Shown here in pieces: positions 1 to 64,000 of a DNA stretch of 64,000 bases (within the stretch, counting starts at the first letter, position 1; every line of letters starts with the position of its first letter). The notes beneath the pieces are model-generated. The model was not told where the DNA came from and ran no database searches. It was given only the letters and a program-made list of their open reading frames with translations. The stretch is from the NCBI GenBank assembly GCA_947085195.1, contig CAMTVM010000004.1, positions 1,624 through 65,623 on the forward strand. Direction: 5' to 3'. Source of the stretch: an uncultured Chloroflexota bacterium (GTDB taxonomy: Bacteria > Chloroflexota > Limnocylindria > Limnocylindrales > CSP1-4). The position numbers were made by a program, and so were the translations under genes.

Positions 1-1645
1 CGGCACGATCGAAGGCGCGCGCATCGGGCGCCTCGCCGGCGAGGACCGATGCCACGGCCGAGCCCAGGCGGGCCGCGGCGGCCGCCACCGGGCCAGTCTC
101 GCCCCCCTCGGCCGCCTCATCGAGCAGGCGTCCGGCCAGGACCACGTCTCCCGCCGCCAGGGACAGGAGCCCGCGCGCGACCAGCATCGACGGATCGGTG
201 TCCTCCCGGTGGTCCCGGGCCACCGCGGCCGGTTCGCGCACCAGCCCGGACCGCAACGCCCCGGACGCATCCGCCGGAGGGTGTGCCGACGGGTCCGCCC
301 AGGCCGCCAGGGCCAGGCGCTCGCGGCGCGGGGCATCCGAGGCTCGCGCCGGCCCGAACTCCGCCTCCGCGCTGGCGTACGCGGCGAGGGCCGCGGTCCA
401 CCGGCCGTCGTTCCGGGCCCGCCTGGCGGCGGCCAGCGCCACCCACGGGTCGTGGCGTTCGATTGCGGGTGGGAGGGCCTCGATCCACCCTCCGGCCTCG
501 CTGGCGGCCAGCCGCTCGCCCTCGCCCCCGAGCAGCCGGCGCACCTCTTCCCAGTCCTCGGCTCGACAGTACGCTCGCAGGGCCTCCGGGAACGCGCCGT
601 CGGCCTCCAGCAGGCGCCCGGCCGCGGCGTGGCGCTCCCGTGCAGCCGCCTCACCGATCCCCTCGACGAGCATCCGGTCCAGGTGCTGACGGAGCACCTC
701 GTGGTAGCGATACGCGTCCGTGCCGTCCTCGACCGGGACCGTGAACACGCCGCGCCGCGCGAGCTCGTCGAGCATGGCTCCGCTGCCTGACGTCCCAAGG
801 AGCCGGTCGCACAGGCCGCCGGACAGCCGCCCGAGGACGCAGGTGCCCAGCAGGAACTCGCGCAGCTCGGCCGGCAGCCCGACCATCACGTTCTGGGCCA
901 GGTACTCGCGCAGCAGCCGGCCGCTGCTGCCGGGGCCGCCCAGGACACGGCGGCGCTCCTCGGCGGACCGGCCACGGGTGGCCAGGTGGAACAGCTGCAG
1001 GCCGGCGGCCCACCCCTCCGTCCGGCGCGCGAGGACCGCGAGATCGGCCGGAGGGACCGGGTCGTGGTAGACGTCGCGGAAGAGCTGTTCCACCTCCCAG
1101 GCGCGGAACCGCAGGTCGTCGGTCACCACCTCCAGCAGGTCGCCCGACAGGCGCAGGCGCGACAGCTTCAGGCCCGGGGCGACGCGCGACGCCACCACCA
1201 GCGTCAGCCAGGCCGGGGCCCAGTCCACCAGGCGCCCGAAGGCCGCCTCCGCTGCGGTGTCCTCAAGGGCGTAGAAGTCATCGATCACCAGGAGGACGGG
1301 CGCGGACCTGGCGTGGGTCGTCAGGGCTCGGGCGGCCTCCTCGATCGTCGTCCAGCCGCCGGTCAGGTCCGGGACCGCGGTCACGAGTGCCGCCTCGAGG
1401 TGGCGGACGAACGAAGCCTCATCGGCGTCCCACGTCTCGGCCCGGTACCAGGCAACGGGAGCCCCGCAGGTCGTGGCGAACCGCGAGACGAGCGTCGTCT
1501 TACCGGAGCCGGCCGGCGCCACCACGAGGGTCAGCCGCTTGCCGAAGGCCTCGCCCAGGCGAGCCTCGAGCCGCTCCCGCGGGAGCGCATCGGTGACCGG
1601 CACGCGGACCTTGGCGGGCACGACCAGCGGCGCCCGCGGCCTCAC
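1..1645 (-). CDS. LuxR/MalT-family STAND ATPase transcriptional regulator, N-terminal part (gene runs off window start; putative GTG start at 1645)
   Basis: Minus-strand frame open from 1645 to position 1. My translation gives VRPRAPLVVPAKVRVPV...LTLVVAPAGSGKTTLVSRFA (Walker A GSGKTT), followed by TPR-like helical region typical of MalT/LuxR large regulators. Not in ORF track because no stop inside window. Confidence 0.5.
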   Translation of the reverse strand, partial: MRPRAPLVVPAKVRVPVTDALPRERLEARLGEAFGKRLTLVVAPAGSGKTTLVSRFATTCGAPVAWYRAETWDADEASFVRHLEAALVTAVPDLTGGWTTIEEAARALTTHARSAPVLLVIDDFYALEDTAAEAAFGRLVDWAPAWLTLVVASRVAPGLKLSRLRLSGDLLEVVTDDLRFRAWEVEQLFRDVYHDPVPPADLAVLARRTEGWAAGLQLFHLATRGRSAEERRRVLGGPGSSGRLLREYLAQNVMVGLPAELREFLLGTCVLGRLSGGLCDRLLGTSGSGAMLDELARRGVFTVPVEDGTDAYRYHEVLRQHLDRMLVEGIGEAAARERHAAAGRLLEADGAFPEALRAYCRAEDWEEVRRLLGGEGERLAASEAGGWIEALPPAIERHDPWVALAAARRARNDGRWTAALAAYASAEAEFGPARASDAPRRERLALAAWADPSAHPPADASGALRSGLVREPAAVARDHREDTDPSMLVARGLLSLAAGDVVLAGRLLDEAAEGGETGPVAAAAARLGSAVASVLAGEAPDARAFDRA

Positions 1646-1905
1646 CCGAGGCGGGTCATCCCCCGCCGATCCTCGTCCGGCGCGCCCTCGGCCGTCGCGC
1701 AATAGCCGTCTCCCCTCGCCGCTCCCCAGATCCCCGACACCGTTGGGGCCGGTATCGTGCCAGCGTGGACCCGTTGCGGTCCAGCGTCAATCGCCAGCGA
1801 GGGCGACGACCTTTGGCCCGCGGCAGCGGGGCAATGGTCCGGGTCCGGCGAGGGACCGTTGGGCGCGTGACGCGTGAGGAGCCGGGCGCGGAAGCCCGAC
1901 AGGGG

Positions 1906-4725
<2,820 letters not shown>

Positions 4726-5036
4726 CGTGGCAGGACTCCTTGACTGGCGGACCAGCATGCGCCGAGGCCGGCGCGGTCCGCGATTTCACCGTATGGGGAT
4801 CCCGTCGATTGTACGCCGTGCACCAGCTGGGCCCGGTTACGACGGGGTTGCGAAGACACGGGCCGGTACGCCCGTGCGAACGGGCCGTTCGGCGCGCCGC
4901 CGGGGGCCGACCGGGGCTGGCCGTGGTCGGCCGGACTTGGAGCATGAGGCGTCGGCGAACCCGGCGGTACACTCTTCCCGGCCGTCGTCCGGAAGCCCGC
5001 GGCCGTCCGCGATCCCCGTTTTGGAGCCCATGTCCC

Positions 5037-5849
5037 GTGAGCCAGCCCGACCAGGACACCCGCGTCATCGAGCAGGACGCCGAGGCCTACAACGCGACGC
5101 TGATCGCCCGCGAGGACATCGGTCCGGATCTTGGCTACTTCCGCGTCAAGCTGGATGGGGATCCCGTGCCCTTCGAGCCCGGGCAGTACATGACGATCGG
5201 CGTGATCGCGGACGGCAAGATGCTCCAGCGGCCCTATTCGGTCGCCTCCGCCCCGGCGGTCTCCGGGGTGGACGGCTACGAGTTCTTCGTCCGCCACGTG
5301 CCGATCGTCCGGTTCACGACCGCCCTGTGGCGACTGCCGGTCGGCCAGCGGATGCGGATGATCGGCCCCAAGGGCAGGTTCATGCTGGAGCCGGAGGACA
5401 AGCGGACGCACCTGTACGTCTCCACGGGGACCGGCATCGCCCCGTTCATCGCGATGGTCCGCGAGACCATGGCCCACGGCAAGCCGCGCCGGACGGTGCT
5501 GCTCAACGGGGTGTCGTTCTCGGACGAGCTGGGCTATCGCCCGGAGCTCGAGGCCTGGCAGGCCGACCCGTCATACCGCCTGACGTACGTGCCCGCCGTC
5601 TCCCGGCCCGACGACCCGCGGAACGCCGGCTGGACCGGCAAGGTGGGCCGCGTCGAGCACGTGATTTCGGATGCCTGCAAGGAGCTGGGCCTGCGGGCCG
5701 ACAAGACCGTGGTCTACATCTGCGGCAACCCGGAGATGATCCTCAACGTGGAGAGGGTCCTGATGGACCGCGGGTTCCCCGAATTCCACGTGAAGAAGGA
5801 GCTCTACTGGCCCAAGGGGAAGCCGGGCGTGGTCGTGCCTGCGGGTTGA
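5037..5849 (+). CDS. ferredoxin-NADP+ reductase family flavoprotein (FAD/NAD(P)-binding)
   Basis: C-terminal 270 aa of track ORF 4740..5849. RPYSVASAP (FAD-binding RxYS motif) and GTGIAPF (NAD-binding) motifs. N-terminal 99 aa of ORF is arginine-rich junk, so start placed at GTG 5037 (VSQPDQDTRVIEQ). Confidence 0.7.
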   Translation: MSQPDQDTRVIEQDAEAYNATLIAREDIGPDLGYFRVKLDGDPVPFEPGQYMTIGVIADGKMLQRPYSVASAPAVSGVDGYEFFVRHVPIVRFTTALWRLPVGQRMRMIGPKGRFMLEPEDKRTHLYVSTGTGIAPFIAMVRETMAHGKPRRTVLLNGVSFSDELGYRPELEAWQADPSYRLTYVPAVSRPDDPRNAGWTGKVGRVEHVISDACKELGLRADKTVVYICGNPEMILNVERVLMDRGFPEFHVKKELYWPKGKPGVVVPAG

Positions 5850-5987
5850 CGGCCGCCTGAACGAGGGCGGCCCTGGGTCCCGGCAGGGTGACATCCCCGG
5901 GCGCTGGTCGGGCCGGCTCATGCGCACGGCCATCCCCGGGCGCTCGCAGGAGCTCCCGCGGGGCCGGCGGGCGGTGGCGCGTAGCGA

Positions 5988-6029
5988 ATCCTGCCAGCCA
6001 CCAACGGGGCGATCCTGCCAGCTACCAAC
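5988..6029. promoter_or_regulatory. two direct repeats ATCCTGCCAGC(C/T)ACCAAC, 24-bp period, in 560-nt non-coding region upstream of nfnA
   Basis: Seen directly at 5988-6005 and 6012-6029. Confidence 0.35.
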
Positions 6030-6156
6030 CAGGCTGGTGTTCGACGACGCTTCACCACCGCCCGAACGGTAGACGGCTGCGCGACGGCATGGCGTCGTGC
6101 GTGACTCCGCGCCGCTCCTGGCGCCGTGGGCCGCCCAGGACCCAGCGGTTCGGGCT

Positions 6157-6177
6157 GGCACCAGCGACGCTGGTACC
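6157..6177. promoter_or_regulatory. near-perfect 21-bp palindrome GGCACCAGCG-A-CGCTGGTACC (core ACCAGCGACGCTGGT perfect) upstream of nfnA
   Basis: Seen directly; dyad symmetry typical of dimeric transcription-factor operator. Confidence 0.35.
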
Positions 6178-6412
6178 TGACAGATGCGGCGCTCCGTGAT
6201 CGCGGGCTGGCATCGCCGCGCCGGGACCTCTCCGCCCGGCGCGCCCGGCTACGCCCCGTGCCGCGCTCAGGCGTACCCTTGCGGGAGCGCATGACGCCGG
6301 TCGGCCCATCTTCGGCGTGACCTTCGGACCGCTTCGCCGGGCCATGGGCAGGTGACGCGGGCGCGACCAGCTCGGCGACGATCGGGCTACACCAATAACC
6401 AGCGAGGTTCCA

Positions 6413-7270
6413 TTGCATCCTGTCGTCGAGCGCGAGCAGCTCTCCCCGAACGTCGTCCGCCTCGTCGTCGAGGCTCCCCGGATCGCGAAGGTCCGGCGTC
6501 CCGGCCAGTTCGTCATCGTCCGGAAGGGTCCGGGCGCGGAGCGCATCCCGCTGACGATCGCCGACAACGATCCCGGGGCCGGGACCATCACCCTGATGAT
6601 CCAGGCCGTCGGCGCCAGCACCACCGAGCTCTGCGCGCTGCAGGTGGGCGAGGCGATCACCGATGTCGCCGGCCCCCTCGGCCAGGAGACGGAGCTGATC
6701 AAGACCGGGCACGCCGTGTGCGTGGGCGGCGGCGTGGGTACCGCGGTGATCCTGCCGATTGCCCGCGAGCTCGCCCGGCGCGGCGTCCACGTGACCAGCG
6801 TCATCGGCGGCCGCTCGAAGGAATGGGTCATCCTGGAAGCCGAGCTACGGGGCTGCGGCGACGTGGTCGTCTGCACCGACGACGGCAGTTACGGCCGCCA
6901 CGGCTTCGTGACCCAGGCCCTCAAGGACCTGCTGGACGCGGGCGGCGTGGATGCCGTCTACGCGGTCGGCCCGGTGCCGATGATGAGCGCCGTGTCCGAG
7001 ATGACCAGGCCCTACGACGTCGAGACCACCGTCTCGCTCAACGCGATCATGGTCGACGGCACCGGGATGTGCGGCGGCTGCCGCGTGACGATCGGTGGCG
7101 AGACCAAGTACGCCTGCGTTGACGGCCCGGAGTTCGACGCCCACAAGGTGAACTTCCAGGAGCTGGCAGACCGCCTGACCACCTATCGCTCCTTCGAGCA
7201 GGCGGCCCTCCAGCGCCAGAAGGACGACGAGGCCAAAGGCGCCTGTGCGACCACAGAGGTGAAGGCATGA
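6413..7270 (+). CDS. nfnA: NADH-dependent reduced ferredoxin:NADP+ oxidoreductase small subunit / sulfide dehydrogenase beta (PyrK-like FAD + [2Fe-2S])
   Basis: Track ORF. HPVVEREQLSPNVVRLVVEAPRIAKVRRPGQFVIVR and C-terminal CGGCRV match PyrK/SudB/NfnA family. Probable TTG start with GCGAGG 7 nt upstream. Confidence 0.8.
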   Translation: MHPVVEREQLSPNVVRLVVEAPRIAKVRRPGQFVIVRKGPGAERIPLTIADNDPGAGTITLMIQAVGASTTELCALQVGEAITDVAGPLGQETELIKTGHAVCVGGGVGTAVILPIARELARRGVHVTSVIGGRSKEWVILEAELRGCGDVVVCTDDGSYGRHGFVTQALKDLLDAGGVDAVYAVGPVPMMSAVSEMTRPYDVETTVSLNAIMVDGTGMCGGCRVTIGGETKYACVDGPEFDAHKVNFQELADRLTTYRSFEQAALQRQKDDEAKGACATTEVKA

Positions 7271-8781
7271 CCGAGCCCGCGTCCCCGGTGCCGGCGGCAG
7301 ATTCCGAGGGCGAACCCGCCAGGCCCGCGCTCAGCAACAAGGAGCGGATGACCATCGGCCGGGTATCGATGCCCGAACAGGAAGGCGAGATCCGCGCCCG
7401 GAACTTCGGCGAGGTCAACCTCGGCCTCACCTACGAGCTGGCGCTGCTGGAGGCGGAGCGCTGCATCCAGTGTCCCAAGCCGTTCTGCGTGGATGGCTGC
7501 CCGGTCCGGGTCGACATCCCGCGCTTCATCAAGTTCCTCCGCGAGGGCGACCTGCCCGCCGCCGCGGAGAGCCTCCTCGGCGACAACGCGCTCCCCTGTG
7601 TCACCGGCCGCGTGTGCCCCCAGGAGATCCAGTGCGAGGCCGTGTGTATCCGTACCAAGAAGGGCGACTCGGTCGCCATCGGCTATCTCGAGCGATTCGT
7701 GGCGGACTGGGCCCAGCAGAACCCCGACGCCCTGCCCAAGGTTGAACCCGGCAGCACGGGCAAGCGGATCGGGATCGTCGGTTCCGGCCCGGCCGGCCTC
7801 ACCGCCGCCGGTGAGCTCGCCCGCAAGGGCCACGACGTCACCGTGTTCGAGGCGTTCCACGCTCCGGGCGGCGTCCTGATCTACGGCATCCCGGAGTTCC
7901 GGCTGCCCAAGGACATCGTCCAGGCCGAGGTGGACCGGCTGGTCCGCGAAGGCGTGAAGATCCAGGTCGACGCGATCATCGGCCGCACCTACACCGTGCC
8001 GGAGCTGCGCGAGGAGTACGACGCGCTGTTCCTGGCGGTCGGCGCGGGTCTACCGGTGTTCATGAACGTCCCAGGCGAGAACCTCAAGGGTGTGTACTCG
8101 GCCAACGAGTACCTGACCCGCGTCAACCTCATGGGTGCCTGGAGCGCGGACTCCAGGACCCCCATCCTCCACGGCCAGCGAGTCGTGGTGGTCGGCGGCG
8201 GCAACGTGGCGATGGACTCCGTCCGGACCGCGAAGCGACTGGGTGCTGCCGAGGCGACCATCGTCTACCGCCGCTCCGCAGACGAGCTTCCCGCCCGGAA
8301 GGAAGAGGTCCACCACGCGATCGACGAGGGCGTCGTATTCGACTACCTCACCGCCCCGGTCGAGGTCATCGGCGACGAGAACCGGTGGGTCACGGGCCTG
8401 AAGTGCGTGAAGATGGAGCTGGGTGAGCCGGACGGGAGCGGCCGCCGACGGCCGATCAGGATCGAGGGCTCCGAGTTCACGATCGACTGCGATCTCGTGG
8501 TCGTGGCCATCGGCACCAAGGCCAACCCGCTGCTCACCGGCAGTGCGCCGGAGCTCAGCGTCAACGAGTATGGCTACCTCGTAGCCGACGAGTACGGCAT
8601 GACCAGCATGCCCGGCGTGTTCGCGGGCGGCGACATCGTGCGTGGCGCCGCCACGGTCATCCTCGCCATGGGCGACGGCAAGCGGTCAGCCTTCGCGATC
8701 GACTCCTGGCTCAACGGCGTGTGGCCGCCGGTCGGGGCCGACAAGGAGACGAAGCCGAAGGAGCCCGCCGCCGCCGGCTGA
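7267..8781 (+). CDS. nfnB: NfnB / glutamate synthase small-chain (GltD) family oxidoreductase with ferredoxin-like N-terminus
   Basis: Track ORF. CIQCPKPFCVDGCPV, GIVGSGPAGL and VVVVGGGNVAMD motifs. ATGA overlap with nfnA stop. Confidence 0.85.
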   Translation: MTEPASPVPAADSEGEPARPALSNKERMTIGRVSMPEQEGEIRARNFGEVNLGLTYELALLEAERCIQCPKPFCVDGCPVRVDIPRFIKFLREGDLPAAAESLLGDNALPCVTGRVCPQEIQCEAVCIRTKKGDSVAIGYLERFVADWAQQNPDALPKVEPGSTGKRIGIVGSGPAGLTAAGELARKGHDVTVFEAFHAPGGVLIYGIPEFRLPKDIVQAEVDRLVREGVKIQVDAIIGRTYTVPELREEYDALFLAVGAGLPVFMNVPGENLKGVYSANEYLTRVNLMGAWSADSRTPILHGQRVVVVGGGNVAMDSVRTAKRLGAAEATIVYRRSADELPARKEEVHHAIDEGVVFDYLTAPVEVIGDENRWVTGLKCVKMELGEPDGSGRRRPIRIEGSEFTIDCDLVVVAIGTKANPLLTGSAPELSVNEYGYLVADEYGMTSMPGVFAGGDIVRGAATVILAMGDGKRSAFAIDSWLNGVWPPVGADKETKPKEPAAAG

Positions 8782-8854
8782 CCGGAGATGGAGGCCGCCG
8801 TGCCCGCGGTCGTGGTCCGGGATTCCCTCGCCCGGCGGCCTCGCTTCAGCAGAA

Positions 8855-8870
8855 TGTGCCAATAGGCACT
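8855..8870. promoter_or_regulatory. AT-rich 16-bp dyad TGTGCCAATAGGCACT (CRP/FNR-type half sites TGTGC-N6-GCACT) embedded between CCGGCGG/CCGCCGG arms
   Basis: Seen directly; only AT-rich patch in a very GC-rich intergenic region upstream of aor. Confidence 0.3.
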
Positions 8871-8968
8871 GCATCGAACCGCCGGACACCCGGACCATCG
8901 GTGGAACCGAGTGCGCCCGTGCAGGCGGCACCCGCCCGCGGCCGGTGACACTCGTGCATCGGCGACCC

Positions 8969-9000
8969 GGCGCGCGCGGTCGCGCTTATCCGCGCGCGCC
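8969..9000 (+). other. perfect 11-bp GC stem (GGCGCGCGCGG / CCGCGCGCGCC) with 10-nt loop, 60 nt upstream of aor start; nfnAB terminator or aor leader hairpin
   Basis: Seen directly; no U-tract follows. Confidence 0.35.
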
Positions 9001-9058
9001 GGGCGGCAGACCGGAGCCACGCGAGCAACGAGCGGACGAGAAAGGACACAGGCCGGGC

Positions 9059-10786
9059 ATGGACAAGATCCTGCGCATCGACATGGGCGCCGAGGACGGG
9101 CCCACGACGACGGTCGAGCCGGTCGGTCAGTACGCCGGCCTGGGCGGCCGCGCCATGACATCGCTCGTGGTCAGCAAGGAGGTCGACCCTCTCTGTCATC
9201 CCCTGAGCGCTGCGAACAAGCTCGTGTTCGCTCCGGGCCTGCTCACCGGCTCCGCCGCCTCGACCAGCGGCCGGATCTCGGTCGGCTGCAAGAGCCCGCT
9301 GACGGGCGGCATCAAGGAGGCGAACGCAGGCGGCCAGGCGGGCCAGGCGCTGGCGCGGCTCGGCTACGCCGCGGTCATCGTCGAGGGCGAGCCTGCCGGC
9401 GACGACCTGTGGACCGTCAAGATCGACAAAGGGGGCGTCTCGTTCAAGGTCGACAACAGCCTCAGGATGACCGGTACCTATGCCACGGTCGAGAAGCTCG
9501 TCGGCGATTACGGATCCAAGGTCACCTTCATGGTCATCGGCCAGGCCGGTGAGATGAAGCTCGCCGGTGCCTCCATCGCGGCCTGCGACCGGGAGCTGCG
9601 CCCCACCCGGCACATGGGCCGCGGCGGCGTCGGCGCCGTCATGGGCTCCAAGAAGATCAAGGCATTCATCCTCGACGAAACCGGCACGTCGCTGCGCCAG
9701 CCGCTGCACCCGGAGCGCTTCAAGGCCGCGGCGAAGATCTTCAACGACGGCCTCCGCAGCCACGGCGTCTCGGGGCAGGGTCTGCCCCTGTTCGGCACCA
9801 ACGTCCTGACCAATATCCTCAACGAGGTCGGCGGCTACCCCACCCGCAACTTCAGCTCGGGCCAGTTCGAGGGCGCGACGAAGATCAGCGGCGAGACCCA
9901 GGCCGCGACGATGACCGAGCGCGGCGGCCTGGCGACCCACGCCTGCCACCGTGGCTGCATCATCCAATGCTCCGGCATCTACAACGACGCCACGGGCAAG
10001 TACGTCAGCAAGCAGGCCGAATACGAGACCATCTGGTCGCACGGCGGCCACTGCGGCATCTCCGACCTCGACATCATCCAGCAGCTCGACCGCATGGACG
10101 ACGACTTCGGCCTCGACACGATCGAGACCGGCGTCGCGATCGGCGTCGCGATGGAGGGCGGCCTGCTGCCCTTCGGCGATGGCGAGGGCGCCATCCGCGT
10201 CCTTGCGGAAGTCGGCCAGGGCACCCCGCTCGGCCGGATCATCGGAAGCGGTGCCGCGGCCACGGGCAGGGCATTCGGCGTCTCGCGCGTCCCGGTGGTC
10301 AAGAACCAGGCCCTTCCGGCGTACGATCCGCGTGCCGTCCAGGGCATCGGCGTCACGTATGCGACCACCCCGATGGGCGCCGACCACACGGCCGGCTACG
10401 CGGTGACGGCCAACGTGCTCAAGGTCGGCGGGTTCGTCGACCCGCTCCAGACCGAGGGCCAGGTCGACCTGTCGCGCGCCCTCCAGATCAACACGGCCGT
10501 CATCGACTCCAGCGGGATGTGCCTGTTCGTGGCGTTTCCGGTCATCGACCAGCCGGAGACGTTCACCGCCTTCGTTGAGCTCGTCAACAGCTTCTATGGC
10601 ATCGAGGCCGACGTCACGGCCTTCGGCCAGCAGATCCTGTCGGCCGAGCGTGATTTCAACGCCCGCGCCGGGTTCACGGCGATCGACGATCGCCTGCCGC
10701 GCTTCTTCGAGACGGAGCAACTCCCCCCGCACAACGTCACCTTCAATGTGACGCACGAGGAGCTGGACTCGGTCTTCAACTGGTAG
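9059..10786 (+). CDS. aor: tungsten-containing aldehyde:ferredoxin oxidoreductase (AOR family)
   Basis: C-terminal 575 aa of track ORF 8642..10786. MDKILRIDMGAEDG...AFILD... ; AOR_N and AOR C-terminal pterin-binding features. Start at ATG 9059 with GAAAGGA upstream; earlier ORF part is out-of-context junk. Confidence 0.85.
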   Translation: MDKILRIDMGAEDGPTTTVEPVGQYAGLGGRAMTSLVVSKEVDPLCHPLSAANKLVFAPGLLTGSAASTSGRISVGCKSPLTGGIKEANAGGQAGQALARLGYAAVIVEGEPAGDDLWTVKIDKGGVSFKVDNSLRMTGTYATVEKLVGDYGSKVTFMVIGQAGEMKLAGASIAACDRELRPTRHMGRGGVGAVMGSKKIKAFILDETGTSLRQPLHPERFKAAAKIFNDGLRSHGVSGQGLPLFGTNVLTNILNEVGGYPTRNFSSGQFEGATKISGETQAATMTERGGLATHACHRGCIIQCSGIYNDATGKYVSKQAEYETIWSHGGHCGISDLDIIQQLDRMDDDFGLDTIETGVAIGVAMEGGLLPFGDGEGAIRVLAEVGQGTPLGRIIGSGAAATGRAFGVSRVPVVKNQALPAYDPRAVQGIGVTYATTPMGADHTAGYAVTANVLKVGGFVDPLQTEGQVDLSRALQINTAVIDSSGMCLFVAFPVIDQPETFTAFVELVNSFYGIEADVTAFGQQILSAERDFNARAGFTAIDDRLPRFFETEQLPPHNVTFNVTHEELDSVFNW

Positions 10787-10802
10787 TCGCCGTCACCGCC
10801 CG

Positions 10803-12149
10803 ATGGGGCCGCGCCTGGAGCGGCCGATGAGCGTCCCGCTGCCCGTGCCCGACCCGGTGCCGGCTCATCGGCGTGCTCACCCGTCCAAGCTGTTCGTCGA
10901 GGTCACGACGCGTTGCAATCTCCGCTGTGCGATGTGCGTCAAGTACGCGCCGGGGCAGGGCCTGGTGGAAGGCGACATGACCGAGGAGACGTTCGAGCGC
11001 CTCTCGCCCGCCTTTCCGCTCCTCGAGTCGCTGGTGCTCAACGGCATCGGCGAGCCGCTCCTCCACCGGGGCCTCGAGGGGTTCATCGCGCGCGCGAAGG
11101 CGAGCCTGCCGGCCGATGCCTGGGTCGGCTTCCAGACCAACGGCCAGCTCATCGGCGCCCGCCGCGCGGAGGCGCTCGTGGCGGCTGGCGTGGACCGGAT
11201 CGCGATCTCCGCGGACGCCGTGAGCCCCGAGCGGCTCCGCTCGATCCACGGCGGGGCCCGCCTGGCACCCATCGAGGCCGGCGCGGGGCGCCTCCACGAC
11301 AGTGCCGCGGCCCTCGGGCGGCGACTCTCCCTGGGCCTCGAGTTCGTCGCGATGCGCGACAACCTCGACCAGCTCCCGCTGCTCGTGCGCTGGGCGGCCC
11401 GTCATCGGTTCGAGTTCATCATCGTCAGCCACCTCCTGGCCTACGAGCCGTCGATGGCGGAGCACGCCGCATTCAGCCCCACGTCCGACCGGGCGCTGGC
11501 GGTGTACCGGACCTGGCGCTCCCGGGCAGAGGCTGACGGGATCGACCTCGGTCGCTACCTCGCGTCGCGCCACCGCTTCGCGCCGCCGAAGGAGGATGAG
11601 CGCGCGATCCGGCTGGTGAAGGAGATGGTCGCTGACGCCAGGGATCGCGGCATCTCGCTCAGGATCGCGGACCTGCTCCGCTTCGACGAGGCGTGTCTCG
11701 AGGCTACCGAGGCCGCCTTCACCGAGGCCTCGTCGCTCGCCGCCGAGCTGGGCGTCGAGCTCCGGTTGCCCTCGACCGTACCCACCCAGGTCCGGCGCTG
11801 CGAGTTCGTGGAGGAGGGGTCCGCGTTCGTGTCCTGGGACGGCGGCCTCCACCCGTGCTACTTCCTGTGGCACCGGTTCGACTGCTACCTCGGGGGGATC
11901 GCGAAGACCGTCCGGCCGCGGTCGTTCGGGAATGTCGACGACGCCGGGATCCTCGAGATCTGGAACGGGCAGCCGTGGCGGACGTTCCGGGGCGACGTCA
12001 CCCGATATGACTTTCCGTTCTGCTACGACTGCAACCTCGCGATGTGCGACTACGTCCAGGACGGCGACTTCGAGCAGGACTGTCACCTGGTCCAGGTGCC
12101 GTGTGCGGCGTGCCTGTGGTGCACGGGGCCGTTCCAGTGCCTGCGCTGA
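10803..12149 (+). CDS. radical SAM protein with C-terminal Cys-rich SPASM/twitch-like domain
   Basis: Track ORF. N-terminal CNLRCAMC (CxxxCxxC) and 10 Cys in last 120 aa incl. CYDCNLAMC ... CAAC. 17 nt downstream of aor. Confidence 0.75.
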   Translation: MGPRLERPMSVPLPVPDPVPAHRRAHPSKLFVEVTTRCNLRCAMCVKYAPGQGLVEGDMTEETFERLSPAFPLLESLVLNGIGEPLLHRGLEGFIARAKASLPADAWVGFQTNGQLIGARRAEALVAAGVDRIAISADAVSPERLRSIHGGARLAPIEAGAGRLHDSAAALGRRLSLGLEFVAMRDNLDQLPLLVRWAARHRFEFIIVSHLLAYEPSMAEHAAFSPTSDRALAVYRTWRSRAEADGIDLGRYLASRHRFAPPKEDERAIRLVKEMVADARDRGISLRIADLLRFDEACLEATEAAFTEASSLAAELGVELRLPSTVPTQVRRCEFVEEGSAFVSWDGGLHPCYFLWHRFDCYLGGIAKTVRPRSFGNVDDAGILEIWNGQPWRTFRGDVTRYDFPFCYDCNLAMCDYVQDGDFEQDCHLVQVPCAACLWCTGPFQCLR

Positions 12150-12233
12150 ACGACGGCGCGGGATGCCGCGGGGGGCGGGAGCGGCGTCGTGCCGGTTCCG
12201 GGGTTCGCCGGGTCGCGTGACCCTCGGCGGCCG

Positions 12234-13406
12234 TCAGGCCACCGCGCCCGCGAGAGAGCGCAGTGCCGACAGCGTCTGGTCGATGTCGTCGGTGGTCGTG
12301 AACGCGCCCGGCGACAGGCGCACCGTGCCTCGCGGCCAGGTTCCGACCGTGCGGTGCGCAAGGGGCGCGCACTGGAGTCCCGCCCGGACAGCGATCCGGA
12401 ACGAGCTGTCGAGCGCCGCAGCGAGGTCGACTGGCTCCCAGCCCACGAGCGTGATCGAGGTCGTCGCGACCTGGCGTGCGGCATCGCCCGTGCCGTGGAC
12501 CGCCAGGCCGGGGATCGTGCGCAGGCCGTCGAGGAGCCGCGCGGTCAGCACCTGCTCGTGGGCACGGATCGCGGCGATGCCTCGCTCCGCGAGGTATGCC
12601 AGGGCGGCGCCCAGCCCGGCGATGCCGACCGTGTTGAGCGTGCCGACCTCGAGTGCCTCGGGCAGCTCCTCGGGCTGGCGGTCCTCCTCGGATCGGGTCC
12701 CGGTCCCACCCTGGCGGAGGGGACGCAGCCGGATGCCCGGTCCGACATACAGGCCGCCGGTTCCCGTCGGCCCCAGCAGGCCCTTGTGGCCCGGGAGCGC
12801 GACCAGGTCGAGTCCCAGCGCGGCGACGTCGAGGGGCAGGACACCCGCAGTCTGCGCGGCGTCGACGAGCACCAGCGCTCCATGGTCGTGCGCGAGCCGG
12901 GCCGCCTCGGCGATCGGGAGGATCGTGCCGGTGACGTTGCTCGCGTGGGTCAGGGCCACGAGACGGGCCGGCCCGGCACACAGCGCGCGCTCGAGGTCGC
13001 CGGGGTCGAGCGTGCCGTCCGGCGCGCACGGGACCCGCGTGACCAGGACGCCGGCGTCGCCCAGCGCGACCAGGGGCCTTGCCACGGCGTTGTGCTCGAC
13101 GCTGGTCGTGATGACCCTGTCCCCTGCCGCGAGCAGGCCCCACAGCGCCAGGTTCAGGGCGTCCGTCGCGTTGGCGGTGAAGACGACCCGAGACGGGTCG
13201 GGCGCCCCGAGGAGTGTCGCGAGACCGCGGCGAGTGGCCGTCACGACCGCCTGCGCCCCGAGTGCCAGTGCGTGGCCGGACCGGCCGGGGTTGCCCGCCG
13301 TGGTCGCCAGGAAGCCGCCCATCGCCTCGATCACGCCCGGGGCCTTGGGGAACGAGGTGGCGGCATTGTCGAGGTAGATCACGCGCCCGTCGTCAGGTTC
13401 CGACAT
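12234..13406 (-). CDS. cysteine desulfurase / class V aminotransferase (IscS/NifS/CsdA-like)
   Basis: Track ORF 12234..13469(-). IYLDNAATSFP near N-terminus; PLP-lysine context ALPGHKGLLGPTGTGG. Start at ATG 13406 (MSEPDDGRV), overlaps moeB stop by 14 nt; alternative GTG 13382. Confidence 0.8.
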   Translation of the reverse strand: MSEPDDGRVIYLDNAATSFPKAPGVIEAMGGFLATTAGNPGRSGHALALGAQAVVTATRRGLATLLGAPDPSRVVFTANATDALNLALWGLLAAGDRVITTSVEHNAVARPLVALGDAGVLVTRVPCAPDGTLDPGDLERALCAGPARLVALTHASNVTGTILPIAEAARLAHDHGALVLVDAAQTAGVLPLDVAALGLDLVALPGHKGLLGPTGTGGLYVGPGIRLRPLRQGGTGTRSEEDRQPEELPEALEVGTLNTVGIAGLGAALAYLAERGIAAIRAHEQVLTARLLDGLRTIPGLAVHGTGDAARQVATTSITLVGWEPVDLAAALDSSFRIAVRAGLQCAPLAHRTVGTWPRGTVRLSPGAFTTTDDIDQTLSALRSLAGAVA

Positions 13407-14433
13407 AGCGCGCGTACAGCGAGCGGGCGACCGCGACGTCGTCGGTGCCCTTGATGATCGCGCGGCCATCGGCGAACACGGTCATCTCGTGACCGTCGAC
13501 CACCGACCGGAGCAGGTAGTCGCTCGAGGTCACGGTCCCGGTGCCTGCGAGCTTGAGGGCCAGGACCCGGAGGTCGAGCCGAACGGCCCGACCCGGGCTC
13601 ACCTGGACGGCGTCGCGACCGCACAGCGTCGCCGTCCGGCTCGTGACCCTGGCCTCGAGATACTCGAAGCGGCGCTCGCCGCAGCACGGGCAGTCCGGTC
13701 GCCGGGGTACGCCCTCGGTGTGGAGGTGGTCGTTCGTCCACACGTCGAACGCGGTAACGCCGCGGCTGAGGTGCTCGCGGTCGCCGACGAGGAGCTTCAC
13801 TGTCTCGGTCCACTGCATCGCGGCGACGGTCACGACGGTCGACGCAAGCACGCCAGCGGTTTCGCAGGTCTCCATCGTGCCCGCCGGCTGGGGCGTCGGA
13901 AACAGGCACCGGAAGCACGCCGTGTCGCCGGGCAGAACCGTCATCGACATCCCGGTCGAGCCGACCGCGCCACCGTAGACCCAGGGAATGCCTGCTTTCA
14001 CGCAGGCGTCGTTGAGCAGGTAGCGCGTCTCGAGGTTGTCCGTGCCGTCGACCACGACGTCGGCCCGGGCGACCAGCGCCTCCACGTTGGCGGGGGTGAC
14101 ATCCGCGACGAGCGCCTCGACATCGACTCCGGCGTTGATCCGGCCGACGGCTTCGGCCGCCGCGACCGCCTTGGGCGACCCGGCCGCAGCGTCGGCCTCG
14201 TCGTACAACAGCTGGCGCTGGAGGTTGCTGAGTTCCACGAAGTCGCGGTCGACGACCACCAGGTGGCCCACCCCGGAACGTGCCAGCAGGTCAATCACCG
14301 AACAACCCAGGGCGCCACACCCGACCACGAGCACACGGCCCGCCGCGAGTCGCGCCTGTCCCTCGGTGCCGATGCCCCAGAACCGGGCCTGGCGCGAGTA
14401 GCGGTCCCCGGTCGCGGGGGTGCTGGGTGCCAC
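13393..14433 (-). CDS. moeB: ThiF/MoeB-family E1-like adenylyltransferase with CPCC zinc motif and 85-aa C-terminal extension of unknown fold
   Basis: Track ORF 13393..14628(-). DRYSRQARFWGIG... VLVVGCGALGC (Rossmann GxGxxG), DPDCPCCG. GTG start at 14433 inferred from family N-terminus. Confidence 0.75.
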   Translation of the reverse strand: MAPSTPATGDRYSRQARFWGIGTEGQARLAAGRVLVVGCGALGCSVIDLLARSGVGHLVVVDRDFVELSNLQRQLLYDEADAAAGSPKAVAAAEAVGRINAGVDVEALVADVTPANVEALVARADVVVDGTDNLETRYLLNDACVKAGIPWVYGGAVGSTGMSMTVLPGDTACFRCLFPTPQPAGTMETCETAGVLASTVVTVAAMQWTETVKLLVGDREHLSRGVTAFDVWTNDHLHTEGVPRRPDCPCCGERRFEYLEARVTSRTATLCGRDAVQVSPGRAVRLDLRVLALKLAGTGTVTSSDYLLRSVVDGHEMTVFADGRAIIKGTDDVAVARSLYARYVGT

Positions 14434-14708
14434 GTGGTGTCCTCTGCATCGATCGGGCGCACGACGCGTCCGCCTGGATCCGGCCCGTCGGCGGCTCGGA
14501 AGATCACACTCGCCGCGTGCCGAACCCGCCGGGTGCAGCACCGGGGACGCGCATCGGCTCGACGCCTCCCATTCCGCGGCACGACGCCCCGACCGGGTAG
14601 CGCCGTTCGGCCCGTTCCGCGCGGACATCCGGCCGGGGCAGCGCGGCCGCCCCGGTGTCCCGAGTCGTCGAGCACCGGAACGGGCGAGCGCAGCTCAACC
14701 GCTGCCGC

Positions 14709-14939
14709 TCACCCACCGCCGATCACCGGGAAGACCGCCAGGACGCTGCCGTCAGCGAGTCGGTCGTCAAACTCCACGTTGCGGCCGTTGACCATCATCA
14801 CCCCGACCTCGGGGCGCGGGATCTCGAGCTCGTCGACGATCTCGCCGACCGTCGGCGATTCCGGGTAGGCGCGCGTCTCGATGGCAAACCGGCCGCGCTG
14901 GAAGCTGGCGAACAGCTTGATCGTCAGCTGCACCGACAC
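14709..14939 (-). CDS. moaD: MoaD/ThiS-family sulfur-carrier protein ending in Gly-Gly
   Basis: In track ORF 14709..15056(-). VSVQLTIKLFASFQRGR...VLAVFPVIGGG; diglycine C-terminus, ~76 aa from GTG 14939. Confidence 0.7.
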   Translation of the reverse strand: MSVQLTIKLFASFQRGRFAIETRAYPESPTVGEIVDELEIPRPEVGVMMVNGRNVEFDDRLADGSVLAVFPVIGGG

Positions 14940-14967
14940 CTGCGCGTGGCCTCCGTCCCGGTCGCCG

Positions 14968-15504
14968 TCAGGCGGCGACACGTAGCAGGATCTCACGATC
15001 CAGGGCGATGCGCTCCAGGTCCGGATCCGGGCCCAGGATCCTGGCCGCCTCGTCATGGGCCAGCACGATCCCGCGGCGCAGGATCGAGGGGCCGACGCCC
15101 GGGATGATGAGGTTGAACAGCTTCACTCGGATGGTGGGGGCCGACTCTTCGTCGCGGCCACCCCCGTGGCCCTCGTGCCAGCTGACCTGGGCGCGCATCG
15201 CCGAGTAGTAGCTGGACCGGCGAAGCGTGGCCCCGACGAGCCCCGGCATCGCCGCCGAGAGCGTCAGGGTGGACCCGGGATGGAGCATGGCGCGGTCCAG
15301 GTCATCGACGACCATCGAGTCCACGAACACGGTCGCGATCACGTGGCGGACATAGTCGGGCTCGATCGCCAGGTCAACCGAGAGGAAGTCTGCGACCGAG
15401 CGCGGACCGGCGAGCGAGACGACGACGCCGCGCTGGAACAGCGCGCCCAGATCGCTCCAGCGCACGCGGTCGGCGGAGATGGTGAGGGTGACGGGATCGG
15501 TCAT
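14968..15504 (-). CDS. hypothetical protein (178 aa) between SHOCT-membrane gene and moaD
   Basis: C-terminal part of track ORF 14968..15888(-). MTDPVTLTISADRVRWSDLGALFQRGVVV... I recognise no family; upstream ORF part is Arg/Pro junk so start set at ATG 15504. Confidence 0.45.
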   Translation of the reverse strand: MTDPVTLTISADRVRWSDLGALFQRGVVVSLAGPRSVADFLSVDLAIEPDYVRHVIATVFVDSMVVDDLDRAMLHPGSTLTLSAAMPGLVGATLRRSSYYSAMRAQVSWHEGHGGGRDEESAPTIRVKLFNLIIPGVGPSILRRGIVLAHDEAARILGPDPDLERIALDREILLRVAA

Positions 15505-15748
15505 CGCCCGTGCATCATTCGCGAGGCCCACGCTCCGGGTCACGGGCCGGATGGACCGTCGCGTCGGGCAGGTGGCGCCGGGACGGCCGGACCGCCGTGC
15601 GGTGCGCGGACGCACCCGGGGCCGGCTCGACCGGCGGACGGCTGCCGGTCTCAACCGCCGCTGAGCACCAGGAACAGCCGTGAGCCCGCGATCACGCCCA
15701 GGATGATGGCAGCCACCATGATCACGGTCACGAGCGGGCGGGGAACCG

Positions 15749-16399
15749 TCACGAGCGCGCCTCCAGCTCGGCGATGATCGATGCCTTGGCGGTCTCGAAA
15801 TCCTCCGGTGTCGGCAGGCCACGGTCCCGCATGTCGGCCAGGCGCTCCAGCCGGTCGAGCAGTGCCTGCCCGCGCTGCGGCGGGCCACCCGGCGGCCGGG
15901 CCGTGGCCTGAGCCGGCGTGGCTCCAGCCGTGAAGCCGGCGCGCATCGCGACGGCCACGATTACGATCGGCGTGAGAGCCATCAGCTCGAACAGGATCCC
16001 CGGGATCAACCAGCCCCGGACGATCTCGTCCGCCTCGGGCGGCGGGTTGATGATCCCGTGATCGAGGAAGTTCCAGCCGAGGGCCCCGAACAGGCCTGAC
16101 CACCCGACGAGGACCGCGGCGATGGCCCACCGAGCGCCCACGCGGCTGCCGCAGGCCATCGCGATCCCGCCGAACAGGACCACGCCGAAGATGCCGAGCA
16201 TCATCGCCGGAGCCGTGCCGTCCGGACACGACTGCGCCGAGACGAAAGGCCCACCGTCCACACAGAATCCGCCGACGTCCATGACCGCCCGCATCGCGTG
16301 GAACACCAGGGTGACGCACATGGTCAGCCCGCCGAGTCCGATCGCCAATCCCAGGACCGCGCCCAATCCCGGGTCCGGCCGCCGTGCCCCGAAGCCCAT
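15749..16399 (-). CDS. membrane protein with C-terminal SHOCT domain
   Basis: Track ORF 15749..16441(-). Several hydrophobic segments; C-terminal LLDRLERLADMRDRGLPTPEDFETAKASIIAEL is a typical SHOCT helix pair. Confidence 0.55.
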   Translation of the reverse strand: MGFGARRPDPGLGAVLGLAIGLGGLTMCVTLVFHAMRAVMDVGGFCVDGGPFVSAQSCPDGTAPAMMLGIFGVVLFGGIAMACGSRVGARWAIAAVLVGWSGLFGALGWNFLDHGIINPPPEADEIVRGWLIPGILFELMALTPIVIVAVAMRAGFTAGATPAQATARPPGGPPQRGQALLDRLERLADMRDRGLPTPEDFETAKASIIAELEARS

Positions 16400-16450
16400 G
16401 GCCACCCTCCTGCCCTCGCCGGCCGGGTGGCCGGATGTCACAGGCGCAGG

Positions 16451-17862
16451 CTACGGCCGGACGGCCTCCATGCGATCGAGGATCAGGCGCTTGACGCCCT
16501 CGAGCGGCACCCGTTCCTGGGTCATCGAGTCGCGGTCGCGGACCGTGACCGCGCCGTCGTCGAGCGAGTCCACGTCAACCGTGACGCACCACGGCGTGCC
16601 GATCTCGTCCTGGCGCCGGTAGAGCTTGCCGATGGCGGCCGTGTCGTCGTAGACGGCCATCATGTCGCGCTTGAGGTCGCCCAGGAGACGGTGGCATATG
16701 TCCACGATCTCGGGGCGCTTCTTGAGCAGCGGCAGGACGGCCACCTTGTACGGTGCGATGTCCGGGTGCAACCCCAGGACCACGCGCGTCTCGCCGCGGA
16801 CCTCCTCCTCCCGATAGGCGTCGATGAGGAACGTGAACGCCGCACGGTCCGCGCCCGCCGCGGTCTCCACGACCCACGGGATGAAGTGCTCGCCGGACGC
16901 CTGGTCGAAGTACTCGAGGTTCTCGCCGGACGCCTTCGCGTGGTTGCCCAGGTCGAAGTCGCCGCGGTTGTGGATGCCTTCGAGCTCCTTCCAGCCGAAC
17001 GGGAAGCGGTACTCGACGTCGATCGCCTTCTTCGCGTAGTGCGCCAGCTCGTCGGGGGCGTGCTCTCGGAACCGGAGGCGGGCCGGGGTCACGCCGTAGG
17101 CCTCGTACCACGCCTTCCGCCTGGGCAGCCACTCCTCGAAGGCCTGCGAGGCGGCCTCACCGGGGCGCACGAAGTACTGCATCTCCATCTGCTCGAACTC
17201 CCGCATCCGGAACACGAAGTTGCCGGGCGAGATCTCGTTGCGGAACGACTTGCCGATCTGGGCGATGCCGAACGGGATCTTCCTGCGCGAGCTCTGCTGG
17301 ACGTTCTTGAAGTTGACGTAGCTGCCCTGCGCGGTTTCCGGGCGGAAGTAGACGATCGAGCCGTCGTCCTCGACGGGTCCCATGTGGGACGTGAACATGA
17401 GGTTGAACCGGCGCGGCGCCGACAGCGGCCCCGCGTCATTGGGGCAGACCAGGCCGAGGCGCCCGACGATCGTGTCGTCACGCAGGTCGGTCGCCGAGAG
17501 ATCCTCAGCGCCCGGCAGCTCGTCCAGGCGGAACCGGCGGCGGCAGGTCGCGCACTCCACGAGCGGGTCGCTGAACGAGCCGACGTGCCCCGACGTGATC
17601 CAGACCTGGGGGTGCATCAGGATCCCGGCGTCCAGGCCCACGATGTCGTTGCGGTCCTGGACCATCGCCCGCCACCAGGCGCGCTTGACGTTGTTCTTGA
17701 GCTCCACGCCCAGGGGTCCGTAGTCCCAGACGGCGTTGATTCCGCCGTAGATCTCCGATGACGGGAAGATGAAGCCGCGGCGCTTGGACAGGCTGACGAT
17801 GGTCTCGAGGTTCGCGACGGCGGGCGCGACGTCGCCCGGATCGAGGGATTCGGCGGTCACGG
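16451..17862 (-). CDS. glyQS: glycine--tRNA ligase (dimeric class II GlyRS)
   Basis: C-terminal 470 aa of track ORF 16451..18658(-). [11 protein letters not shown]...FRNEISPG...GADRAAFT match GlyRS. GTG start at 17862 with GGAGA upstream; earlier part is antisense junk. Confidence 0.9.
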
Positions 17863-18027
17863 GGTGGAGTCTCCGCTGATACGCGACCGTGGCATGGCCG
17901 CGCGGGACCCCGATCCTACCAGAGCCGCTGACGGCCCCCCAGGGAAGCGAGTCCGCGTGGAGTCGGCGACGCGCAGGGTCCGGCGGCCGCTGCCGCGCTG
18001 ACGTCGGGATCGCGCGCACCCTCCCGC

Positions 18028-18825
18028 TCATCGGCCGGTCTGGAACCGGTAGCCGAGCCCGTACTCGGTCGTGATGAACGTGCGACCCGGCGTCGCCGCG
18101 GCCAGCTTGGTCCGCAGGTTGCGCATGGTCACCCTCAGGAGCTGGATCTCGTCGCCGTATGTCGGCCCCCAGACCATGCGCAGCAGCTCGCCGTGCGTCA
18201 TGAGCTCGTCGGCGCGGCGGGCGAGGGACACGAGAAGCCGGAACTCGGTCGGGGTCAGGTGGACCTCCTGGGCGGAGCCCATCACCCGGTGGCCGCGCAG
18301 CTCGATCCGCAGCCCGGGATGCTCGATGACGTCGTCCGGGCGCGCCTCGTGCAGGTGGACCCGGCGGAACGCGGCCTGGATCCGTGCGACCAGCTCCGGG
18401 AAGCTCACGGGCTTCGTGAGGTAGTCGTCTGCGCCGGCGACGAGGCCGTGCACCACGTCCGACTCGGCGTCGAGCGCGGTGACCATGAGGATCGGTACGG
18501 TGCTCACGCTGCGGATCCACTCCGCGACCTGCCATCCGTCGAGGCCCGGGAGGTTGAGGTCGAGGAGCACGAGGTCCGGCTCCTCCTCCGCGAAGCGGCG
18601 CATGACCTCGTGGGCATCGCCCGCCAACGCGGTGCGCCAGCCGTGGCGATTGACCCACAGCTCGACGAGCTCCCGGAACTCGAGCTCGTCCTCGACGACG
18701 AGGACGAGCTCGCCGTTTCCCGGCACCGGGCGGGACGGGACGGGCGGCACGACGATCCGCCGGCCGTCCGGATGCCGCGTGCGTCCGGAATCGCCGTCGC
18801 CGCGCGATTCGCCGGACGCCGTCAC
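18028..18825 (-). CDS. OmpR/PhoB-family response regulator
   Basis: C-terminal 266 aa of track ORF 18028..19659(-). [14 protein letters not shown]...[12 protein letters not shown]...LTKP and winged-helix LTPTEFRLL...GYRF. GTGA overlap with kinase stop. Confidence 0.85.
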
Positions 18826-20492
18826 GACGCCTCCCCGAGCGCCTCGGGCGGAGCGGCCGGCAGGCTGAACGACACCGCGCTCCCGCCGCCCTCCGCCTCC
18901 ACCCAGATCCGCCCCCCGTGTGCCTCGATGAGGCGCCTGCAGACGTATAGCCCGAGGCCCGTCCCGGGCGTCCTGCCGTCCCGCGCGTTCCGGCCGCGGT
19001 AGAAGCGGTCGAACACGTGCGGCCGCTCCTCGGGCGGCACGCCCGGTCCGGTGTCGTGCACGGTGACGACGACGGCGCCCCGTTCGCCCCGCGCCGTCAC
19101 CGTGATCGGGCCGCCGTCGCCGTACTTGCGCGCGTTGTCCACGAGGTTCGCAAGGACGTGGCCGATCCGGAGCGGGTCGATCGCGACCGACGGCAGGTCC
19201 GGCGGGATGGCGACCCGGACCGGGCGCGCGCCGGGCGACTCCGCGAGGTCGTCGGCCAGCCGGGCGACGACCGACGGCAGGTGCACGACGGAGCGCTGGA
19301 GTAACGGGCCGGTGCTCTCGAAGCGAGTGAGCTCGAGCAGCTCGTCGACGAGCTCGGCCAGGCGCCCGGCCGCGTGGCCAATCCGCTCCACGGAGCGGCG
19401 CTGCGCATCCGCGTCCAGGTCGAGCGCGAGCAGGCTGTCCACGTAGCCGGAGATGAGCGCTAGCGGCGTCCGGAGCTCGTGGGAGACGGCGGCGAGGAAG
19501 CTCGCCCGGAGCTCCTCGACGGCGATCTCGGCGCGCGTGTCGCGCAGCACGACGACGGCGCCCCGCTCGGCGCCCGGCATGGCCGAGTACGACGCGGCGA
19601 CGGGGATCGCCGTGCCGTCGCGGCCGACCACGACGTGCTCGCACGCGATCGGCGCCCACGGGTGCTCCATCGCCTCCTCGAACCGGCAGCGCGGACCGCA
19701 GCGCAGCGAGCCACGGGCGGCGGTGCCCGGTCGCCCGTCCTCCCCTGGTTCGCCGGCGGTCGCGCCAGGCACGTCGTCAGGCGCGCAGCCGAGCACCTCG
19801 CGGCACGACCGGCTGGAGGGCACGACGGCCGTGCCGCCGAGCAGCGACATGGCGGCCCGGTTCACGCGCACGACCCGGCATCCCTCGTCCACCGCCACGA
19901 TCCCGTCGTTCGCGCCGTCGAGGATCGCCGCGAGCAGTGCCTGCTCCCCGGCCAGCGCGTGGCGGAGCTGGGCCGCCTGGAAGGCGATCGCCAGTTCGTG
20001 GCGTACCAGCGCGAGGAGCCGGACGCCCTCGGCCGGCAGGTCGTCGCCCGGCGGTGGCTGGAACGCGAGGTAGCCGACAAGCCGGCTGTCGAGGCTCCGC
20101 TCCCCGAGCCCGCGGCGCTCGTCGAGCGCGACGCCCCGCCACCCCGCGGCGCGGGTCCACGCGGCGGCGGTGTCCGCGCCGGCGAGCTCCTCCGGGAGCT
20201 GCGGGACGGCCTCGCCGGCCGGTTCACCGCCCGCGGGATCGTCTCCGACGACCGCGACGAGCCGCATCGAGCGCTCGCCGGTGGTGGACAGCCACAGGGC
20301 GCCCGCGGCCGCATCGGTCACCCGCACGAGCTCGGTCACCACCGAGGTGGCAAGCGCCCGCAGGTCCCCGCCGAGCGCGAGCAGCTGGCTCAGCTGGTAC
20401 TGCGCGAACACGGTATCCGCCTCGCGCTGCGCGTCGGCGAGGGGCGTGCGCCGGTCGCGGTCAGGACCGGCGACGCGATCTGCGGCCGTCAT
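18822..20492 (-). CDS. cytoplasmic sensor histidine kinase with GAF/PAS-like N-terminal region
   Basis: Track ORF 18822..20765(-). HisKA H-box [10 protein letters not shown], HATPase motifs [19 protein letters not shown]; no TM segments. Start at MTAADRV (ATG 20492) overlapping dhaL stop. Confidence 0.8.
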
Positions 20493-21229
20493 GCGCGCCG
20501 CCGCGCTGCGGGCTCGAGCATCGCCCGGATGAGAAGGAAGCACGAGGTCGCTCCGGGGTCCTGGTGCCCGCGGGAGCGCTCGCCCAGGCGCAGCGCGAGG
20601 CCCCGTCGCGCGATCATCGGCGTCGTCGCCCGCATGCCCGCGCGCGCCGCCGCCGCGGCGCGCCGGAGCGCATACACGGCGTCGCGGCCATCCGCCACGG
20701 CAGAGGCATAGGCGTCCGCGGCCGGCCGCAGCGCGTCGAAGATCGTCTTGTCGCCGAGCCGGCACCGCCCGCGGCGGGCGACCCCATGCGCGGCGGCATC
20801 GAGCGCCCGGGCGATCCCGGCGAGCGTGACCACCGGCCCTTCCGGGATGGCGAGGCCCGCCTCGGTGAACGCGGTCCCGTACAGCGAGCCGCCCGCGCCC
20901 CCGACGTTGGCCACGACGAGCGAGCCCAGCCGCCGCAGGAGCTCCCCGACATCGTCAGCGGCCGCGTCCGGGCGCGCCGAACCGTCGGGCGCCGCAAGCG
21001 CACGCACGGCGTGCCCGAACCCGACGGTCATGTTCTCGCCGTGGTCGCCGTCCCCGAGCGCGGCGTCCAGCCGGTCCAGCAGCCGCCGGTGGCGGACCAG
21101 CAACCGCTCCGCGCGCGCGACGAAGGCCAGCACCTCGACCGCGGTGACGGCGCGCTCGGCGATGTCGTCGGTTACCCGCGGGCCGACGTCCTGCGCACGG
21201 TCGCGGTCCACGTCGATGCGCCTGCTCAT
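20489..21229 (-). CDS. dhaL: DhaL-domain protein (ADP-binding subunit of dihydroxyacetone kinase), paralog 1, first gene of dhaL-HK-RR operon
   Basis: C-terminal 247 aa of track ORF 20489..21889(-). LDAALGDGDHGENM ... [10 protein letters not shown]-like [16 protein letters not shown]. Confidence 0.8.
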   Translation of the reverse strand: MSRRIDVDRDRAQDVGPRVTDDIAERAVTAVEVLAFVARAERLLVRHRRLLDRLDAALGDGDHGENMTVGFGHAVRALAAPDGSARPDAAADDVGELLRRLGSLVVANVGGAGGSLYGTAFTEAGLAIPEGPVVTLAGIARALDAAAHGVARRGRCRLGDKTIFDALRPAADAYASAVADGRDAVYALRRAAAAARAGMRATTPMIARRGLALRLGERSRGHQDPGATSCFLLIRAMLEPAARRRA

Positions 21230-21312
21230 GGCCTCCGCTAGTGTATGGTGCGGGACCCCCGCCGTCGGCGGCGATCGCCCGGGGGCAGCCCGCAGCCAGG
21301 AGGGGCGCGCAG

Positions 21313-21717
21313 ATGGTGGGGCTTGTCCTCGTTGCGCACAGCGCCGAGCTCGTCCGCGGCCTTGCGGCGATGGTCCGCCAGGCGGCGCCTGCCGTGCCGG
21401 TCGAGGGCGCCGGCGGGCTGAGCCACGGGCGCCTGGGGACGAGCGCACCGGACGTGGCCGCGGCGCTCGCGCGCGCGCTCGCCGCTGGCGAGGACGGCGT
21501 GCTCGTGTTCCTCGATCTCGGCAGCGCTGGCATGGCGGTGGAGCTCGCGCTCGAGACCCTCGAGCCCGGCGACCGGAGGCGGATCCGCGTGACCGACGCG
21601 CCGATCGTCGAGGGCGCGGTGCACGCCGCGATCGCGGCCGCGGCGGGGGACGACCTCGACGCGGTCGTGGCCGCGGCGGACCTCGGCGGCCGCGCCCCGA
21701 AACGGCCCGCCGGCTGA
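21313..21717 (+). CDS. dhaM: DhaM-like phosphotransfer protein (EIIA-mannose-family domain only)
   Basis: In track ORF 21241..21717(+). MVGLVLVAHSAELVRGL...; AGGAGG SD before ATG 21313. Confidence 0.65.
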   Translation: MVGLVLVAHSAELVRGLAAMVRQAAPAVPVEGAGGLSHGRLGTSAPDVAAALARALAAGEDGVLVFLDLGSAGMAVELALETLEPGDRRRIRVTDAPIVEGAVHAAIAAAAGDDLDAVVAAADLGGRAPKRPAG

Positions 21718-22397
21718 TGGACGCTCCGGCCGTCGGGGTACGCGGGGCGCTCGGCGCGCGGGTGGTCGAGCGCTGGCTGCGCCTGGCGGCCGCGGCGATC
21801 CACGAACAACGCGACTGGCTGACCGCGCTCGACGCGGCCATCGGGGACGGAGACCACGGGATCAACCTCGATCGCGGGTTCGCGGGCATCCTCGCCGACC
21901 TCGACGACCCCGACCGCGCCGGAGCCCGCGCATCGTCGGGGACGCTGCTCGTCGCCGCCGGGCGCCGCGTGCTCGGGCTCGTCGGCGGCGCCAGCGGCGC
22001 GCTCTACGGCCGCGCGCTCATCAGGGCCGGAGAGCGCCTCGGCGACGATGCATGGGGCGTGGAGGCCGCCGTCGCGGGGTTTGACGCGGCTCTCGACGCG
22101 GTCGTGTCGCTCGGCCACGCCACGGTTGGCGACAAGACGCTGGTCGATGCGCTCGCCCCGGCACGCGACGCGCTGCGGGTCGCGGGACCAGGGATGGACC
22201 TCCCGACCGCGCTGCGCCGGGCGGCCGACGCCGCGGAAGGCGGGGCGCTGGCGACCGTCCCCCTCGTCGCGCGGAAGGGCCGGGCGAGCTACCTCGGCGA
22301 GCGGTCTGCGGGCCACCAGGATCCCGGGGCCGCGTCGACGGCGATGCTCGTCCGGTGCCTCGCGGACGCGGCCGCGGCCGAGGTCGCCGGCCCCTGA
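21717..22397 (+). CDS. dhaL: DhaL paralog 2
   Basis: C-terminal 226 aa of track ORF 20748..22397(+). LDAAIGDGDHGINLDRGF ... [21 protein letters not shown]. Overlaps dhaM stop. Confidence 0.8.
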   Translation: MDAPAVGVRGALGARVVERWLRLAAAAIHEQRDWLTALDAAIGDGDHGINLDRGFAGILADLDDPDRAGARASSGTLLVAAGRRVLGLVGGASGALYGRALIRAGERLGDDAWGVEAAVAGFDAALDAVVSLGHATVGDKTLVDALAPARDALRVAGPGMDLPTALRRAADAAEGGALATVPLVARKGRASYLGERSAGHQDPGAASTAMLVRCLADAAAAEVAGP

Positions 22398-22705
22398 GTT
22401 CCGGGTTGCGGTGCGGTTGCGAGCCGGTTGTCGACGAGATGTACGAAGTCTTGAGATTTGTCCGGCCGGGGGGCCCGTAGCATGGCTCCAAGCCACCCAT
22501 CCGGATGGGTCGTGTTTCCCGGTGTGCCCCTGCGGAGAAAGCCCGAAGGGGGACCGGCTCCGGTCGGAAAGGAGGACGCCACCGAGCGATCTCGCACCGG
22601 TTCCCGCCTGCGCGGCGCCCGGTCGACGACCGCGAGCAGCCGGCGACGGCACCGGGTCCGTCGTGGCCCGCCAGCGGGCTATCCACCAATGAGGGAGTGC
22701 ATGGC

Positions 22706-23434
22706 ATGACGTGGGATATGAACATCTTCATCGCGGAGGTCTTCGGGACTGGGTTCCTGATCCTCCTCGGTGACGGCGTGGTCGCAGGCGTCCTGCTCGC
22801 CAAGTCCAAGGCGCAGAACGCGGGCTGGATCGTCATCACTGCCGCATGGGCGTTCGCCGTGTTCGTCGGCGTCAGCGTCGCCGGACCGATCAGCGGGGCG
22901 CACATCAACCCGGCCGTCACCATCGGCCTCGCGGTAAACGGCAGCCTCGCACTTGGGCTGGTGCCGGTGTACATCATCGGCCAGTTCGTCGGCGCGTTCA
23001 TCGGCGCCACCCTGGTCACGATCCACTACTGGGATCATTTCAAGCAGACCGAGGACCAGGGTCTCAAGCTCGCGGTGTACAGCACCGGGCCGGGCATCCG
23101 CAACATCCCGCTGAACGTCGTGTCCGAGATCATCGGCACGTTCGTGCTCGTGTTCGTCGTGATGGCGTTCGGCAACAACCAGGGCCTGGCCGGGCTCGGC
23201 CCGCTAGCTGTCGCCCTGCTCGTGTTCTCGATCGGCATGTCGCTCGGCGGGACCACCGGCTACGCGATCAACCCTGCCCGCGACCTGGGGCCGCGGATCA
23301 TCCACGCCATCCTGCCCGTCCCGGGCAAGGGCGGCTCCGACTGGGAGTACAGCTGGGTGCCGGTCGTCGGGCCGATCACCGGCGCCGTGCTCGCGGCGGT
23401 CGTCTACCTCGCCATCTGGAAGCCCCTGTTCTAG
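22706..23434 (+). CDS. glpF: aquaglyceroporin / glycerol uptake facilitator
   Basis: C-terminal part of track ORF 22505..23434(+). Two NPA boxes (HINPAVT, INPARD); GAGGGAG SD before ATG 22706. Confidence 0.85.
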   Translation: MTWDMNIFIAEVFGTGFLILLGDGVVAGVLLAKSKAQNAGWIVITAAWAFAVFVGVSVAGPISGAHINPAVTIGLAVNGSLALGLVPVYIIGQFVGAFIGATLVTIHYWDHFKQTEDQGLKLAVYSTGPGIRNIPLNVVSEIIGTFVLVFVVMAFGNNQGLAGLGPLAVALLVFSIGMSLGGTTGYAINPARDLGPRIIHAILPVPGKGGSDWEYSWVPVVGPITGAVLAAVVYLAIWKPLF

Positions 23435-23521
23435 CTCGCACGGCCACGGGGCGCGCCCGGTCACCGGGTGACGGCGCGCCCCGGACCCCGAGCCCGGCGT
23501 CCGTCGGCCACAGGAGGAACG

Positions 23522-24520
23522 ATGAAGAAGCTCATCAACGCACCCGATCACGTCGTGGACGAGGCACTCGCTGGGATGCTCGCCGCACATCCGGAGCTCA
23601 TCCGGGTCGAGGCGCCGAACATCGTTGTCCGCAGGGACGCGCCCCGGCCCGGCAAGGTCGGGGTGATCTCGGGCGGTGGCTCGGGTCACGAGCCGATGCA
23701 CGGAGGATTCGTCGGGCTGGGCATGCTCGACGCCGCCTGTCCGGGCGCGGTGTTCACCTCGCCGGTCCCCGACCAGATGCTCGCCGCCACCAAGGCTGTG
23801 GACGCCGGCGCCGGGGTCCTGCACATCGTCAAGAACTACACCGGCGACATCATGAACTTCGAGCTCGCGGCCGAGATGGCCCGGGCAGAGGGACACGAGG
23901 TCTCGGCGGTCGTCATCGCCGACGATGTCGCCGTCAAGGATTCGCTGTACACGGCCGGCCGGCGGGGCGTCGGCGGCACGGTGCTCGCGGAGAAGATCGT
24001 CGGCGCGGCTGCCGAGGCGGGTGCGGATCTCGCGACCGTCACGGCGCTCTGCCAGCGCGTCCAGGACAACGTCCGCTCGATGGGCATGGCGCTCACGAGC
24101 TGCACGGTCCCGGCCGCCGGCAAGCCGACGTTCGAGATCGGCGACGACGAGATGGAGATCGGCGTCGGCATCCACGGAGAGCCCGGGCGCACGCGCATGA
24201 AGGTCGCGAGCGCCGACGAGATCACCGGGATGCTCGCCGGGCCCATCCTCGACGACCTCCCCTACCAGCGCGGCGACCGCGTCCTCGCGTTCGTCAACGG
24301 CATGGGCGGCACGCCGCTCATCGAGCTCTACGTCGTGTTCAACAGCCTCGCGCAGATCCTCGAGGGGCGCGGGATCACGATCGCGCGCAGCCTCGTCGGC
24401 AACTGGATCACGTCGCTCGACATGGCCGGGTGCTCGATCACGCTCCTGCGGCTCGACGACGAGATGCTCCGCTACTGGGATGCTCCGGTCATGACCCCCG
24501 CCCTGCGGTGGGGAATCTGA
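23522..24520 (+). CDS. dhaK: dihydroxyacetone kinase DhaK subunit
   Basis: In track ORF 23468..24520(+). [19 protein letters not shown]...[12 protein letters not shown]...; AGGAGG SD. Confidence 0.9.
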
Positions 24521-24569
24521 CCGTCCGCCCAACACCATCACCTCCTACTGGCCGAAAGGACACACGGGC

Positions 24570-25211
24570 ATGGCGTCACGCTTCGCCTACGCCGACGCGA
24601 TCGCCTGGATCCAGTTGCTCGCGCAGGTGCTGCGCGACGCGAAGGAGGAGCTCACGGCCCTCGACTCCGCGATCGGCGACGCCGACCACGGGATCAACAT
24701 GGACCGCGGGTTCCAGGCGGTGCTCGCCAAGCTGCCGACCTACCCCGAGGGGGATGTCGGCGCGCTGCTCAAGGGCGTCGGCATGACGCTCGTGTCCACC
24801 GTCGGCGGCGCCAGCGGCCCGCTCTACGGGACCTTCTTCCTCCAGCTCGGCGGTGCCACCGCCGGGAAGGCGGAGGCCGAGCCCGCGGAGCTGGCCGGCG
24901 CGCTGGACGCCGGCGTCGCCGGGATCCAGCGGCTGGGCAAGGCCGAACCCGGCGACAAGACCATGCTCGACGCGCTGATCCCCGCCCGCGACGCGATGCG
25001 GGCCGCCGTCGACCAGGGGGCGTCGGTCGCCGACGCCCTCGCCGCGGCCGTCGCCGCCGCGGAGCAGGGCATGCTCGCCACCATTCCGCTCGTGGCCCGC
25101 AAGGGACGCGCGAGCTATCTCGGAGAGCGCAGCGCGGGCCACCAGGACCCGGGCGCAACCTCCTCCTACCTGCTGCTCAAGGCCGCATGGGACGCCTTGT
25201 CCAGGGTGTGA
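24570..25211 (+). CDS. dhaL: DhaL paralog 3
   Basis: Track [21 protein letters not shown] ... [21 protein letters not shown]. Confidence 0.85.
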
Positions 25212-25242
25212 CCATGGCCTCGGGCGAACACGGGAGTGCAAC

Positions 25243-26739
25243 ATGACCAAGTACGTTGGCGCCCTCGACCAGGGCACGACGAGCACCCGGTTCATGGTCT
25301 TCGACCACGCCGGCGGCGTCGTCGCGATCCACCAGAAGGAGCACGAGCAGATCTACCCGAAGCCCGGCTGGGTCGAGCACGACCCGATGGAGATCTGGGC
25401 GCGCAGCCAGGAGGTCATCGCGGGCGGGCTCCAGAGGGCCGGCATCACTGGATCCGACCTCGCGGCCGTCGGCATCACCAACCAGCGCGAGACCACCGTC
25501 GTATGGGACAAGACGACGGGCAAGCCGGTCTACAACGCGATCGTGTGGCAGGACACCCGCACGGACGTCTACGTCAACGAGTTCAGCAAGGACGGCGGCC
25601 AGGACCGCTTCCGGGCGAAGGTCGGCCTCCCGCTCGCCACCTACTTCTCGGGCCCGAAGGTCAGGTGGGTCCTGGACAACGTCGAGGGTGCGCGCGCCAA
25701 GGCCGACGCCGGAGACCTCCTGTTCGGCAACATCGACACGTGGTGCATCTGGAACCTCACCGGCGGCGTCAACGGCGGCGTGCACGTCACGGACGTGACC
25801 AACGCCAGCCGCACGATGCTCATGAACCTCGCGACCCTCGACTGGGACGACGAGATCCTGGGCATCATGGGCATCCCGAAGTCGATGCTCCCGGCGATCA
25901 AGGCCTCGTCCGAGGTCTACGGGACGGGCGTCGGCGATCTCGCGGGCGTGCCGATCGCCGGCGATCTCGGCGATCAGCAGGCGGCCCTGTTCGGCCAGAC
26001 GTGCTTCTCGCCCGGAGAGGCGAAGAACACCTACGGCACCGGCAACTTCATGCTCCTCAACACGGGCACCAAGGCTGTCCAGTCCAAGAACGGCCTGCTC
26101 ACCACCCTGGGCTACCAGATCGGCGACCAGCCGGCCGTGTACGCCCTCGAGGGCTCGATCGCCATCACCGGCGCGCTCGTGCAGTGGCTCCGGGACAACC
26201 TGGGGATGATCACCTCGTCGGCCGAGGTCGAGGCGCTGGCCAAGACCGTGGACGACAACGGCGGCGTCTACTTCGTCCCGGCGTTCTCCGGCCTGTTCGC
26301 GCCGTACTGGAAGAGCGACGCCCGCGGCGTCATCGCCGGCCTGACCCGCTACGTCAACAAGGGCCACATCGCGCGTGCCGTCCTCGAGGCGACCGCGTGG
26401 CAGACCCGTGAGGTGCTCGACGCGATGAACGCCGACTCCGGCGTTGATCTCACGGCCCTCAAGGTCGACGGCGGCATGGTCTTCAACGACCTGCTGATGC
26501 AGTTTCAGGCCGACGTCCTCGGCGTCCCGGTCATCCGGCCGAAGGTCGCGGAGACCACGGCCCTGGGCGCCGCCTACGCGGCCGGCCTCGCGGTCGGCTA
26601 CTGGGCGGAGGTCGAGGACCTGCGGGCCAACTGGGCCAAGGACAAGGAGTGGCAGCCCGCCATGGACGCGGCCACCAGCGAGAAGGACTACGGCTTCTGG
26701 AAGAAGGCGGTAACCCGCACCTTCGACTGGGTCGAGTAG
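25243..26739 (+). CDS. glpK: glycerol kinase
   Basis: Track [20 protein letters not shown]...[13 protein letters not shown]... classic FGGY/GlpK. Confidence 0.9.
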
Positions 26740-26812
26740 TCCCCGTTCGGCGAACCCGACGGCCCCGGCCCCTACCAGGGGTCCGGGGCCGTCACCTTAG
26801 TGAGGGCACACC

Positions 26813-27220
26813 GTGAGCCCGGAACCCGTCGCATACGTCGGCCTCGTCGTCGTCTCGCACTCCGCCCGGATCGCGGAGGGCACGGTTGAGCTCGCCCGGC
26901 AGATGGCCGGGTCGGACGTCCCCATCGTGCCCGCCGGCGGCATGGCCGACGGCGCCATCGGCACCGATGCCGCGCGCATCGCGGCGGCGATCGGCGAAGC
27001 CGACCGTGGGGCCGGCGTGGTGGTCGTCGCGGACCTGGGCAGCGCCATCCTCGCGACCCGCACCGCCCTTGAGCTGCTCGGCGGCCCGGAGCACGTCCGG
27101 CTGTCCCGGGGACCGCTCGTCGAAGGTGCGATCATCGCGGCCGTACAGGCGAGCACCGGCTCGGGCCTGGACGAGGTCCTGGAGGCAGCCGAGGGTGCCG
27201 CCTTCCTGCCCAAGGGCTAG
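26813..27220 (+). CDS. dhaM: DhaM-like EIIA-family phosphotransfer protein, paralog 2
   Basis: Track ORF. VGLVVVSHSARIAEG... parallel to 21313..21717 product. Confidence 0.65.
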   Translation: MSPEPVAYVGLVVVSHSARIAEGTVELARQMAGSDVPIVPAGGMADGAIGTDAARIAAAIGEADRGAGVVVVADLGSAILATRTALELLGGPEHVRLSRGPLVEGAIIAAVQASTGSGLDEVLEAAEGAAFLPKG

Positions 27221-27299
27221 AGTTGGACCGGTCCGCCGGCGCGACGGGACCGGCGAGTGACGCAGCCCGGGGCGCACTGACCCGCGGGCACGCAGCGAG

Positions 27300-28994
27300 G
27301 TGACCATCATGGCGGTGCCGCACACCGCGGACGTGCTCGTCATCGGGGGAGGCGCAACCGGCGCCGGCGTCCTCCGGGACCTGGCCCGCCGCGGGCTGCG
27401 CGGGCTGCTCGTCGAGCGGGGGGACTTCGCGACGGGCACGACCGGGCGCTACCACGGGCTGCTCCACTCCGGCGGCCGCTACGTGGCCAAGGACCAGCTC
27501 GCCGCGCGCGAGTGCATCGACGAGAACCGGGTGCTCCGGCGGATCGCGCCCGCGAGCATCGAGGACACTGGCGGCTACTTCATCGCGACGCCCGACGACC
27601 CCGACGACTACGTCGAGGCGTTCGCCGACAACTGCAATGCCAGCGGCGTGGACTGCGACGAGGTCAAGGTCGCGGACCTCCTGGCCAGGGAGCCGGCGCT
27701 CAACCCGAAGACCCGCCGGGCATTCCGCGTACCGGACGGCTCCATCGAGCCCTGGATGCTGGTCGAGTCGATCATCGCGGACGCCCGCCGGCACGGCAGC
27801 GAGGCGCTCACCTACCACCGCGTCATCGGCATGGAGGTCCAGGCGAACCGGATCACCGAGGTGGCCCTGCGCGACGAGCGAACCGGCTCGGTCTCGCGGG
27901 TCTGGACCAGGTTCGTGATCTCCGCGGCCGGGGCCTGGGCGGGCCAGATTGCGGCCTTCGCGAACGTCAGCCTTGAGATGACGCCCGGCAAGGGGACGAT
28001 GCTGATCTACAACCACCGGATGACCGACGCGGTGATCAACCGCTGTCATCGCTCGTCCGACGGCGACATCATGGTCCCCGTCCACACCGTCGCGATCCTC
28101 GGCACCACCGACATCAAGGTCCCCGATCCGGACGACAGCGAGGTCACCCGCGCGGAGGTCGAACGCCTCGTGAGCGAGGGTGCGAAGATGTTTCCGGACC
28201 TGCCGCGGATGCGCATCCTGCGCGCCTATGCGGGCGTGCGGCCGCTCTACCAGCCCCCCGCCGATGCGATCCCAGGCGTGGGCAACCGCTCGATCTCCCG
28301 GGCACACGCGATCCTCGACCACGCCGACCAGGGCGTTGACAACTTCGTCTCGATCGTCGGTGGCAAGCTCACGACCCACCGGCTCATGGCCGAGCAGACC
28401 GTGGACGTCGCCGCGGGCAAGCTGGGCGTCACGACACCCTGCACGACGGCCGACGAGATTCTCCCCGACCAGGAGGCCGGCCACACCTACTGGTTGGGCC
28501 ACCGGCTCGCGGATCACGAGGCGGAGGGGGGCGGCGACGCGGACCTGCTGTGCGAGTGCGAGCTCGTGTCGCGGTCCATGGTGGACGCATACCTGGCCCG
28601 GCACTGGCCGTGCAGCATCGACGACGTCCGGCGCGGGACGCGCGTGGGGATGGGGCCCTGCCAGGGGGCGTTCTGCACGTTCCGGATCGCCGGCCTGGTG
28701 GCGGAGCGCCTGGACGCGCATACCGCGACCACCGGCCGGCCAGCCCCCGGGACGCACGACGCGGACGGACACGGCCCGGGGTCCGGCGCGGCGCACGCCG
28801 CCGTCGCCGACCGCGCGCTGACGGCGTTCCTGCGCGAACGGTTCAAGGGCACCCGGCCGATCGCCTACGGGCGGCAGCTCCAGGAGCTGCTGATGACGAA
28901 CGGCATCTACGTGGGCGTGCTGGGGCTCGACTCGATGGCGTCCGCTCCCGCCCCGCTCGGCGCCGGCGAGGAGGTGCTCGATGCCGCACGCTGA
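27300..28994 (+). CDS. glpA: anaerobic glycerol-3-phosphate dehydrogenase subunit A (FAD, with C-terminal BFD-like Cys domain)
   Basis: Track ORF. ADVLVIGGGATGAG, TGTTGRYHGLLHSG, C-terminal CECELV...CQGAFC. Alternative ATG start 27309. Confidence 0.85.
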   Translation: MTIMAVPHTADVLVIGGGATGAGVLRDLARRGLRGLLVERGDFATGTTGRYHGLLHSGGRYVAKDQLAARECIDENRVLRRIAPASIEDTGGYFIATPDDPDDYVEAFADNCNASGVDCDEVKVADLLAREPALNPKTRRAFRVPDGSIEPWMLVESIIADARRHGSEALTYHRVIGMEVQANRITEVALRDERTGSVSRVWTRFVISAAGAWAGQIAAFANVSLEMTPGKGTMLIYNHRMTDAVINRCHRSSDGDIMVPVHTVAILGTTDIKVPDPDDSEVTRAEVERLVSEGAKMFPDLPRMRILRAYAGVRPLYQPPADAIPGVGNRSISRAHAILDHADQGVDNFVSIVGGKLTTHRLMAEQTVDVAAGKLGVTTPCTTADEILPDQEAGHTYWLGHRLADHEAEGGGDADLLCECELVSRSMVDAYLARHWPCSIDDVRRGTRVGMGPCQGAFCTFRIAGLVAERLDAHTATTGRPAPGTHDADGHGPGSGAAHAAVADRALTAFLRERFKGTRPIAYGRQLQELLMTNGIYVGVLGLDSMASAPAPLGAGEEVLDAAR

Positions 28995-30318
28995 CATCGT
29001 CGTCATCGGCGCCGGGCTCGCCGGGCTCGTCGCGGCCACGCGCCTGGCGGAGGCCGGAGCGGTCGTCACGCTCGTTGCGAAGGGCCACGCCGGGACCCAC
29101 TGGGGCGCCGGCGGCCTGGACGTGGCGGCCCCAGCGGGCGCGGGCACGCCGGCCCAGGGCGTCCGTCACCTCGCGTCGCTGGACCACCCGTACGCCTTCC
29201 TAGCGCCGGACGCGGCGCCATCGGTGGCCTGGCTCCTCGAGCGCCTCGCGGACTCCGGGCTCCCGTACGCGGGCACGCTCGACGCGCCGATCCGGCGCGT
29301 GCCGACGGCGATCGGCGGGACGCGGCGCGTGGCCATCGTGCCCGGCGCACAGGCGCCAGCGCTCCGCCCCTGGGACCCGGGGGAGATCCTCGTCGTCGCC
29401 GGGCCGGCGGGCTTCAAGGACTTCTGGCCGGCCGCAATCGCCGACAGCCTCTCCCGAGAGGACGTGTGGCTCGGCGAGGACCGTCCGGCGCTGGTGCGGG
29501 GGGTCGCCGTCGAGCTGCCGGGCCTCGGCTCGCAGCGCAACCTCAACGCCCTCGCGCTGGCGCACCGGTTCGAGGATCCGGCTCGGCGGGCTGACGACCT
29601 CGACCGGTTCGCGCTGGCCGTGGAGCGCGCGGCGGGTGGCGGCCAGGGGCGCGTCGCGCTCCCGGCGGTGTTCGGTCTCGAGCGCCACGGGGACGTCTGG
29701 GCAGAGCTCAGGGCCCGGCTGCCGCTGGAGCCGTTCGAGGTGCCGCTCGTGCCGCCGAGCATTCCCGGGATGCGCCTGTGGCAGGCGCTTCGCCGCCGGA
29801 TCCGCGACGCGGGCGGCCGAGTGCAGGTCGGCGAGGCGGTTGCCCGGATCGAGGTCGAGCACGGCCGCGTCACCGCAGTCGAGATGGAGGCCGCGACGCG
29901 ACGCCACCGCATCCGGACCTACGCGGTCGTCCTCGCGACCGGCGGACTGGCGGGCGGCGGGCTGGTGGCGACGGCCCACGGCCTCGTGGTCGAGCCGCTC
30001 CTCGGCCTCCACGTCGAGGCGCCGGGCGTCGACGCCTGGCTCATGCGCGATGCGCTCGACCCGGCGGGCCACCCCATCGAGGCCGCCGGCATCCGGACGG
30101 ACCCGGCGCTGCGTCCCCTGGATCCCGCGACGGGGCGCGCCGCCTTCCCCAACGTGCTCGTTGCGGGCGCCATGCTCGTCGGCCAGCGCGCGCTCCGGGA
30201 GCGGTGCGGTGACGGGATCGCCGTCGCCAGCGGCTGGCGGGCGGCCAACGAGCTGGCCGCGGACGCCACGAGGATCCCGATCGACCGCGCGCTGCCCGCC
30301 GTGAGGACCGACCAGTGA
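28981..30318 (+). CDS. glpB: anaerobic glycerol-3-phosphate dehydrogenase subunit B
   Basis: Track ORF. ADIVVIGAGLAGLVAA N-terminal FAD motif; position between glpA and glpC. Confidence 0.8.
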   Translation: MPHADIVVIGAGLAGLVAATRLAEAGAVVTLVAKGHAGTHWGAGGLDVAAPAGAGTPAQGVRHLASLDHPYAFLAPDAAPSVAWLLERLADSGLPYAGTLDAPIRRVPTAIGGTRRVAIVPGAQAPALRPWDPGEILVVAGPAGFKDFWPAAIADSLSREDVWLGEDRPALVRGVAVELPGLGSQRNLNALALAHRFEDPARRADDLDRFALAVERAAGGGQGRVALPAVFGLERHGDVWAELRARLPLEPFEVPLVPPSIPGMRLWQALRRRIRDAGGRVQVGEAVARIEVEHGRVTAVEMEAATRRHRIRTYAVVLATGGLAGGGLVATAHGLVVEPLLGLHVEAPGVDAWLMRDALDPAGHPIEAAGIRTDPALRPLDPATGRAAFPNVLVAGAMLVGQRALRERCGDGIAVASGWRAANELAADATRIPIDRALPAVRTDQ

Positions 30319-31652
30319 CCATCGCCGATCTCGTCCGGGAGGCGGCCGAGGACCGGCACGTGTCGGCCTCGGCGGATGAATGCCTCAAGTGCAACGTCTG
30401 CAACACCGTCTGCCCCGTCCTGCGCGTGACGGACCTGTTCGCGGGACCGAAGTACGAGGGTCCCCAGGCCCAGCGGTTCCGTCTCGCCGGGCTGCAGCAG
30501 ATCCAGGTCCCGGAGTCGACGCACCCCAGGTCTCCCGATCACTCGGTGGACTATTGCTCCGGCTGCGGCTGGTGTACGTCCGCGTGCCCGGCCGGCGTGA
30601 AGATCGCCGAGATGAACAACCAGGCCCGTGGCCGGCTGCGCGAGGGCAAGCGCCCCAGGCTGCGCGACTGGACCCTGGGCCAGACCGACCTGACCGGGTC
30701 GATGGGCGTCCTGTTCTCCCCCCTCGCCAACTTCGCCTTTCATAACCGCGTCGTGCGCGCGGCGTTCGAGGTGGCGATCGGCGTCCACCGCAAGGCGCCC
30801 TTCCCGCAGTTCGCCAAGCGCACGTTCCAATCGACCTGGAAGAAGCGCCAGGCGAAGCGGCTCGATGGCGGCACCCTCAAGAACCGCCCGGGACCCGACA
30901 AGGCCGTCGTGTACTTCCACGGCTGCTCTGCAAACTACTACGAGCCACACGTGGCCGAGGCCGCGATCTGGGTGCTCAAGCGGAATGGCTTCGAGACGAT
31001 CGTCCCGGAGCAGGTCTGCTGCGGCCTCCCGCTGATCAGCAACGGCCTCTACGACGACGCGCGCGAGCGCGCCTGCAGGAACAACGCGGTCCTCGCGGAG
31101 TACGCGCGGGCGGGCTACAAGATCGTGGGCACGTCCACGTCCTGCACCCACACGCTCAAGGCCGAGTACGAGGAGATGCTCGACATGCGTGACGACGACA
31201 CGAAGGCCGTGTCGCACGCGACATGGGATATCTGCGAGTTCCTGCTCGACCTCCACGATGAGGGTCGCCTAGACACCGGGTTCGGCCGGCTCGACGAGGA
31301 CCTCCCCTACCACGCGCCCTGCCAGCTCCGGAGCCACGGCATCGGGCTGCCGGCGCTCGACCTGTTCGCGCTCGTCCCAGGCCTCCGGGCGCGCGACATG
31401 GACCACGACTGCTGCGGCATCGCGGGCACGTACGGGATGAAGAAGGAGAAGTACGACATCGCGATGAAGGTCGGCGCGCCACTGTTCGAGAAGGTGCGTG
31501 CGTCTGGCGCGACCAGCGCGGCCTGCGACTCCGAGACGTGCCGCTGGCAGATCGAGAAGGCGACCGGTGTGCGCACGCGTCACCCGGTGGAGATCCTGCT
31601 CGATGCGTATCGGGCGGGCGACGGCACGAGCTCCGGGCCGCCCGTGCGCTGA
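30315..31652 (+). CDS. glpC: anaerobic glycerol-3-phosphate dehydrogenase subunit C (Fe-S, CCG domains)
   Basis: Track ORF. CLKCNVCNTVCP and CSGCGWCTSACP ferredoxin motifs plus CCG-type Cys clusters. Confidence 0.85.
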   Translation: MTIADLVREAAEDRHVSASADECLKCNVCNTVCPVLRVTDLFAGPKYEGPQAQRFRLAGLQQIQVPESTHPRSPDHSVDYCSGCGWCTSACPAGVKIAEMNNQARGRLREGKRPRLRDWTLGQTDLTGSMGVLFSPLANFAFHNRVVRAAFEVAIGVHRKAPFPQFAKRTFQSTWKKRQAKRLDGGTLKNRPGPDKAVVYFHGCSANYYEPHVAEAAIWVLKRNGFETIVPEQVCCGLPLISNGLYDDARERACRNNAVLAEYARAGYKIVGTSTSCTHTLKAEYEEMLDMRDDDTKAVSHATWDICEFLLDLHDEGRLDTGFGRLDEDLPYHAPCQLRSHGIGLPALDLFALVPGLRARDMDHDCCGIAGTYGMKKEKYDIAMKVGAPLFEKVRASGATSAACDSETCRWQIEKATGVRTRHPVEILLDAYRAGDGTSSGPPVR

Positions 31653-31781
31653 GTGGCGGGCGCCGCCGCGCGCGGCGCGCACGGTCTCGAGACCAAGGTC
31701 CCGATCGGGTGCCGATCGGGATCCGACGATGGTCGGATGGACTCTGGCATCGGACGGTCAGCCCACCGATCATCGATCGGG

Positions 31782-32963
31782 ATGGGCGCCGATCGCGCAC
31801 CCCAGGTCGTGATCGTCGGCGGTGGAGGCACCGGCGGTGCCATCGCCCACGATCTCGCGCTCCGCGGGCTCCGGGTCGTGCTCGTGGAACGGCACGGGCT
31901 CACCTCGGGCACCACGGGGCGCCACCACGGCCTGCTCCACAGCGGCGCCCGGTACGCCGTCAACGACGTCGAAACCGCTGTCGAGTGCATCACCGAGAAC
32001 CGCATCCTGCGCCGGATCTGCCCGGGCTCGTTCGAGGAGAACGATGGCCTGTTCGTAGCGGTCGAGGAGGCGGACATGGCGTACCGCGAGCAGTTCCTGC
32101 CCGCGTGCGAGGCAAGCGGGATCCCCGTCCGCTGGCTCACCCGCAGCCAGGTCCTCAGGCTGGAGCCGAACCTGAACCCGGCACTCCTGGGGGCCGCGCA
32201 GGTGCCCGACGCCACGATGGACGCGATGCGGATGCCGCTCCGGTTCTTCGCGACCGCGCTCGTCAACGGAGCGGACATCCGGCCGTACACCGAGGTCGTG
32301 GGCATGACCGGCTCCGCCGGCAGCGTGACCGGCGTCCGGGTGGTGGACCGCACGACCGGCCGCCGGTACGCAATCGGCGCCGACGTCGTCGTCAACGCCG
32401 CGGGGCCGTGGGGCGAGACGATCGGCCGCATGGGCGGCGCCGACGTGCCGATCCAGCCGTCGCCGGGCGTGCTCGTCGCGCTCCGCGGCCGGCTGTGCAA
32501 CATGGTCGTCAACCGCCTCCACTCGTCCGGCGACGGCGACATCGTCGTCCCGCAGCGCGCTCTCTCGCTCGTCGGCACGAGCTCCTGGGTCGTGGAGGAT
32601 CCCGACGACCTCGCCGTGCCCGAGGACCACGTCGAGCGGATGCTCGTCGAGGGCTCGAAGCTCATCCCGGCCGTGCGCTCGGCGGAGATCCGGGCCGCCT
32701 GGTCGGCCGTCCGGCCGCTCATCGGAAAGCGCGGCGCGTCCACCGGCCGCGCGCTCAGCCGGACCTTCAAGTGCTTCGACCACGCGGCCGAGGGAATCGA
32801 GGGCTTCGTGACGATCTCCGGCGGCAAGGGCACGACCCTGCGCGGCATGGCCGAGGTCACCGCCGACGTCGTCGCCCGCAAGCTGGGCGTGGACGTCCCC
32901 TGCCGGACGCGTGAGGTCGTGCTGCTCCCGCACGACGCGTTCCACCCGGCGAAGGCGGCGTGA
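31782..32963 (+). CDS. GlpA-paralogous FAD-dependent oxidoreductase lacking the C-terminal BFD-like domain
   Basis: In track ORF 31653..32963(+). Shares VVIVGGGGTGG, TSGTTGRHHGLLHSG, NRLHSSGDGDIVVP, ISGGKGTTLRGMAE blocks with glpA above. Start ATG 31782 preferred (alt 31737). Confidence 0.7.
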   Translation: MGADRAPQVVIVGGGGTGGAIAHDLALRGLRVVLVERHGLTSGTTGRHHGLLHSGARYAVNDVETAVECITENRILRRICPGSFEENDGLFVAVEEADMAYREQFLPACEASGIPVRWLTRSQVLRLEPNLNPALLGAAQVPDATMDAMRMPLRFFATALVNGADIRPYTEVVGMTGSAGSVTGVRVVDRTTGRRYAIGADVVVNAAGPWGETIGRMGGADVPIQPSPGVLVALRGRLCNMVVNRLHSSGDGDIVVPQRALSLVGTSSWVVEDPDDLAVPEDHVERMLVEGSKLIPAVRSAEIRAAWSAVRPLIGKRGASTGRALSRTFKCFDHAAEGIEGFVTISGGKGTTLRGMAEVTADVVARKLGVDVPCRTREVVLLPHDAFHPAKAA

Positions 32964-32964
32964 C

Positions 32965-33764
32965 GTGAACACCCTCCGGGGCCCGCCCACCACGTCCGCG
33001 GCCCCGGCGGACCGCCCGGCTTTCTCGCAGCCCGCGCGTTCGTTCCGGATTCTCCGCTTCCGCCGGGGCGACACGAAGCCCCACTGGGACCGCTTCGAGG
33101 CACCCGTGTCATCGGCTTGGACCACCGTCCTCGACGCCCTGGCCTGGATCCGCGCGCACGTCGACCCAAGCCTCGACGTCCGCCACTCGTGCTTCCACGC
33201 CTCGTGCGGCACGTGCGGCATGCGGGTCAACGGCCGCGACGTCCTCGCCTGCGTCACCCGGGTCCACGACCTCGGCGCGGGCGAGGTCATCGTCGAGCCG
33301 CTGCTCAACCAGCCCGTCGTGAGCGACCTGGTCGTGGACATCGAGGCGCTGTACGCCTCGTTCGAGGCCGTGGGCATGCCGCTCGTCCGGCGCTCCGAGC
33401 TCATTCCGGGCGCGCATCCGGCGGAGGGCGTGCCGGAGCTGCAGCGCTTCGAGGACTGTCTCGAGTGCGGGCTGTGCCTGTCCGCGTGCCCCGTCGCGGC
33501 GACGGACTCCGCGTACGCGGGGCCAGGTGTCCTCGCGGCTGCCCGGCGGCTCATCGAGGAGGCGCGGACCCGACACGGGTCTACGGGATCGTCGGCGGGG
33601 AGCAGGGGGCGTGGCGCTGCCACCTTGCCTTCGAGTGCACGGAGGTGTGCCCGTCGGACAGCGTCCCCGCGGAGAAGATCGCGCACCTCCGGCGCGGCCT
33701 GCTCGTCTACTGGCTGCGGTCGGCGTTCGGGCGGGGCCGGGGGACCACGGAGAGCGGGTCATGA
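32965..33764 (+). CDS. succinate dehydrogenase/fumarate reductase-type iron-sulfur subunit (SdhB/FrdB family), interrupted by apparent -1 frameshift near 33566
   Basis: N-terminal 200 aa in track ORF 32911..34314 (2Fe-2S SCFHASCGTCGMRVNG...LAC; 4Fe-4S CLECGLCLSACP). C-terminal 3Fe-4S part (WRCHLAFECTEVCP) in frame of ORF 33117..33764. One missing G in GCGCGG|ACCC would join them. GTG start 32965 right after glpA-paralog stop. Confidence 0.6.
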
Positions 33765-34171
33765 GGATGCGGTCGGAGTCGGGTCGGGCGGACGAAGCGC
33801 GCCGGCGGGGGGTCGCAGGCTGGTTCGACCCGCGCGGTCGACGGCTCGGGGGCTGGGCGTTCGCGCTCAACCGGCTGACCGGGCTCGGCGTCCTCGTCTA
33901 CCTCTACCTCCACCTCGCGATCCTGTCCCGGCTCGCCGGTGGACCGGAAGCGTGGGACGCGTTCGTCGACTTCGCGCTCCACCCGCTCGTCAAGGTCCTG
34001 GACGTCGTCCTGCTCGCCGGCCTGCTCGTCCACGGCCTCAACGGGATCCGGGTGACGCTCGTGGGGCTCGGGATCGTGGTGAGCCGGCAGCGGGCGCTGT
34101 TCGTGGCGCTGATGATCGTGGCCGCCTTGGTGCTCGTGATCGGCACCGTGCGCATCTACGGGGTGATGTGA
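33761..34171 (+). CDS. SdhC-like membrane anchor / cytochrome b subunit
   Basis: In track ORF 33527..34171(+). ATGA overlap with preceding gene; three hydrophobic helices, RLTGLGVLVYLYLHL motif. Confidence 0.6.
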   Translation: MRMRSESGRADEARRRGVAGWFDPRGRRLGGWAFALNRLTGLGVLVYLYLHLAILSRLAGGPEAWDAFVDFALHPLVKVLDVVLLAGLLVHGLNGIRVTLVGLGIVVSRQRALFVALMIVAALVLVIGTVRIYGVM

Positions 34172-34172
34172 C

Positions 34173-34592
34173 ATGGCGACGCCGTCGCTCCCCGTCCGCG
34201 GCCGCCGCGGGCCCACGTGGACGCCCGCGGGGGCGGAGGACGCCGCGGGGGCCGGTCGCGCATCGGCGTGGATGTGGCAGGCGGTTACGGGCGCGGTGCT
34301 GCTCGGTCTCGTGACGCTCCACATGGTGGCGAACCACTTCGTCGTCCCGGAGGGCCTGCGGAACTTCGCCCAGGTCGTCGCGTACCTGTCGGACCCGGTG
34401 ATCGTCGCGCTCGAGGTGACGTTCCTCGTCACCGTCACCTGGCACGGGCTGCTCGGCCTGCGCGCGGTCCTGTTCGACTTCGGGTTCAGCCAGCGGGTCG
34501 AGAAGCGCATCACGCGCATCCTGCTCGTCGTGGGCGCCGCCACGGTCGGGTATGGTCTGTGGGTGACGTCGGTGATCGTCGGCCACACCTGA
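34173..34592 (+). CDS. SdhD-like second membrane anchor subunit
   Basis: Track ORF. Hydrophobic, His-containing helices (LVTLHMVANH, VTWHGLLG). Confidence 0.55.
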   Translation: MATPSLPVRGRRGPTWTPAGAEDAAGAGRASAWMWQAVTGAVLLGLVTLHMVANHFVVPEGLRNFAQVVAYLSDPVIVALEVTFLVTVTWHGLLGLRAVLFDFGFSQRVEKRITRILLVVGAATVGYGLWVTSVIVGHT

Positions 34593-34626
34593 TCCGCGCG
34601 CGGTCACCGCCCTATGGAGGACCCGC

Positions 34627-35694
34627 GTGCCGATCCAGCCGTCCCAGGCGGCCGACCCGATCCACGTCGTCGTGGTGGGTGCGGGCGCGGTCGGGTCGTT
34701 CCTCGGCGGCATGCTCGCGGCCGCCGGGCACGACGTCACGCTGCTCGGCCGCCGCTTGGTGGGCGACAGCGAGGCGGGCACCGTGGTGCTCGAGGGGCCC
34801 AGCGACACTCGGACGGTCCGCGTACGACGCACGCTCGACCCCGCTGCGATCGCGCCGCCGGACCTCGTGATCCCGGCCGTGAAGATGTTCGACCTGGCCG
34901 GCGCCCTCGGCGTGGCCTCGAGATGGTCGGACGCGCCGCTCCTGACCGTCCAGAACGGCGTCGGCGCGGAGGAGGCGGCCCTCGCCGCCCGAACGGCGAC
35001 GGTCCTCGGCGGATCGCTCACGACTGCGGTGGAGCCCGTCCCGGGCGGCGTCCGCCGGCGGCGCACCGGGGGCATGGGCGTCGCGCCGGTCCGGGGGGGA
35101 CCGGATGCCGCCTCGATGGTCGCGCGCCTGGCCGCGTCCTGGACCGGTGCCGGCCTGCCGGCACGCGCGTACGCGGACTGGGCGGCGATGAAGTGGTCCA
35201 AGCTGCTCGCGAACCTCGTCGGAAACGCCACGAGCGCCCTGCTCGACCTCGACCCCTCGACGATCTACGGCGATCCCCGCACGTTCCCGATCGAGCGCCG
35301 GCAGCTGCTCGAGGCGGTGGCGGTGATGCGCGCGATGGGGCACGCGCCTGTGTCCCTGCCCGGCGCCAACGTCGGACTCCTGCTCCAGGGGCTCAGCCTC
35401 CCGGGACCGCTGGCCCGCCCGATCGTCGCGCGGGCGATCGGCGGGGTGCGTGGCGGCAAGTCCCCGTCGCTCCGACTGCACCTGCGCGGCGGCGGCACAG
35501 GCCCCACGGAGGTCCGCTGGCTCAACGGCGCGGTCGCGGAGCACGGAGCTCGCCTCGGGGTGCCGACGCCGGTGAACGCGACGCTCGCAGCGCTCGTGGA
35601 CGAGGCCGCCGCCGACTCCGGCCGTGCCGCCTGGTGGCGCGCCCGGCCGGATCGCCTGCGCGACGCCGTGGACGCGGGAATTCGGGCCGGATAG
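34627..35694 (+). CDS. 2-dehydropantoate 2-reductase family (ApbA/PanE-like) oxidoreductase
   Basis: Track ORF. VVVVGAGAVGSFLGGMLAAAGHDV Rossmann N-terminus and KWSKLLANLVGNATSALL block. GGAGG SD before GTG 34627. Confidence 0.7.
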   Translation: MPIQPSQAADPIHVVVVGAGAVGSFLGGMLAAAGHDVTLLGRRLVGDSEAGTVVLEGPSDTRTVRVRRTLDPAAIAPPDLVIPAVKMFDLAGALGVASRWSDAPLLTVQNGVGAEEAALAARTATVLGGSLTTAVEPVPGGVRRRRTGGMGVAPVRGGPDAASMVARLAASWTGAGLPARAYADWAAMKWSKLLANLVGNATSALLDLDPSTIYGDPRTFPIERRQLLEAVAVMRAMGHAPVSLPGANVGLLLQGLSLPGPLARPIVARAIGGVRGGKSPSLRLHLRGGGTGPTEVRWLNGAVAEHGARLGVPTPVNATLAALVDEAAADSGRAAWWRARPDRLRDAVDAGIRAG

Positions 35695-35709
35695 CGGTCC
35701 GGGGCGCCG

Positions 35710-35715
35710 TATACT
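35710..35715 (+). promoter_or_regulatory. TATACT -10-like hexamer 9 nt upstream of plsY copy-1 start (probable leaderless mRNA)
   Basis: Seen directly; same TATACTC motif repeats before copy 2. Confidence 0.35.
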
Positions 35716-35724
35716 CGGGCCCCC

Positions 35725-36354
35725 GTGGACACCCCGAAGCTGCTCCTCGCGGTTGCGCTCGTGGTGGCGGCATTCGTCATCGGCGGCATCCCGTGGGGCG
35801 TCATCGTCGCCAAGGTCACGGGCGGGCCGGACCCCCGGTCGATCGGGAGCGGCCGCACCGGCGGGGCGAACGTCATGCGCGCCCTCGGCCCACGCCTCGC
35901 GCTCGTCGCCGGGCTGCTGGACGTCGCCAAGGGGGCGACGGCCGTGCTCCTCGCCCGTGCGTTCGACGCCGGCACGGCAGTCGAGGTGGTCGCGGCGCTC
36001 GCGGTGATCGTCGGCCACAGCCGCTCGGTGTTCCTGAGGCTCGGCGGCGGCCGCGGGGTCGCCCCATCGTTCGGCGCGCTGCTCGTGTTCCAGCCGCCGA
36101 TCGCGGGCGTGATCATCGCGCTGTTCATCGTCGTGATCGCCGTGACGAGGTACTCGTCGGTCGGATCGCTCACCGCGTCGGCCCTGGCCGGCGTGCTGCT
36201 GGCGATCGCGACGGCGATCACGCCCCTGGACCCGTGGCTCTACCTGTACGCGGCAGGCGGGGTGGTGCTCATCTGGCTGTTCCACACGGACAACATCCAG
36301 CGCCTGTTCGCGGGGCAGGAACGCAAGATCGGGGCGCCGCCGCCGGGCAGGTGA
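35725..36354 (+). CDS. plsY: glycerol-3-phosphate acyltransferase PlsY, copy 1
   Basis: Track ORF. GSGRTGGANVMRALG and HSRSVFLRLGGGRGVA blocks. Confidence 0.85.
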   Translation: MDTPKLLLAVALVVAAFVIGGIPWGVIVAKVTGGPDPRSIGSGRTGGANVMRALGPRLALVAGLLDVAKGATAVLLARAFDAGTAVEVVAALAVIVGHSRSVFLRLGGGRGVAPSFGALLVFQPPIAGVIIALFIVVIAVTRYSSVGSLTASALAGVLLAIATAITPLDPWLYLYAAGGVVLIWLFHTDNIQRLFAGQERKIGAPPPGR

Positions 36355-36460
36355 GGTCGCGGCTGACCCGGGGCGCGCGGCGTCGTTCGCCGGCAGGCCC
36401 GACCGCCTGGTTGAGGCCCTCGCCGCGTGGCAGGCGAGCCCGCAGGGACCATCTCGGGCC

Positions 36461-36466
36461 TATACT
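36461..36466 (+). promoter_or_regulatory. TATACT -10-like hexamer 8 nt upstream of plsY copy-2 GTG start
   Basis: Seen directly. Confidence 0.35.
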
Positions 36467-36474
36467 CCGCAACC

Positions 36475-37104
36475 GTGGAACCCTTCGACGTCCTGCGCGC
36501 CATCCTCATCGTGGCCGCGGCCTACCTGATCGGCGGCATCCCGTTCGGCGTCATCGTGGCCAAGGTCAGCGGGGGCCCGGACCCGCGCACGATGGGCAGT
36601 GGCCGCACGGGTGGCGCCAACACGATGCGGGCCCTCGGGCCGCGGCTGGCGCTGCTCTCGGGGCTCCTGGACATGCTCAAGTGCACGGTCACCGTGCTGC
36701 TCGCGCGTGCCATTGGCGCCGGCGTCGAGGTGGAGGTCCTGGCGGGCCTCGCGGTGATCATCGGCCACAGCCGATCGCCGTTCCTGGGCTTCGGCGGCGG
36801 GCGCGGCGTCGCGCCGGCCTTCGGCGGGCTGCTCGCGTTCCAGCCGCTGATCGCCTTCGTCGTCCTTCCCGCGTTCATCGGGGTGATCCTGGTCACGCGC
36901 TACTCGTCCCTGGGATCGCTGGTCGGGTCGGCCGTGGCCGGGATCCTGCTGGCAATCGCGACCGCAACGTTCCCGCTGGACCCGTGGATGTACCTGTACG
37001 CCGTGGGCGGCCCGGCACTCGTGTGGCTGTTCCACAAGGACAACATCGAACGGCTCCTGGCCGGGCAGGAGCGCAAGATCGGGACCCCAAGACCCGAGGG
37101 ATGA
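36475..37104 (+). CDS. plsY: glycerol-3-phosphate acyltransferase PlsY, copy 2 (tandem paralog)
   Basis: In track ORF 36427..37104(+). Collinear with copy 1 from VEPFDVLRAILIVAAAYLIGGIPFGV; start reset to GTG 36475 by alignment to copy 1. Confidence 0.8.
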   Translation: MEPFDVLRAILIVAAAYLIGGIPFGVIVAKVSGGPDPRTMGSGRTGGANTMRALGPRLALLSGLLDMLKCTVTVLLARAIGAGVEVEVLAGLAVIIGHSRSPFLGFGGGRGVAPAFGGLLAFQPLIAFVVLPAFIGVILVTRYSSLGSLVGSAVAGILLAIATATFPLDPWMYLYAVGGPALVWLFHKDNIERLLAGQERKIGTPRPEG

Positions 37105-37562
37105 CCCGGGCCCGGTCCACCGGTGAGGCCGTGATCAGCCGGGGATGGTCTCCCCCATCCCGCCGTCGATGAAGGCCTCGAGCGTCACCTTCGAGGCGAA
37201 GCCAGCGGCGGTCTTGACGAACATGGCGGCCGGGCGGGCGTGCAGGCCGCTCGGGTTGAGGACGGTCCGTTCGGCGGTTCGGATGGCACGAGGGTACCGG
37301 ACCCCGCGGGTCGCGACTCAGCCGGCTGCGGGCAGCGCCTCAGCCTGGATGCGCCTGGCGTTCTCGCCCATGACCGCCCGGATCGCAGCTTCGTCGAGGC
37401 TCGCGTCCAGCAGCGCGCCCGTGAGGCGAATGAGGCCGCCAATCGCCGCGATGACGTCAGCGTGAGCGCCGGTAGAGGTTGCGCGCGCACGTCCGCGTGG
37501 CCGCGCGGGCGCCGGTCCAGCAGGTTGCGCCCCAAGAGGAGCGAGTATGCGACCGCTCGTGC

Positions 37563-37982
37563 CTAGAACGCGCGGCCGCGAGTGGGCCGGATCCGGATCG
37601 GGACGTTGTAGATGGTGGCCATCTCCTCCGCGGAGCCGATGAACTCGATGATCAGCTGTTCGTACTTCGCCCGGTAGGCGACATGGTCGGGGACTTGCGG
37701 GGTGGTGTCGTCCACGCGGGCGTCGCCCTCCAGGATCACGACGTCCCCGCCCTTGCCGTTGTCGTTGAGGTGCAGGGTCACGCGCGGGTTGGCGGCGATG
37801 TTGGTGTTCCGTTTGGCACGCCGGTCGGAGAAGACCAGCGCCTCGCCGTCCTCCCACAGGAACCAGATCGGGAAGGTCTGCGGCTGGCCCTCGGGCGTCA
37901 CCGTGGTCAGCCAGCCGATCACGTCGGTCGCCAGGCGCTCGCGGGCATGGACGTCGCTTTCGCTGTCGGTGTCGAAGACCAT
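37563..37982 (-). CDS. pyridoxamine 5'-phosphate oxidase-family (PPOX-class, possibly F420-dependent) protein
   Basis: Track ORF. TVTPEGQPQTFPIWFLWEDGEALVF... typical split-barrel PPOX-like N-terminus. Confidence 0.7.
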   Translation of the reverse strand: MVFDTDSESDVHARERLATDVIGWLTTVTPEGQPQTFPIWFLWEDGEALVFSDRRAKRNTNIAANPRVTLHLNDNGKGGDVVILEGDARVDDTTPQVPDHVAYRAKYEQLIIEFIGSAEEMATIYNVPIRIRPTRGRAF

Positions 37983-38000
37983 CGATGCTCCCCTTCTCCT

Positions 38001-38786
38001 TCAGGTGTTCGCCGGACCTGCGGCCGACCGGGATCGGACCTCGTCCAGGAATGCCAGCGACCGGGCGTCACGCTCCAGCGCGATCCGCATGAAGTCGCGC
38101 ATCGCGCCCTCGACCTCACGCTCGGTGCCCTCCGGCAGGCGGAGCGCGGCGATGGCCTCGATGTCCAGGCGCTGATAGGCCTTGAGCAGCTTGAGCGCGT
38201 CGAGGCTGAGCGCGACACGATCTGCCGGCGGACCGGGGCAGCGGTCACAGATGACACCGCCCAGCGTCGGAACCCAGCGGAACGCACCCGTGGCCTCGAG
38301 CATCCGGTCGCACTCCACGCAGCGGTCGACCTCGGGGCACTGACCCAGCTCGTCCGCCAGGTGCATCTCGTACCAGCGTGCGACGCGGCCGGGCGCCATC
38401 CCCGCGTCAAGGAGCTCGTAGGCGCGGCGCAGGAGGGCGTACAGCGGCTCCGCCTCGTGGCGCTCCTCGAGACTCCGGTCCGCCAGCTCCGCGATGTACC
38501 ACGCCGTGGCCGCGCTCTCCAGGCTGTCCCGGAGTCTCAGCCATGCGTGGCCGACGCGAACCTCGGTGACGACATCGAATGTGCGCCCACGGGCCAGCCC
38601 CACGTTGAGTTCCGCGAACGGCTCCAGGGAACCGCCGAGGCGCGACGTCGGGCGACGGATGCCCTTGGCGATGATCCGGATCTTGCCGTGCTCCGGCGTG
38701 ATCATCGTCAGGACGCGATCCGCCTCACCCAGGTCGAACCGGGAGAGGACGATGCCATCGGTGACGTAGCGGCGCGGGGCGGGCAC
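38001..38786 (-). CDS. recO: DNA repair protein RecO
   Basis: C-terminal 262 aa of track ORF 38001..39005(-). DGIVLSRFDLGEADRVLTMITPEHGKIRIIAKG and zinc motif CVECDR...CDRC. GTG start ~38786 inferred. Confidence 0.8.
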   Translation of the reverse strand: MPAPRRYVTDGIVLSRFDLGEADRVLTMITPEHGKIRIIAKGIRRPTSRLGGSLEPFAELNVGLARGRTFDVVTEVRVGHAWLRLRDSLESAATAWYIAELADRSLEERHEAEPLYALLRRAYELLDAGMAPGRVARWYEMHLADELGQCPEVDRCVECDRMLEATGAFRWVPTLGGVICDRCPGPPADRVALSLDALKLLKAYQRLDIEAIAALRLPEGTEREVEGAMRDFMRIALERDARSLAFLDEVRSRSAAGPANT

Positions 38787-39099
38787 GGGCCGACGGTAGC
38801 ACTCGCCGCGTAGTGCGTCCTCGACCGGCTCACGGTGGACCGGCGGCGTCGCGCGGGCGTTGGCTGTGGCAACCCGGCGTTGAGCCGCCGGGCGGGTCAA
38901 CGGTTCCGCGCCGGGCCGTTTGCGCCGCCTTGGGCTTCGGTTGTCCAGTTGGGACTGCCCACCGCGCAACGAATGCGTCACCAGGCGAGTGGATCGTCCC
39001 GCCACGCGCCCGTTGAGCCACCGGGCGAGTGGAGCGCCGCGGCGCGATGGGCAGGGTCAACAGGCTACCTCTCGCGAACACGTTTACGGTGGAAGCCGC

Positions 39100-39105
39100 T
39101 ACACT
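39100..39105 (+). promoter_or_regulatory. TACACT -10-like hexamer 7 nt upstream of polyprenyl synthase ATG (leaderless candidate)
   Basis: Seen directly. Confidence 0.25.
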
Positions 39106-39112
39106 CCTGACC

Positions 39113-40135
39113 ATGACCGTCTCGAACGACATCGACCTCGCCCAGCTCCTCGCCGATACCGAGACGGAGATCCTCCGAGTCGTCGGCGACCGGGACGCTT
39201 CCACCGTCGGCGTGTACGAGATGATCCGGTATCACCTCGGCCTCGATGGATCGGAGGGACCGCGCGGCAAGCGGATGCGCCCTCTCCTGGGCCTCCTCGC
39301 GTACGCGTCCATCGCCGGCGACCACGCGGCCGCACTGCCGGGCGCCGCGGCCGTGGAGCTCGGGCACAACTTCAGCCTCGTGCACGACGACATCGAGGAC
39401 GGCGACGTCGAGCGGCGGCACCGGGCCACGCTGTGGACCATCCACGGCGTGCCCCAGGCGATCAACACCGGCGACCTGATCTTCAGCCTCTCGAGGGTCG
39501 CGCTCCACCGCCTCACGGACCTCGGCTTCAGCGACGCGAAGGTCCTGCGGCTCATGCGCCTCTACGACAAGACGTGCGTGATGCTGTGCGAGGGCCAGTA
39601 CATCGACATCGCCACCTCGGCTTCCGATCAGCCGATGACGGTCGAGCTCTACTTCGACATGATCGGCCGCAAGACTGCGGCCCTGATCTCCGCCTCCATC
39701 GAGGCCGGCGCCCTCCTCGCCACGGACGACGAGGCGGTCATCACGGGCTACCGGCGGTTCGGCTGGTCGCTGGGTCTCGCCTTCCAGCTCAACGACGACC
39801 TCCTCGGCATCTGGGGCCAGGAGCAGAAGACCGGCAAGGTGCCCACGGACCTGGCGCGCCACAAGAAGACGCTGCCGGTCCTGTACGCGTTCGAGAACGC
39901 CACGCCCGTGGACCGTGAGCGTCTGGCCACCCTGTACGCCACCGCCGAGCCGGGCTCCGCCGAGATCGACGAGATCGTCGCCATCCTGGAGCGCGCCGGC
40001 GCCGCGGACTTCACCCGGGCGGAGGCGCAGCGCCATCGGGACGCATGCCTGGCGGAGCTTGACGGGCTGGATGTCGTGGGCGACGCGGCACGCGACCGGC
40101 TGCGCGGGATCATCCACTCGGTGATCAGCGCCTGA
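39113..40135 (+). CDS. polyprenyl diphosphate synthase (GGPP/FPP synthase family)
   Basis: In track ORF 39029..40135(+). Two Asp-rich motifs LVHDDIEDGD and LNDDLLGIWG. Confidence 0.8.
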   Translation: MTVSNDIDLAQLLADTETEILRVVGDRDASTVGVYEMIRYHLGLDGSEGPRGKRMRPLLGLLAYASIAGDHAAALPGAAAVELGHNFSLVHDDIEDGDVERRHRATLWTIHGVPQAINTGDLIFSLSRVALHRLTDLGFSDAKVLRLMRLYDKTCVMLCEGQYIDIATSASDQPMTVELYFDMIGRKTAALISASIEAGALLATDDEAVITGYRRFGWSLGLAFQLNDDLLGIWGQEQKTGKVPTDLARHKKTLPVLYAFENATPVDRERLATLYATAEPGSAEIDEIVAILERAGAADFTRAEAQRHRDACLAELDGLDVVGDAARDRLRGIIHSVISA

Positions 40136-40147
40136 CCGCCCGGACCC

Positions 40148-41485
40148 CTACTCGTCCCCGCCGTCGCCCGACTCGTCGTCGACGTTCCGCTCCCGCACCA
40201 CCAGCACCTTGCCCACCCGCCGGCCGTCGGTCGTCTCGACCGTCATGCGCAGGCCGCCGAGGCGGATCTCGTCGCCCGGGCTCGGCACGCCGCCGATGCG
40301 GTGGTAGACGAAGCCGCCAACGGTGTCGTACTCGTCCTCGTCCTCGAGCGTGAGCTTCATGTCCCACAGGTCCAGCAGGTCGTCGATGGACGCGCGGCCG
40401 TCGACGCGAACCCGGTCCACGTCGAGCTGCTCGAAGAGCGGTTCCTCCTCGTCGTACTCGTCCTGGATCTCGCCGACGATCTCCTCCAGGAGGTCCTCGA
40501 TCGTGACCAGGCCCGCCGTCCCGCCGTACTCGTCGAGCACGATGGCGATGTGGACCTTGCGCCGCTGGAACTCGTGGAGCAGGTCGTCGATGGACATCGA
40601 CTCCGGCACGAACACGGGCGTCCGGAGCATCGTCCGCAGGCTGGAGCGGGCGGCCGCGTCGGACTTGAGGAACGGGAGGAGATCCTTGGCGTAGAGGATG
40701 CCGGTGACCTCGTCCACCGAGGTCTCGTAGACGGGCACGCGGGAATGCCCTTCCGCGATGATCAGGTCGATGGCCTCGTCGAACGTGGCCGACGCCGGCA
40801 GGCTGACGATGGCGATGCGCGGCACCATGACCTCGTGGACACGCCGGCCGCCGAGCTCGATGACCGCGTTGATCATCTGCTCCTCCTCGGCCTCGAGGAT
40901 CCCCTGCTCGCCGCCTCGCTCGATGATCAGGCGCAGCTCATCCGCCGTGATCCGGGCCTCGGAGGTGACCTCCGCTCCGAACAGGCGGGCGATGGCGCGG
41001 GTGGCGGCCGTGAGGACGGCGACCAGCGGACGGAGCGCCCGGCCGAGGATGTCGACCGGTCCCGCCAGGGCGAGGGCGAAGGCCTCGGGGTGCGCGAGCG
41101 CAAGTGTCTTGGGCACGAGCTCGCCGAAGACGATGGTGAACAGCGAGAGCAGCACGGTGACGAACAGCAGCGCGGCCACGGTGGCATACCCGGAATCCAG
41201 GCCCACACCGCGCAGGAAGCTCTCCAGCGTCACCGCCAGGCTCACGCCCGCGAAGGCGGCGGCCAGGAACCCGATGAACGTGATCGCCAGCTGGATGACC
41301 GCCAGGAAGCGGCCGGGATCAGCCGTCAGGCGGCGGACCCGCCTGGCCCCGCGACGTCCCTCGTCCACGAGCTGGTCCACGCGGCTGCGCCGGAGCGAGA
41401 CGAGAGCGATCTCGGCCGCCACGAACACGGCGTTGAGCATGACGAGGAGGACGATGATCCCGAGCTCGAGCAGGGTATTCCCCAT
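40148..41485 (-). CDS. CNNM/DUF21 + CBS-pair + CorC_HlyC hemolysin-family membrane protein
   Basis: Track ORF. N-terminal TM helices, CBS pair region, C-terminal TIEDLLEEIVGEI...GDEIRLGGLRMTV. Confidence 0.85.
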   Translation of the reverse strand: MGNTLLELGIIVLLVMLNAVFVAAEIALVSLRRSRVDQLVDEGRRGARRVRRLTADPGRFLAVIQLAITFIGFLAAAFAGVSLAVTLESFLRGVGLDSGYATVAALLFVTVLLSLFTIVFGELVPKTLALAHPEAFALALAGPVDILGRALRPLVAVLTAATRAIARLFGAEVTSEARITADELRLIIERGGEQGILEAEEEQMINAVIELGGRRVHEVMVPRIAIVSLPASATFDEAIDLIIAEGHSRVPVYETSVDEVTGILYAKDLLPFLKSDAAARSSLRTMLRTPVFVPESMSIDDLLHEFQRRKVHIAIVLDEYGGTAGLVTIEDLLEEIVGEIQDEYDEEEPLFEQLDVDRVRVDGRASIDDLLDLWDMKLTLEDEDEYDTVGGFVYHRIGGVPSPGDEIRLGGLRMTVETTDGRRVGKVLVVRERNVDDESGDGGDE

Positions 41486-42963
41486 CAGGCGGGGGGCTCG
41501 GTGACGGGTTTGGGCTCGGTCGTGACGCCATCGGCGCCGGTGGGCGGCTCGGTGGGCGGCTCGGCGGCCGGCTCGGCGACGGTCTCCTGCGGGCGGATCT
41601 CCCGGATCCGCGCCGGCACGCCCACGGCCATCTTGCCGGCCGGCACGTCCTTCGTGACCACGGCACCGGCACCGGTCCTGCTGTCGTCGCCCAGCGTGAC
41701 CGGCGCCCTCAGCATCGTGTCCACGCCCAGGAAGACCCGCTCGCCGATCGTCGTCCGGTGCTTGCGCTCGCCGTCGTAGTTGGCGGTGATGGTGCCCGCG
41801 CCCACGTTCGTGCCCGCGCCGACGTCCGCGTCGCCCAGGTAGCTGGTGTGGTGCTGGCGGACGTGCTCGCCCAGGCGGCTGTTCTTGATCTCGGCGAAGT
41901 TGCCGATCTCAGAGCGGGTCCCGATGTGGGCACCGGGACGGAGGTGCGAGAACGGGCCGATGGTGACGTCGTCCTCAACGGTGGAGCGCTCGATGACGCT
42001 GGCCCAGACCGTGCACCGCGCGCCGATGACGGAGTCGAAGATCTGGGATCCGCTGGCGATGCGCGTCCCGGCGCCGACGGTCGTGCGGCCGCGCAGGGCG
42101 ACGTTCGGCTCGAGCACCACGTCCTCGGCCAGGACCACGGCGTGATCGAGGTACACCGTGGACGGATCCCCCATCGTCACCCCGGCCCGCATCCAGCGGT
42201 CGTTGAGCTCGACCCGCATGTCCCATTCCGCTCGGGCCAGCTGGGAGCGGTCGTTGATGCCCGTGAGGCGCCCGTCGTCGTCCACGTCCAGCGCCGCCAC
42301 CAGCCGCCCGTCCTCGCGGGCGAACGCGACAAGATGGGTCAGGTACAGCTCGCCGGTCGCGGGCGAGGGGCGAAGGTCGCCGATCCGGCGGCGAAGCCAG
42401 GCCGCGTCGATGGCGTACAGGCCCGCGTTGATCTCGCCGATCTGGCGCTCCTCATCGGAGGCATCCGTCTCCTCCACGATTCGCTCCACGGTCCCGCTGT
42501 CGCTCCGGACGACCCGGCCCAGCCCGGAGGGATCGAGGGCGGCGACCGATACCAGCGCGATGGCGGCGTGGTCCATGGACCTGGCCTCGAGGAGCGATGA
42601 GAGGAGCTCGTCATCCACGAGAGGGACGTCCCCGGACAGGACCAGGATCTCCTCGACGTCCGCGTCAAGCGCCCCCAGCGCGGCCCGCAGCGCGTCCCCC
42701 GTTCCGCGAGGAACGTCCTGGAGCGCGGTGTCGGCTATTGCGGCGACGGCGTCGCGGACCGGTTCCGTGGCCGGGGAGTAGACCACGATCGGCCGTGACC
42801 CGGTGGCCTTGACGGCCGCGTCCAGGACGTACTCGATCATCGGGCGGCCGCACAGGCGGTGCAGGACCTTGGGCAGGGCCGAGCGCATGCGGGTGCCGAG
42901 GCCGGCCGCGAGCACGACCGCGACCCTGCGCCTCACGGGTATGTCGGAGATCGAGGCGGTCAC
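41485..42963 (-). CDS. glmU: bifunctional GlmU (UDP-GlcNAc pyrophosphorylase / GlcN-1-P acetyltransferase) with Pro/Thr-rich C-terminal tail
   Basis: C-terminal 492 aa of track ORF 41485..43089(-). VVLAAGLGTRM, left-handed beta-helix hexapeptide repeats. GTG start 42963 (alt 42936). Confidence 0.85.
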   Translation of the reverse strand: MTASISDIPVRRRVAVVLAAGLGTRMRSALPKVLHRLCGRPMIEYVLDAAVKATGSRPIVVYSPATEPVRDAVAAIADTALQDVPRGTGDALRAALGALDADVEEILVLSGDVPLVDDELLSSLLEARSMDHAAIALVSVAALDPSGLGRVVRSDSGTVERIVEETDASDEERQIGEINAGLYAIDAAWLRRRIGDLRPSPATGELYLTHLVAFAREDGRLVAALDVDDDGRLTGINDRSQLARAEWDMRVELNDRWMRAGVTMGDPSTVYLDHAVVLAEDVVLEPNVALRGRTTVGAGTRIASGSQIFDSVIGARCTVWASVIERSTVEDDVTIGPFSHLRPGAHIGTRSEIGNFAEIKNSRLGEHVRQHHTSYLGDADVGAGTNVGAGTITANYDGERKHRTTIGERVFLGVDTMLRAPVTLGDDSRTGAGAVVTKDVPAGKMAVGVPARIREIRPQETVAEPAAEPPTEPPTGADGVTTEPKPVTEPPA

Positions 42964-43134
42964 GGTGCCCGGAGCAGCGCGGGTCGCGGAGGAGCGGCCG
43001 CATCGGCTGCGGTGCCGGCGCCGGGAGAGGTGTCGGTGTTCGTCATCTGAGGCATTGCCGATTCTGCGGGGGGTCTGCCGGGGTGTCAAACCGGGGGTAC
43101 GCGCCGCTCCTCCCCTGTCCGCCCGGCGCGATCG

Positions 43135-43521
43135 TCAGCGGCTCCCTCGCCGCGCGATCGCCTCGATCTCGACGAGGCCGCCCTTGGGCAGCGCCGCGAC
43201 CGCGACGGTGGACCTGGCCGGCGGCGGGTCCGGCATGAACCGGCCGTAGACCGCGTTCACGGCGGCGAAATCAGCCATGTCGGCCAGGAAGATGGTGGTC
43301 TTGACAACGTCCGCCACCGTCAGGCCGGCAGCGTCCAGGACCGCGGCCAAGTTCCGCATGGAGCGCTCCGCCTGGGCCTCGACGCCCTCGACGAGGACAC
43401 CCGTGGCGGGATCCAGGCCCAGCTGCCCGCTGCAGAAGACGAGGCCGTCGACAGCGATGGCCTGGCTGTACGGGCCGATCGCGGCCGGTGCGCCGGTCGT
43501 GGCGATGGCGTCTCGGGTCAT
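43135..43521 (-). CDS. ridA: RidA/YjgF-family enamine/imine deaminase
   Basis: Track ORF. APAAIGPYSQA...RSTVAVAALPKGGLVEIEAIA. Confidence 0.8.
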   Translation of the reverse strand: MTRDAIATTGAPAAIGPYSQAIAVDGLVFCSGQLGLDPATGVLVEGVEAQAERSMRNLAAVLDAAGLTVADVVKTTIFLADMADFAAVNAVYGRFMPDPPPARSTVAVAALPKGGLVEIEAIARRGSR

Positions 43522-44504
43522 GGCTCCCTCCGGGGGTCGTTGGTTCTTGCGAGGAACCGGGCCGCCGTCACGAACGGTTCGCGTGGGCCCGGGCCGGTGA
43601 TCTCGCCTGCGGCGAGCGCGGCGCGGACCCGGTCCGCGGCCTCGGCCGCCTCGGCATGGGAAGCATAGAGCGCCCAGTGGGTGGGCCCTGAGCCCGACAG
43701 GCCCACGGGGCGACCGAGCAGCCGCAGCAGCGCCCGCCTGAACGGGACGAGCGCGGGCTCCACGGCCGCAGCGGCGGGCGCCAGGTCGTTGGCCGCGGCC
43801 AGCACCGACGCCCGGGCCATGAGGTCCGCGGCTCGGATCCCCCTTCGGAGCTCCTCGGCCAGGTGCGCCGAGGCGAGGCGGGCGGCGCCACCGGCCACGC
43901 GGGCGCCCTCATCCCACGCTCGGAACACCGCGGGCGTGGAGAGCGCGACCCCGGGCGTGACGAGGATGAGCGCCGGACCGTCGCGGCCGGTCGTCACGTC
44001 CCGCAGCCAGCCCAGGGGCGTCAGGCGCTCGCCACGGCCCTCGGCAAGGGCCGGTCCCCCTGCCAGGAAGAACGGCACGTCCGACCCCAGCTCCACGGCA
44101 AGGCGGTGACGGGCCTGTGGGTCCAGCTCCACGCTCCACGCATCGAGCGCGGCGTCAACGGCGGCCGCCGCGTCCGACGAACCGCCCGCCAGCCCCGCCG
44201 CGACGGGGATCCGCTTCTCGAGCCTGGCGGCGAGGGCGGGCGGGGGCGCGACACGGCCCCACTCTGCGCGGGCGTGGCGCCTCGCGGCCTCGATCGCGCG
44301 CAGCACGAGGTTGTCCGCGACGGGCCCGGGATCGAAGCCATCGACGTGAATCGTGTCCTCGCGCCCCGGCGGCAGGACCGCGACCGACAACCGGTCCGCG
44401 AGGTCCAGCGGGACCATCACGCTGTGCAGGTCGTGGAAGCCGTCGGGGCGGGCCCCCAGCACGGCCAGGGTCAGGTTGAGCTTCGCGGGCGCAAGCCGCA
44501 CGAC
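43518..44504 (-). CDS. ispE: 4-diphosphocytidyl-2-C-methyl-D-erythritol kinase
   Basis: C-terminal part of track ORF 43518..44669(-). APAKLNLTLAV, GGSSDAAAA GHMP-kinase motifs. Start approximate. Confidence 0.75.
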   Translation of the reverse strand, partial: VVRLAPAKLNLTLAVLGARPDGFHDLHSVMVPLDLADRLSVAVLPPGREDTIHVDGFDPGPVADNLVLRAIEAARRHARAEWGRVAPPPALAARLEKRIPVAAGLAGGSSDAAAAVDAALDAWSVELDPQARHRLAVELGSDVPFFLAGGPALAEGRGERLTPLGWLRDVTTGRDGPALILVTPGVALSTPAVFRAWDEGARVAGGAARLASAHLAEELRRGIRAADLMARASVLAAANDLAPAAAAVEPALVPFRRALLRLLGRPVGLSGSGPTHWALYASHAEAAEAADRVRAALAAGEITGPGPREPFVTAARFLARTNDPRREP

Positions 44505-44574
44505 GGGCGTGAGACGGCCGGCGGGGTCGTGGTCGGCGATCACCGAACGGTCACCCGGCCGGTCGTCAGGCCGT

Positions 44575-45455
44575 TCACCGGGCTCCCGGGATGGGGCCGA
44601 TGGCCGCGGCGAGGGCCAGCCACTCCCCCACCGCCAGGGTCTGCGGGCGCCGGTCACGGACGACGCCACAGGCCTCGAGCGCCGCGTCCACGCGCTCGGG
44701 CGGGATCGGCAGCTGGCGCGCCAGGGTGTTGTGGATCATCTTGCGCCGCTCGCGGAACCCGGCCTGGACGATGCGCCAGAGGTGGTCCTCGGCCTCGGCG
44801 TCCAGGCGGTCGTCGGCGGCGAAGGGCTCCAGCACCAGGACGGCTGACTCCACCTTGGGCGCGGGCTCGAACGCGTCCTGCGGCACCCTGAGCGCCACCC
44901 GGGCGCGGGCGTGGTATTGGACGAACACCGAGAGGTAGGACATGCCGCCGGGCGGCGCCGCGATCCGCTCCGCGACCTCGCGCTGGACCATCAGCACGAG
45001 CCGCTCGGCGCGGGGGGCGTTGCCCAGCAGCCGGTGCAGGATAGGGCTGGTGATGTGGTACGGCAGGTTGGCGACCACGTCGTACGGCGGCGGGACAAGG
45101 TTCACCAGGTCCTGGTCCAGGGCGTCGTCCTCGACCAGGTGGAAGACGCCGGCGTCCGCCTCGGCAACGAACCGCTCGCGCAGCACCGAGGCAAGCCCCC
45201 GGTCCAGTTCCACGGCCGTCACGTTCGCCCCGGCCGCGAGCAGGCCGCCCGTCAGGAACCCGAGACCGGGGCCGATCTCGAGCACGCCTCGGCCGGGTCC
45301 CGGGTCCGCCTCGCGGAGGATCCCCTCCAGCACGTCCACGTCTGCGAGGAAGTTCTGCGAGAGGTTGTGCCGCGCGCGGAGCCCGGCCTGCTTCAGGGTC
45401 CGCTGGACGAACTGCGGGTCCAGCCGGAGCTCCCGGGCACGACGCTCCCCGCTCA
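44575..45455 (-). CDS. rsmA: 16S rRNA (adenine1518/1519-N6)-dimethyltransferase
   Basis: C-terminal 293 aa of track ORF 44575..45891(-). HNLSQNFL, VLEIGPGLG, NLPYHITSPIL. Start approximate (GTG 45455, 4-nt overlap with tsaD stop). Confidence 0.8.
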
Positions 45456-46517
45456 CCGGGCGAGCGGCAGCGAGGGCCGCGCATCGAGATCGAGACCGGC
45501 GCGGACGCCGGCCGCGTATCGACGGGCCCCGGCGGCACCGATCATCGCACCGTTGTCGGTGCACAGCCCCGGCCGCGGGATCACCATCGCGATGCCGCGG
45601 GTCGCCGCCTCGCCGTTCATCCGGGCGCGGAGCGCCGCGTTGGCCGCCACCCCACCGCCCAGGACGATCCCCTGCGCCCCGACCTCCTCGGCCGCGCGGA
45701 TCGTCTTCGTCGCCAGCACGTCCACCACGGCGTCCTGGAACCCCCAGGCGAGCTCGGCGACGATCGCGGCCGGCAACGGCCCGTCCCGCTCGTCGGCCGG
45801 CAAGCCGGCCTCTGCGCGCGCCTGCGCCACGATCCGCCGGGCGGCGGTCTTGAGCCCCGAGAAGCTGACGTCGTACGAATCGCCGAGCCATGCCCTCGGG
45901 AAGACGCGGTTCTTCGCCACGGCCGCCTCGGCCGCCCGCGAGATCGCCGGCCCGCCCGGGTAGTCCAGGCCGAGGAGTCGTCCGACCTTGTCGAACGCCT
46001 CGCCAGCGGCGTCGTCGATGGTGCCGCCGAGGTACCGGTAGTCGAGGTGGTCGCGCATCTCGACCAGAAAGGTATGCCCACCCGAGACCACCAGCGCGAC
46101 CAGCGGGAACGGCGGCAGATCGCGGTCCGCCTCTCCCGGATCGAGGAGCCAGCCCGCATAGGCATGACCCTCGAGGTGGTTGACCGGAACCAGCGGTTTG
46201 CCGTGGGCCCAGGCCAGGGCCTTGGCGAAGCTGATCCCCACGAGGAGCGAGCCGGCGAGACCGGGCCCGTTGGTCACCGCCACCGCGTCCACGTCGCCCA
46301 TCGTCACGCCCGCGGTGGCCAGCGCCTCGTCCAGGACCGGCACGATCCAGCGCAGGTGGGCCCGGGCGGCGACCTCCGGCACGATGCCGCCCGTCGGGGC
46401 GTGGAGCGCCACCTGGCTCGCGACTACGTCGGCATGGATCCGGCGACCACCCTCCACGAGGGCGATGCCGGTCTCGTCACAGCTGGACTCCACCGCCAGG
46501 AGCAGCGGACCGCTCAC
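45453..46517 (-). CDS. tsaD: tRNA N6-adenosine threonylcarbamoyltransferase TsaD (Kae1/Gcp)
   Basis: C-terminal 355 aa of track ORF 45453..47024(-). LLLAVESSCDETGIALV...VNHLEGHA...GGVAAN. GTG start 46517. Confidence 0.9.
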   Translation of the reverse strand: MSGPLLLAVESSCDETGIALVEGGRRIHADVVASQVALHAPTGGIVPEVAARAHLRWIVPVLDEALATAGVTMGDVDAVAVTNGPGLAGSLLVGISFAKALAWAHGKPLVPVNHLEGHAYAGWLLDPGEADRDLPPFPLVALVVSGGHTFLVEMRDHLDYRYLGGTIDDAAGEAFDKVGRLLGLDYPGGPAISRAAEAAVAKNRVFPRAWLGDSYDVSFSGLKTAARRIVAQARAEAGLPADERDGPLPAAIVAELAWGFQDAVVDVLATKTIRAAEEVGAQGIVLGGGVAANAALRARMNGEAATRGIAMVIPRPGLCTDNGAMIGAAGARRYAAGVRAGLDLDARPSLPLAR

Positions 46518-47116
46518 GGGGCGGTCCCCATCCGGTCCAGGGCGGGCGCGTCCCCGTCCAGCCTCGTCTCGGGCTCGGCGTCCGGCTCGGTCCCGGGCGG
46601 CGGGGCGGCATCGACCGCGGCCCGGAGGCAGGCGATCCGCTCGCGCATGACCGGGCCGGACAGCGGCTCCGTCGTCATGATCAGCGCGTCCTCCTGGTTG
46701 TCGCTGTAATAGCGGGGCCGGATGCCCACGGGCCGGAACCCGTACTTCTCGTACAACCGCCGCGCGGGCAGGTTCGACAGCCGTACCTCGAGGGTCGCCT
46801 CGCGGGCCTGGCGGGCGACGGCGAGGTCCAGCAGGGCGATCAGCAATCGCTCGCCGATGCGGCGGCGGCGGTACCCGGGGTGGACGGCGAACGTGGTGAC
46901 GTGCGCCTCGTCGACCATCAGCCAGATCCCACCGTACCCGACGACCCGTTCGCCGATCAGCGCCACCACATAATGCGCGAGGCGGTTCGCCTCCAGCTCC
47001 TGGCGGTACGCCTGCGCCGGCCACGGGGTGACGAACGACGCACGCTCGATCAGCTGCACGAGCGGCAGGTCTTCCGCCGCCATCGGCCGGACGCGCAGGA
47101 CGGGGCTGCTGATCAC
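46514..47116 (-). CDS. rimI: ribosomal-protein-alanine N-acetyltransferase (GNAT)
   Basis: Track ORF. GNAT motif VHPGYRRRRIGERLL; position between tsaB and tsaD. Confidence 0.75.
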   Translation of the reverse strand: MISSPVLRVRPMAAEDLPLVQLIERASFVTPWPAQAYRQELEANRLAHYVVALIGERVVGYGGIWLMVDEAHVTTFAVHPGYRRRRIGERLLIALLDLAVARQAREATLEVRLSNLPARRLYEKYGFRPVGIRPRYYSDNQEDALIMTTEPLSGPVMRERIACLRAAVDAAPPPGTEPDAEPETRLDGDAPALDRMGTAP

Positions 47117-47817
47117 TCCGCGGCCTCCCCGCCGCTCATCTCCACGGCACGCTCCGGGAGCGCGGCACGGACGCCTCGGGGCAGCGTGACGTATTCCGGG
47201 ACCAGCTCCGCCAGGTCGTCCGCTTCTCCTGCGGCAAGCCGCGCGGCCCCCACGGCCAGCAGGGTCGCCGCGAGCCGCTCGTGGGCCACGGCGCCCAGCG
47301 AGGTCGCCTCGGCCGGAGCGCGGCCATCGAGGTCGACGGCCACCAGGCGCTCGTCAGGGCCCAGGCCGGGGTCCGTCCCGCCGGGCAGGATCACGGGCGC
47401 CGCACCGGGCCGGCTCAGGACACGGTCCGATGCGCCAGCGGGCTGGAGGAGCGCGATCGCGCCCGGCTTGGCGGTGACGGCGGCGGCTGATGCGGCGGCG
47501 AAGAGGAGCGCCTGCCCCGTGGGGACGCCGGCGATCGGCAGCCTGAGCGCATGGGCGAGGCCCTTGGCGGTGGCAATGCCGACCCGCAGGCCCGTGAATG
47601 CCCCAGGACCCGTGCCCACCACGATTCCACCCAGCTCCGCCGGTGCCTGCCCAAGGTCCTCGAGCAGGCCTTCGATCCGGACCAGGAGCTCCTCGCCGTG
47701 GCGGTAGCCAGCCACCCACCGGCGCTGCTCCACCAGCGTGCCGTCGGGCTCACCCAGCCCGATCACGGCGCTGGTCGTGGCGGTGTCGATGACGAGGAGC
47801 CGGCCGGTCACGGTCAC
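47113..47817 (-). CDS. tsaB: tRNA threonylcarbamoyladenosine biosynthesis protein TsaB (YeaZ)
   Basis: C-terminal 235 aa of track ORF 47113..47952(-). LLVIDTATTSAVIGL. GTGA overlap with tsaE stop. Confidence 0.8.
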   Translation of the reverse strand: MTVTGRLLVIDTATTSAVIGLGEPDGTLVEQRRWVAGYRHGEELLVRIEGLLEDLGQAPAELGGIVVGTGPGAFTGLRVGIATAKGLAHALRLPIAGVPTGQALLFAAASAAAVTAKPGAIALLQPAGASDRVLSRPGAAPVILPGGTDPGLGPDERLVAVDLDGRAPAEATSLGAVAHERLAATLLAVGAARLAAGEADDLAELVPEYVTLPRGVRAALPERAVEMSGGEAAE

Positions 47818-48287
47818 GCGGCCGCCTCCAGGTAGCGGCCGTACGCCCGATCGACGGAGCGCAGCACGATCCGCCGGGGCTCGTCGCCGGTGCCTTCGAT
47901 CAGCACGTCCAACCGGGCGACCGGGAGCGAAGACCCCAGGCGCTCGCCCCACTCCACGAGGACCACGCCTTCACCCTGCCGCTCGTCGATGAGCCCGCCT
48001 GCGAAGGCGTCGGCCGCGTCGATCAGACGGTAGAGGTCAAGGTGGAACAGCGGGAGCCGTCCCTCGTACTCGGTCATCAGCACGAACGTCGGAGAGCTGA
48101 CCGTATCGGTGATCCCGAGGCCCACCGCAAACCCCTTGGCGAACTGCGTCTTGCCGGCGCCCAGCTCGCCGGTCAGGCACAGCAGGTCCCCGGGGCGGGC
48201 AACGGCGGCGAGCCGCGCGGCCAGGGCACGGGTGGCGGCGGGGTCAGTGGAGGCAACGACGCGCTCGCGGCGCAAGGACACGGACAT
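47814..48287 (-). CDS. tsaE: tRNA t6A biosynthesis ATPase TsaE (YjeE)
   Basis: Track ORF. Walker A LTGELGAGKTQFAKG. Confidence 0.8.
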   Translation of the reverse strand: MSVSLRRERVVASTDPAATRALAARLAAVARPGDLLCLTGELGAGKTQFAKGFAVGLGITDTVSSPTFVLMTEYEGRLPLFHLDLYRLIDAADAFAGGLIDERQGEGVVLVEWGERLGSSLPVARLDVLIEGTGDEPRRIVLRSVDRAYGRYLEAAA

Positions 48288-48391
48288 GGCCCCGAGGGTA
48301 GCCGAACCCGCCGCCGGGCGCGGGTGCGGATGCCGACCAGGACGACATGTGGGGATTCAGGGCAAGGCTGCGTCCGTGCGACGCACGCGGG

Positions 48392-49417
48392 TCAGGCGTA
48401 GCGCTCCAGGTCGCCGAGCGGCACGGCCATCCGGTCCTCGTCACCGATCTCCACGAACGCCGCTTCGATATGGACGCCGGCCCCGAACCGCCACAGGCCG
48501 GCCGGCCCCAGCACCCGGCCCTCGGCACCCGCATTGGGGCCGCTTCGGATCCGGACCCAGGTCGGGTCTGCCTCCGCGGGCGCCGGGTCCGCACCTCCGA
48601 ACACCAGTGCCGGCGGATCCACGAGCAGCGCGACCTCCTGCCCGGCGAAGCGCTCGAGCAGGGCGGCAACCGGCCCGGGGATCGGGCGCCGCAGGGCCCC
48701 CTCCAGCACGAGCACGCCGAACGGCGGCGCGGGGTGGAGCGCGGCCAGCTGCCGCCGTTCCGACGCCCGGAAGTCCCGGAGCTCCTTGCCGGGCAGCGAC
48801 GCGACCACGATGCCCCGAACGCCCATCGCCCGGGCTCGCGTCAGGGCCTCCGCATCGATGCGCGACCCGACGACCAGGATGCTCCCGGCGCGGCCGACGT
48901 CGATTCCGCCGGGCCGGAGCTCGCCGAATGGATCCGTGGCCAGCTCAAGGGTGCCCCGAGCCGCGGTCCCCGCCGCGAACGCGGCGCGCAGCGACCATCC
49001 TTCGGAGCGGACGCGGATCTCCGCTCCGGGGCGGACCTCGGTCACCACGCCCGCCACGGGCGACGGCAGCGTCACGCGATGGTCGCCGGTGATCAGTCGC
49101 CACCGGTTGCCCCGGCCGGGAACCGGGGCGAGCAGCTCTCCCTCCACGTCCCGGTCCCGGCGCCGCCGGCCGGGGGGCGGCGTCCAGCGGCTGCCCGGCA
49201 CGGGCCGGTCTGCCTCCGTGGATACGACGTCGACCTCGACGATCCGGCGGTCGCGCAGGTGCTCCAGCAGGGGATCGCCCGCGAGCACGGCGCTCCCGGG
49301 ATCCACCAGCGGCCGATCGCCGGGCGGCAGCGGGAAGCGGCCCTCCAGGCCGCCCTCGAGCAGCCTGCGGACGGGAATCTCGAGGAGCCAGTCCGCGGCC
49401 GCACGCTGCCGCGTCAT
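48392..49417 (-). CDS. hypothetical protein (341 aa), ATGA-coupled to upstream gene
   Basis: C-terminal part of track ORF 48392..49450(-); no family recognised. Confidence 0.45.
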   Translation of the reverse strand: MTRQRAAADWLLEIPVRRLLEGGLEGRFPLPPGDRPLVDPGSAVLAGDPLLEHLRDRRIVEVDVVSTEADRPVPGSRWTPPPGRRRRDRDVEGELLAPVPGRGNRWRLITGDHRVTLPSPVAGVVTEVRPGAEIRVRSEGWSLRAAFAAGTAARGTLELATDPFGELRPGGIDVGRAGSILVVGSRIDAEALTRARAMGVRGIVVASLPGKELRDFRASERRQLAALHPAPPFGVLVLEGALRRPIPGPVAALLERFAGQEVALLVDPPALVFGGADPAPAEADPTWVRIRSGPNAGAEGRVLGPAGLWRFGAGVHIEAAFVEIGDEDRMAVPLGDLERYA

Positions 49418-51021
49418 GCCTCGACCTCCGGCCACAGGGCGGCCTGCCACGATGCCAGCAACTCACGACGACGCTCCAGGCGGCGCGGCAGCTCGAGCGG
49501 GATGTCCCGCAGGTCGACGAGCAGGCCGCCCAGGCCGCCGGCCACCTCCAGCGCCACGTGGCGCGTCCGCAGCCCGAAGCGGACGGGGTCCCGCAGGTCG
49601 AACTCCACGATCGAGCGCTCGCCCGGCGGCAGGTCCACCAGTTCCAGGCCTCCCGGCGCCAGGTCCAGTACGGCCGGCCCACCCGCGCCACGGATCACCA
49701 GGCGCCCGGCCGAGCGTCCGGCACGGAGCCCGGCGGGCATCGCCACGCTGCCCAGGGGGGTCAGAAGGTCGTCGCGCAGCTCCGTCATCACGGCGTGCCG
49801 CTCCGCAGCGTCCGCGATCGTCCCCAGCGGCGCCAGCAGGCGAGCGTGATCGAGGCCCAGGCCGCGCACGCCCGCCCGCCGGTAGGTGTCCGCCAGGGCC
49901 AGGGCGACGGCCGGGCCGGGCGCCACCGCCCACACGCCTCCGGCCGCGACAACCAGGTCCGCGGGCGGGAGTTCGTCGAAGGCCGGCGTCGCGGCCAGGA
50001 GCCGCGCCAGCGCGGCACGGGCAGCCGCCAACCGGAGCAGCGCGCCGTCGCCGGCCGCGTCTCCCCAGGGGGCCAGTGCCAGCTCTCGGAGCCGGTCCCG
50101 GACGCGCAGCCGGTCGAGGGGGACGATCAGCCAGCTCATGACCGCCTCGAGGTGGGCGTCGGAGAACGAGCGTGGCAGGAGCGCGGCTTCGGGGACCAGC
50201 GCGACACGGGGGACCGCGGTCTCGCCGGGAGCCCAGCCAGCGGCGATGCGGGCCGCCCCTGTCATGCCGATCTCCAGGATCTCGACTCGCCGCTGCAGGA
50301 CGTCCGCCAGGGTGGCGGTCGCGATCGCCAGGGCCCGGCGACCGTCAGGTTCACCACCCCGAAGGCCGTCCAAAAGGGCCCGGAGCGGCTCGCCGCCACC
50401 CGTCGCCGGTGACGGCGCCAGCACCGTGGGGCCGGGTCGACCGGGTTGGAACAGCGCCTCGGTGCGACCACCGGGTTCCGCCAGAACTCCGGAGAGAACG
50501 GCGACCAGGTCCGGGCGCCGCTCGGTGGCGGCAGCCACGAGCTGGCCCAGGTCCCCGATGAGCGGGCGCTCGTCGGCTCCCGGCGGATCGGACGCGCCCG
50601 CCAGCACCGCCGCGACGCGCGGGTCCGCGAGGGCTGTCGCGACGGCGAGGATCTCCGCTCCGTCGAGGACCAGTGGCCGCACGCGCCAGCCCGCCGTCGA
50701 TGCCGCCGCCGCCAACGGCTTCAGGACGCGCTCCGTGGCCGCGACCACGACCATCTCCGGGGCCGCGCCCGTGACGCAGGAGAGCCGCCGGGCGCCGGCC
50801 GCGCTGCCCGCGGCACCGAGCGCGAGGGAGGCGGCCGTCCCGGGGTCCACGGTCGCCAGGCGGCCCCGTAGCCGCTCGAGCAGCGCCTCCTCGGGGACTC
50901 CTGCAGGGCCCGAGGTGCTGCCCAGCAATCGCCAGCGGCCGGCCACCTTTCCCACCAGGGAGACGGCGGTGGTCGCGGTCCCCCGGTCGACGGCGGCGAA
51001 GACGGGCTGCTCGTTCCTCAC
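49414..51021 (-). CDS. hypothetical protein with possible ASKHA (actin-like ATPase) N-terminus
   Basis: Track ORF. N-terminal VFAAVDRGTATTAVSLVGK resembles phosphate-1 motif of ASKHA ATPases (MutL/GlmL, PilM/FtsA-like); otherwise unrecognised. GTG start 51021. Confidence 0.45.
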   Translation of the reverse strand: MRNEQPVFAAVDRGTATTAVSLVGKVAGRWRLLGSTSGPAGVPEEALLERLRGRLATVDPGTAASLALGAAGSAAGARRLSCVTGAAPEMVVVAATERVLKPLAAAASTAGWRVRPLVLDGAEILAVATALADPRVAAVLAGASDPPGADERPLIGDLGQLVAAATERRPDLVAVLSGVLAEPGGRTEALFQPGRPGPTVLAPSPATGGGEPLRALLDGLRGGEPDGRRALAIATATLADVLQRRVEILEIGMTGAARIAAGWAPGETAVPRVALVPEAALLPRSFSDAHLEAVMSWLIVPLDRLRVRDRLRELALAPWGDAAGDGALLRLAAARAALARLLAATPAFDELPPADLVVAAGGVWAVAPGPAVALALADTYRRAGVRGLGLDHARLLAPLGTIADAAERHAVMTELRDDLLTPLGSVAMPAGLRAGRSAGRLVIRGAGGPAVLDLAPGGLELVDLPPGERSIVEFDLRDPVRFGLRTRHVALEVAGGLGGLLVDLRDIPLELPRRLERRRELLASWQAALWPEVEA

Positions 51022-51053
51022 CCGCCCGATGCTATCAGCGGTCGGCGCCGGGC

Positions 51054-51344
51054 TCAGGCGTCCCAGCCGTCCGACTCGTCGAGCTCCTCGAGGCGGTCGA
51101 TCAGCGCCTCGATCCCCGCGTCGTCGCGGAGGAGCTCGCTGGCCGACGGCGTCTCGCCGCCGAACAACTCCCCCAGGACCGGATCGAAGAACAGCATCGC
51201 GGGGGCCCCGAGCGGCCGGTACGGGCGGCTCGCCTCGAGGAAGTGGACGGCGGGTCCGGTGAGGCCGCGTAGCCGGATCTCGCGCGCCACCGTCTCGACC
51301 AGAGCGTCACGGCGCTCGTCGAAGAGCTCCATCCCGAAGCTCAT
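51054..51344 (-). CDS. small acidic hypothetical protein (96 aa)
   Basis: In track ORF 51054..51413(-). MSFGMELFDERRDALV... ATGA overlap with macro-domain gene stop. Confidence 0.4.
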   Translation of the reverse strand: MSFGMELFDERRDALVETVAREIRLRGLTGPAVHFLEASRPYRPLGAPAMLFFDPVLGELFGGETPSASELLRDDAGIEALIDRLEELDESDGWDA

Positions 51345-51952
51345 CGGGGGTCGATCCGTCCTGCGGCAGGGGCGGATGCGGGCGTCGGGAGCGCGGGACC
51401 CACCGACTGCCACGGGACCGGCGCCAGCAGCGACCCGGTCCGCGCCGGTTCGCCGGCCGCCAGGGCGCGCGCGAACGCCTCGTAGGCTGCGGCACCCCGG
51501 AGGGCGAAGATGACGTGGTCGATCGTGGACGGCGTCGCGAGCTCGTCGCGCACGGCCTCTACGGCGATCGAGGCGGCCTCGTCGAGCGGGAACCCGCCGA
51601 TGCCGGTGCCGAGGGCCGGGAACGCGATGCTCGCGAGCCCGAGCTCACGGGCGCGGGCCATCGCGCTGCGGGCGGCGCGGTCGATCGCGGGGCGGCTGGT
51701 GCGGCGATCGCGCTCGAGGGAGACGGCGTGGATCACCACCCGGGCGGCGAGGCGGCCGGCCGAGGTGACGAGGGCATCGCCGAGCTGGGCGGGGGCCTGG
51801 CGCAGGACCGCGAACTCGATCGCGTCACCCCCGTTGCGCTTCAGCTCGCCGGCGACACCCGTGGACATCCACAGGGACGTCGATGCGGGGCTCACGATGG
51901 CATCGACCTCAAGGTCGCAGATATCGCCGTTCCAGAGTTCGATTCGTGCCAC
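51341..51952 (-). CDS. macro domain protein (ADP-ribose binding / O-acetyl-ADP-ribose deacetylase-like)
   Basis: Track ORF. LWNGDICDLEVDAIVSPAS...GVAGEL...GDALVTSAGRL...VIHAV... Confidence 0.7.
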   Translation of the reverse strand: MARIELWNGDICDLEVDAIVSPASTSLWMSTGVAGELKRNGGDAIEFAVLRQAPAQLGDALVTSAGRLAARVVIHAVSLERDRRTSRPAIDRAARSAMARARELGLASIAFPALGTGIGGFPLDEAASIAVEAVRDELATPSTIDHVIFALRGAAAYEAFARALAAGEPARTGSLLAPVPWQSVGPALPTPASAPAAGRIDPR

Positions 51953-53238
51953 TCTGATCTCCCTCCCGCGAGCGTCCGGACCTCAACGGGCAAACCGGCG
52001 GCATGGTACACCCGGGGCAGCCTGCGGGACATCGCGGCCAGGATCTCGTAGCTGATCGTCCCGCCTGACGCGGCCAGTTGCTGGGCCGTGATCCGCTCCC
52101 CGCCCTGCTCGCCGATCAGCACGAACTCGTCGTCCTCGTCCACCGGCGGACCGGGTACGTCGGTGACGTCCACCATGATCGCGTCCATCGCAACGCAACC
52201 CACCAGCGGTGCGTGCACGCCCCGCACGAGCGCCTCCGAGCGGTCCGACAGGAAGCGCCGCCAGCCGTCGGCGTAGCCCACCGGCAGCGTCGCGATCCGA
52301 GAGGGGCGCGAGGTGATGAACGTCGGTCCGTACGACACGCCATGGCCGGCCGGCAGGTCCGCGACGCGGACGGGTCGCGCCCAGAGCTCCAGGACCGGCC
52401 GCAGGCGTCCCGCCGCCGGGGTGGTGATCTCCGCTACCACCAGCGCGTCGGGGACAAGCCCGTAGATCGAGAGGCCCGTCCGGACCGCGTCCCAGGGCGC
52501 CACGTCCGCGCCCAGGACCCCACCGCTCCCCGCGATGTGACGGCGGACCGCCAGCGGATCGCCTCCGAACCGCACCAGGGCCGCGAGCCGGTCGACCGTA
52601 CTGCCGAACCGCCGGTCCTGGGCGAGGGCGTTGGGCGTCACCTCCGCGGCCGCGAGGTGCGTCCAGACGCCCCCGAGACGAACGCCCGGGGTCTCCGATA
52701 CGAGGCGGATCGCCTCGACCGCATCGTCCGGCAGGACGCCGCCGCGCCCGAGCCCCGTCTCGATTTCCACGTGGATCTCGAGCGGCGGCATCGCCAGGTC
52801 CCCGGTCGCTGCCTGAGCCAGCGCCGCGAGGATGCGTCCGGCGAGCAGCCCGGCGCCGACGCTGACCGCGATCCCGGCCCGCGCTGCCGCGACCGCGTGT
52901 TCCGGAGGCACCGGGTAGATGACCAGCAGAGGCAGGTCGATCCCCGCCTCGCGGAGCTCGTAGGCCTCGTCCAGGGTCGCCACCGACAACCCGTCGGCAC
53001 CTGCCGCCTCGAGGGCCTGCGCGACCGGGATCGCCCCATGGCCGTAGGCGTCCGCCTTGACGACTGGCTCCACCCTTACGCCCGGCCCCACGACCTCGCG
53101 CAGGGCCGCCAGGTTGGCGCGGAGCGCGTCCAGGTCGATCTCGAGCCAGGCCGTCCGGGGGAGCGGAGGCAGACCGGCCGCCCGCAACCGCTCCTCGATG
53201 GATGCGCGCGCCGGGGTTGACGCCTGCTGGTCGATCAC
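51892..53238 (-). CDS. alr: alanine racemase
   Basis: C-terminal 448 aa of track ORF 51892..53643(-). AWLEIDLDALRANL...VVKADAYGHG (PLP Lys), ...GRVSMD-like VAMDAIMV. GTG start 53238 overlapping nnr stop. Confidence 0.85.
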   Translation of the reverse strand: MIDQQASTPARASIEERLRAAGLPPLPRTAWLEIDLDALRANLAALREVVGPGVRVEPVVKADAYGHGAIPVAQALEAAGADGLSVATLDEAYELREAGIDLPLLVIYPVPPEHAVAAARAGIAVSVGAGLLAGRILAALAQAATGDLAMPPLEIHVEIETGLGRGGVLPDDAVEAIRLVSETPGVRLGGVWTHLAAAEVTPNALAQDRRFGSTVDRLAALVRFGGDPLAVRRHIAGSGGVLGADVAPWDAVRTGLSIYGLVPDALVVAEITTPAAGRLRPVLELWARPVRVADLPAGHGVSYGPTFITSRPSRIATLPVGYADGWRRFLSDRSEALVRGVHAPLVGCVAMDAIMVDVTDVPGPPVDEDDEFVLIGEQGGERITAQQLAASGGTISYEILAAMSRRLPRVYHAAGLPVEVRTLAGGRSEWHESNSGTAISATLRSMPS

Positions 53239-54329
53239 CCTGGGTCTCCGGGTGCCGCGCCCGGCGGTTCGCCCGGCGCTCCGGACGCCCCCGCGTCGCG
53301 GGTTGCGAACCCCAGCCGACGCCCCGAGCGCTGACGCTCCGCGATGTGCGCCAGGCGCCTTCGCCCCAGCGGCATCGCCTCCGTCAGGTCCGACGCCAGC
53401 AGCCCGGCATCCCCGAGCCGCTCCCTGACCGCCTCGCCGGCAAGGCCGTGGAGATAGACGCCCAGGCGGGCCGCGTCGTATGGGGCCAGGCCCTGGGCCA
53501 GGAGCGCCCCGATCGTGCCCGCCAGGACGTCGCCCGTGCCGCCGGAGGCCATCGCTGGGTTCTCGAACGGGGCGACGGAAATCGAGCCGTCGGGCGCGGC
53601 GATGACGGTGTGCGCACCCTTGAGCACGACGACCTGCCGCCACTCGGCCGCCGCGGCCGCCGCCGAACGGACGCGGGCCGCGTCGTCATCGTTGAGGTCG
53701 CCGTCGGCCCCCGGGTCGTGCTTGCTGCCCGCCCGCAGCCGGGCGAACTCGCCGGCGTGCGGCGTCAGGACGCACGGGCGGCTGACCAGCCTCCACCACT
53801 CGTCCACCGCGGCCAGTGTCCGCAGCGCCTCGGCGTCGAGCACCGCGGGCGCGCCGGCCGGCTCCTCGGGCACGGTGAGGATCAGGCGCAGCAGGTCCGC
53901 CGTCGCCAGCGCCGGCCGCAACCCGGGTCCGATGACCAGCGCATCGTGCTCGTGGTCGAGGACCTTCGCCAGGGCGGACTCCGGGTCGACCTCCTCCACG
54001 TCGTCCTCCGGCAGGGCCATCGTCGTGGCCTCGACCACCTTCGCCGCGAACAGCGGCTGGAGCGACTCCGGCACGGCCAGGGTGACGAGACCCGCCCCCG
54101 CCCGGCCCGCGGCCCGGCAGACCAGGAGCGCGGCGCCCGCGTAGTCCAGCGACCCGGCAATGACGAGCAGCTTGCCGAAGGTGCCCTTGTGGCCGCGCTT
54201 CGGGCGCTCGGGGAGCAGCCGCGCCATCGATTCGTCGTCCAGGCGGGCCGTGCCATCGGGGATCGGAGACCCGCCGGAGACCTCATCCTGGACCTGTCGC
54301 CGGAACCCGACCTGCCACCGCTCAGCCAT
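53235..54329 (-). CDS. nnr: ADP-dependent NAD(P)H-hydrate dehydratase (YjeF C-terminal domain family)
   Basis: C-terminal 364 aa of track ORF 53235..54584(-). RPKRGHKGTFGKLLVIAGS...VVLKGAHTVIA...GGTGDVLAG. Start approximate. Confidence 0.75.
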   Translation of the reverse strand: MAERWQVGFRRQVQDEVSGGSPIPDGTARLDDESMARLLPERPKRGHKGTFGKLLVIAGSLDYAGAALLVCRAAGRAGAGLVTLAVPESLQPLFAAKVVEATTMALPEDDVEEVDPESALAKVLDHEHDALVIGPGLRPALATADLLRLILTVPEEPAGAPAVLDAEALRTLAAVDEWWRLVSRPCVLTPHAGEFARLRAGSKHDPGADGDLNDDDAARVRSAAAAAAEWRQVVVLKGAHTVIAAPDGSISVAPFENPAMASGGTGDVLAGTIGALLAQGLAPYDAARLGVYLHGLAGEAVRERLGDAGLLASDLTEAMPLGRRRLAHIAERQRSGRRLGFATRDAGASGAPGEPPGAAPGDPG

Positions 54330-54900
54330 GCCGGTCCTCCCGCCCATCCACCTCCGCGGCGATGGTCCGGGTGCGCTCGTGGAGGGCGCGCATCCGCTCC
54401 AGGCGCGCGAGCAGGAGCCGCTCGCGCTCGTCGAGACGGTCGTCGATGTCGAGCGGGAAGACATAGCGCCCCCCGATCGTCCGCACGCCAAAGGCGACGG
54501 CCACGGCGTAGTCCGACTCGTGGGTGATCGAGATCGCGATGCGCCCCATCCCCAGCTGTCCGGCCCGCTCAGCGGCGCGACCATGGAGGCGTACCGCCGG
54601 CTGCCCGGTGGGCATCCGCTCGACCTCGATGTCCTTCCAGCCGATCCCGCGGACGCCCAGCCCCAGCACCTTGGAGATGGCCTCCTTGGCGGCCCAGCGC
54701 CCGGCGAACGTCTCGGGGCGGTTGCGCACGTAGCGCCGCTCCCGCTCCGTCAGCACGCGGCGCGCGAACCGCTCGCCGAACCGCTCGATCGCCGCCCGGA
54801 TCCGCTCGACCTTGATGATGTCGATGCCCAGCTCGGTCGTGCCTTCGGGCACGATGCCCGCGGGCAGACGCGGATCCCCGTCCGGGCCGGCGGGCGTCAT
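54322..54900 (-). CDS. acpS: holo-[acyl-carrier-protein] synthase with ~60-aa C-terminal extension
   Basis: Track ORF. GIDIIKVERI...AAKEAISKVLG. Confidence 0.7.
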   Translation of the reverse strand: MTPAGPDGDPRLPAGIVPEGTTELGIDIIKVERIRAAIERFGERFARRVLTERERRYVRNRPETFAGRWAAKEAISKVLGLGVRGIGWKDIEVERMPTGQPAVRLHGRAAERAGQLGMGRIAISITHESDYAVAVAFGVRTIGGRYVFPLDIDDRLDERERLLLARLERMRALHERTRTIAAEVDGREDRHG

Positions 54901-54903
54901 CGC

Positions 54904-56733
<1,830 letters not shown>

Positions 56734-56781
56734 GCCGCTGGGGTTCTCCTTGCGAGTCCGCCGCGGCCCTCCGCGGCCGGG

Positions 56782-58116
56782 CTAGTGTAGACGCTCCCCT
56801 GCGAGCGCCGAGATCGCGTCGGCGATCCCGGCGACCTCCTCCGCGTCGAGCCCTTCGACCATCACCCGCAGGACCGGTTCGGTGCCCGAGGGACGCACGA
56901 GGATCCGGCCGTGGGGTGCCAGCCTGGCCTCCGCGGCGGCGATGGCCCGCTGGAGGATGTCGTCCGCCTCCCACTGGTCGCGATGGCGCACCCGGATCGC
57001 GCGCTGCTGCTGGGGCAGGAGGGGGATCGCGCGGGCCAGGTCGTCCAGGCCCGTCCCGGCCGTGGTCATGACCCGCAGCAGCTCGATCGCCGTCAGGATC
57101 CCGTCGCCGGACAGGGCGTGCTCGCGCACGATCACGTGGCCGCTCTTCTCGCCCCCCAGGTCCGCGCCCGAGACCAGCATCGCCGCGAGGATGTGCCTGT
57201 CGCCGACGGGGGTCCTGACCAGGCGCCCGCCGGCCGCCTCCACCGCCCGCTGCAGGCCACCGTTCGAGAGGACCGACACCACGAGGTTCCCGTGGTCGAG
57301 CGCCCCGCGGGCGAGCCGCTCCAGCGCCAGGATCCCCAGGACCTGGTCCCCGTCCACCAGCCGGCCCGCCGAATCGACGGCCACGCACCGGTCCGCGTCC
57401 CCATCCAGCGCGAAACCGACGTCGGCCCCGTGCGCACGGACCGCCTCCATCAGCGAGCCGGGCTCGGTGGCGCCGCAGCCGCGGTTGATGTTGTCGCCGT
57501 CGGGCGTGTCGTGGATCACGGTGACGCGCGCGCCCGTGGCCCGCAGGATCGCCGGGCCCACGCCGCAGGCAGCCCCGTTCGCGGTGTCGAGGACCACGTG
57601 GAGCCGGGGGGCCGGCGCGGCGCTCGCCAGGGCGGTCCGATGGGCGACGTAGTGATCCAGCAGCGCCCCCGCGTGGACCGCGCGTCCGATCGCCGCCGGC
57701 ACCACGCCGGGCAGCTCGTCGGCGCGCAGCACGAGGGCCTCGAGGTCGTCCTCCAGGTCGTCGTCCAGCTTCAGGCCGGCCGGGTCCAGGACCTTGAGCC
57801 CGTTGTCTTCCGAGGGGTTGTGCGAGGCCGAGACCATGATCCCGGCGCCGAACTCGCCGGTGCTCGCGAGGTACGCGAGGGCGGGCGTCGGGACGACGCC
57901 AGCACCATGGACGTCGACACCCATCGAGGTCGCTCCGGCCGTGATGGCGGCCACGAACATGTCGCCCGAGCGGCGCGTGTCCTGGCCGACGACCAGCGAG
58001 CCGCCTGCGCCGACGACGCGATAGGCCGTGGCCCGGCCGAGCGCGAAGGCGAGCGATGGCCTGAGATCCACGTTGGCCAGGCCGCGGATGCCGTCCGTAC
58101 CGAAGATGCGGGTCAT
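56782..58116 (-). CDS. glmM: phosphoglucosamine mutase
   Basis: Track ORF. MTRIFGTDGIRG...SASHNP...GDGDADR. Confidence 0.9.
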   Translation of the reverse strand: MTRIFGTDGIRGLANVDLRPSLAFALGRATAYRVVGAGGSLVVGQDTRRSGDMFVAAITAGATSMGVDVHGAGVVPTPALAYLASTGEFGAGIMVSASHNPSEDNGLKVLDPAGLKLDDDLEDDLEALVLRADELPGVVPAAIGRAVHAGALLDHYVAHRTALASAAPAPRLHVVLDTANGAACGVGPAILRATGARVTVIHDTPDGDNINRGCGATEPGSLMEAVRAHGADVGFALDGDADRCVAVDSAGRLVDGDQVLGILALERLARGALDHGNLVVSVLSNGGLQRAVEAAGGRLVRTPVGDRHILAAMLVSGADLGGEKSGHVIVREHALSGDGILTAIELLRVMTTAGTGLDDLARAIPLLPQQQRAIRVRHRDQWEADDILQRAIAAAEARLAPHGRILVRPSGTEPVLRVMVEGLDAEEVAGIADAISALAGERLH

Positions 58117-58152
58117 GGGGTTCCTCGAGAGCGGTCCGGGGACGCGGGCGCG

Positions 58153-59445
58153 TCAGGGGGCGGCGGTTGGCGGGGCGGAGCTCACCCCGCCCGGTGACGG
58201 GGCGGGCAAGGCCGGGGCCGGGGTCGCCGCCTCGCGGATGGTGATGGTGACGGTCTCGGGCGCGAGCGCCGCGACGGTCACCCCGGAGGAGAGCGACGGA
58301 ACGACCGGCACCCCATGGACGCCCGGGGCCAGGCCGGCGACGTTGACGCCGACCACGAGCGGGGCGGCAGCGAGCCGGTCGAGGTCGGCCACCGACCCGA
58401 AGAGCGTGATCAGGGCGGTCGTGCCGGAGAGGTCGTAGAGGAGGCCGGGTTCGCGTCCGTCCAGCCGGAAGCCCGCCCTGAAGGTGCGCGTCTCCGTCAC
58501 AGGCTTCACGCGGACCACGACGGTGACGGTCGTCACGCCCAGCGGCACCACGCCCGTGGGCAGCGCAAGGGCGACGGTCGCGGTCACGTCCCGGGTCGCC
58601 CCGAAGACGGTGACCGGCGCCGTGTCTGCCTGGACCAGCTGGTTGAGCTCTTCCGCGTCGCCCTCGACCGAGATGACCAGCGGGTCGACCTCGATGGCGG
58701 CGATGCGGAACCCGGGGGCGGGCGCGCCGGTGACCAGCGGGTTGACGGGCAGCGTGCGCGATTCCTTGTTGGTGAACAGCGGCACGGTCACGTGAATCGA
58801 GCGCGGCTCGACGTCCACCCCGTGGACCACCTCGTCCGCGGCGTCGATGGGGTTCGCCTCGACGTCCCGGTCGAAGTTGATGCCACCTGGGTCGAGGGCG
58901 ACGTTGACCCGCACCGCCACGACCTGCTTCACGGCCGCGGACGGCCCGGTCACGGTAGCGGTGACAGGGGTGAACGTCGTCTGGCCCGCGTCGATCCCGG
59001 CCGGGACGGCGCTGCGTGCCACGCGAACGGGCACGGTGGCACTGATCCTCTCGTCAAGCACGACCTGGATCGTCTGGGGCCGGATCTCGAGGATCGTCAC
59101 CCGTGGGTCGCTCGGGACGACACTGACGCGGACGCTCACGGGCTCTCCGGTCGGGTCCAGCGAGGCCAGGTCGACCGTCGCCCGGAAGTCATCGGCTGTC
59201 AGGCGTCCGACCTCGGCCGGCGCGATGTACCGCACATGCTCCACCGGCCGCAGCTGGTTCGTGACCACGGTGCCGGACGGCTGGTTCACCGCGGCCACCT
59301 GGATGGGGCCTGGGTAGGTGTAGCTGTCCTGGGACGCGACGAGGCCGGCGTAGAGCAGGGTCGCGAGAATGATCGCCGCCAGCTTGAGCGGCCAGTTGTG
59401 GATCACGAACGCGGCGAGGCGCCGGGCGGAACGGCCGACGTTCAT
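58153..59445 (-). CDS. cdaR: YbbR-domain protein, CdaA regulator
   Basis: Track ORF. N-terminal TM helix then repeated YbbR-like beta-rich segments; positioned between cdaA and glmM. Confidence 0.7.
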   Translation of the reverse strand: MNVGRSARRLAAFVIHNWPLKLAAIILATLLYAGLVASQDSYTYPGPIQVAAVNQPSGTVVTNQLRPVEHVRYIAPAEVGRLTADDFRATVDLASLDPTGEPVSVRVSVVPSDPRVTILEIRPQTIQVVLDERISATVPVRVARSAVPAGIDAGQTTFTPVTATVTGPSAAVKQVVAVRVNVALDPGGINFDRDVEANPIDAADEVVHGVDVEPRSIHVTVPLFTNKESRTLPVNPLVTGAPAPGFRIAAIEVDPLVISVEGDAEELNQLVQADTAPVTVFGATRDVTATVALALPTGVVPLGVTTVTVVVRVKPVTETRTFRAGFRLDGREPGLLYDLSGTTALITLFGSVADLDRLAAAPLVVGVNVAGLAPGVHGVPVVPSLSSGVTVAALAPETVTITIREAATPAPALPAPSPGGVSSAPPTAAP

Positions 59446-60407
59446 CGCTGCGCCGCCGTGGATGCCCCGGATTCGTCGTCGCGCAACCCACCCGGCGGGC
59501 CGTCGGAGGTGTCGACCTCCGGGTGACCTTCGGACTCGGGAGGGGCCACGGGATCGCGGGCGATGCGCAGACGCTCGAGCGAGCGTGCGACACCGCCTCC
59601 CACACCGCGCCGGCGCAGCCCGCCCGGCGGATCCGGGGACTCGAGCAGGGCCGCGAGTGCGCGGGCGAGCTGGGCGTCCGTCGGTACGCGGACGATGCGC
59701 GCCCGCTCGACGACGCTCATCTGGCCGTTCTCCTCGGAAACGACCACCGCGATCGCGTCGGTGTCCTCGGTGATCCCCAGGGCTGCGCGGTGGCGCGTCC
59801 CGAATCGCTCGGAGAGCGCCATGTCGGTCAGCGGGAGCAGCGCCGCCGCCGCCAGGATCACCTCCCCGCGAATGACCACCGCACCGTCGTGCAGCGCCGT
59901 CCTGGGCGCGAAGATCGTCCGCAGCAGCTCGCTCGACAGGTCCGCGTGGAGCATCACGCCGGTCTCCGCGATCTCCTCGAGGCCCGTCTCGCGCTCAAGG
60001 ACGATCAGGGCGCCGTGGCCTTCGCGCGACAGGGCGGCGGCCGCCCTGGACACCTCGCCGGCGATGTGCTCGACGCGGCGAACTGCCGCAGGGGCGAACA
60101 GCCAGCCAAGCGTGCCCACGCGGCCGATACGCTCGAGGGCGCGGCGGAGCTCCGGCTGGAAGACGACGACCAGCGCGAACAGCCCGACGACCGCGCCGGC
60201 CTGCAGGAGCTGCATGAACAGGCGCAGCTCGAGGAACTGGGCGAGGGCGTAGACGCCGAGCAGGATCGAGACGCCGATGATGAGGGTGACGGCACGCGTG
60301 CCGCGGATCAGGCTGAACACCCAGTAGATGAACAGCGCCGTGATCGCGATGTCGAGGACAGTCGCCCACGTGATCTGCTGGGCGAGCGACTCGACGAGCG
60401 GGAGCAT
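59442..60407 (-). CDS. cdaA: diadenylate cyclase CdaA (DisA_N domain with 3 N-terminal TM helices)
   Basis: C-terminal 321 aa of track ORF 59442..60683(-). HDGAVVIRG...DGxxRGxR-like RHRAALGITEDTDAIAVVVSEENG. Start ATG 60407. Confidence 0.85.
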   Translation of the reverse strand: MLPLVESLAQQITWATVLDIAITALFIYWVFSLIRGTRAVTLIIGVSILLGVYALAQFLELRLFMQLLQAGAVVGLFALVVVFQPELRRALERIGRVGTLGWLFAPAAVRRVEHIAGEVSRAAAALSREGHGALIVLERETGLEEIAETGVMLHADLSSELLRTIFAPRTALHDGAVVIRGEVILAAAALLPLTDMALSERFGTRHRAALGITEDTDAIAVVVSEENGQMSVVERARIVRVPTDAQLARALAALLESPDPPGGLRRRGVGGGVARSLERLRIARDPVAPPESEGHPEVDTSDGPPGGLRDDESGASTAAQR

Positions 60408-60480
60408 CTCGGGCGAGTGTAGCACCGGGCTCCGGGGCCGCCTCGGCCCGCCGATCGGCGGGCCGAGCGTCGGGCACCGG

Positions 60481-61518
60481 TCAGGCCCGGTCACCCCTCG
60501 CGGCCGCGATCCGCCCGATGGCCTCCGCCCCGCCACCCAGGCTGGCCAGCATTCCGACCAGGTCCAGCTTCTCGGTCGCGAGGGCGGCCCAGCCCCGTTC
60601 GTCGTACAGCTCGACCAGTGCGAGGTGGATCCCGGTGTCGTCCGGGGCGACGGACAGCGCGAGGTAGCACGCGTCAAGTGCACCGTCGATGTGCCCGTCG
60701 CGCCGATGTGCCGCCGCGAGGTCCAGCAGCCGCTCCACGGCCGGCCCGGCGTCCCCGACGTCGACGGCCTCCTCCGCCCGGATCGCCAGCGTCGAGGCCT
60801 TCACGTCGGGATCCAGGTCCCGGTCCAGGGCACGCCGGTACCGGACCGGGGGCGGTGGCTCCGGCGCTCGCTCCACCGGCTCACCGAGGTCGACCTCCAC
60901 GACGGCGGGTCCGTCATCCGCAACCGCGGCCGGACCTGCGCCGGGGCGGGCAACCGAAGGGCTCGCCCCGGGAGCCGGGGCCTGCGCTGCCTCGCCGGAG
61001 ACGTCCTGGACGACCGCTTCCCCGTGGAGGACCAGCAGCGCGTGCTCCAACGCGATCCGGCCCGGCGCGGCAGGCTCCGATTCCCGCAGGCGCCTGATCA
61101 ACCGCTCAAGCGTGCGGCGACGGTCCCGGCGCTCCGCCAGCTCCAGGCTCCGGCGGGCGGCGTCGACCGCGTCGGCCAGATTGCCCGCGGCGGCGCGCGC
61201 CTCGGCCAGCGCGTCGAACGCGTCGGCCGCCTCCGATCGCCGGTCGAGGTCGGCCAGCGCCTGGGCGCGTCCCAGGATCGCCGCCTCGTCCCGCGCAGAG
61301 AGCCCGAGAGCGACGGTGTAGTGGTGGAGGGCGTCGGCGGCCCGCTTGCTGCGCAGGAGCGCGGTCCCGGCACTCGTGTGCGGCGTGGAGCGCTCGGGCG
61401 CGATCGCCGCCGCCTCCGCATACGCCGTCAGAGCCTCCTCGAGGCGCCCCCGCAGCGCCGCGACGTGGCCGCGCCTCAGGGCCTCCTTGTAGCGCTCGTA
61501 GAGGGCCTCGCCGCTCAT
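60481..61518 (-). CDS. TPR-repeat protein
   Basis: C-terminal 345 aa of track ORF 60481..61638(-). Repeated Ala-rich helical hairpins; no catalytic motif. Confidence 0.55.
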   Translation of the reverse strand: MSGEALYERYKEALRRGHVAALRGRLEEALTAYAEAAAIAPERSTPHTSAGTALLRSKRAADALHHYTVALGLSARDEAAILGRAQALADLDRRSEAADAFDALAEARAAAGNLADAVDAARRSLELAERRDRRRTLERLIRRLRESEPAAPGRIALEHALLVLHGEAVVQDVSGEAAQAPAPGASPSVARPGAGPAAVADDGPAVVEVDLGEPVERAPEPPPPVRYRRALDRDLDPDVKASTLAIRAEEAVDVGDAGPAVERLLDLAAAHRRDGHIDGALDACYLALSVAPDDTGIHLALVELYDERGWAALATEKLDLVGMLASLGGGAEAIGRIAAARGDRA

Positions 61519-61552
61519 CCGGATCTCGCCTCCGCCCGCTTGTTCCGACCGG

Positions 61553-61792
<240 letters not shown>

Positions 61793-62191
61793 CTAGCGCT
61801 TGGTGTACTGGGGGGCCTTGCGAGCGCGCTTCAGACCGTACTTCTTGCGCTCCTTCATTCGCGGGTCGCGGGTCAGCAGGCCTGCCTGCCGCAGCGGCAG
61901 CCGGAACGAGTCCGGGTCGGACTGCAGCAGCGCGCGGGCGATCCCGTGGCGGATCGCGCCGGACTGGCCGGTGGTGCCGCCACCCTCGACCTTGATCATC
62001 GTGTTGTAGCGGCCCTCGGTCCCGGTCACGCGGAACGGGAGGAAGAGCTCCGCCTCACCGAGGATGCCACCGAAGTGCTGCTCCGGGGTCCGACCGTTGA
62101 TGACCATCTGGCCTTCACCGGGGATGAGGCGAACGCGGGCCACCGCCGTCTTGCGGCGGCCGGTGCCCCAATAGAACGCGGGCGTCGACAT
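61793..62191 (-). CDS. rpsI: 30S ribosomal protein S9
   Basis: In track ORF 61793..62257(-). ...[19 protein letters not shown]...[18 protein letters not shown]. Confidence 0.9.
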
Positions 62192-62204
62192 CAGGGCTCC
62201 TCGA

Positions 62205-62636
62205 TCAGGCGAGCGGCTCGGGCTGCTGGGCCTGGTGCGGATGGTCGTTCCCCGCATAGACCTTCAGCTTCCGAAGCATCTGGGTTCCCAGCCGGTTGTG
62301 CGGCAGCATCCCCTTGACGGTCCGGCGGATGACCTCCTCCGGGCGGCGGTTGAGGAGGTGACCGAGCGTCTCCTCCTTGAACCCGCCGGGATAGCCGCTG
62401 TGGCGGGCGTAGACCTTGGACGTCAGCTTGTCGCGGGTCACGGTGATCCGCGACGCGTTGAGCACGATGACGTGATCGCCCGTGTCCATGTGCGGGGCGT
62501 AGGTGGGCTTGTTCTTCCCCTCGAGGACGCGCGCGATCCGCGTCGCAAGGCGGCCGAGCGTCTCGTCCGTCGCGTCGACGACGTACCAGCGTCGCTCGAT
62601 CTCGCTCTCTCGAGGCGTATAGGTCTTCGCGCTCAT
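62205..62636 (-). CDS. rplM: 50S ribosomal protein L13
   Basis: Track [25 protein letters not shown]... Confidence 0.9.
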
Positions 62637-63421
62637 TCCTCGTCTTCCTTGTCGTCCATCGGTCGTCGCCCCAGGACGACGCGCCGGAGGCAGAGTCCCT
62701 TGGCCGGGGCGGCTGCTCCATTGAGGGCCGGAACCCGTGCGGCGAGTGCCGCCCGGAGGCCCTGTTCATCCATCTTGCCGAGGCCCACCTCCAGGAGACA
62801 GGCCACCATCCTCCGCACCTGCCCCCGCAGGAAGGCGTTCGCCGTGACATCGATCGTCACCAGGCATCCCGCCTTCCGGACCCGGACCGCGTGCACGATC
62901 CGGACCGGCGACCGGTCCGTTCGGCCGAAGGCGGAGAAGTCGTGCCGGCCCACCAGGACCGACCCGGCGACCGCCATGGCGTCGACGTTCAGCGGGTCCC
63001 GCAGCCAGAGTGCCGTGCGCTCGTGCAGCGGGCTCCGCGGCCCGTTCCAGACGGTGTAGCGGTACTCCCGGTACCGCGCCGCGTAGCGAGGGTGGAAGCC
63101 CTCCGGGACCCTTCGGACGCCGCGGATCGCGACGTCCTTCGGTAGCTGGGCGTTGACCGCCCGCTGGAGCTCCGGACCGGTGAGCGTACCCCGGTAGGTG
63201 AAGGCGATCACCTGGCCCGTGGCGTGGACTCCGGTATCGGTGCGTCCTGCCCCTTCGACTACCACCCGCACGCCTCCGGAGAGGCGGGCCAGGGCAGTCT
63301 CGAGTTCTCCCTGGACCGAGCGGGCGTTCAGCTGGAGCTGGAAGCCCGCGAAGTCCGTCCCGTCGTATTCACACCGCGCGCTGTAGCGCACGGCGCGCCC
63401 TCTCGGGCGCTCGACCGGCAA
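62633..63421 (-). CDS. truA: tRNA pseudouridine(38-40) synthase
   Basis: Track [17 protein letters not shown]...RTDTGVHA. Confidence 0.85.
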
Positions 63422-63426
63422 GGCCG

Positions 63427-63780
63427 TCAGACCAGCTCGATCTGCACGATCTCGGCGGCGTCGCCCTTCCGCTGGCCGAGGTGCACCAGGCGGGTGAACC
63501 CGGACTGGCGATCGGCGTACTTCGGGGCGATGACGTCGAACAGCTTGCTCACGACGAGCGGCTCGTTCGGGAGCGCCGAGACGACCGTCCGTCGGGCCGC
63601 GAGATCCCCGCGCTTGGCGAGCGTGATCATCCGCTCGACGTAGCCGCGGATCTCCTTGGCCTTGGCCTCGGTGGTCTTCACCCGCTCGTAGCGGAGGACC
63701 GAGACCGTCAGGTTCTTGTAGAGGGCGAGGCGCGGTCCGCGCTTGCGCGAGAGCTTGCGCCCGTCGATTCGATGGGCCAT
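63427..63780 (-). CDS. rplQ: 50S ribosomal protein L17
   Basis: Track ORF. MAHRIDGRKLSRKRGPRLAL... Confidence 0.9.
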   Translation of the reverse strand: MAHRIDGRKLSRKRGPRLALYKNLTVSVLRYERVKTTEAKAKEIRGYVERMITLAKRGDLAARRTVVSALPNEPLVVSKLFDVIAPKYADRQSGFTRLVHLGQRKGDAAEIVQIELV

Positions 63781-63783
63781 GGC

Positions 63784-64000
63784 TCAGGCCTCCTCCTCGT
63801 CGCCGCCGAACGGCTCCTCGTCGTCCAGGGCGTCCTCGGACTCCGGCTCCGGGAGGATGAAGCCGCGCATTCGGAGGCGCTCCTTCATCTCGTCCAGCGA
63901 CTTCTTGCCGAAGTTGCGCATCCGGAGGAGGTCGTCGTCCTTGAGCTGCAGCAGCTGGCCGACCTTGACGATGTTGTTGCGCTTCAGCGAGTTGTAGGCC
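63784..64000 (-). CDS. rpoA: DNA-directed RNA polymerase alpha subunit, C-terminal domain (partial, runs off window end)
   Basis: My translation of minus strand 63784-64000: AYNSLKRNNIVKVGQLLQLKDDDLLRMRNFGKKSLDEMKERL...EEEA*, alpha-CTD signature; not in track because no start inside window. Confidence 0.8.
   Translation of the reverse strand, partial: AYNSLKRNNIVKVGQLLQLKDDDLLRMRNFGKKSLDEMKERLRMRGFILPEPESEDALDDEEPFGGDEEEA

What the first reader, a model, noticed from the sequence alone, without database searches (positions are those of the whole stretch)
9059..12149. Tungsten-type AOR followed 17 nt later by a radical-SAM enzyme carrying a SPASM/twitch-like Cys-rich C-terminus
An AOR-adjacent radical-SAM gene recalls the cmo gene next to aor in Pyrococcus furiosus, where it was proposed to modify the pterin cofactor. 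Here the partner has a SPASM-like tail (CYDCNLAMC ... CAAC; 10 Cys in 120 aa). Such tails are usually found in protein/peptide-modifying maturases, not in MoaA. It could be an AOR- or cofactor-maturation enzyme not yet characterised. AOR itself is uncommon in high-GC Actinobacteria-like genomes.
Basis: partly seen in the sequence, partly recalled or inferred. Interest (0 to 1): 0.65.

Follow-up and report, generated by a model that had tools for sequence, protein, structure and literature searches.

The report
Tungsten AOR with Cmo-type radical-SAM partner
The window carries a tungsten-type aldehyde oxidoreductase gene followed by a radical-SAM/SPASM gene from an already catalogued "putative metalloenzyme maturase" family, the bacterial counterpart of the Pyrococcus aor-cmo pair, so it is an ordinary member of a known module whose biochemical function has never been tested.

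Summary
AOR lies at 9059-10786 (575 aa) and a radical-SAM/SPASM gene at 10803-12149.

The radical-SAM protein fits NCBIfam TIGR04311, "radical SAM/SPASM family putative metalloenzyme maturase", over its full length (549 bits, cutoff 400). Its only other strong match is TIGR04317, "tungsten cofactor oxidoreductase radical SAM maturase". I fetched the P. furiosus aor locus. Cmo there is a TIGR04317 member and carries the same SPASM tail, so the tail does not set this gene apart from cmo.

The host is Chloroflexota (Limnocylindria-like), not Actinobacteria.

- **From the radical-SAM side:** across 80 species-level loci, a close AOR orthologue lies within 10 kb in 45. That is 74% of the 61 loci with enough flank. 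It is usually on the same strand and within 3.5 kb. A MoaD-like sulfur carrier, a MoeB-like E1 and sometimes a cysteine desulfurase accompany it. All three are present in the window, convergent to the pair.
- **From the AOR side:** only about 10% of AOR-orthologue metagenome loci carry the radical-SAM gene nearby.

The best reading is an accessory tungsten-cofactor/AOR maturation enzyme. Its substrate is unknown. The papers I read do no more than propose a maturation role for it. It is a known kind with an old open question and adds nothing new. Interest is low to moderate.

The parts
9059..10786 (+). Tungsten-type aldehyde:ferredoxin oxidoreductase. It is the large subunit only (a 'Class I WOR'), 575 aa.
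   Evidence: Pfam AFOR_N plus AFOR_C. The best solved relatives are 9mqx_D (E 5e-82), P. furiosus AOR 1aor (3e-73) and AorB 8c0z (5e-72). Orthologues 64-97% identical lie next to the radical-SAM gene in 45 loci. The Glu and His equivalents of P. furiosus E313 and H448 are kept, as are the cluster cysteines C296, C300, C304 and C488.
10803..12149 (+). Radical-SAM/SPASM protein of the Cmo type, NCBIfam TIGR04311. The probable true start is ATG 10827 (440 aa).
   Evidence: TIGR04311 scores 549.5 bits (cutoff 400) over the full length. TIGR04317 scores 219 bits and MoaA 66.7 bits. Pfam finds Radical_SAM plus SPASM. Invariant features are CX3CX2C (C38, C42, C45) and C333, C352, C407, C410, C415, C427, C434, C437 and C446. 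The AF2 model is a radical-SAM fold with mean pLDDT 78.8.
12234..13469 (-). Cysteine desulfurase of the class-V aminotransferase family, EF2568/SclA-type subfamily. It is convergent to the radical-SAM gene.
   Evidence: Pfam Aminotran_5, E 2.4e-84. TIGR01977 scores 423.7 bits (cutoff 377). Orthologues lie in the same cluster in L005, L007, L008, L021, L031, L036 and L062.
13393..14628 (-). MoeB/ThiF-type E1 adenylyltransferase. The probable start is GTG 14433.
   Evidence: Pfam ThiF, E 7.4e-76. PRK12475 MoeB/ThiF scores 362 bits, aligned from residue 75. GAGGA followed by an in-frame GTG. A MoeB-like gene is present in 22 of 45 AOR-linked loci.
14709..15056 (-). MoaD/ThiS-like sulfur-carrier protein ('WorX'). 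The probable start is GTG 14939 (76 aa). The C-terminus reads ...VIGGG.
   Evidence: Pfam ThiS (41.7 bits) and Ub-Mut7C. Translation ends in Gly-Gly-Gly. GGAGG lies 8 nt upstream of GTG 14939. A MoaD-like gene is present in 33 of 45 AOR-linked loci and sits between aor and cmo in P. furiosus.
6413..8781 (+). NfnA/SudB-like (6413-7270) and NfnB/GltD-like (7267-8781) flavoprotein pair upstream of AOR. They are a possible electron-transfer partner and are not part of the conserved module.
   Evidence: PRK06222 scores 375.8 bits and TIGR01316/PRK12778 score 563-687 bits. Synteny with AOR is seen only in the closest relatives L001-L003. A 277-nt gap separates them from AOR.

Best explanation
The locus is a Chloroflexota copy of a widespread module. 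The module consists of a single-subunit tungsten AOR, a Cmo-type radical-SAM/SPASM enzyme, and a private sulfur relay made of a MoaD-like carrier, a MoeB-like E1 and a cysteine desulfurase.

**Shown**
- Family membership: TIGR04311, sister to the TIGR04317 family that contains P. furiosus Cmo.
- The CX3CX2C motif plus a SPASM domain. Nine cysteines of that domain are shared with Cmo, enough for two fully ligated auxiliary [4Fe-4S] clusters.
- Conserved linkage of the radical-SAM gene to AOR, MoaD-like and MoeB-like genes.

**Inferred**
- The sulfur relay thiocarboxylates the MoaD-like protein to build the dithiolene of the pyranopterin destined for AOR.
- The radical-SAM enzyme cleaves SAM reductively and uses the 5'-deoxyadenosyl radical for a hydrogen-abstraction step on a cofactor-pathway substrate. 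The auxiliary clusters would bind the substrate or carry electrons.
- The substrate is most likely a pterin or tungsten-cofactor intermediate, or the cofactor as it is loaded into apo-AOR.
- Because most AOR orthologue loci lack the radical-SAM gene nearby, it is probably an accessory or conditionally needed factor, or it acts in trans. It is probably not an obligatory subunit-like partner.
For: - **Family assignment:** TIGR04311 at 549.5 bits over the full length, TIGR04317 as second hit at 219 bits, and all other families at 67 bits or less.
- **P. furiosus comparison:** the gene order is AOR, ThiS/MoaD-like (82 aa), Radical_SAM+SPASM (377 aa). That protein is TIGR04317 at 505 bits and TIGR04311 at 237 bits. 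BLASTP against the window protein gives 28% identity over the core and 35% over the SPASM tail, with the Cys pattern aligned.
- **Linkage from the radical-SAM side:** 278 species genomes encode a relative. In the 80 best loci, an AOR orthologue (64-97% identical) is present in 45. Forty are on the same strand and 44 lie within 3.5 kb. MoaD-like genes are in 33, MoeB-like in 22 and a cysteine desulfurase in 6.
- **Breadth:** linkage is spread over all major clades of the radical-SAM tree. Two genomes carry two copies, each with its own AOR.
[quoted passage not shown] Deleting tk1065 lowers molybdopterin, AOR activity and FOR activity in sulfur-poor medium (PMC11323500). AOR-adjacent MoaD-like genes raise the specific activity of recombinant AOR (PMC9295118). 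The ThiS-like 'WorX' and ThiF next to Class I WORs are assigned to pterin biosynthesis (PMC13328260).
Against: - No experiment on any member of TIGR04311 or TIGR04317 turned up in the library searches.
- Sixteen of 61 informative radical-SAM loci have no AOR, MoaD-like or MoeB-like gene within 10 kb.
- Among metagenome loci of the same AOR clade with at least 3 kb on both sides, only 2 of 21 carry the radical-SAM gene. Eleven carry a MoaD-like gene and 9 a MoeB-like gene.
- A. aromaticum AOR matures without a radical-SAM gene in its operon.
- No MoaE, MoaA, MoaC or MoeA gene is a conserved neighbour.
- The fold search returns only generic radical-SAM relatives, with TM about 0.45. The Cys-rich tail is modelled at pLDDT below 50. 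Structure therefore gives no clue to the substrate.
Confidence: 0.6

Rival explanations
1. It is a protein-modifying SPASM maturase. The radical-SAM enzyme would install a post-translational modification on the AOR polypeptide or on the adjacent MoaD-like protein. Precedents are anSME acting on sulfatases and QhpD acting on an amine dehydrogenase subunit.
For: SPASM proteins are very often peptide or protein maturases, and the fold hits include SuiB, SkfB, CteB, PqqE and anSME. The small MoaD-like protein is the most constant neighbour. The AOR clade has strongly conserved extra cysteines (C46, C77, C332) and a conserved C-terminal ...VFNW tail.
Against: The papers read describe no modified residue in an AOR, but I did not inspect the solved structures (1aor, 8c0z, 9mqx, 9g7j, 9q1t). 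No AOR residue distinguishes radical-SAM-linked orthologues from unlinked ones. All conserved cysteines are equally conserved in both sets. No short precursor-type ORF is a conserved neighbour.
Confidence: 0.15
2. It is a metabolic partner rather than a maturase. The radical-SAM enzyme would be an anaerobic dehydrogenase or lyase, like BtrN or DesII, working in the same catabolic pathway as AOR. It might, for example, produce the aldehyde that AOR oxidises.
For: The best fold and profile hits include small-molecule enzymes: DesII, BlsE and BtrN. The gene is co-directional and tightly spaced with AOR.
Against: The module is conserved with sulfur-carrier and E1 genes, not with catabolic genes. 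It is found next to both a broad-specificity archaeal AOR and a distant bacterial clade. The AOR clade usually occurs without it.
Confidence: 0.1
3. It has no dedicated link to AOR. TIGR04311 would be a general metalloenzyme or metalloid-related radical-SAM family, and adjacency to AOR in some lineages would reflect co-regulation or inheritance of a gene block.
For: About 26% of informative loci lack AOR. In several Desulfobacterota and Nitrospirota loci, the neighbours are ArsR and a large SAM-methyltransferase protein. The curated name does not specify tungsten.
Against: AOR linkage is seen in Chloroflexota, Myxococcota, Acidobacteriota, Nitrospirota, Desulfobacterota, Betaproteobacteria and Spirochaetota/Leptospirales. 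The sister family shows it in Archaea. Varied gene orders argue against simple block inheritance.
Confidence: 0.1
4. It is a MoaA isoenzyme, that is, a GTP 3',8-cyclase dedicated to the tungsten cofactor.
For: MoaA is the best match outside the two maturase families (66.7 bits). It is also among the best solved relatives for the N-terminal core.
Against: The score is far below the MoaA cutoff (284 bits). The match covers only the shared radical-SAM core (residues 29-205). The C-terminus is SPASM, with no MoaA C-terminal domain hit.
Confidence: 0.03

Closest known systems
NCBIfam TIGR04311, 'radical SAM/SPASM family putative metalloenzyme maturase' (rSAM_Geo_metal)
   Same: Full-length match above the curated cutoff (549.5 against 400 bits). 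It has the CX3CX2C motif, the SPASM domain and the helical insert between them. Public homologues up to 91% identical already carry this name.
   Different: Nothing found. The family itself has no experimentally defined function, and its members are not all next to AOR.
P. furiosus Cmo / T. kodakarensis TK1064 (NCBIfam TIGR04317, 'tungsten cofactor oxidoreductase radical SAM maturase')
   Same: It lies next to a tungsten AOR together with a MoaD/ThiS-like gene. It has the same Radical_SAM plus SPASM architecture. Nine C-terminal cysteines align between the two proteins.
   Different: The score is below the TIGR04317 cutoff (219 against 380 bits), with only 28-35% identity. The window protein is about 70 aa longer, with a helical insert at about residues 225-315, and has extra cysteines C361 and C440. 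In the window, the MoaD-like gene is 2.5 kb away on the opposite strand rather than between the two genes.
MoaA (GTP 3',8-cyclase)
   Same: The N-terminal radical-SAM core is similar, and the genomic context is pterin-cofactor related.
   Different: The C-terminal domain is SPASM, not the MoaA type. The HMM score is 66.7 against a cutoff of 284.
AOR-adjacent MoaD-like maturation genes: A. aromaticum aorDE, and WorX/ThiF of Class I WORs
   Same: The window cluster holds a MoaD-like protein ending in GG plus a MoeB/ThiF E1 beside a single-subunit AOR.
   Different: Those described operons contain no radical-SAM gene. The 2026 WOR classification paper does not mention one.

Membership tests
NCBIfam TIGR04311 (rSAM_Geo_metal) | Whole-protein HMM score at or above the curated cutoff (400 bits), aligned end to end | tested here: met
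   549.5 bits, E 5.5e-165, protein residues 26-447 against profile positions 1-423 of 423
NCBIfam TIGR04311 (rSAM_Geo_metal) | Radical-SAM CX3CX2C cluster motif | tested here: met
   C38, C42 and C45 are invariant in 55 homologues
NCBIfam TIGR04311 (rSAM_Geo_metal) | C-terminal SPASM auxiliary-cluster domain | tested here: met
   PF13186 scores 48.3 bits (cutoff 21.5) over residues 333-411. The motif is CX13GX4C, then CX2CX4C and further invariant cysteines.
NCBIfam TIGR04317 (W_rSAM_matur; Cmo) | Whole-protein HMM score at or above the curated cutoff (380 bits) | tested here: not met
   219.2 bits in two stretches. P. furiosus Cmo scores 505.2 bits.
NCBIfam TIGR04317 (W_rSAM_matur; Cmo) | Encoded next to an AOR-family tungsten enzyme | tested here: met
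   The gene starts 16-40 nt downstream of AOR. An AOR orthologue is present in 45 of 80 related loci.
MoaA (TIGR02666) | HMM score at or above 284 bits and a MoaA-type C-terminal domain | tested here: not met
   66.7 bits, core only (residues 29-205). Pfam gives no MoaA C-terminal hit.
AOR family (tungsten aldehyde:ferredoxin oxidoreductase, Class I WOR) | AFOR_N plus AFOR_C domains, with the [4Fe-4S] cysteines and catalytic Glu and His conserved | tested here: met
   for the domains. Alignment with P. furiosus AOR shows EYE(T/S)VW, the His of G(A/G)xH, and C296, C300, C304 and C488.
AOR family (tungsten aldehyde:ferredoxin oxidoreductase, Class I WOR) | Tungsten rather than molybdenum in the bis-pyranopterin site | not testable with these tools
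   This needs metal analysis of the purified enzyme. No tupABC or modABC genes were seen in the window.
SPASM peptide (RiPP) maturases | An adjacent short precursor-peptide gene conserved with the radical-SAM gene | tested here: not met
   Clustering of ORFs of at least 60 aa (at least 80 aa in the AOR-less loci) around 39 AOR-linked and 16 AOR-less loci found no conserved small neighbour other than the MoaD-like protein. Peptides shorter than that were not examined.

The most novel reading that the evidence does not exclude
The Cmo-type radical-SAM/SPASM enzyme, working with the dedicated MoaD-like thiocarboxylate relay, catalyses a so far undescribed radical step in pyranopterin chemistry. 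It might be an AOR-specific modification or an assembly step of the non-nucleotide bis-pterin tungsten cofactor. It might instead deliver an extra sulfur or selenium ligand, given that the cysteine desulfurase is of the SclA-like subfamily. Either would define a separate branch of Mo/W-cofactor biosynthesis.
Probability: 0.15. Interest if true: 0.75.

Novelty: already known. Interest (0 to 1): 0.3.

Why it matters
What the cmo-type radical-SAM enzyme does for tungsten AORs has been open since the gene was noticed next to P. furiosus aor. The papers I read go no further than saying it "might be involved in maturation" (PMC11323500). The 2026 classification of tungsten oxidoreductases does not mention it (PMC13328260).

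Tungsten AORs are of biotechnological interest for acid-to-aldehyde reduction, and recombinant activity depends on maturation genes (PMC9295118). Knowing whether this enzyme is needed would therefore have practical value.

This locus adds no new handle on the question. It is one more standard example.

The comparative numbers obtained here do sharpen the question. The radical-SAM gene depends on AOR context far more than AOR depends on it: about 74% of radical-SAM loci have AOR nearby, against about 10% the other way. The module always travels with a MoaD-like/MoeB-like sulfur relay.

Tried and rejected
- **Moco/Tuco riboswitch upstream of AOR:** no Rfam match in the window at gathering score, and none in 8600-9200 at E up to 1.
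- **Promoter and terminator consensus scan, 8500-12500:** nothing found. This is uninformative at 70% GC.
- **Structure route to a substrate:**
  - The AF2 model is usable for the core (pLDDT 78.8), but residues 403-448 are below 50.
  - Foldseek against the PDB gave only generic radical-SAM, SPASM and twitch hits at TM about 0.35-0.49.
  - A profile search of PDB sequences matched only the N-terminal core.
- **An AOR residue specific to radical-SAM-linked orthologues, as a possible modification target:** none found. Differences were conservative and all conserved cysteines were shared.
- **A common neighbour in AOR-less loci:** none, apart from ArsR plus a methyltransferase protein in a few.
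- **A. aromaticum aorDE as radical-SAM counterparts:** rejected, because both are MoaD-like.
- **Conserved Moco genes (moaA, moaC, moaE, moeA) in the module:** not found. Other recurrent neighbours were an ABC ATPase and a sigma-54 activator.
- **Literature searches for the TIGR accession numbers, and for radical-SAM enzymes with tungsten AOR:** no experimental study found.
- **Actinobacterial origin:** rejected.
Full report
**Observation**

The window is about 72% G+C. A third-position GC filter picks out a co-directional gene run:
- 6413-7270 and 7267-8781
- a 277-nt gap
- 9059-10786
- 10803-12149

Three convergent genes follow on the minus strand, at 12234-13469, 13393-14628 and 14709-15056.

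The 9059-10786 product (575 aa) has Pfam AFOR_N and AFOR_C. Its best solved relatives are canonical AORs: 9mqx_D, P. furiosus 1aor and A. aromaticum AorB 8c0z.

The 10803-12149 product has Radical_SAM plus SPASM (PF13186, 48.3 bits against a cutoff of 21.5) and no MoaA C-terminal hit.

- The gap to ATG 10803 is 16 nt.
- ATG 10827, with GGAG 7 nt upstream and matching the 440-aa homologues, is the likelier start.
- The last 120 residues hold 11 Cys.

**What the radical-SAM protein is**

Against NCBIfam it matches TIGR04311, "radical SAM/SPASM family putative metalloenzyme maturase", end to end at 549.5 bits (cutoff 400). The second hit is TIGR04317, "tungsten cofactor oxidoreductase radical SAM maturase", at 219 bits, which is below its cutoff of 380. 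Everything else, MoaA included, scores 67 bits or less and covers only the shared N-terminal core.

More than 1,400 homologues exist. Those up to 91% identical already carry the "putative metalloenzyme maturase" name in public sources.

In 55 homologues the following are invariant:
- the CX3CX2C motif (C38, C42, C45)
- C333-X13-G-X4-C352
- C407-X2-C410-X4-C415
- C427, C434, C437 and C446

C440 is nearly invariant in that set, and C361 is nearly invariant in the 14-sequence alignment.

**Testing the cmo analogy directly**

I rebuilt the P. furiosus AOR sequence from the PDB alignment, found the genomic protein (P0121) and fetched its locus (L081). The gene order there is:
- AOR
- a ThiS/MoaD-like protein of 82 aa
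- a 377-aa Radical_SAM+SPASM protein
- AdoHcy hydrolase

The 377-aa protein is the gene adjacent to aor, that is, cmo. It is a TIGR04317 member at 505 bits and gives TIGR04311 as its second hit at 237 bits. BLASTP against the window protein gives 28% identity over the core and 35% over the Cys-rich tail. Nine tail cysteines align.

So Cmo is itself a SPASM protein. The window gene belongs to the sister family, and the two families are each other's only strong second hit. The main structural difference is a helical insert of about 70-80 residues in the TIGR04311 type. Nine shared cysteines are enough for two fully ligated auxiliary clusters. No third cluster need be invoked.

**Host**

The closest loci are Chloroflexota MAGs labelled Candidatus Limnocylindrales or uncultured Chloroflexia. 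Their radical-SAM proteins are 89-92% identical and their AORs 95-97% identical. Nucleotide identity is 89-91%, with synteny from about 1.8 to 18 kb and again from 37.5 kb. The Actinobacteria guess is not supported.

**Co-occurrence, from the radical-SAM side**

A scan of one genome per species found 278 genomes with a relative, and the best 80 loci were kept. tblastn with the window proteins gave the following:
- 45 loci have an AOR orthologue that is 64-97% identical.
- 40 of those are on the same strand.
- 36 have AOR upstream on the same strand.
- 44 lie within 3.5 kb, with a median distance of 1.1 kb.
- A MoaD-like gene is present in 33, a MoeB-like gene in 22 and a cysteine desulfurase in 6.

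Recurrent gene orders are:
- AOR, MoaD, MoeB, radical SAM
- AOR, MoaD, radical SAM, MoeB, cysteine desulfurase

Of the 35 loci without AOR, 19 are too truncated to judge. Sixteen have at least 4 kb on both sides, or 7 kb upstream in the case of L018. About 74% of the 61 informative loci are therefore AOR-linked.

A rough neighbour-joining tree shows the linkage in every major clade. AOR-less loci group in Desulfobacteraceae, Desulfuromonadales/Geobacter, and some Nitrospirota and Acidobacteriota sub-clades. Two genomes carry two copies, each with its own AOR.

AOR-less loci share no common neighbour. The exception is ArsR plus a large protein with a C-terminal SAM-methyltransferase domain, seen in a few.

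**Co-occurrence, from the AOR side**

A metagenome scan with an alignment of this AOR clade returned 80 loci at 63-84% identity. The radical-SAM gene is nearby in only 9 of the 80.

| Metagenome AOR loci | Count | With radical SAM | With MoaD-like | With MoeB-like |
|---|---|---|---|---|
| At least 3 kb on both sides | 21 | 2 | 11 | 9 |
| At least 4 kb on both sides | 20 | 2 | not counted | not counted |

The dependence is asymmetric. The radical-SAM gene usually sits with AOR, but this AOR clade usually lacks it in cis. Whether it is then encoded elsewhere in those genomes could not be tested.

AOR orthologues with and without an adjacent radical-SAM gene show no distinguishing residue. All conserved cysteines are shared.

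**The rest of the module in the window**

- **12234-13469:** a cysteine desulfurase of the TIGR01977 (EF2568/SclA-type) subfamily, 423.7 bits against a cutoff of 377.
- **13393-14628:** a MoeB/ThiF E1.
- **14709-15056:** a ThiS/MoaD-like protein ending ...VIGGG, probably starting at GTG 14939.

No other Mo/W-cofactor or tungstate-transport gene was seen in the window. None is a conserved neighbour in related loci. There is no Moco riboswitch.

**Literature**

- The T. kodakarensis paper notes that tk1065 (MoaD-like) lies between AOR tk1066 and radical-SAM tk1064. [quoted passage not shown] It shows that deleting tk1065 reduces pterin, AOR activity and FOR activity under sulfur-poor conditions. 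tk1064 itself was not tested (PMC11323500).
- A. aromaticum aorDE are MoaD-like genes, and adding them to the expression plasmid raised recombinant AOR activity (PMC6365974, PMC9295118).
- The 2026 WOR classification assigns ThiS-like "WorX" and ThiF next to Class I WORs to pterin biosynthesis. It does not mention a radical-SAM gene (PMC13328260).
- Searches for the TIGR accession numbers, or for an experimental study of such an enzyme, found nothing.

**Mechanism**

What is shown:
- family membership
- the cluster-binding motifs
- the conserved module

What is inferred:
- The cysteine desulfurase, the E1 and the MoaD-like thiocarboxylate relay supply dithiolene sulfur for the pterin destined for AOR.
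- The radical-SAM enzyme performs a 5'-deoxyadenosyl-radical step on a cofactor intermediate, or during cofactor loading. Its two auxiliary clusters would bind substrate or transfer electrons.

The structure prediction (pLDDT 78.8, tail below 50) and the fold search (generic hits such as DesII, BlsE, SuiB, MoaA, PqqE, BtrN and anSME, at TM about 0.45) do not discriminate between substrates.

Rivals, all less supported by context but none excluded:
- protein modification of AOR or of the MoaD-like protein
- a metabolic partner enzyme
- no dedicated link to AOR
- a MoaA isoenzyme

**Verdict**

The feature is real and correctly recognised. It is a standard member of an already curated family and the counterpart of the classical aor-cmo pair. 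The SPASM tail is the family norm. The taxonomic remark is wrong. The function remains an old, testable open question, and this locus adds nothing specific to it.

**Caveats**

- Neighbour detection rests on tblastn thresholds and on loci cut at contig ends.
- The tree is a simple distance tree.

Noticed in passing
window 17922-37553: A block of about 19.6 kb has no counterpart in the otherwise syntenic Chloroflexota loci L002 and L003. It holds a PAS histidine kinase, a MIP glycerol facilitator, DhaK/DhaL/DhaM, glycerol kinase, GlpA/B/C-like anaerobic glycerol-3-phosphate dehydrogenase genes, a PanE-like gene and two PlsY genes. Window 17922 maps to L002 15678 and window 37553 to L002 15778. 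This looks like an insertion or deletion of a glycerol-utilisation island.
   Followed up: partly
window 6413-8781: An NfnA/SudB-like and NfnB/GltD-like flavoprotein pair sits directly upstream of AOR, and no polyferredoxin (WorS) gene was seen among the genes scanned next to AOR. The pairing is conserved only in L001-L003. It could couple AOR-reduced ferredoxin to NAD(P). Nfn and glutamate-synthase terms were absent from the text of the 2026 WOR classification paper.
   Followed up: partly
L079 6746-7288 and 7945-9786; also L023 and L058 (ArsR also in L027 and L053): Some TIGR04311 radical-SAM genes without AOR lie next to an ArsR-family regulator and a protein of about 613 aa with a C-terminal Methyltransf_31 domain. 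That domain family includes arsenite methyltransferases (from my own knowledge). This hints at a different role, possibly metalloid-related, for that sub-clade.
   Followed up: partly
window 12161-13642: The cysteine desulfurase and the 3' end of the MoeB-like gene are missing from the closest relatives L002 and L003. They are present in L001, L005, L007 and L008, so the sulfur-relay part of the module is variable even within the lineage.
   Followed up: partly
window 9059-10786 (AOR residues 293-304): This AOR clade has a CX3CX3C motif (C296, C300, C304) with a 5-residue insert where P. furiosus AOR has CX2CX3C. In the alignment, the first P. furiosus ligand Cys aligns to Thr. C46, C77 and C332 are also clade-conserved, and the function of these three cysteines is unknown.
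   Followed up: no
window 12234-13469: The cysteine desulfurase belongs to the TIGR01977 subfamily and also matches the selenocysteine lyase SclA model at 359.6 bits, below its cutoff of 525. Whether it handles sulfur only, or also selenium, is open.
   Followed up: no
window 15749-16441 (-): A 230-aa ORF lies between the ThrRS-like gene and the MoaD-like gene. It has good GC3 but no Pfam or NCBIfam match, and tblastn with it found matches only in L002 and L003 (56-59% identity) among the 80 genome loci.
   Followed up: no

Follow-up and report, generated by a model that had tools for sequence, protein, structure and literature searches.

A widely conserved, unnamed protein family encoded beside tungsten aldehyde:ferredoxin oxidoreductase genes and its candidate role in enzyme maturation

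We analysed a 178-aa protein, called X here, encoded in a window of 64,000 nucleotides (the whole stretch of DNA studied) from an uncultured Chloroflexota bacterium. The results of our searches showed that X belongs to a large, unnamed and widely conserved family, whose gene lies between a tungsten aldehyde:ferredoxin oxidoreductase (AOR) gene and a MoaD-like/ThiF pair in hundreds of anaerobic bacteria. X probably assists the synthesis or the insertion of the tungsten cofactor, and gene context and conservation make it quite possible, if short of probable, that it is an accessory (maturation) protein dedicated to the single-subunit AOR-type tungsten enzymes. AOR-family enzymes, which catalyse the reduction of unactivated carboxylic acids, are sought after as biocatalysts. 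The finishing and the insertion of their bis-pterin tungsten cofactor are poorly understood, and published recombinant AOR production depends on hosts with tungsten-cofactor synthesis of their own (PMC9295118). For a missing maturation factor, an obvious candidate is the conserved and unnamed gene that immediately follows AOR in hundreds of anaerobes.

The gene and its family

X is a genuine gene, located on the minus strand at positions 14968 to 15504, with exactly 178 codons and a stop (start ATG 15504, stop TGA 14968-14970). The mechanically defined open reading frame extends upstream to GTG 15888, for a total of 306 aa. The GC content by codon position of the 178-aa part (0.715/0.475/0.894) matched that of the ThiS-like, ThiF and AOR neighbours, whereas that of the upstream extension was 0.695/0.805/0.719, and the extension was therefore taken to be non-coding. 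Most close homologs were also 178 aa long and started with MT(D/G)PV. A scan for promoters and terminators returned none, a result that carries no information at a GC content of 72%, and an Rfam search of the window returned no Moco riboswitch and no Rfam family of any kind.

The relatives of X were far beyond chance, with 576 matches in a 90%-clustered protein collection, 1046 representatives of 50%-identity clusters (803 of them at E<=1e-10) and at least 468 species genomes. These relatives, together with a GC3 of 0.89 like that of the neighbours, confirmed the real 178-aa coding sequence proposed by the first-pass annotation of this DNA. That annotation had also matched the protein to no family, and this was upheld: X and 40 diverse relatives gave no consistent match in Pfam and NCBIfam down to E<=10, and a search of PDB sequences with the full X profile and with each domain profile gave no match. 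Every source naming an X relative labelled it "hypothetical protein". No archaeal member was present among the relatives found, no annotated homolog was matched in the plasmid collection, and no split or fused form of the gene was found, the short and long database entries being contig-end fragments or start-site miscalls. At a minimum, the family merits a name and a database model.

Gene order around X

In the window, X heads a ThiS-ThiF-desulfurase operon. The gene starting 28 nt past the X stop (14709..14939, minus strand; GTG start with a GGAGG Shine-Dalgarno) encodes a ThiS/MoaD-like sulfur carrier of 76 aa ending in FPVIGGG, which matched Pfam Ub-Mut7C (1e-10) and ThiS (1.8e-10) and had MoaD of P. 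furiosus (1vjk) as its best PDB match. It is followed on the same strand by the gene of an E1 adenylyltransferase of the ThiF/MoeB type that is extended by about 85 aa at the C-terminus (13393..14433; Pfam ThiF 7e-76, NCBIfam PRK12475 2e-108), whose probable start, GTG 14433, was placed by the GC3 pattern while the maximal ORF reaches 14628. The last gene of this operon (12234..13406, minus strand; probable start ATG 13406) encodes a class-V aminotransferase/cysteine desulfurase of the TIGR01977 type (Pfam Aminotran_5 2e-84; TIGR01977 424 bits for a cutoff of 377). The AOR gene (9059..10786, plus strand) is convergent with the X operon and encodes 575 aa, with matches to Pfam AFOR_N (5e-55) and AFOR_C (8e-68) and, in the PDB, to 9mqx (5e-82), 1aor (3e-73) and 8c0z (5e-72). 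Next to it, at 10803..12149 of the plus strand, is the gene of a radical-SAM/SPASM 'putative metalloenzyme maturase' (NCBIfam TIGR04311, 549.5 bits for a cutoff of 400), a type related to the tungsten-cofactor oxidoreductase maturase TIGR04317. On its other side, X is separated by about 245 nt of non-coding composition from a membrane gene (15749-16441). The first-pass annotation had placed X between a SHOCT membrane gene and moaD; the neighbours were as described, but the SHOCT match (18.7 bits) was below the Pfam cutoff of 27.

We surveyed the neighbourhood of X in 85 loci. The canonical order was AOR - X - MoaD/ThiS-like - ThiF/MoeB, and it spans at least six phyla (Chloroflexota, Desulfobacterota, Myxococcota, Spirochaetota, Nitrospirota and Pseudomonadota), the Desulfobacterota carriers including Geobacter, Desulfuromonadales, Syntrophia-type and Desulfobacterales members. 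An AOR gene was found near X in 75/85 loci, a ThiS-like gene in 59/85 and a ThiF gene in 41/85; when at least 5 kb was available on each side, these counts were 34/37, 32/37 and 22/37, respectively. AOR was immediately upstream of X on the same strand in 56/71 loci, usually at a distance of 50-250 bp. A ThiS/MoaD-like gene was located at most 900 bp downstream of X in 52 of the 78 loci with sufficient sequence, on the same strand in 44 of these 52, and ThiF came next in 30/70. The ThiS-like orthologs of the 59 loci were 74-76 aa long and 56 of them ended in GG. Other recurrent companions were MoeA, MoaA, MoaC, MoaE, a tungstate/molybdate-type ABC transporter, cysteine desulfurase and the radical-SAM/SPASM maturase, the latter in 19/85 loci.

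AOR is the tightest and most persistent partner of X among these neighbours, and X is therefore better viewed within a tungsten-cofactor/AOR maturation module than within the sulfur-carrier system alone. The first-pass annotation had proposed a new component of the sulfur-carrier system; the linkage to ThiS/MoaD-like and ThiF genes stood, but the linkage to AOR, an enzyme not named in that proposal, was tighter. Co-occurrence with MoaD-like genes, which the same annotation had suggested as a check, was positive in the survey, and no homology to an unrelated housekeeping family, the result it had expected to count against its proposal, was found. For these two reasons X remains a legitimate candidate component of the module. 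The X loci show the neighbourhood of AOR, MoaD-like and MoeB/ThiF genes, with or without MoaA, MoaE and MoeA, that defines the AOR-linked tungsten-cofactor clusters, and X stands in the same genomic setting as the AOR-linked MoaD set, beside AOR and a ThiF/MoeB E1 (PMC1779556). The function proposed for these MoaD/MoeB clusters is the synthesis of molybdopterin for the tungsten cofactor, and X is absent from the cluster components given (Iyer, Burroughs and Aravind 2006, PMC1779556).

Several loci departed from the canonical order. AOR+X pairs with no ThiF within 10 kb exist, with the ThiS-like gene also absent in two cases, and these count in favour of an AOR-dedicated role for X; no locus in the co-occurrence count had X with ThiS or ThiF and no AOR. 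At least four homologs, which count against such a role, were outside an AOR context (L038, L061, L067 and L084), one of them coupled to LarC. No AOR was seen at L035 and L042, where X is at a contig end. A bona fide MoaE is encoded in the X cluster at L003 and L020, and the ThiF proteins that occur with X are of two clearly distinct subtypes, which share about 35% identity and differ in the presence of the C-terminal extension.

X might instead act within the sulfur-transfer step and partner specifically with the thiocarboxylate form of the ThiS/MoaD-like protein encoded next to it. This reading, which is that of the first-pass annotation, would also fit the gap of only 28 nt by which X directly precedes the ThiS-like gene of the window, and the frequent ThiS-like and ThiF genes of the survey. 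X would then be an adaptor that presents the carrier to ThiF or cysteine desulfurase, or a MoaE-like acceptor that positions the carrier tail over cyclic pyranopterin monophosphate. We consider this reading rather doubtful, as X occurs with both ThiF subtypes, as AOR+X pairs exist with no ThiF, and sometimes no ThiS, nearby, and as true MoaE is present in X clusters. The coexistence with MoaE at L003 and L020, where the MPT-synthase role is already filled, also led us to reject X as a MoaE replacement.

The close association with the AOR structural gene would be expected as well if X were not biosynthetic, being instead a stoichiometric small subunit or a regulator of AOR with a stabilising, partner-docking, tungstate-binding or tungstate-sensing function. 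The invariant Ser, Arg and Asn residues of X could bind an oxyanion such as tungstate. However, X has no Fe-S or flavin motif, unlike the additional AOR subunits AorA and AorC, the characterised AORs of the archaeal (single-subunit) branch are described as homodimers in the literature searched (PMC6365974), and in the window X is on the other strand from AOR, outside the AOR operon. We regard a subunit or regulator as unlikely.

Predicted fold and conserved residues

Profile comparisons and structure models suggest that X is made of two tandem MoaD/ThiS-fold units, the fold support being coherent but statistically weak (hhalign 37-85%). The AF2 model of full-length X had a pLDDT of 81.8 and a pTM of 0.76. 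The N-terminal unit (residues ~3-88; 15241..15498, minus strand) is a predicted ThiS/MoaD-like beta-grasp, a fold that it would share, with modest statistics, with MoaD/ThiS proteins (PF02597; 1fm0_D, 2q5w_D, 3cwi, 1vjk). Comparison by hhalign of residues 29-82 of X with residues 21-67 of the AOR-linked ThiS-like proteins gave a probability of 58-77% (E 2e-5 to 1e-4), and of 37% with the A3 subset. The top-ranked Foldseek matches of the isolated N-domain model were mostly TGS, ThiS (3cwi), MoaD (2q5w_D, 5mpo, 1fm0_D) and SAMP1/2, with probabilities up to 0.97 and TM scores of 0.5-0.6 but weak E-values (0.13-2), while the full-length model gave only noise in the PDB (E>0.8) and no neighbour. 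X and 40 relatives did not match PF02597, PF14451 or TIGR01682/01687 at E<=10, whereas the 76-aa neighbour did match.

The C-terminal unit (residues 122-178; 14971..15141, minus strand) appears to be a shortened, degenerate second copy of the N-terminal unit. The N-domain profile aligned with the long-form C-domain profile over 62 columns (hhalign probability 85%, E 6e-6), and the V-K-L-F-N strand that opens the unit aligned with the first strand, VKLFA, of the ThiS-like protein. A 'v-D-G-x-x-v' hairpin kept by longer relatives is absent from the X of the window.

The most conserved stretch of the family is a loop at residues 83-107 (15184..15258, minus strand), with the pattern S-A-A-M-P-G-L-V-G-A-T-L-R-R-x-x-x-Y-x-x-M-R. 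Its Gly/Arg-rich part after the N-domain, SAAMPGLVGATLRR...Y..MR, is invariant, and S83, P87, G88, G91, A92, R95 and R104 were invariant in 40 sequences of 30-48% identity. The AF2 pLDDT was below 50 at residues 89-97 and 101-120, and the loop is thus largely predicted to be flexible, as MoaD tails are disordered in isolation. The invariant P87-G88 occupies, in the hhalign alignment, the place of the terminal Gly-Gly of a sulfur carrier. The chain runs on for about 90-130 residues past this point, with about 90 further residues behind the internal P87-G88, or G91-A92, in all 40 aligned members, none of which has the free C-terminal Gly-Gly of ThiS/MoaD carriers, so that X is not an activatable carrier as it stands. 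X also differs from these carriers in its invariant internal loop and in its predicted tandem duplication.

The alignment of P87-G88 and G91 with the Gly-Gly end of the carrier could also mean that X is a pro-form, cut after G88 or G91 to release a MoaD-like carrier of about 88-91 aa that would be activated by ThiF and would serve, with its C-terminal Gly, as a second sulfur carrier or a protein modifier. Pro-form carriers have precedents in MoaD-MoaE fusions and in CysO/QbsE-type precursors, and AorD and AorE, from the AOR operons of Aromatoleum, are both small and end in Gly-Gly. However, the motif of X is P-G/G-A rather than G-G, no JAB/MPN or other protease was found among the conserved neighbours surveyed, and no split X gene was found. 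The residues past the putative cut are equally invariant (TLRR...Y..MR, KLFN), a constraint that a disposable linker does not need. Cleavage of X to a carrier is, on these grounds, very improbable.

The invariant polar residues of X are Q24, D67, S83, R95, R104, N131 and E136. No Cys or His was invariant or near-invariant in alignments A1 and A2, and no Lys was invariant in the family alignment. With no conserved Cys or His and no Pfam match, X was rejected as an E2, a JAB(MPN) protein or a persulfide carrier. A MoaD-like gene would be expected to have MoaE as its partner, and MoaE accommodates the carrier tail and a phosphorylated pterin precursor, as X would need to do. MoaE has an essential, invariant Lys. 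X has no such residue and no match to PF02391, and its predicted architecture differs from that of MoaE. The MoaE or E2/JAB-like partner that the first-pass annotation had expected at this position is therefore not X. For a role in the sulfur-transfer step, the residues cut both ways: the invariant Arg residues could bind the phosphate of the precursor, and the predicted fold homology to the carrier would allow X either to bind it or to compete with it for the same surfaces, but X lacks a conserved Cys for a persulfide relay as well as the MoaE features.

A possible role in cofactor insertion

We propose, tentatively and as one possibility, that X picks up molybdopterin or tungsten-molybdopterin where the sulfur-transfer machinery releases it, and then assembles the bis-pterin tungsten cofactor or inserts it into apo-AOR. 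X would be a 'pseudo-MoaD', presumably neither adenylated nor thiocarboxylated, whose beta-grasp surface and tail-like loop may dock onto a usual receiver of the MoaD tail, such as MPT synthase/MoaE, the E1 or apo-AOR. The invariant polar residues and the Gly-rich loop would form a putative pocket for a phosphate-bearing ligand, which could be molybdopterin or tungsten-molybdopterin. The pterin, which is oxygen-labile, would pass via X from the sulfur-transfer step to apo-AOR, and X would be a private cofactor carrier/insertion chaperone analogous to NarJ/TorD or XdhC in other Mo/W families. Delivery of a terminal sulfido to tungsten is unlikely, given the two-oxo model of the AOR cofactor (PMC10413684).

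If this is true, X is a previously unrecognised player in the maturation of AOR-family tungstoenzymes and the first dedicated cofactor chaperone known for them; our literature search found no dedicated chaperone for AOR-family enzymes. It would also be a new use of the ubiquitin fold, in which the tail is turned into an internal ligand-binding loop. X would add to the prokaryotic ubiquitin-like repertoire a new architecture, a tandem MoaD fold that is not conjugatable and in which an invariant internal loop takes the place of the 'tail'.

Private cofactor chaperones of other Mo/W enzyme families are NarJ/TorD/DmsD, XdhC and FdhD, with all-alpha, Rossmann-like or FdhD folds. Like X, they are encoded beside the structural gene of the enzyme served, and cofactor holding and insertion is also the role proposed for X. 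However, they have no sequence or fold relation to X, which gave no Pfam match to the known Moco chaperone families. The N-terminal module of AOR, which binds the metallopterin, has two tandem beta-grasp units, as X is predicted to have (Burroughs et al. 2007, PMC1949818); with an hhalign probability below 1%, it was rejected as a relative at the profile level. YdhW of E. coli, the unknown gene after the AOR-like ydhV, is unrelated to X.

Two systems without X count against an AOR-dedicated role for it. Archaeal AOR clusters appear to lack X, that of T. kodakarensis containing only a MoaD-like gene and a radical-SAM gene (PMC11323500). The AOR locus of Aromatoleum, retrieved via an AorB sequence rebuilt from a PDB alignment, had no X within 6 kb, and its AorABC-type enzyme is matured without X. 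In the aorABCDE operon of Aromatoleum aromaticum, small MoaD-like accessory genes downstream of the tungsten AOR encode AorD and AorE, which are putative W-cofactor maturation factors (PMC6365974, PMC9295118), and recombinant AOR reached a specific activity of 16 U/mg when aorDE was added, against 4.5 U/mg without it (PMC9295118). Neither protein is the counterpart of X: AorE (107 aa, ending in GGG) had an hhalign probability of 0.1% with the X profile, and AorD (83 aa) belongs to the Ub-Mut7C/ThiS family of the 76-aa gene of the window.

The gene encoding X and its neighbours in the window

The protein designated X is encoded by a 178-codon ORF at 14968-15504 on the minus strand (MTDPVTLTIS...LLRVAA). 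The mechanical ORF reaches an upstream GTG at 15888 and would then overlap the preceding gene. The GC contents at codon positions 1, 2 and 3 of the 178-aa part (0.715/0.475/0.894) followed the same pattern as those of the neighbouring ThiS-like (0.69/0.42/0.91), ThiF (0.71/0.51/0.89) and AOR (tungsten aldehyde:ferredoxin oxidoreductase; 0.64/0.47/0.93) genes. The extension gave 0.70/0.81/0.72, in a window of 72% overall GC, and was rejected as part of X on this non-coding composition. Close homologs of X are mostly 178 aa, with an N-terminus identical in kind; the gene is therefore real, as the first-pass annotation had held, and its coordinates are right. The nearest relatives (83-92% identity) are in Chloroflexota MAGs labelled Chloroflexia or Candidatus Limnocylindrales. 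The roughly 245 nt (15505-15748) that separate X from the SHOCT-like membrane gene have a non-coding composition and no Rfam, promoter-like or terminator-like match, and are presumably the regulatory region of the X operon.

A word-indexed search found 576 relatives of X. When 1.84 billion cluster representatives were scanned exhaustively with HMMER, 1046 passed at E<=1e-3 and 803 of these at E<=1e-10; nearly all are of 170-220 aa. A second family member used as query gave 1848 matches. With one genome taken per GTDB species, a pattern scan showed that at least 468 species encode a relative. Among the matches listed, these include Chloroflexota, Geobacter/Desulfuromonadales, Syntrophaceae, Syntrophorhabdus, Desulfobacterales, Anaeromyxobacter, Leptospirales/Treponemataceae/Spirochaetaceae, Nitrospirota, Sterolibacterium and Dongiaceae. 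The family is large, cross-phylum and entirely unannotated. Every source naming a relative labels it 'hypothetical protein', and we found no publication or database model covering X. The earlier failure to assign a family was borne out: no Pfam or NCBIfam model matched X or 40 diverse relatives, even at E<=10, and PDB sequence searches with profiles of whole X and of each half returned nothing.

Downstream of X on the minus strand are a 76-aa ThiS/MoaD-like sulfur carrier (14709-14939; GTG start after GGAGG, ending in FPVIGGG), matched by Pfam Ub-Mut7C and ThiS at about 1e-10 and best in the PDB by P. furiosus MoaD (1vjk), a ThiF/MoeB-type E1 (13393-14433; PRK12475 type with a C-terminal extension) and a cysteine desulfurase (12234-13406; TIGR01977, above cutoff). 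An AOR-family tungsten oxidoreductase (9059-10786) and a radical-SAM/SPASM 'metalloenzyme maturase' (10803-12149; TIGR04311, 549 bits) on the plus strand converge on this operon. The 64-kb window has no homolog of MoaE, MoeA, MoaA, MoaC or the tungstate transporter and no Rfam match, Moco riboswitch included.

The ThiF extension, of about 85 aa (...VFADGRAIIKGTDDVAVARSLYARYVG), is common to the window and the compared loci L001-L003, L006, L008, L011 and L021; L005 and L007, two of the closest relatives, have neither the extension nor the cysteine desulfurase. The mechanical ORFs overcall the ThiF and desulfurase starts: GC3 suggests GTG 14433 for ThiF, and ATG 13406 is likely for the desulfurase. 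The mechanical AOR ORF (8642-10786) is of 714 aa; AFOR_N begins at the Met at 9059 (MDKILRID...), and the 139-aa Arg/Pro-rich N-terminal extension is probably untranslated. Long ORFs at 16451-18658 (minus strand; resembling glycyl-tRNA synthetase by eye, start overcalled) and 18028-20765 (minus strand; by eye a putative response regulator and sensor histidine kinase pair) have no apparent link to X.

X in tungsten-cofactor gene clusters

We compared 85 loci (84 fetched ones plus the window itself) against proteins of the window and cofactor genes from related loci; ThiS-like genes were detected with an HMM of the family over all reading frames. The comparison showed that X is embedded strictly in an AOR/tungsten-cofactor cluster, with the order AOR, X, ThiS/MoaD-like, ThiF on one strand across phyla. 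AOR was directly upstream of X on the same strand in 56 of the 71 loci with at least 2 kb upstream. The linkage to a MoaD-like gene noted earlier is conserved: in 52 of 78 loci the end of a ThiS-like gene lies no more than 900 bp downstream of X (44 on the same strand and 8 on the opposite one). ThiF was within 1.5 kb downstream in 30 of 70. Where at least 5 kb was available on each side (37 loci), AOR was present in 34, ThiS-like in 32 and ThiF in 22. The ThiF partner comes in two subtypes only about 35% identical. The radical-SAM/SPASM maturase recurs in 19 of the 85 loci; other recurrent companions are MoeA, MoaA, MoaC, MoaE, a molybdate/tungstate-type ABC transporter, a sigma-54 activator and cysteine desulfurase.

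Two features discriminate between hypotheses for X. AOR and X are kept together without ThiF within 10 kb, in two loci also without ThiS, and X with ThiS or ThiF in the absence of AOR was never seen in the surveyed loci. True MoaE and X occur in one cluster in two loci: L003 (AOR-ThiS-MoaC-MoaE, with X convergent) and L020 from Anaeromyxobacter oryzae (AOR-X-ThiS-ThiF-MoaC-MoaE-rSAM).

A mobile AOR-MoaD-MoeB neighbourhood (with MoaE, MoeA and others) was described by Iyer, Burroughs and Aravind in 2006 and proposed to be dedicated to molybdopterin synthesis for the tungsten cofactor; the components given do not include X (PMC1779556). Downstream of aor in Thermococcus kodakarensis come genes for a MoaD-family Ubl and a radical-SAM protein (PMC11323500). 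The AorD and AorE proteins of Aromatoleum aromaticum 'resemble MoaD', and aorDE on the expression plasmid raised the specific activity of recombinant AOR from 4.5 to 16 U/mg (PMC6365974, PMC9295118). We took this operon from an Aromatoleum genome with a 98% identical AorB (L086; aorD and aorE at 9292-9863); X does not occur within 6 kb of it. AorD (83 aa) and the window's carrier are both of the Ub-Mut7C/ThiS family. AorE (107 aa, ending in QRGGG, no Pfam match) showed no relationship to X (hhalign probability 0.1%). The second small protein that accompanies the conserved carrier thus differs between AOR clusters: AorE in the three-subunit type and X in the single-subunit type. E. coli YdhW, encoded after the AOR-like ydhV, and the pterin-binding tandem beta-grasp module of AOR were also unrelated to X.

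A second recurrent cluster member without a Pfam match is a small, apparently membrane-embedded protein of 123-156 aa (L003 13323-13694, L004 1017-1403, L001 4340-4810; also in L010, on the same contig as L001, and in L015, L018 and L020). L015 and L018 have no MoeA match; in the other five of the seven clusters its gene adjoins MoeA.

Conservation and predicted fold of X

An alignment of 40 members at 30-48% identity showed that conservation is highest in a central motif, L-S-A-A-M-P-G-L-V-G-A-T-L-R-R-G-G-x-Y-A-x-M-R, and in the strand after it, V-K-L-F-N. G26, D67, S83, P87, G88, G91, A92, R95, R104, N131 and G145 are invariant, L41, I56, T58, F60, G77, L82, A85, L89, F130 and E136 nearly so, and no Cys or His is conserved. 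The AlphaFold2 model (30-sequence alignment) was confident (pLDDT 81.8, pTM 0.76), except at residues 89-97 and 101-120, which comprise much of the motif together with the variable residues that follow.

The segment before the motif resembles a sulfur carrier (SV-DFL---LGI-P-YV---I-TVFVDG-VVDD-----L--GS-L-LSAAMPG). With a profile of the 74-76-aa ThiS-like proteins encoded beside X, hhalign placed residues 29-82 on carrier residues 21-67 (probability 58-77%, E 2e-5 to 1e-4; 37% with a smaller alignment). The isolated N-domain was modelled with AlphaFold2 at pLDDT 80, and its best-ranked Foldseek matches in the PDB were mostly beta-grasp proteins: TGS 3hvz (prob 0.97), Geobacter metallireducens ThiS 3cwi (0.96), MoaD in MPT synthase 2q5w_D (0.92), human MOCS2A 5mpo, SAMP1 4hro/3po0, SAMP2 5lda, ThiS 1tyg_G and MoaD 1fm0_D, with TM 0.5-0.6 and the weak E values (0.13-2) expected of a 73-residue domain. 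Profile and model agree on a predicted sulfur-carrier-like beta-grasp fold, with modest statistics. The N-domain profile also aligned with the C-terminal part of long-form relatives (V-K-L-F-N-l-l--E-l-G-P--f-L--R-G-I ... v-D-G--v ... l-V; probability 85%, E 6e-6, 62 columns), and the VKLFN strand with the carrier's first strand, VKLFA, which points to an internal duplication of the N-terminal unit.

When the carrier alignment is extended, P87-G88 falls on the terminal Gly-Gly, and the invariant loop occupies the position of the carrier's tail. X is a known fold in unusual use: tandem, non-activatable, with the tail turned into an internal conserved loop. That X is instead a cleavable pro-Ubl seems very improbable.

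Possible roles of X

The first-pass annotation had made X a candidate component of the sulfur-carrier system, in the slot expected for MoaE or an E2- or JAB-like partner. The MoaD-like linkage stood; the MoaE-, E2- or JAB-like identity did not, given the lack of conserved Cys and His and the coexistence with MoaE, and the primary partner is AOR. We infer that X cannot itself carry sulfur, because it has no free Gly-Gly, that it is no persulfide relay or E2, because it has no Cys, no JAB peptidase, because it has no His motif, and no MPT-synthase large subunit, because MoaE coexists with it. A place for X as a partner within the sulfur-transfer step, consistent with its neighbouring carrier gene, is doubtful beside AOR and X pairs kept without ThiF, and in two loci without ThiS, within 10 kb.

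MoaD tails are flexible until inserted into MoeB or MoaE. Their equivalent in X, a loop rich in Gly and Arg, is invariant and has invariant polar residues of both beta-grasp units at its flanks. Such an arrangement is typically seen in pockets for phosphate ligands or in interfaces that become ordered on binding. With the four roles above set aside, X would have a docking and ligand-holding role. These loop features and the dominant AOR adjacency favour, tentatively, an AOR-private cofactor hand-over or insertion factor. The same adjacency would suit a role as small subunit or regulator of AOR, or as oxyanion binder, which we consider unlikely; some role beyond all of these takes the remaining probability. 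Delivery of a terminal sulfido ligand to tungsten is unlikely because the AOR cofactor model is two-oxo (PMC10413684). The finding is real and worth following. X is tightly tied to the maturation of AOR-type tungsten enzymes, a known system whose mechanism is still incomplete.

Four loci are exceptions without AOR context (L038, L061, L067 and L084); no AOR was seen in L035 and L042 either, but X is at the contig end there. In L061 (9254-10537) and L067 (1296-2679) the homologs immediately follow a gene for a TetR-family regulator; neither locus has AOR (10 kb on each side in L061), and these copies stand alone. In L084, from Desulfoferrobacter suflitae (8586-10567), no AOR, ThiS or ThiF was found within 10 kb, and the X homolog (9776-10567) is translationally coupled to the nickel-insertion gene LarC (PF01969, E 7e-149), whose stop it overlaps by 4 nt. 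LarC belongs to the pathway of the nickel-pincer cofactor, which also contains thiocarboxylate. The X family may have a second context beside LarC, since this is another thiocarboxylate-containing cofactor.

Follow-up and report, generated by a model that had tools for sequence, protein, structure and literature searches.

Why should a gene for DhaL, a subunit of dihydroxyacetone kinase, be followed by genes for a soluble sensor histidine kinase and a response regulator? This question is raised by a 64-kb stretch of DNA from an uncultured Chloroflexota bacterium, the whole of which is called the window here. On its minus strand we read, in this order, dhaL1, a soluble histidine kinase and an OmpR-type regulator. 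The coordinates bear out the gene order and the ATGA and GTGA overlaps that a sequence-only reading had proposed: dhaL1 runs from its ATG (21229-21227) to a TGA (20491-20489) that shares ATGA with the kinase ATG (20492-20490), and the kinase TGA (18824-18822) overlaps the regulator GTG (18825-18823) in GTGA, with the regulator stop codon at 18030-18028. The block is divergent from dhaM-dhaL-glpF-dhaK-dhaL-glpK-dhaM-glpABC (see the table). The divergent genes as far as glpK had also been claimed and were recovered by Pfam, GlpF being identified by tblastn to relatives and by MIP matches there. dhaM1 and dhaL2 are joined via a TGATG overlap, and this pair was also present in the related loci L001, L002, L004, L005 and L059. 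Pfam assignments and synteny in relatives indicate that the genes from glpF to glpC (22706-31652, plus strand) are likely the regulated ones. No HPr or Enzyme I gene was found in the 64-kb window, where tblastn gave only a spurious or weak match.

Positions of genes, protein motifs and candidate promoter elements in the window
Feature	Position	Strand	Description	Basis
OmpR/PhoB-type response regulator	18028-18825	-	265 aa if the start is at the GTGA overlap	Pfam
Soluble sensor histidine kinase	18822-20492	-	556 aa	Pfam PAS_8, HisKA, HATPase_c
Kinase PAS Cys cluster	19686-19805	-	C230/C236/C265/C269	
Kinase N-terminal-helix motif	20376-20408	-	invariant FAQYQLSQL, residues 29-37; positions cover residues 29-39	
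dhaL1	20489-21229	-	246 aa; putative regulatory-type DhaL paralog	Pfam Dak2
DhaL1 RRGLALR	20588-20608	-	residues 208-214, in place of RKGRASY	Clade comparison
DhaL1 RRGRCR	20759-20776	-	residues 152-157, clade-specific	Clade comparison
DhaL1 Asp triad and His	about 21041-21067	-	D55/D60/D62 and H63	Clade comparison
TACACT	21240-21245	-	-10-like, 10 nt upstream of the dhaL1 ATG; candidate dhaL1-kinase-regulator promoter	
dhaM1	21313-21717	+	EIIA-man only	Pfam; TIGR02364 above cutoff
dhaL2	21717-22397	+	canonical RKGRASY	Pfam; TIGR02365 above cutoff
TCTTGA and TAGCAT	22449-22483	+	TCTTGA 22449-22454, 23 nt, then -10-like TAGCAT 22478-22483; upstream of glpF	
glpF	22706-23434	+		MIP in relatives' loci (Pfam); tblastn to relatives
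dhaK	about 23522-24520	+		Pfam Dak1
dhaL3	24570-25211	+		Pfam Dak2
glpK	25243-26739	+		Pfam
dhaM2	26813-27220	+		Pfam
glpA	27300-28994	+		Pfam
glpB	28981-30318	+		Pfam
glpC	30315-31652	+		Pfam

Neighbourhood conservation of dhaL with HisKA kinases, the check that the sequence-only reading had set, held in both directions. In a scan of 80 genome loci, eight of the 95 DhaL regions were of the DhaL1 type; a kinase lay downstream of exactly those eight and of none of the remaining 87. We also searched metagenomes with the kinase sensor as query, counting over testable loci. This reciprocal scan showed a DhaL1-type gene directly upstream of the kinase in 75/77 loci and the regulator downstream of the kinase in all 60; two related loci, L097 and L127, had no dhaL1 next to the kinase. 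We saw dhaM in divergent orientation in 48 of 49, showing that the divergence from the dha operon, likewise claimed before, is conserved. The stop-start overlap of dhaL1 and kinase was found in 11 of 12 loci. Distant members (37-42% sensor identity) retained a Dak2-kinase-regulator order with 4-nt overlaps, divergent from dhaM-ptsH-glpF-dhaK-dhaL-ptsI, and the arrangement was unchanged in deeper relatives that carry an additional PAS domain. Co-occurrence extends down to about 35% kinase identity. In one further locus, L166, the gene upstream of a related kinase-regulator pair encodes a DhaK (Dak1) paralog with H56, D109 and H218 intact. Canonical DhaL adjoins DhaK in every locus with enough sequence. 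The dhaL1-kinase arrangement is not due to chance.

DhaL1 matches the full length of Pfam Dak2 (1e-42, profile positions 2-174 of 174) and the E. coli DhaL structures 2BTD and 3PNL (1.5e-29). Its score against the NCBIfam DhaL equivalog TIGR02365 is marginally above the cutoff (155.8 versus 138.3 bits), the other copies in the window scoring 186.1 (DhaL2) and 244.4 (DhaL3). DhaL1 is not encoded beside dhaK, where the adjacent copy is DhaL3; downstream of DhaL1 are the kinase and the regulator. The best 120 DhaL1 homologs were all single-domain proteins, and neither among them nor in a profile search did we find a true DhaL-kinase fusion. The profile search did yield five seeming Dak2-kinase fusions, which we rejected as indel or frameshift artefacts because they contained out-of-frame Arg/Pro-rich stretches.

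Comparison of 117 clade members with 68 canonical DhaLs, in E. coli numbering, revealed what is kept and what is changed in this paralog. D30/D35/D37/H38, GGAxG, K128/T129 (GDKT), D132 and DPGATS are retained at 93-100% in the clade. The G-R-A-S-Y stretch (177-181), present in 68/68 canonical DhaLs and shared by L. lactis DhaL and by DAK, the ATP-dependent kinase of C. freundii, is missing from DhaL1, which has G-L-A-L-R; the clade form is G-L-A-(L/M)-x. The substitutions R178 to L, S180 to L or M and Y181 to R occur in every clade member, and deep relatives carry Q-Y instead. Residue A123 is replaced by a Cys with Arg on either side, which is Cys156 of DhaL1, invariant in 117/117, and the 'RRGRC' motif persists in deep relatives. 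For R178, S180 and Y181 we found no residue detail on a structural role in secondary literature or the EVcomplex supplements. A kinase gene was downstream of 94/94 DhaL regions with G-L-A-(L/M)-R and of 0/79 with GRASY, and the kinase-linked DhaLs formed an exclusive clade in a neighbour-joining tree (30/30). The GLA(L/M)/RRGRC signature separates the putative regulatory from the catalytic DhaL copies in every locus examined. The loss of GRASY with the Mg/ADP-binding residues kept, together with the exclusive clade, supports the earlier description of DhaL1 as a dedicated paralog; by the logic of conservation, it is probably non-catalytic.

These data bear on the simplest alternative, that DhaL1, as a normal DhaL or a duplicate in decay, lies beside an unrelated two-component system by accident or through an error of annotation. 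DhaL1 does score above the equivalog cutoff and goes by the plain name DhaL in public sources. Nevertheless, the reciprocal co-occurrence (8/8 and 75/77) down to such low kinase identity, the intact reading frame of dhaL1, the clade-specific residues conserved at 100%, the exclusive clade and the conserved overlaps make this alternative hardly credible.

We therefore favour, at a rough probability of 0.6, the reading that DhaL1 is a non-catalytic, nucleotide-binding DhaL paralog that serves as a dedicated co-sensor of the downstream soluble kinase. Gene order, overlaps, domains, clade residues and reciprocal co-occurrence are observations; going beyond gene context, we infer a pathway of the following kind. 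DhaL1 would carry Mg-ADP or Mg-ATP, as the Asp triad, the His, the Gly-rich loops, GDKT and DPGATS suggest. Its nucleotide-side surface appears to be remodelled (RRGRC, and GLALR for GRASY), by which catalysis with DhaK would be lost, and DhaL1 would dock on the kinase sensor, which comprises the GAF domain together with the linker helix and the invariant helix at the N-terminus. If E. coli DhaL-ADP and DhaR are a guide, DhaM~P from the phosphotransferase system (PTS) would set the phosphorylation state of the DhaL1-bound nucleotide, DhaK with dihydroxyacetone would drain that state, directly or via competition with catalytic DhaL, and the nucleotide state of DhaL1 would shift the kinase/phosphatase balance. 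The phosphorylated OmpR-type regulator would then activate the adjacent dha/glp genes, and the regulator of a sister subfamily may bind three TCTTG(A/C) direct repeats with 11-bp spacing beside the dhaM promoter. A further input, metal or redox, probably comes in through the Cys3(Cys/His) site of the kinase PAS. The DhaK paralog upstream of the kinase in L166 fits this reading, as E. coli DhaR also uses both DhaK and DhaL. Weighing against it are the two related loci with no adjoining dhaL1, the plausible sensing sites of the kinase itself, the failure to find a true DhaL-kinase fusion or, in the window, an HPr or Enzyme I gene, and the finding of a single TCTTGA upstream of glpF and of no repeated regulator box in the dhaL1-dhaM1 spacer.

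A different possibility is that DhaL1 modulates the kinase independently of ADP or ATP, either as a constitutive scaffold or anti-kinase titrated by DhaK or DhaM, or through a metal site that Cys156 shares with the PAS cysteines. It is consistent with the invariance of Cys156 (A123C) and its retention in deep relatives, and with a kinase in which only three Cys are strictly invariant. Loss of GRASY could moreover impair phosphoryl transfer from DhaM, and the nucleotide state of DhaL1 would therefore be static. However, the full Mg/nucleotide-binding set is strongly conserved, which argues that the nucleotide matters, and the Dak1-linked kinase of L166 retains the Cys motif while having no DhaL neighbour. 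We consider this possibility quite improbable.

The kinase consists of an N-terminal helix, a GAF-like domain (residues 44-145), a long linker helix (154-195), a PAS domain (197-318), HisKA and HATPase_c. Pfam detected PAS_8 at residues 186-219, HisKA at 329-393 (9.7e-16) and HATPase_c at 439-547 (8.4e-32), and the catalytic boxes are HELRTPL (H338), DTGPG and GTGLG; the kinase reached no named NCBIfam kinase equivalog. Its highest 19-residue Kyte-Doolittle mean was 1.18, compared with 2.33 for GlpF as control, supporting the claim that it is cytoplasmic. Within the PAS domain, three Cys are invariant in 74/74 kinases and a fourth position is Cys or His. The spacing is C-x5-C ... C/H-x3-C-P/R-F, and these positions sit in helices whose counterparts in other PAS sensors hold cofactors. 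The conserved cluster suggests a possible second, independent input. It does not appear in the sequence-only reading. NreB is a soluble sensor kinase that senses oxygen with a [4Fe-4S] cluster at a four-ligand Cys site within a PAS domain. The kinase in the window is similar in being soluble and in having a putative four-ligand Cys site inside PAS, but it differs in the spacing of the Cys.

The kinase has plausible sensing sites of its own, the pocket of the GAF domain and the Cys cluster of the PAS domain. Its own signal might be sensed there, with the GAF pocket taking up a metabolite or the Cys3(Cys/His) site responding to redox state, oxygen or a metal. On this model DhaL1 would be co-transcribed cargo only, an alternative or specialised kinase subunit under autoregulation. 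In line with this, the GAF fold is present, the three invariant Cys and the fourth Cys/His occupy cofactor-holding helices, and two related kinases have no adjoining dhaL1. A redox input is also plausible because the anaerobic glpABC genes belong to the putatively regulated block. Such a model nevertheless gives no reason for the constant presence of the diverged paralog (GLALR, RRGRC), rather than a canonical DhaL, upstream of the kinase, for the translational coupling seen in 11 of the 12 loci, or for a DhaK paralog in the corresponding slot of another lineage; furthermore, a canonical DhaL already stands beside DhaK wherever enough sequence is available. We regard it as unlikely.

The closest parallels to a DhaL1 co-sensor come from regulators of dha genes. 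The gene for E. coli DhaR is divergent from the dha operon, and the protein senses through an N-terminal module of GAF and PAS; it is controlled by binding of DhaK and DhaL according to the ADP/ATP load of DhaL (PMC10084136). The kinase sensor in the window resembles it in its GAF-helix-PAS layout (tandem GAF-like and PAS domains with a long helix) and in having a Dak2 or Dak1 protein as its constant partner gene. PDB entries 4LRX, 4LRY and 4LRZ of the E. coli DhaR system were among the structural matches of the kinase sensor, and phmmer of the sensor against PDB gave no match. By profile-profile hhalign, the sensor aligned collinearly with the DhaR N-terminus over 210 columns at a probability of 20% and an E-value of 1e-3, which does not demonstrate specific sequence homology. 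In structural comparison, DhaR(N) is one of many GAF/PAS proteins that match the sensor equally well. Unlike DhaR, an AAA+/HTH one-component activator that uses the catalytic DhaL in Enterobacteria, the system here has HisKA/HATPase_c and a separate OmpR-type regulator as output, a dedicated GRASY-less paralog as partner, and a chloroflexotal host. In L. lactis, the TetR family protein DhaS works with DhaQ (PMC7590123, citing Christen et al. 2006). DhaQ is a dihydroxyacetone-binding paralog of DhaK (Dak1) and serves the regulator of the dha operon as co-activator, not as an enzyme. Both systems place a dedicated Dha kinase subunit paralog in a co-regulator role, which is putative here; they differ in that a DhaL (Dak2) paralog is paired with a histidine kinase here and a Dak1 paralog with a TetR protein there, and the Dak1-kinase-regulator locus L166 is a closer analogue of DhaQ than the dhaL1 loci.

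In the dha system, 'trigger enzyme' control, in which enzyme subunits govern transcription, is known only with one-component regulators, E. coli DhaR and L. lactis DhaS/DhaQ. If the co-sensor reading is true, the same sensing logic has been transferred to two-component signalling through a conserved DhaL pseudo-enzyme and a histidine kinase. Cytoplasmic accessory sensors of kinases would thereby gain a new type, and PTS phosphoryl flux would be linked by a defined path to a response regulator, in a phylum that is mostly uncultured and has been little studied. Small soluble proteins that bind sensor kinases and shift their kinase/phosphatase balance are familiar from PII (GlnB) with NtrB and from EIIA-Ntr with KdpD and PhoR, and their ligand or phosphorylation state reports on metabolism or the PTS. 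These accessory proteins have unrelated folds and, to our knowledge, no member of the group is paralogous to an enzyme subunit whose gene lies in the same operon. In the literature searched, we found no DhaL-type accessory partner of a kinase and no paper on DhaL coupled to a histidine kinase, in agreement with the sequence-only reading, which was aware of no such description.

Extending the co-sensor reading across the phylum, there could be a Chloroflexota two-component family in which Dha kinase subunit paralogs, usually DhaL and in one lineage DhaK, act as protein co-receptors. The kinase would read the ADP/ATP phosphorylation of a pseudo-enzyme charged from the PTS via DhaM and combine it with a metal or redox signal of the Cys-cluster PAS. 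This extension is tentative, and we hold it possible rather than probable. If true, it would amount to a direct relay from the PTS to a histidine kinase that needs no small-molecule ligand.

We also looked for sites at which the regulator might act. The regulator itself carries Response_reg (5.8e-27) and Trans_reg_C (5.5e-18) and falls under every NCBIfam equivalog cutoff, the best being MtrA (189 versus 300 bits); its N-terminal extension of roughly 40 aa is not conserved. A scan of 17700-22800 gave no consensus sigma-70 promoters or intrinsic terminators, no Rfam family matched in the window, and the conserved glpF leader gave no convincing consensus fold. The dhaM promoter of the sister subfamily has two or three direct repeats of TCTTG(A/C), spaced by exactly 11 bp, the last ending 12 nt before a -10-like hexamer; these repeats are candidate regulator boxes. 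PhoB/OmpR-type 'pho box' promoters likewise have 11-bp-spaced direct repeats near the -10 element. The sister-subfamily repeats share this geometry, whereas their sequence is unrelated, and the window has a single copy, upstream of glpF. The 83-bp spacer between dhaL1 and dhaM1 contained no repeats, and the sister-clade motif CAAGAAGAAAGCAA had zero matches in the window, even at 3 mismatches. Upstream of glpF, TCTTGA and TAGCAT are conserved in six aligned loci and form a candidate promoter/operator for glpF-dhaK-dhaL3-glpK-dhaM2-glpABC, a weak one because TCTTGA is present as a single copy. Within the window, this region is a better candidate for a regulator site than the 83-bp spacer.

The start of dhaL1 shows conservation of another kind. 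Most relatives from the branch of the window have a TACACT/TAGACT box 9-11 nt 5' of the start codon; in sister loci, too, dhaL1 is preceded by a box of the TACACT type. This conserved distance suggests that the mRNA of dhaL1, the kinase and the regulator is leaderless or nearly so. The GGAGG 5' of dhaL1 may have no ribosome-binding role. On the plus strand, TAGTGT overlaps the reverse complement of the TACACT box and could serve dhaM1. In one public gene call DhaL1 starts six codons later, giving 240 aa. Public sources label the protein plain 'DhaL', the name that annotation pipelines now give to proteins with the GLA(L/M)/RRGRC signature.

The earlier sequence-only reading placed a free-standing dhaL paralog (dhaL1) ahead of a histidine kinase and an OmpR-type response regulator. 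We found that the three genes are closely packed on the minus strand of the window (G+C ~70-78%), and the sequence agrees with the two junctions claimed for them, an ATGA common to the dhaL1 stop and the kinase start and a GTGA common to the kinase stop and the regulator start. Divergent from them on the plus strand lie the dha/glp genes, in which dhaM1-dhaL2 is followed, after a 308-bp gap, by glpF, dhaK, dhaL3, glpK, dhaM2, glpA, glpB and glpC. The window thus encodes three DhaL copies, two DhaM and one DhaK.

Features of the dhaL1-kinase-regulator locus and its surroundings
Feature	Position	Strand	Basis or remark
dhaL1	21229-20489	minus	Pfam Dak2
Histidine kinase, 556 aa	20492-18822	minus	Pfam PAS, HisKA, HATPase_c
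Response regulator, 265 aa	18825-18028	minus	Pfam Response_reg and Trans_reg_C
dhaM1-dhaL2 pair, TGATG overlap	21313-22397	plus	Pfam; dhaM1 is EIIA-man only
Long N-terminal helix	kinase residues 3-40		AlphaFold model
GAF-like domain	kinase residues 44-145		AlphaFold model
Linker helix, 40 residues	kinase residues 154-195		AlphaFold model
PAS domain	kinase residues 197-318		AlphaFold model
PAS Cys cluster, C-x5-C ... C-x3-C	19686-19805 (kinase residues 230-269)	minus	homolog alignment
-10-like TACACT, upstream of dhaL1 start	21245-21240	minus	
GTCTTGA, 23 nt, TAG(A/C)(G/A)T, upstream of glpF	22448-22483	plus	common to six loci
Apparent glpF leader, ~220 nt	22484-22705	plus	
DAO-family FAD oxidoreductase and Fer2_3 protein	31653-34314	plus	
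PlsY-type acyltransferase paralogs	35725-36354, 36427-37104	plus	
ThiF/MoeB-type E1-like gene and ThiS/ubiquitin-like small protein	13393-15056	minus	

The dhaM1-dhaL2 pair, which has no adjoining dhaK, is an extra found in the window's subfamily only (loci L001, L002, L004, L005 and L059); DhaL2 retains RKGRASY and diverges elsewhere, for example at K122H and T86R. After glpABC comes a second DAO-family FAD oxidoreductase with a Fer2_3 iron-sulfur protein, possibly an extension of the block for glycerol-3-phosphate oxidation. A few kilobases past this block are tandem PlsY-type glycerol-3-phosphate acyltransferase paralogs. Elsewhere in the window, a ThiF/MoeB-type E1-like gene adjoins one for a ThiS/ubiquitin-like small protein.

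To examine the gene order in other genomes, DhaL1 was scanned against one genome per species and the window proteins were run by tblastn on the resulting 80 loci. Eight of the 95 DhaL regions scored higher with DhaL1 than with DhaL3, and exactly those eight had the kinase downstream on the same strand, its start only a few nucleotides away from the end of dhaL1, or 56 nt in L068; in this survey no kinase was found beside the other 87 regions. The similarity spans the entire kinase, sensor included, and the regulator comes next wherever the contig extends far enough. All eight loci are from Chloroflexota MAGs, labelled Chloroflexia or Candidatus Limnocylindrales. The overlap of dhaL1 stop and kinase start is present in 11 of 12 genome loci. 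In the reciprocal scan, metagenome contigs were searched with an alignment of the kinase sensor alone, yielding 80 loci. A DhaL1-type gene lies directly upstream of the kinase in 75 of the 77 with at least 150 nt of upstream sequence (61/63 at a minimum of 750 nt), the regulator lies downstream in 60/60, and dhaM is divergent in 48/49. Conservation of a dhaL-HisKA kinase neighbourhood, proposed in the sequence-only reading as a check, is therefore borne out from the DhaL side (8/8) as from the kinase side, and the arrangement is more than chance in both directions.

The order also extends to distant relatives. L081 and L082, whose sensors are 37-42% identical, retain Dak2-kinase-regulator with 4-nt overlaps opposite a complete dhaM-ptsH-glpF-dhaK-dhaL-ptsI operon, and the deeper relatives L165, L167 and L168, which carry an additional N-terminal PAS, likewise retain it. 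Two sister loci, L097:1-4461 and L127:1-2877, have kinase and regulator without an adjoining dhaL1; the L097 kinase is directly divergent from glpF-dhaK and bears a long N-terminal extension rich in Pro and Arg.

We then compared 117 kinase-linked DhaL homologs with 68 canonical DhaLs taken from the retrieved loci (E. coli DhaL numbering). The nucleotide and Mg residues D30, D35, D37, H38, GGAxG, K128-T129, D132 and DPGATS are 93-100% conserved in the kinase-linked set; the role of the Asp triad in E. coli DhaL has been described (PMC9136124, PMC10848957). Where all canonical sequences have RKGRASY (100% invariant), each member of the kinase-linked clade has RRGL-A-(L/M)-R. Position 123 is an invariant Cys in that clade, within a basic ARRGRCR segment, and T27D, P82S, K66R and K122R are also fixed. 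Motif type predicts gene context perfectly: a kinase lies downstream of 94/94 G-L-A-(L/M)-R regions and 0/79 GRASY regions, some loci being counted twice. GRASY occurs too in L. lactis DhaL (3CR3) and in the ATP-dependent kinase of C. freundii (1UN9), which suggests that catalytically active Dak2 domains generally need it. In a neighbour-joining tree without bootstrap, 30/30 kinase-linked DhaLs, sister and deep lineages included, form an exclusive clade, outside of which fall E. coli DhaL, DhaL2, DhaL3 and 40 canonical sequences. RRGRC and G-L-A-M are both retained in L165 and L167, two of the deep relatives. Public sources label the kinase-linked proteins plainly as DhaL. DhaL1 passes the NCBIfam DhaL equivalog cutoff only barely (155.8 bits versus 138.3; DhaL3 scores 244) and lacks two defining DhaL features, in that it has no GRASY motif and does not adjoin dhaK.

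The kinase had been called soluble, and indeed no segment of it is hydrophobic (the 19-residue Kyte-Doolittle mean peaks at 1.18); the H-, G1- and G2-boxes are all intact. Pfam matched no GAF domain in it, and an AlphaFold model from 74 homologs (mean pLDDT 86.9) predicts a GAF-like domain between the N-terminal helix and the linker helix. We found 112 close homologs of the same architecture, and a profile search of 1.84 billion representatives gave 34 matches at E ≤ 1e-30. The helix motif F-A-Q-Y-Q-L-S-Q-L is invariant in the family and still discernible in the deepest relatives as F-A-L-Y-Q-I-(T/S)-Q. The PAS Cys cluster persists in these relatives too. C230, C236 and C269 are conserved in 74/74 homologs and C265 in 57/74, the sister clade having a His one position earlier instead. 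Since the model places these residues in the helical part of the PAS, at the cofactor position of other PAS sensors, the cluster is likely a Zn or Fe-S site, which would serve as a structural element or a second input. Five apparent Dak2-kinase fusions (database proteins P0330, P0314, P0332, P0346 and P0343) were rejected, their out-of-frame Arg/Pro-rich stretches being frameshift or indel artefacts of high-GC assemblies.

In one kinase relative (P0371, locus L166:198-4013), the gene directly ahead of kinase and regulator is not a Dak2 but a Dak1 (DhaK-like) gene, in which the dihydroxyacetone-binding residues H56, D109 and H218 are intact. Across the loci examined, this indicates that the position ahead of the kinase family is taken by a paralog of one Dha kinase subunit or the other. 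In E. coli it is DhaK and DhaL that control DhaR (PMC10084136), and the Dak1 case has a parallel in DhaQ with DhaS of L. lactis (PMC7590123).

Gene order, coupling, domain content, residue pattern, monophyly and reciprocal co-occurrence are established, and all function we infer as follows. DhaL1 would be a nucleotide-loaded pseudo-enzyme acting as co-sensor of the kinase. It would bind nucleotide and dock on the N-helix/GAF module, and its ADP/ATP state, set by DhaM~P and DhaK-bound dihydroxyacetone, would be the kinase input; the regulator would activate the dha/glp genes. That DhaL1 acts through the kinase on these genes is probable (about 0.6); the specific nucleotide-state relay is a tentative proposal. 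The main alternative, that the kinase relies for sensing on a GAF pocket or Cys-cluster PAS of its own, with DhaL1 as cargo, seems improbable to us, and it leaves unexplained both the strict choice of a diverged paralog and the Dak1 variant. Both readings may also hold together, in a sensor with two inputs. With DhaL1 as co-sensor, the system would resemble E. coli DhaR with DhaL/DhaK and DhaS with DhaQ in its proposed working mode, but it is a member of neither and differs from both in that its output is a two-component pair. DhaR(N) was one of many GAF/PAS structural matches to the kinase sensor, and homology between them is unproven. No link of DhaL or Dak2 to a histidine kinase was found in the full-text literature searched, whose coverage leaves out most subscription journals. 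As a genomic signal the association is unusually clean, and it lends itself to direct testing.

Finally, we examined candidate regulatory DNA. Direct repeats 11 bp apart followed by a -10 hexamer are a layout typical of OmpR/PhoB-type activator sites. In about 19 loci of the sister subfamily (among them L014, L081, L082, L117, L130, L132, L134, L141-L143, L148, L153, L157, L162 and L164), the intergenic region contains two to three direct repeats exactly 11 bp apart, reading TCTTGA-N5-TCTTGC-N5-TCTTGA in the dhaM direction, and 12 nt after the last lies a conserved -10-like hexamer, (G/C)A(G/C)(C/G)AT, ahead of dhaM. These TCTTG(A/C) repeats, which resemble a pho box, are the best candidate found for a regulator target. 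The sister-type motif was not found in the window's 83-bp dhaL1-dhaM1 spacer. Upstream of glpF, a TCTTGA hexamer lies one 11-bp step farther from the -10 than the last sister repeat; because this GTCTTGA is a single copy, it is a weak candidate site. In the window's own branch, the loci have TACACT or TAGACT 9-11 nt ahead of the dhaL1 start, which suggests a transcript with no leader or almost none, and a TACACT-type box precedes dhaL1 in sister loci too. On the plus strand, a TAGTGT overlapping the window's TACACT could be the -10 of dhaM1. For the apparent glpF leader, Rfam gave no match, and a conserved fold did not emerge convincingly. Five to six loci share a block within it, GCGAAAGGAGGAGCCACCGGAGGAG; the leader may represent a small upstream ORF or serve to bind a protein.

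Follow-up and report, generated by a model that had tools for sequence, protein, structure and literature searches.

A short GlpA-clade gene followed by sdhBCD-like genes in an uncultured Chloroflexota bacterium: a predicted second type of respiratory glycerol-3-phosphate dehydrogenase, most likely inactivated in this copy

We analysed a stretch of 64,000 nucleotides (the window) from contig CAMTVM010000004.1 of an uncultured Chloroflexota bacterium (assembly GCA_947085195.1). Part of it is occupied by a run of genes on the + strand that begins with glpF/MIP (22505-23434, Pfam MIP) and dhaK (23468-24520, Pfam Dak1) and continues with dhaL (24570-25211, Dak2), glpK (25243-26739, FGGY) and dhaM/EIIA-man (26813-27220, EIIA-man), the last three having been called on orthologous loci. 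They are followed by glpA (27300-28994), whose product carries DAO and Fer2_BFD domains and scores 584.7 bits against TIGR03377, over the cutoff, by glpB (28981-30318, FAD_binding_2) and by glpC (30315-31652, Fer4_8 plus CCG). This canonical glpABC set (27300-31652) is intact and encodes a probably redundant glycerol-3-phosphate (G3P) dehydrogenase. Beyond the four genes described below, the run ends with an ApbA/PanE-like reductase gene (34627-35694; TIGR00745, 141.4 bits), two plsY genes (35725-36354 and 36427-37104), with PF02660 (G3P_acyltransf) called on the related locus L001. The apbA-plsY pair recurs at the 3' side of the block in the loci of many relatives. A consensus scan for promoters and terminators, on both strands between 22000 and 37500, found none.

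The block itself comprises glpA' (31782-32963), sdhB' (32965-33764), sdhC' (33761-34171) and sdhD' (34173-34592). A preliminary description of the DNA had placed four co-oriented, closely spaced genes here, and we find them on the + strand exactly so: sdhB' starts with a GTG at 32965, one base past the glpA' stop, the ATG of sdhC' overlaps the TGA of sdhB' (ATGA), and the sdhD' start lies one base past the sdhC' stop. The term "operonically fused" used there is not apt, since the genes are separate, although adjacent and translationally coupled. As had also been noticed, the block has no gene for an SdhA-type flavoprotein (FAD_binding_2 plus Succ_DH_flav_C), and none occurs in typical glpK-glpA'-sdhB'C'D' operons.

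The first gene, glpA', encodes a protein of 393 amino acids that corresponds to the head of a FAD-dependent G3P dehydrogenase. In profile searches it matches Pfam DAO (E=5.4e-48) and neither Fer2_BFD nor DAO_C, and is thus made of the DAO fold only; alignment shows that the whole C-terminal domain of canonical GlpA, the four-Cys BFD-like [2Fe-2S] domain, is missing, the protein stopping at residue 393. It had been taken for a second GlpA paralogue devoid of this domain. The domain content is as claimed, but identity to the adjoining GlpA is 39% over 392 residues, against ~70% for glpA' orthologues from other phyla, so that on sequence grounds the neighbouring glpA is no recent paralogue. The GlpA model TIGR03377 gives 438 bits, under its curated equivalog cutoff of 552.8, in an alignment spanning profile positions 1-379; L-2-hydroxyglutarate oxidase (44 bits) and ThiO (67 bits) fall far below. 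By these comparisons GlpA' is a member of the GlpA clade and neither LhgO nor sarcosine oxidase, in agreement with the earlier assignment. Identity as GlpD, the aerobic monotopic G3P dehydrogenase, was rejected as well (NF008899, 96 bits where the cutoff is 360; no DAO_C). In a structure search with the AF2 model of GlpA' (pLDDT 85), whose last long helix (350-367) is followed by a short tail, the nearest PDB entries are GlpD and GlpO. Alignments reveal four motifs, LHSGxRY, RPL, SR and GGKxTxR, which are common to GlpD, GlpO and GlpA and invariant throughout the GlpA' clade, being kept also in the distant members L092 and L093. We take these motifs to line the active site of GlpD, and the substrate site of GlpA' therefore appears to be conserved.

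The second gene, sdhB', belongs to the SdhB/FrdB family of iron-sulfur subunits but is frameshifted. Its product matches Fer2_3 (E=6.6e-26), while the Pfam Fer4 matches fall in two frames. All three cluster motifs previously reported, CFHASCGTC...C, CLECGLCLSACP and CHLAFECTEVCP, are found, split over these frames: the N-terminal part (32965 to about 33560) holds the 2Fe-2S motif and CxxCxxCxxxCP, and the C-terminal part (about 33561 to 33764), read in the -1 frame, holds CxxxxxCxxxCP. The SdhC- and SdhD-like character of the remaining two products was likewise upheld. SdhC' (136 aa) matches Sdh_cyt (1.3e-11), Fumarate_red_C (1.7e-8) and, among structures, 6lum_C (1.5e-11); SdhD' (139 aa) matches Sdh_cyt (4.6e-12). 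Hydropathy profiles give three hydrophobic segments in each of these anchor subunits. H51 and H91 of SdhC' are at least 95% conserved among 71 sequences, and H50, H55 and H91 of SdhD' at least 95% conserved among 66, His91 lying within an HxxNGxR motif in SdhC' and an HxxxGxR motif in SdhD'. Conservation across relatives likewise reaches 95% or more for the Cys ligands of all three SdhB' clusters and, in both anchors, for the histidines of TM2. The solved structures nearest to SdhB' and the anchors are E. coli FrdB and subunits B and C of M. smegmatis Sdh2; the intact SdhB' of the related locus L004 has 1kf6_B (1e-34) and 6lum_B (5e-34) as matches, and scores 172.8 bits with TIGR00384 (cutoff 88). 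The TM1 histidine of SdhC' aligns with a histidine of M. smegmatis Sdh2 SdhC, which binds a single haem, and for this reason a two-haem anchor, which the extra conserved TM1 histidines might suggest, was not adopted.

Aligned with the relatives L004 and L005, the window sdhB' shows, between its second and third Cys motifs, a gap of 7 nt at 33555-33566, whose exact place in the alignment could vary by a few bases. These motifs are 155 nt apart in the window, whereas 74 other loci have a distance of 162 nt. The shorter spacing is confined to the window and the loci L001-L003, the frameshift occurs in none of ~80 other species, and sdhB' is intact in the relatives L004, L005, L006 and L008. L001-L003 come from assemblies of other read sets. 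Gene callers passed over sdhB' in these assemblies. As the evidence for the deletion comes from assemblies rather than from reads, an error of sequencing or assembly in a gene that is intact in the cell has to be considered, since high-GC regions are error-prone and other MAG loci contain obvious indel errors (L091, and also L006 and L062, which both seem to be long-read assemblies). We judge this very unlikely: L001-L003 are three separate Logan assemblies (ERR4904396, ERR3478701 and ERR3478703) that carry the identical deletion, and in the rest of the 2.8-kb block they have 1-2 SNPs relative to the window; moreover, a loss of 7 nt is untypical of homopolymer errors.

It is highly improbable, too, that the module works in the source organism through programmed -1 ribosomal frameshifting in sdhB', or with SdhB' as a split protein. 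The Cys ligands are complete in both halves, glpA', sdhC' and sdhD' are intact with no acceleration of their divergence, and a Shine-Dalgarno-like GAGGAGG string is present at the frame junction. However, reading of the sequence between 33541 and 33580 reveals neither an X XXY YYZ slippery heptamer nor a homopolymer, the downstream frame offers no ATG, GTG or TTG ahead of the third Cys motif, the upstream frame remains open to 34314, across sdhC' and sdhD', and the absence of the shift from ~80 other species means that there is no conserved recoding site. The window sdhB' is thus probably a pseudogene. A relative-rate comparison detects no acceleration of amino-acid divergence in the window lineage, which indicates that the lesion is recent and led us to reject a long-term decay of the module. 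Given a 7-nt deletion common to three read-set assemblies and absent from other species, the window copy is most likely a recently inactivated and redundant one, beside an intact glpABC, in which GlpA' on its own might retain some activity. The preliminary description had assumed a functional module while conceding that a real sdhB' frameshift would speak against it; an organism-specific 7-nt deletion is what the assemblies contain, and for the copy in the window the assumption is probably wrong.

A genome scan confirmed 518 glpA' relatives among species-representative genomes, and synteny was counted in the best 80 of these 518 (55 Chloroflexota, 24 Actinomycetota and 1 Binatia). In these best 80, sdhB' directly follows glpA' in 79, the lone exception being a contig end, so the co-occurrence with SdhBCD-like genes, which the preliminary description had named as a check, does hold elsewhere. 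Within the same best 80 of 518, 72 have sdhC' and 70 have sdhD', the others being contig ends or a fusion variant, and glpK is immediately 5' of glpA' in 59. Upstream glpC is found in only 8 of the best 80, glpABC being limited to a minority sub-clade. In distant members (44-50% identity) glpA' and sdhB' remain paired, the stop codon of the one overlapping the start codon of the other. Among them, L086 has the order glpK-glpA'-sdhB'C'D', and L087, the one Bacillota genome with an SdhB'-anchor fusion, has glpK-glpA' followed by a gene for a 571-aa SdhB'-Sdh_cyt protein. In another variant (L057, L063, L081 and L082), glpA' is followed by a gene for a single protein of 530-640 aa with Fer2_3, Fer4_8 and CCG domains. 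No archaeal member was found in the 50%-identity representative library, in which 20 clusters were looked up, and representatives with at most 42% identity to GlpA' lie in unrelated contexts or in fragmented canonical glpABC sets. Neither was a natural GlpA'-SdhB' fusion found among the long representatives checked (580-994 aa), which are DAO proteins alone, GlpA with a BFD domain or GlpA-GlpB fusions. Gene content, domain families, the conservation of cluster ligands and histidines, and a strict linkage across phyla, usually right after glpK, can all be read directly from these genomes.

These data bear on what SdhB'C'D' might serve. GlpB is a protein of the FAD_binding_2 (SdhA-type) family encoded 1.5 kb upstream in the window, so one could imagine that it, or a distant SdhA, is the true partner and that adjacency to GlpA' is incidental. 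We give this very little credit, because glpB is missing from most loci (glpC lies upstream in just 8 of the best 80 of 518), the glpA' stop and the sdhB' start are 1 nt apart or overlapping across phyla, and the linkage persists down to 44% identity. The substrate deserves a similar question. GlpA' scores under the TIGR03377 equivalog cutoff, and two members occur without glpK, L092 adjoining a GFO/IDH/MocA oxidoreductase gene and L093 (DAO-sdhB'C'D') near GntR and LIV-type ABC transporter genes; these contexts suggest that the substrate is maybe not G3P throughout the family. That GlpA' itself acts on something other than sn-glycerol-3-phosphate, such as a hydroxy- or amino-acid-like compound, with SdhB'C'D' as a generic quinone-reducing chassis, seems unlikely to us, considering that glpK is immediately upstream in 59 of the best 80 of 518 loci and also in L086 and L087, that dhaKLM, glpF and plsY surround the block, that the motifs common to GlpD, GlpO and GlpA are invariant even in L092 and L093, and that GlpA is by far the top family match.

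The gene family is therefore best read as a predicted complex-II-style G3P:quinone oxidoreductase, because GlpA' belongs to the GlpA clade and is accompanied almost constantly by SdhB-, SdhC- and SdhD-like partners, usually 3' of glpK. A quinone-linked G3P dehydrogenase with a GlpA head and partners of the succinate:quinone oxidoreductase type, as first proposed, is thus supported by synteny for the family, but not for the window copy with its frameshift. In such an enzyme GlpA' would convert G3P to DHAP on FAD and, having neither the BFD [2Fe-2S] domain nor GlpB and GlpC, would pass the electrons instead to SdhB', whose relay would consist of a [2Fe-2S], a [4Fe-4S] and a [3Fe-4S] cluster. SdhB' would be seated on the SdhC'/SdhD' anchor, of three helices each and probably with haem b, where a quinone, presumably menaquinone, would be reduced. 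We infer the association of the subunits, for which synteny is the ground, as well as the electron path, the type of quinone and the substrate. To our knowledge, a DAO-fold head docked on SdhB has no structural precedent, and we know of no biochemically characterised member of the GlpA-SdhBCD type. In Sulfolobus acidocaldarius, a truncated GlpA reduces quinone directly in vitro with no Fe-S partner (PMC11962113, supplement), from which it follows that an Fe-S relay may not be strictly needed for activity.

The architecture had been thought new, but a "GlpA-SdhBCD" was already proposed from synteny in the Tpen_1127 (A1RZ95) cluster of Thermofilum pendens (Schmerling et al. 2025, Commun Biol 8:539, PMC11962113), where it is described only for Thermofilum-related species. 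Compared by description, both systems have a GlpA-clade DAO-fold protein nearly without C-terminal extension, followed by SdhB, SdhC and SdhD homologues, the role proposed for each being electron transfer and attachment to the membrane during the breakdown of glycerol. That system is archaeal, whereas the family described here is bacterial and widespread (518 species-representative matches), and the window copy differs further in coexisting with glpABC and in being broken. The characterised GlpA-CoxG of S. acidocaldarius (PMC11962113) resembles GlpA' in having a truncated GlpA-clade enzyme, no BFD domain or GlpBC and a membrane partner other than GlpC; its CoxG-like anchor lacks redox centres, while the partners of GlpA' would provide three Fe-S clusters and probably haem. 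GlpABC of E. coli and haloarchaea has a homologous catalytic domain (39% identity to GlpA' for the GlpA of the window), presumably the same substrate and transfer through Fe-S clusters to the quinone pool, but uses the BFD [2Fe-2S] domain, the flavoprotein GlpB and the peripheral GlpC (Fer4 plus CCG) where the GlpA' module has SdhB' and the integral-membrane SdhC'D'. Complex II (E. coli FrdB, 1kf6; M. smegmatis Sdh2, 6lum) shares the cluster motifs, the B-C-D gene order and two three-helix Sdh_cyt anchors with conserved TM2 histidines, haem binding being a prediction in our case; it differs in its SdhA/FrdA head, replaced here by a DAO-fold enzyme of an unrelated flavoprotein family whose substrate would be no dicarboxylate. 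Finally, the variant of L057, L063, L081 and L082, absent from the window, has the Fer2_3, Fer4_8 and CCG domain order of TfrB from thiol:fumarate reductase, with a GlpA' head instead of TfrA.

Taken together, the block likely represents a second type of respiratory G3P dehydrogenase, of which the window holds a redundant remnant, most likely inactivated recently; our verdict from sequence comparison is that of a bacterial member of a predicted, uncharacterised kind of enzyme. A broader proposition, to which we give about even weight, is that a DAO-fold head on a complex II chassis forms a genuine class of respiratory enzymes, on which large groups of Chloroflexota and Actinomycetota from soil and fresh water would chiefly rely as their G3P:menaquinone oxidoreductase. 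This class would be modular, may include the variants with an SdhB-CCG fusion, with an SdhB-anchor fusion or with no anchor, and some of its members, those without glpK, would maybe act on other substrates.

According to PMC11962113, glpA in bacteria is always accompanied by glpBC. The gene content of the GlpA'-SdhB'C'D' family is at odds with this, and its architecture is not confined to Thermofilum-type archaea but is common in uncultured Chloroflexota and Actinomycetota. Its members are currently annotated only as "FAD-dependent oxidoreductase" and "succinate dehydrogenase" subunits, so that metabolic reconstructions from MAGs can contain too many TCA-cycle and complex II calls. Where glpABC and GlpA'-SdhB'C'D' coexist, one species appears to have started losing the latter. 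If the family works as we propose, the complex II chassis (SdhB plus SdhCD) accepts the head of an unrelated flavoprotein fold, which would clearly exemplify the modular evolution of respiratory enzymes, and the module would be the principal G3P dehydrogenase in abundant uncultured members of the Chloroflexota (Limnocylindria, Anaerolineae) and Actinomycetota.

The window has a G+C content of ~72% and, judging from profile and domain assignments, carries a long glycerol locus at 22505-37104 on its + strand. It begins with glpF (22505-23434), dhaK (23468-24520), dhaL (24570-25211), glpK (25243-26739) and dhaM (26813-27220), and continues with a canonical glpABC, formed by glpA (27300-28994, 564 aa), glpB (28981-30318) and glpC (30315-31652). 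Four genes named here glpA', sdhB', sdhC' and sdhD' come next: glpA' (31782-32963, 393 aa; Pfam DAO, 5.4e-48), an SdhB-family gene starting at GTG 32965, one base past the glpA' stop (Fer2_3, 6.6e-26), sdhC' (33761-34171), whose ATG overlaps the sdhB' TGA, and sdhD' (34173-34592), which starts one base past the sdhC' stop. Coordinates and Pfam domains thus confirm the four-gene block proposed in the preliminary description. The locus ends with an ApbA/PanE-like reductase (34627-35694), plsY (35725-36354) and a second plsY (36427-37104). In many loci the glycerol operon has the reductase and then plsY, the G3P acyltransferase gene, conserved at its 3' side; the pair also lies 3' of canonical glpABC in one related locus (L091); the reductase could be a DHAP reductase supplying G3P to lipid synthesis. 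The two tandem plsY copies are 70% identical, and the close relatives examined (L004, L005) carry one. Elsewhere, the window holds a cluster (7267-12149) of a GltD-like Fer4_20/Pyr_redox_2 protein, an aldehyde:ferredoxin oxidoreductase (AFOR_N and AFOR_C) and a radical SAM/SPASM protein, and a pyruvate phosphate dikinase gene (1906-4758, minus strand).

GlpA' is 39% identical to the neighbouring GlpA over 392 residues. In Pfam searches it matches DAO only, while GlpA has DAO and Fer2_BFD, which bears out the proposed lack of a C-terminal BFD-like domain. TIGR03377 matches GlpA' with 438 bits over profile positions 1-379, and it is solely the lack of the C-terminal domain that keeps this score under the equivalog cutoff; the L-2-hydroxyglutarate oxidase and ThiO profiles give 44 and 67 bits. 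An AlphaFold2 model (pLDDT 85) has GlpD and GlpO as its best matches among solved structures. The motifs LHSGxRY, RPL, SR and GGKxTxR are common to GlpA', GlpD, GlpO and GlpA and invariant in the clade; in the E. coli GlpD structure they line the substrate and flavin site. GlpA' is a member of the GlpA clade. It is not a canonical GlpA, since its locus shows no BFD domain, a score below cutoff and no GlpBC partnership.

The SdhB' protein carries all three expected cluster motifs (CxxxxCxxC...C, CxxCxxCxxxCP and CxxxxxCxxxCP), but in the window the third is in a different reading frame from the first two. An intact orthologue passes TIGR00384 (172.8 bits, cutoff 88); among solved structures it comes nearest to E. 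coli FrdB (1kf6_B, 1e-34) and to SdhB of M. smegmatis Sdh2 (6lum_B, 5e-34). SdhC' and SdhD' each contain three hydrophobic segments and, as anticipated for SdhC/SdhD-like subunits, match Sdh_cyt (1.3e-11 and 4.6e-12, respectively); the closest structure to SdhC' is 6lum_C (1.5e-11). Conservation is at least 95% (66-77 sequences) for every cluster cysteine and for the TM2 histidines, H91 in both SdhC' and SdhD'. The locus is not complex II proper, having no SdhA.

Scanning genomes that each represent one species, we confirmed 518 relatives, of which the 80 best are all MAGs, 55 from Chloroflexota (Limnocylindrales, Anaerolineae, Ardenticatenaceae), 24 from Actinomycetota (including Solirubrobacterales) and 1 from Binatia. 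In this set, glpA' is followed by sdhB' in 79 of 80 loci, the exception being a contig end, so that the flavoprotein homologues do co-occur elsewhere with SdhBCD-like genes. We found sdhC' in 72 and sdhD' in 70 of the same 80, with contig ends or a fusion variant accounting for the rest. The gene immediately upstream is glpK in 59/80, and glpC is upstream in only 8/80, which form the sub-clade of the window. The typical operon is dhaL-glpK-glpA'-sdhB'-sdhC'-sdhD'-dhaM(-apbA-plsY), and therefore GlpA'-SdhB'C'D' is the sole G3P dehydrogenase beside glycerol kinase in most of the 80 loci. That SdhB'C'D' instead partners another flavoprotein, such as GlpB, is most improbable, as glpB is missing from most loci. 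Gene order varies by sub-clade: most genomes have dhaL-glpK-glpA'-sdhB'C'D'-dhaM, and that of the window has dhaL-glpK-dhaM-glpABC-glpA'-sdhB'C'D' (window 26813-31652 compared with L013-L031), which points to insertion of a dhaM-glpABC segment or to rearrangement of the region.

The pairing is kept in more distant members, drawn from a 50%-identity representative library. One locus (L086, 45% identity) reads glpK-glpA'-sdhB'C'D' with overlapping stops and starts. In a Bacillota MAG (L087, 4491-8935), glpK and glpA' (409 aa, 50% identical) precede a single 571-aa protein with Fer2_3, Fer4_8 and Sdh_cyt, that is, Fe-S subunit and membrane anchor in one polypeptide, and therefore the two act together. 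Two further members have no glpK: L093 (44% identity; 1-7626), with GntR and a LIV-type ABC transporter before DAO-sdhB'C'D', and L092 (4011-6937), with a GFO/IDH/MocA oxidoreductase before DAO-SdhB' and no anchors. Their substrate could be different, and they are the only point in favour of a substrate other than G3P for GlpA' itself, which we consider unlikely, as both still hold the GlpA-type motifs. Short DAO proteins checked at ≤42% identity had unrelated neighbours. In another variant (L081, 6977-9769; also L057, L063 and L082), glpA' is followed by a single protein of 530-640 aa (Fer2_3, Fer4_8 and CCG), in which SdhB is joined to a cysteine-rich domain of the GlpC/HdrD/TfrB kind; the variant has no SdhC or SdhD, glpK is not adjacent, and the hosts are Solirubrobacterales/Actinomycetes and Binatia MAGs. 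Several library representatives among the best matches, such as P0136 and P0157 (~950-1000 aa, DAO then FAD_binding_2), are apparent GlpA-GlpB fusions.

From these gene-level facts we infer a mechanism in which G3P would be oxidised on the FAD of GlpA'. Canonical GlpA carries a C-terminal BFD-type [2Fe-2S] domain; here the N-domain of SdhB', which is ferredoxin-like and [2Fe-2S]-bearing, would take over its role. From there electrons would reach quinone, at the SdhB'/C'/D' interface, by way of [4Fe-4S] and [3Fe-4S], and the two TM2 histidines are the probable ligands of haem b. Menaquinone is the general quinone of these phyla, and the enzymes most closely related to SdhB' are menaquinone-linked. 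Given potentials of about -190 mV for G3P/DHAP and -75 mV for menaquinone (PMC11962113, supplement), the reaction is exergonic.

The frameshift in sdhB', named in the preliminary description, is real. An alignment with the intact orthologues of L004 and L005 (266 and 262 aa) shows 7 nt missing from the window around 33560. Intact orthologues of the four-gene block lie at L004 8001-10812 and in the complete-chromosome MAG OY970218.1 (L011). Measured between the second Cys motif and the W-x-C of the third, the spacing is 162 nt in 74 related loci; the window and L001-L003 alone have 155 nt. L001-L003 come from public read sets of the same organism that were assembled separately (ERR4904396, ERR3478701 and ERR3478703). 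All three carry the same deletion and are each 1-2 SNPs from the window over the 2.8-kb block, making an assembly artefact very unlikely; in none of them did the gene callers predict sdhB'. The upstream frame stays open to 34314, and reading the junction revealed no slippery heptamer, homopolymer or in-frame start codon, so there is scarcely any likelihood that the frameshift is bypassed by recoding or that a split protein is made. The gene is intact in the closest other species (L006 and L008, 87% and 85% GlpA' identity), and amino-acid divergence of the four proteins from an outgroup is no greater in the window than in L008. These sequences are most simply read as a module that the intact glpABC beside it has made redundant and that a deletion has recently inactivated; a working second G3P dehydrogenase at this locus is not borne out. 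Other MAG loci also showed split genes (glpK, dhaM and glpA in L006; a motif spacing of 163 nt in L062 sdhB'; sdhD' as two HSPs in L034; fragmented glpA and glpB in L091), probably assembly indel errors, with other real decay events possible.

The preliminary description knew of no characterised enzyme with this architecture, but the architecture itself is already on record: Schmerling et al. (Commun Biol 2025; preprint 2024; PMC11962113) depict a 'GlpA-SdhBCD (T. pendens)' complex in their Fig. 9b, defined from synteny, and report that Thermofilum GlpA almost entirely lacks the C-terminal extension. In the literature searched, we found the arrangement in no other paper, and no member has been characterised. 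The window locus fits this synteny-defined type save for its broken sdhB'; the proposed GlpA-headed SQR-type dehydrogenase is right for the family, though neither new in kind nor intact here. The same study states that bacterial glpA co-occurs consistently with glpB and glpC (PMC11962113), which is contradicted for large bacterial groups. With our results, a kind of respiratory enzyme that is predicted but still uncharacterised extends beyond a few archaea into hundreds of species of bacteria, and glpA'-linked sdh-like genes in MAGs are likely mis-annotated as succinate dehydrogenase subunits.
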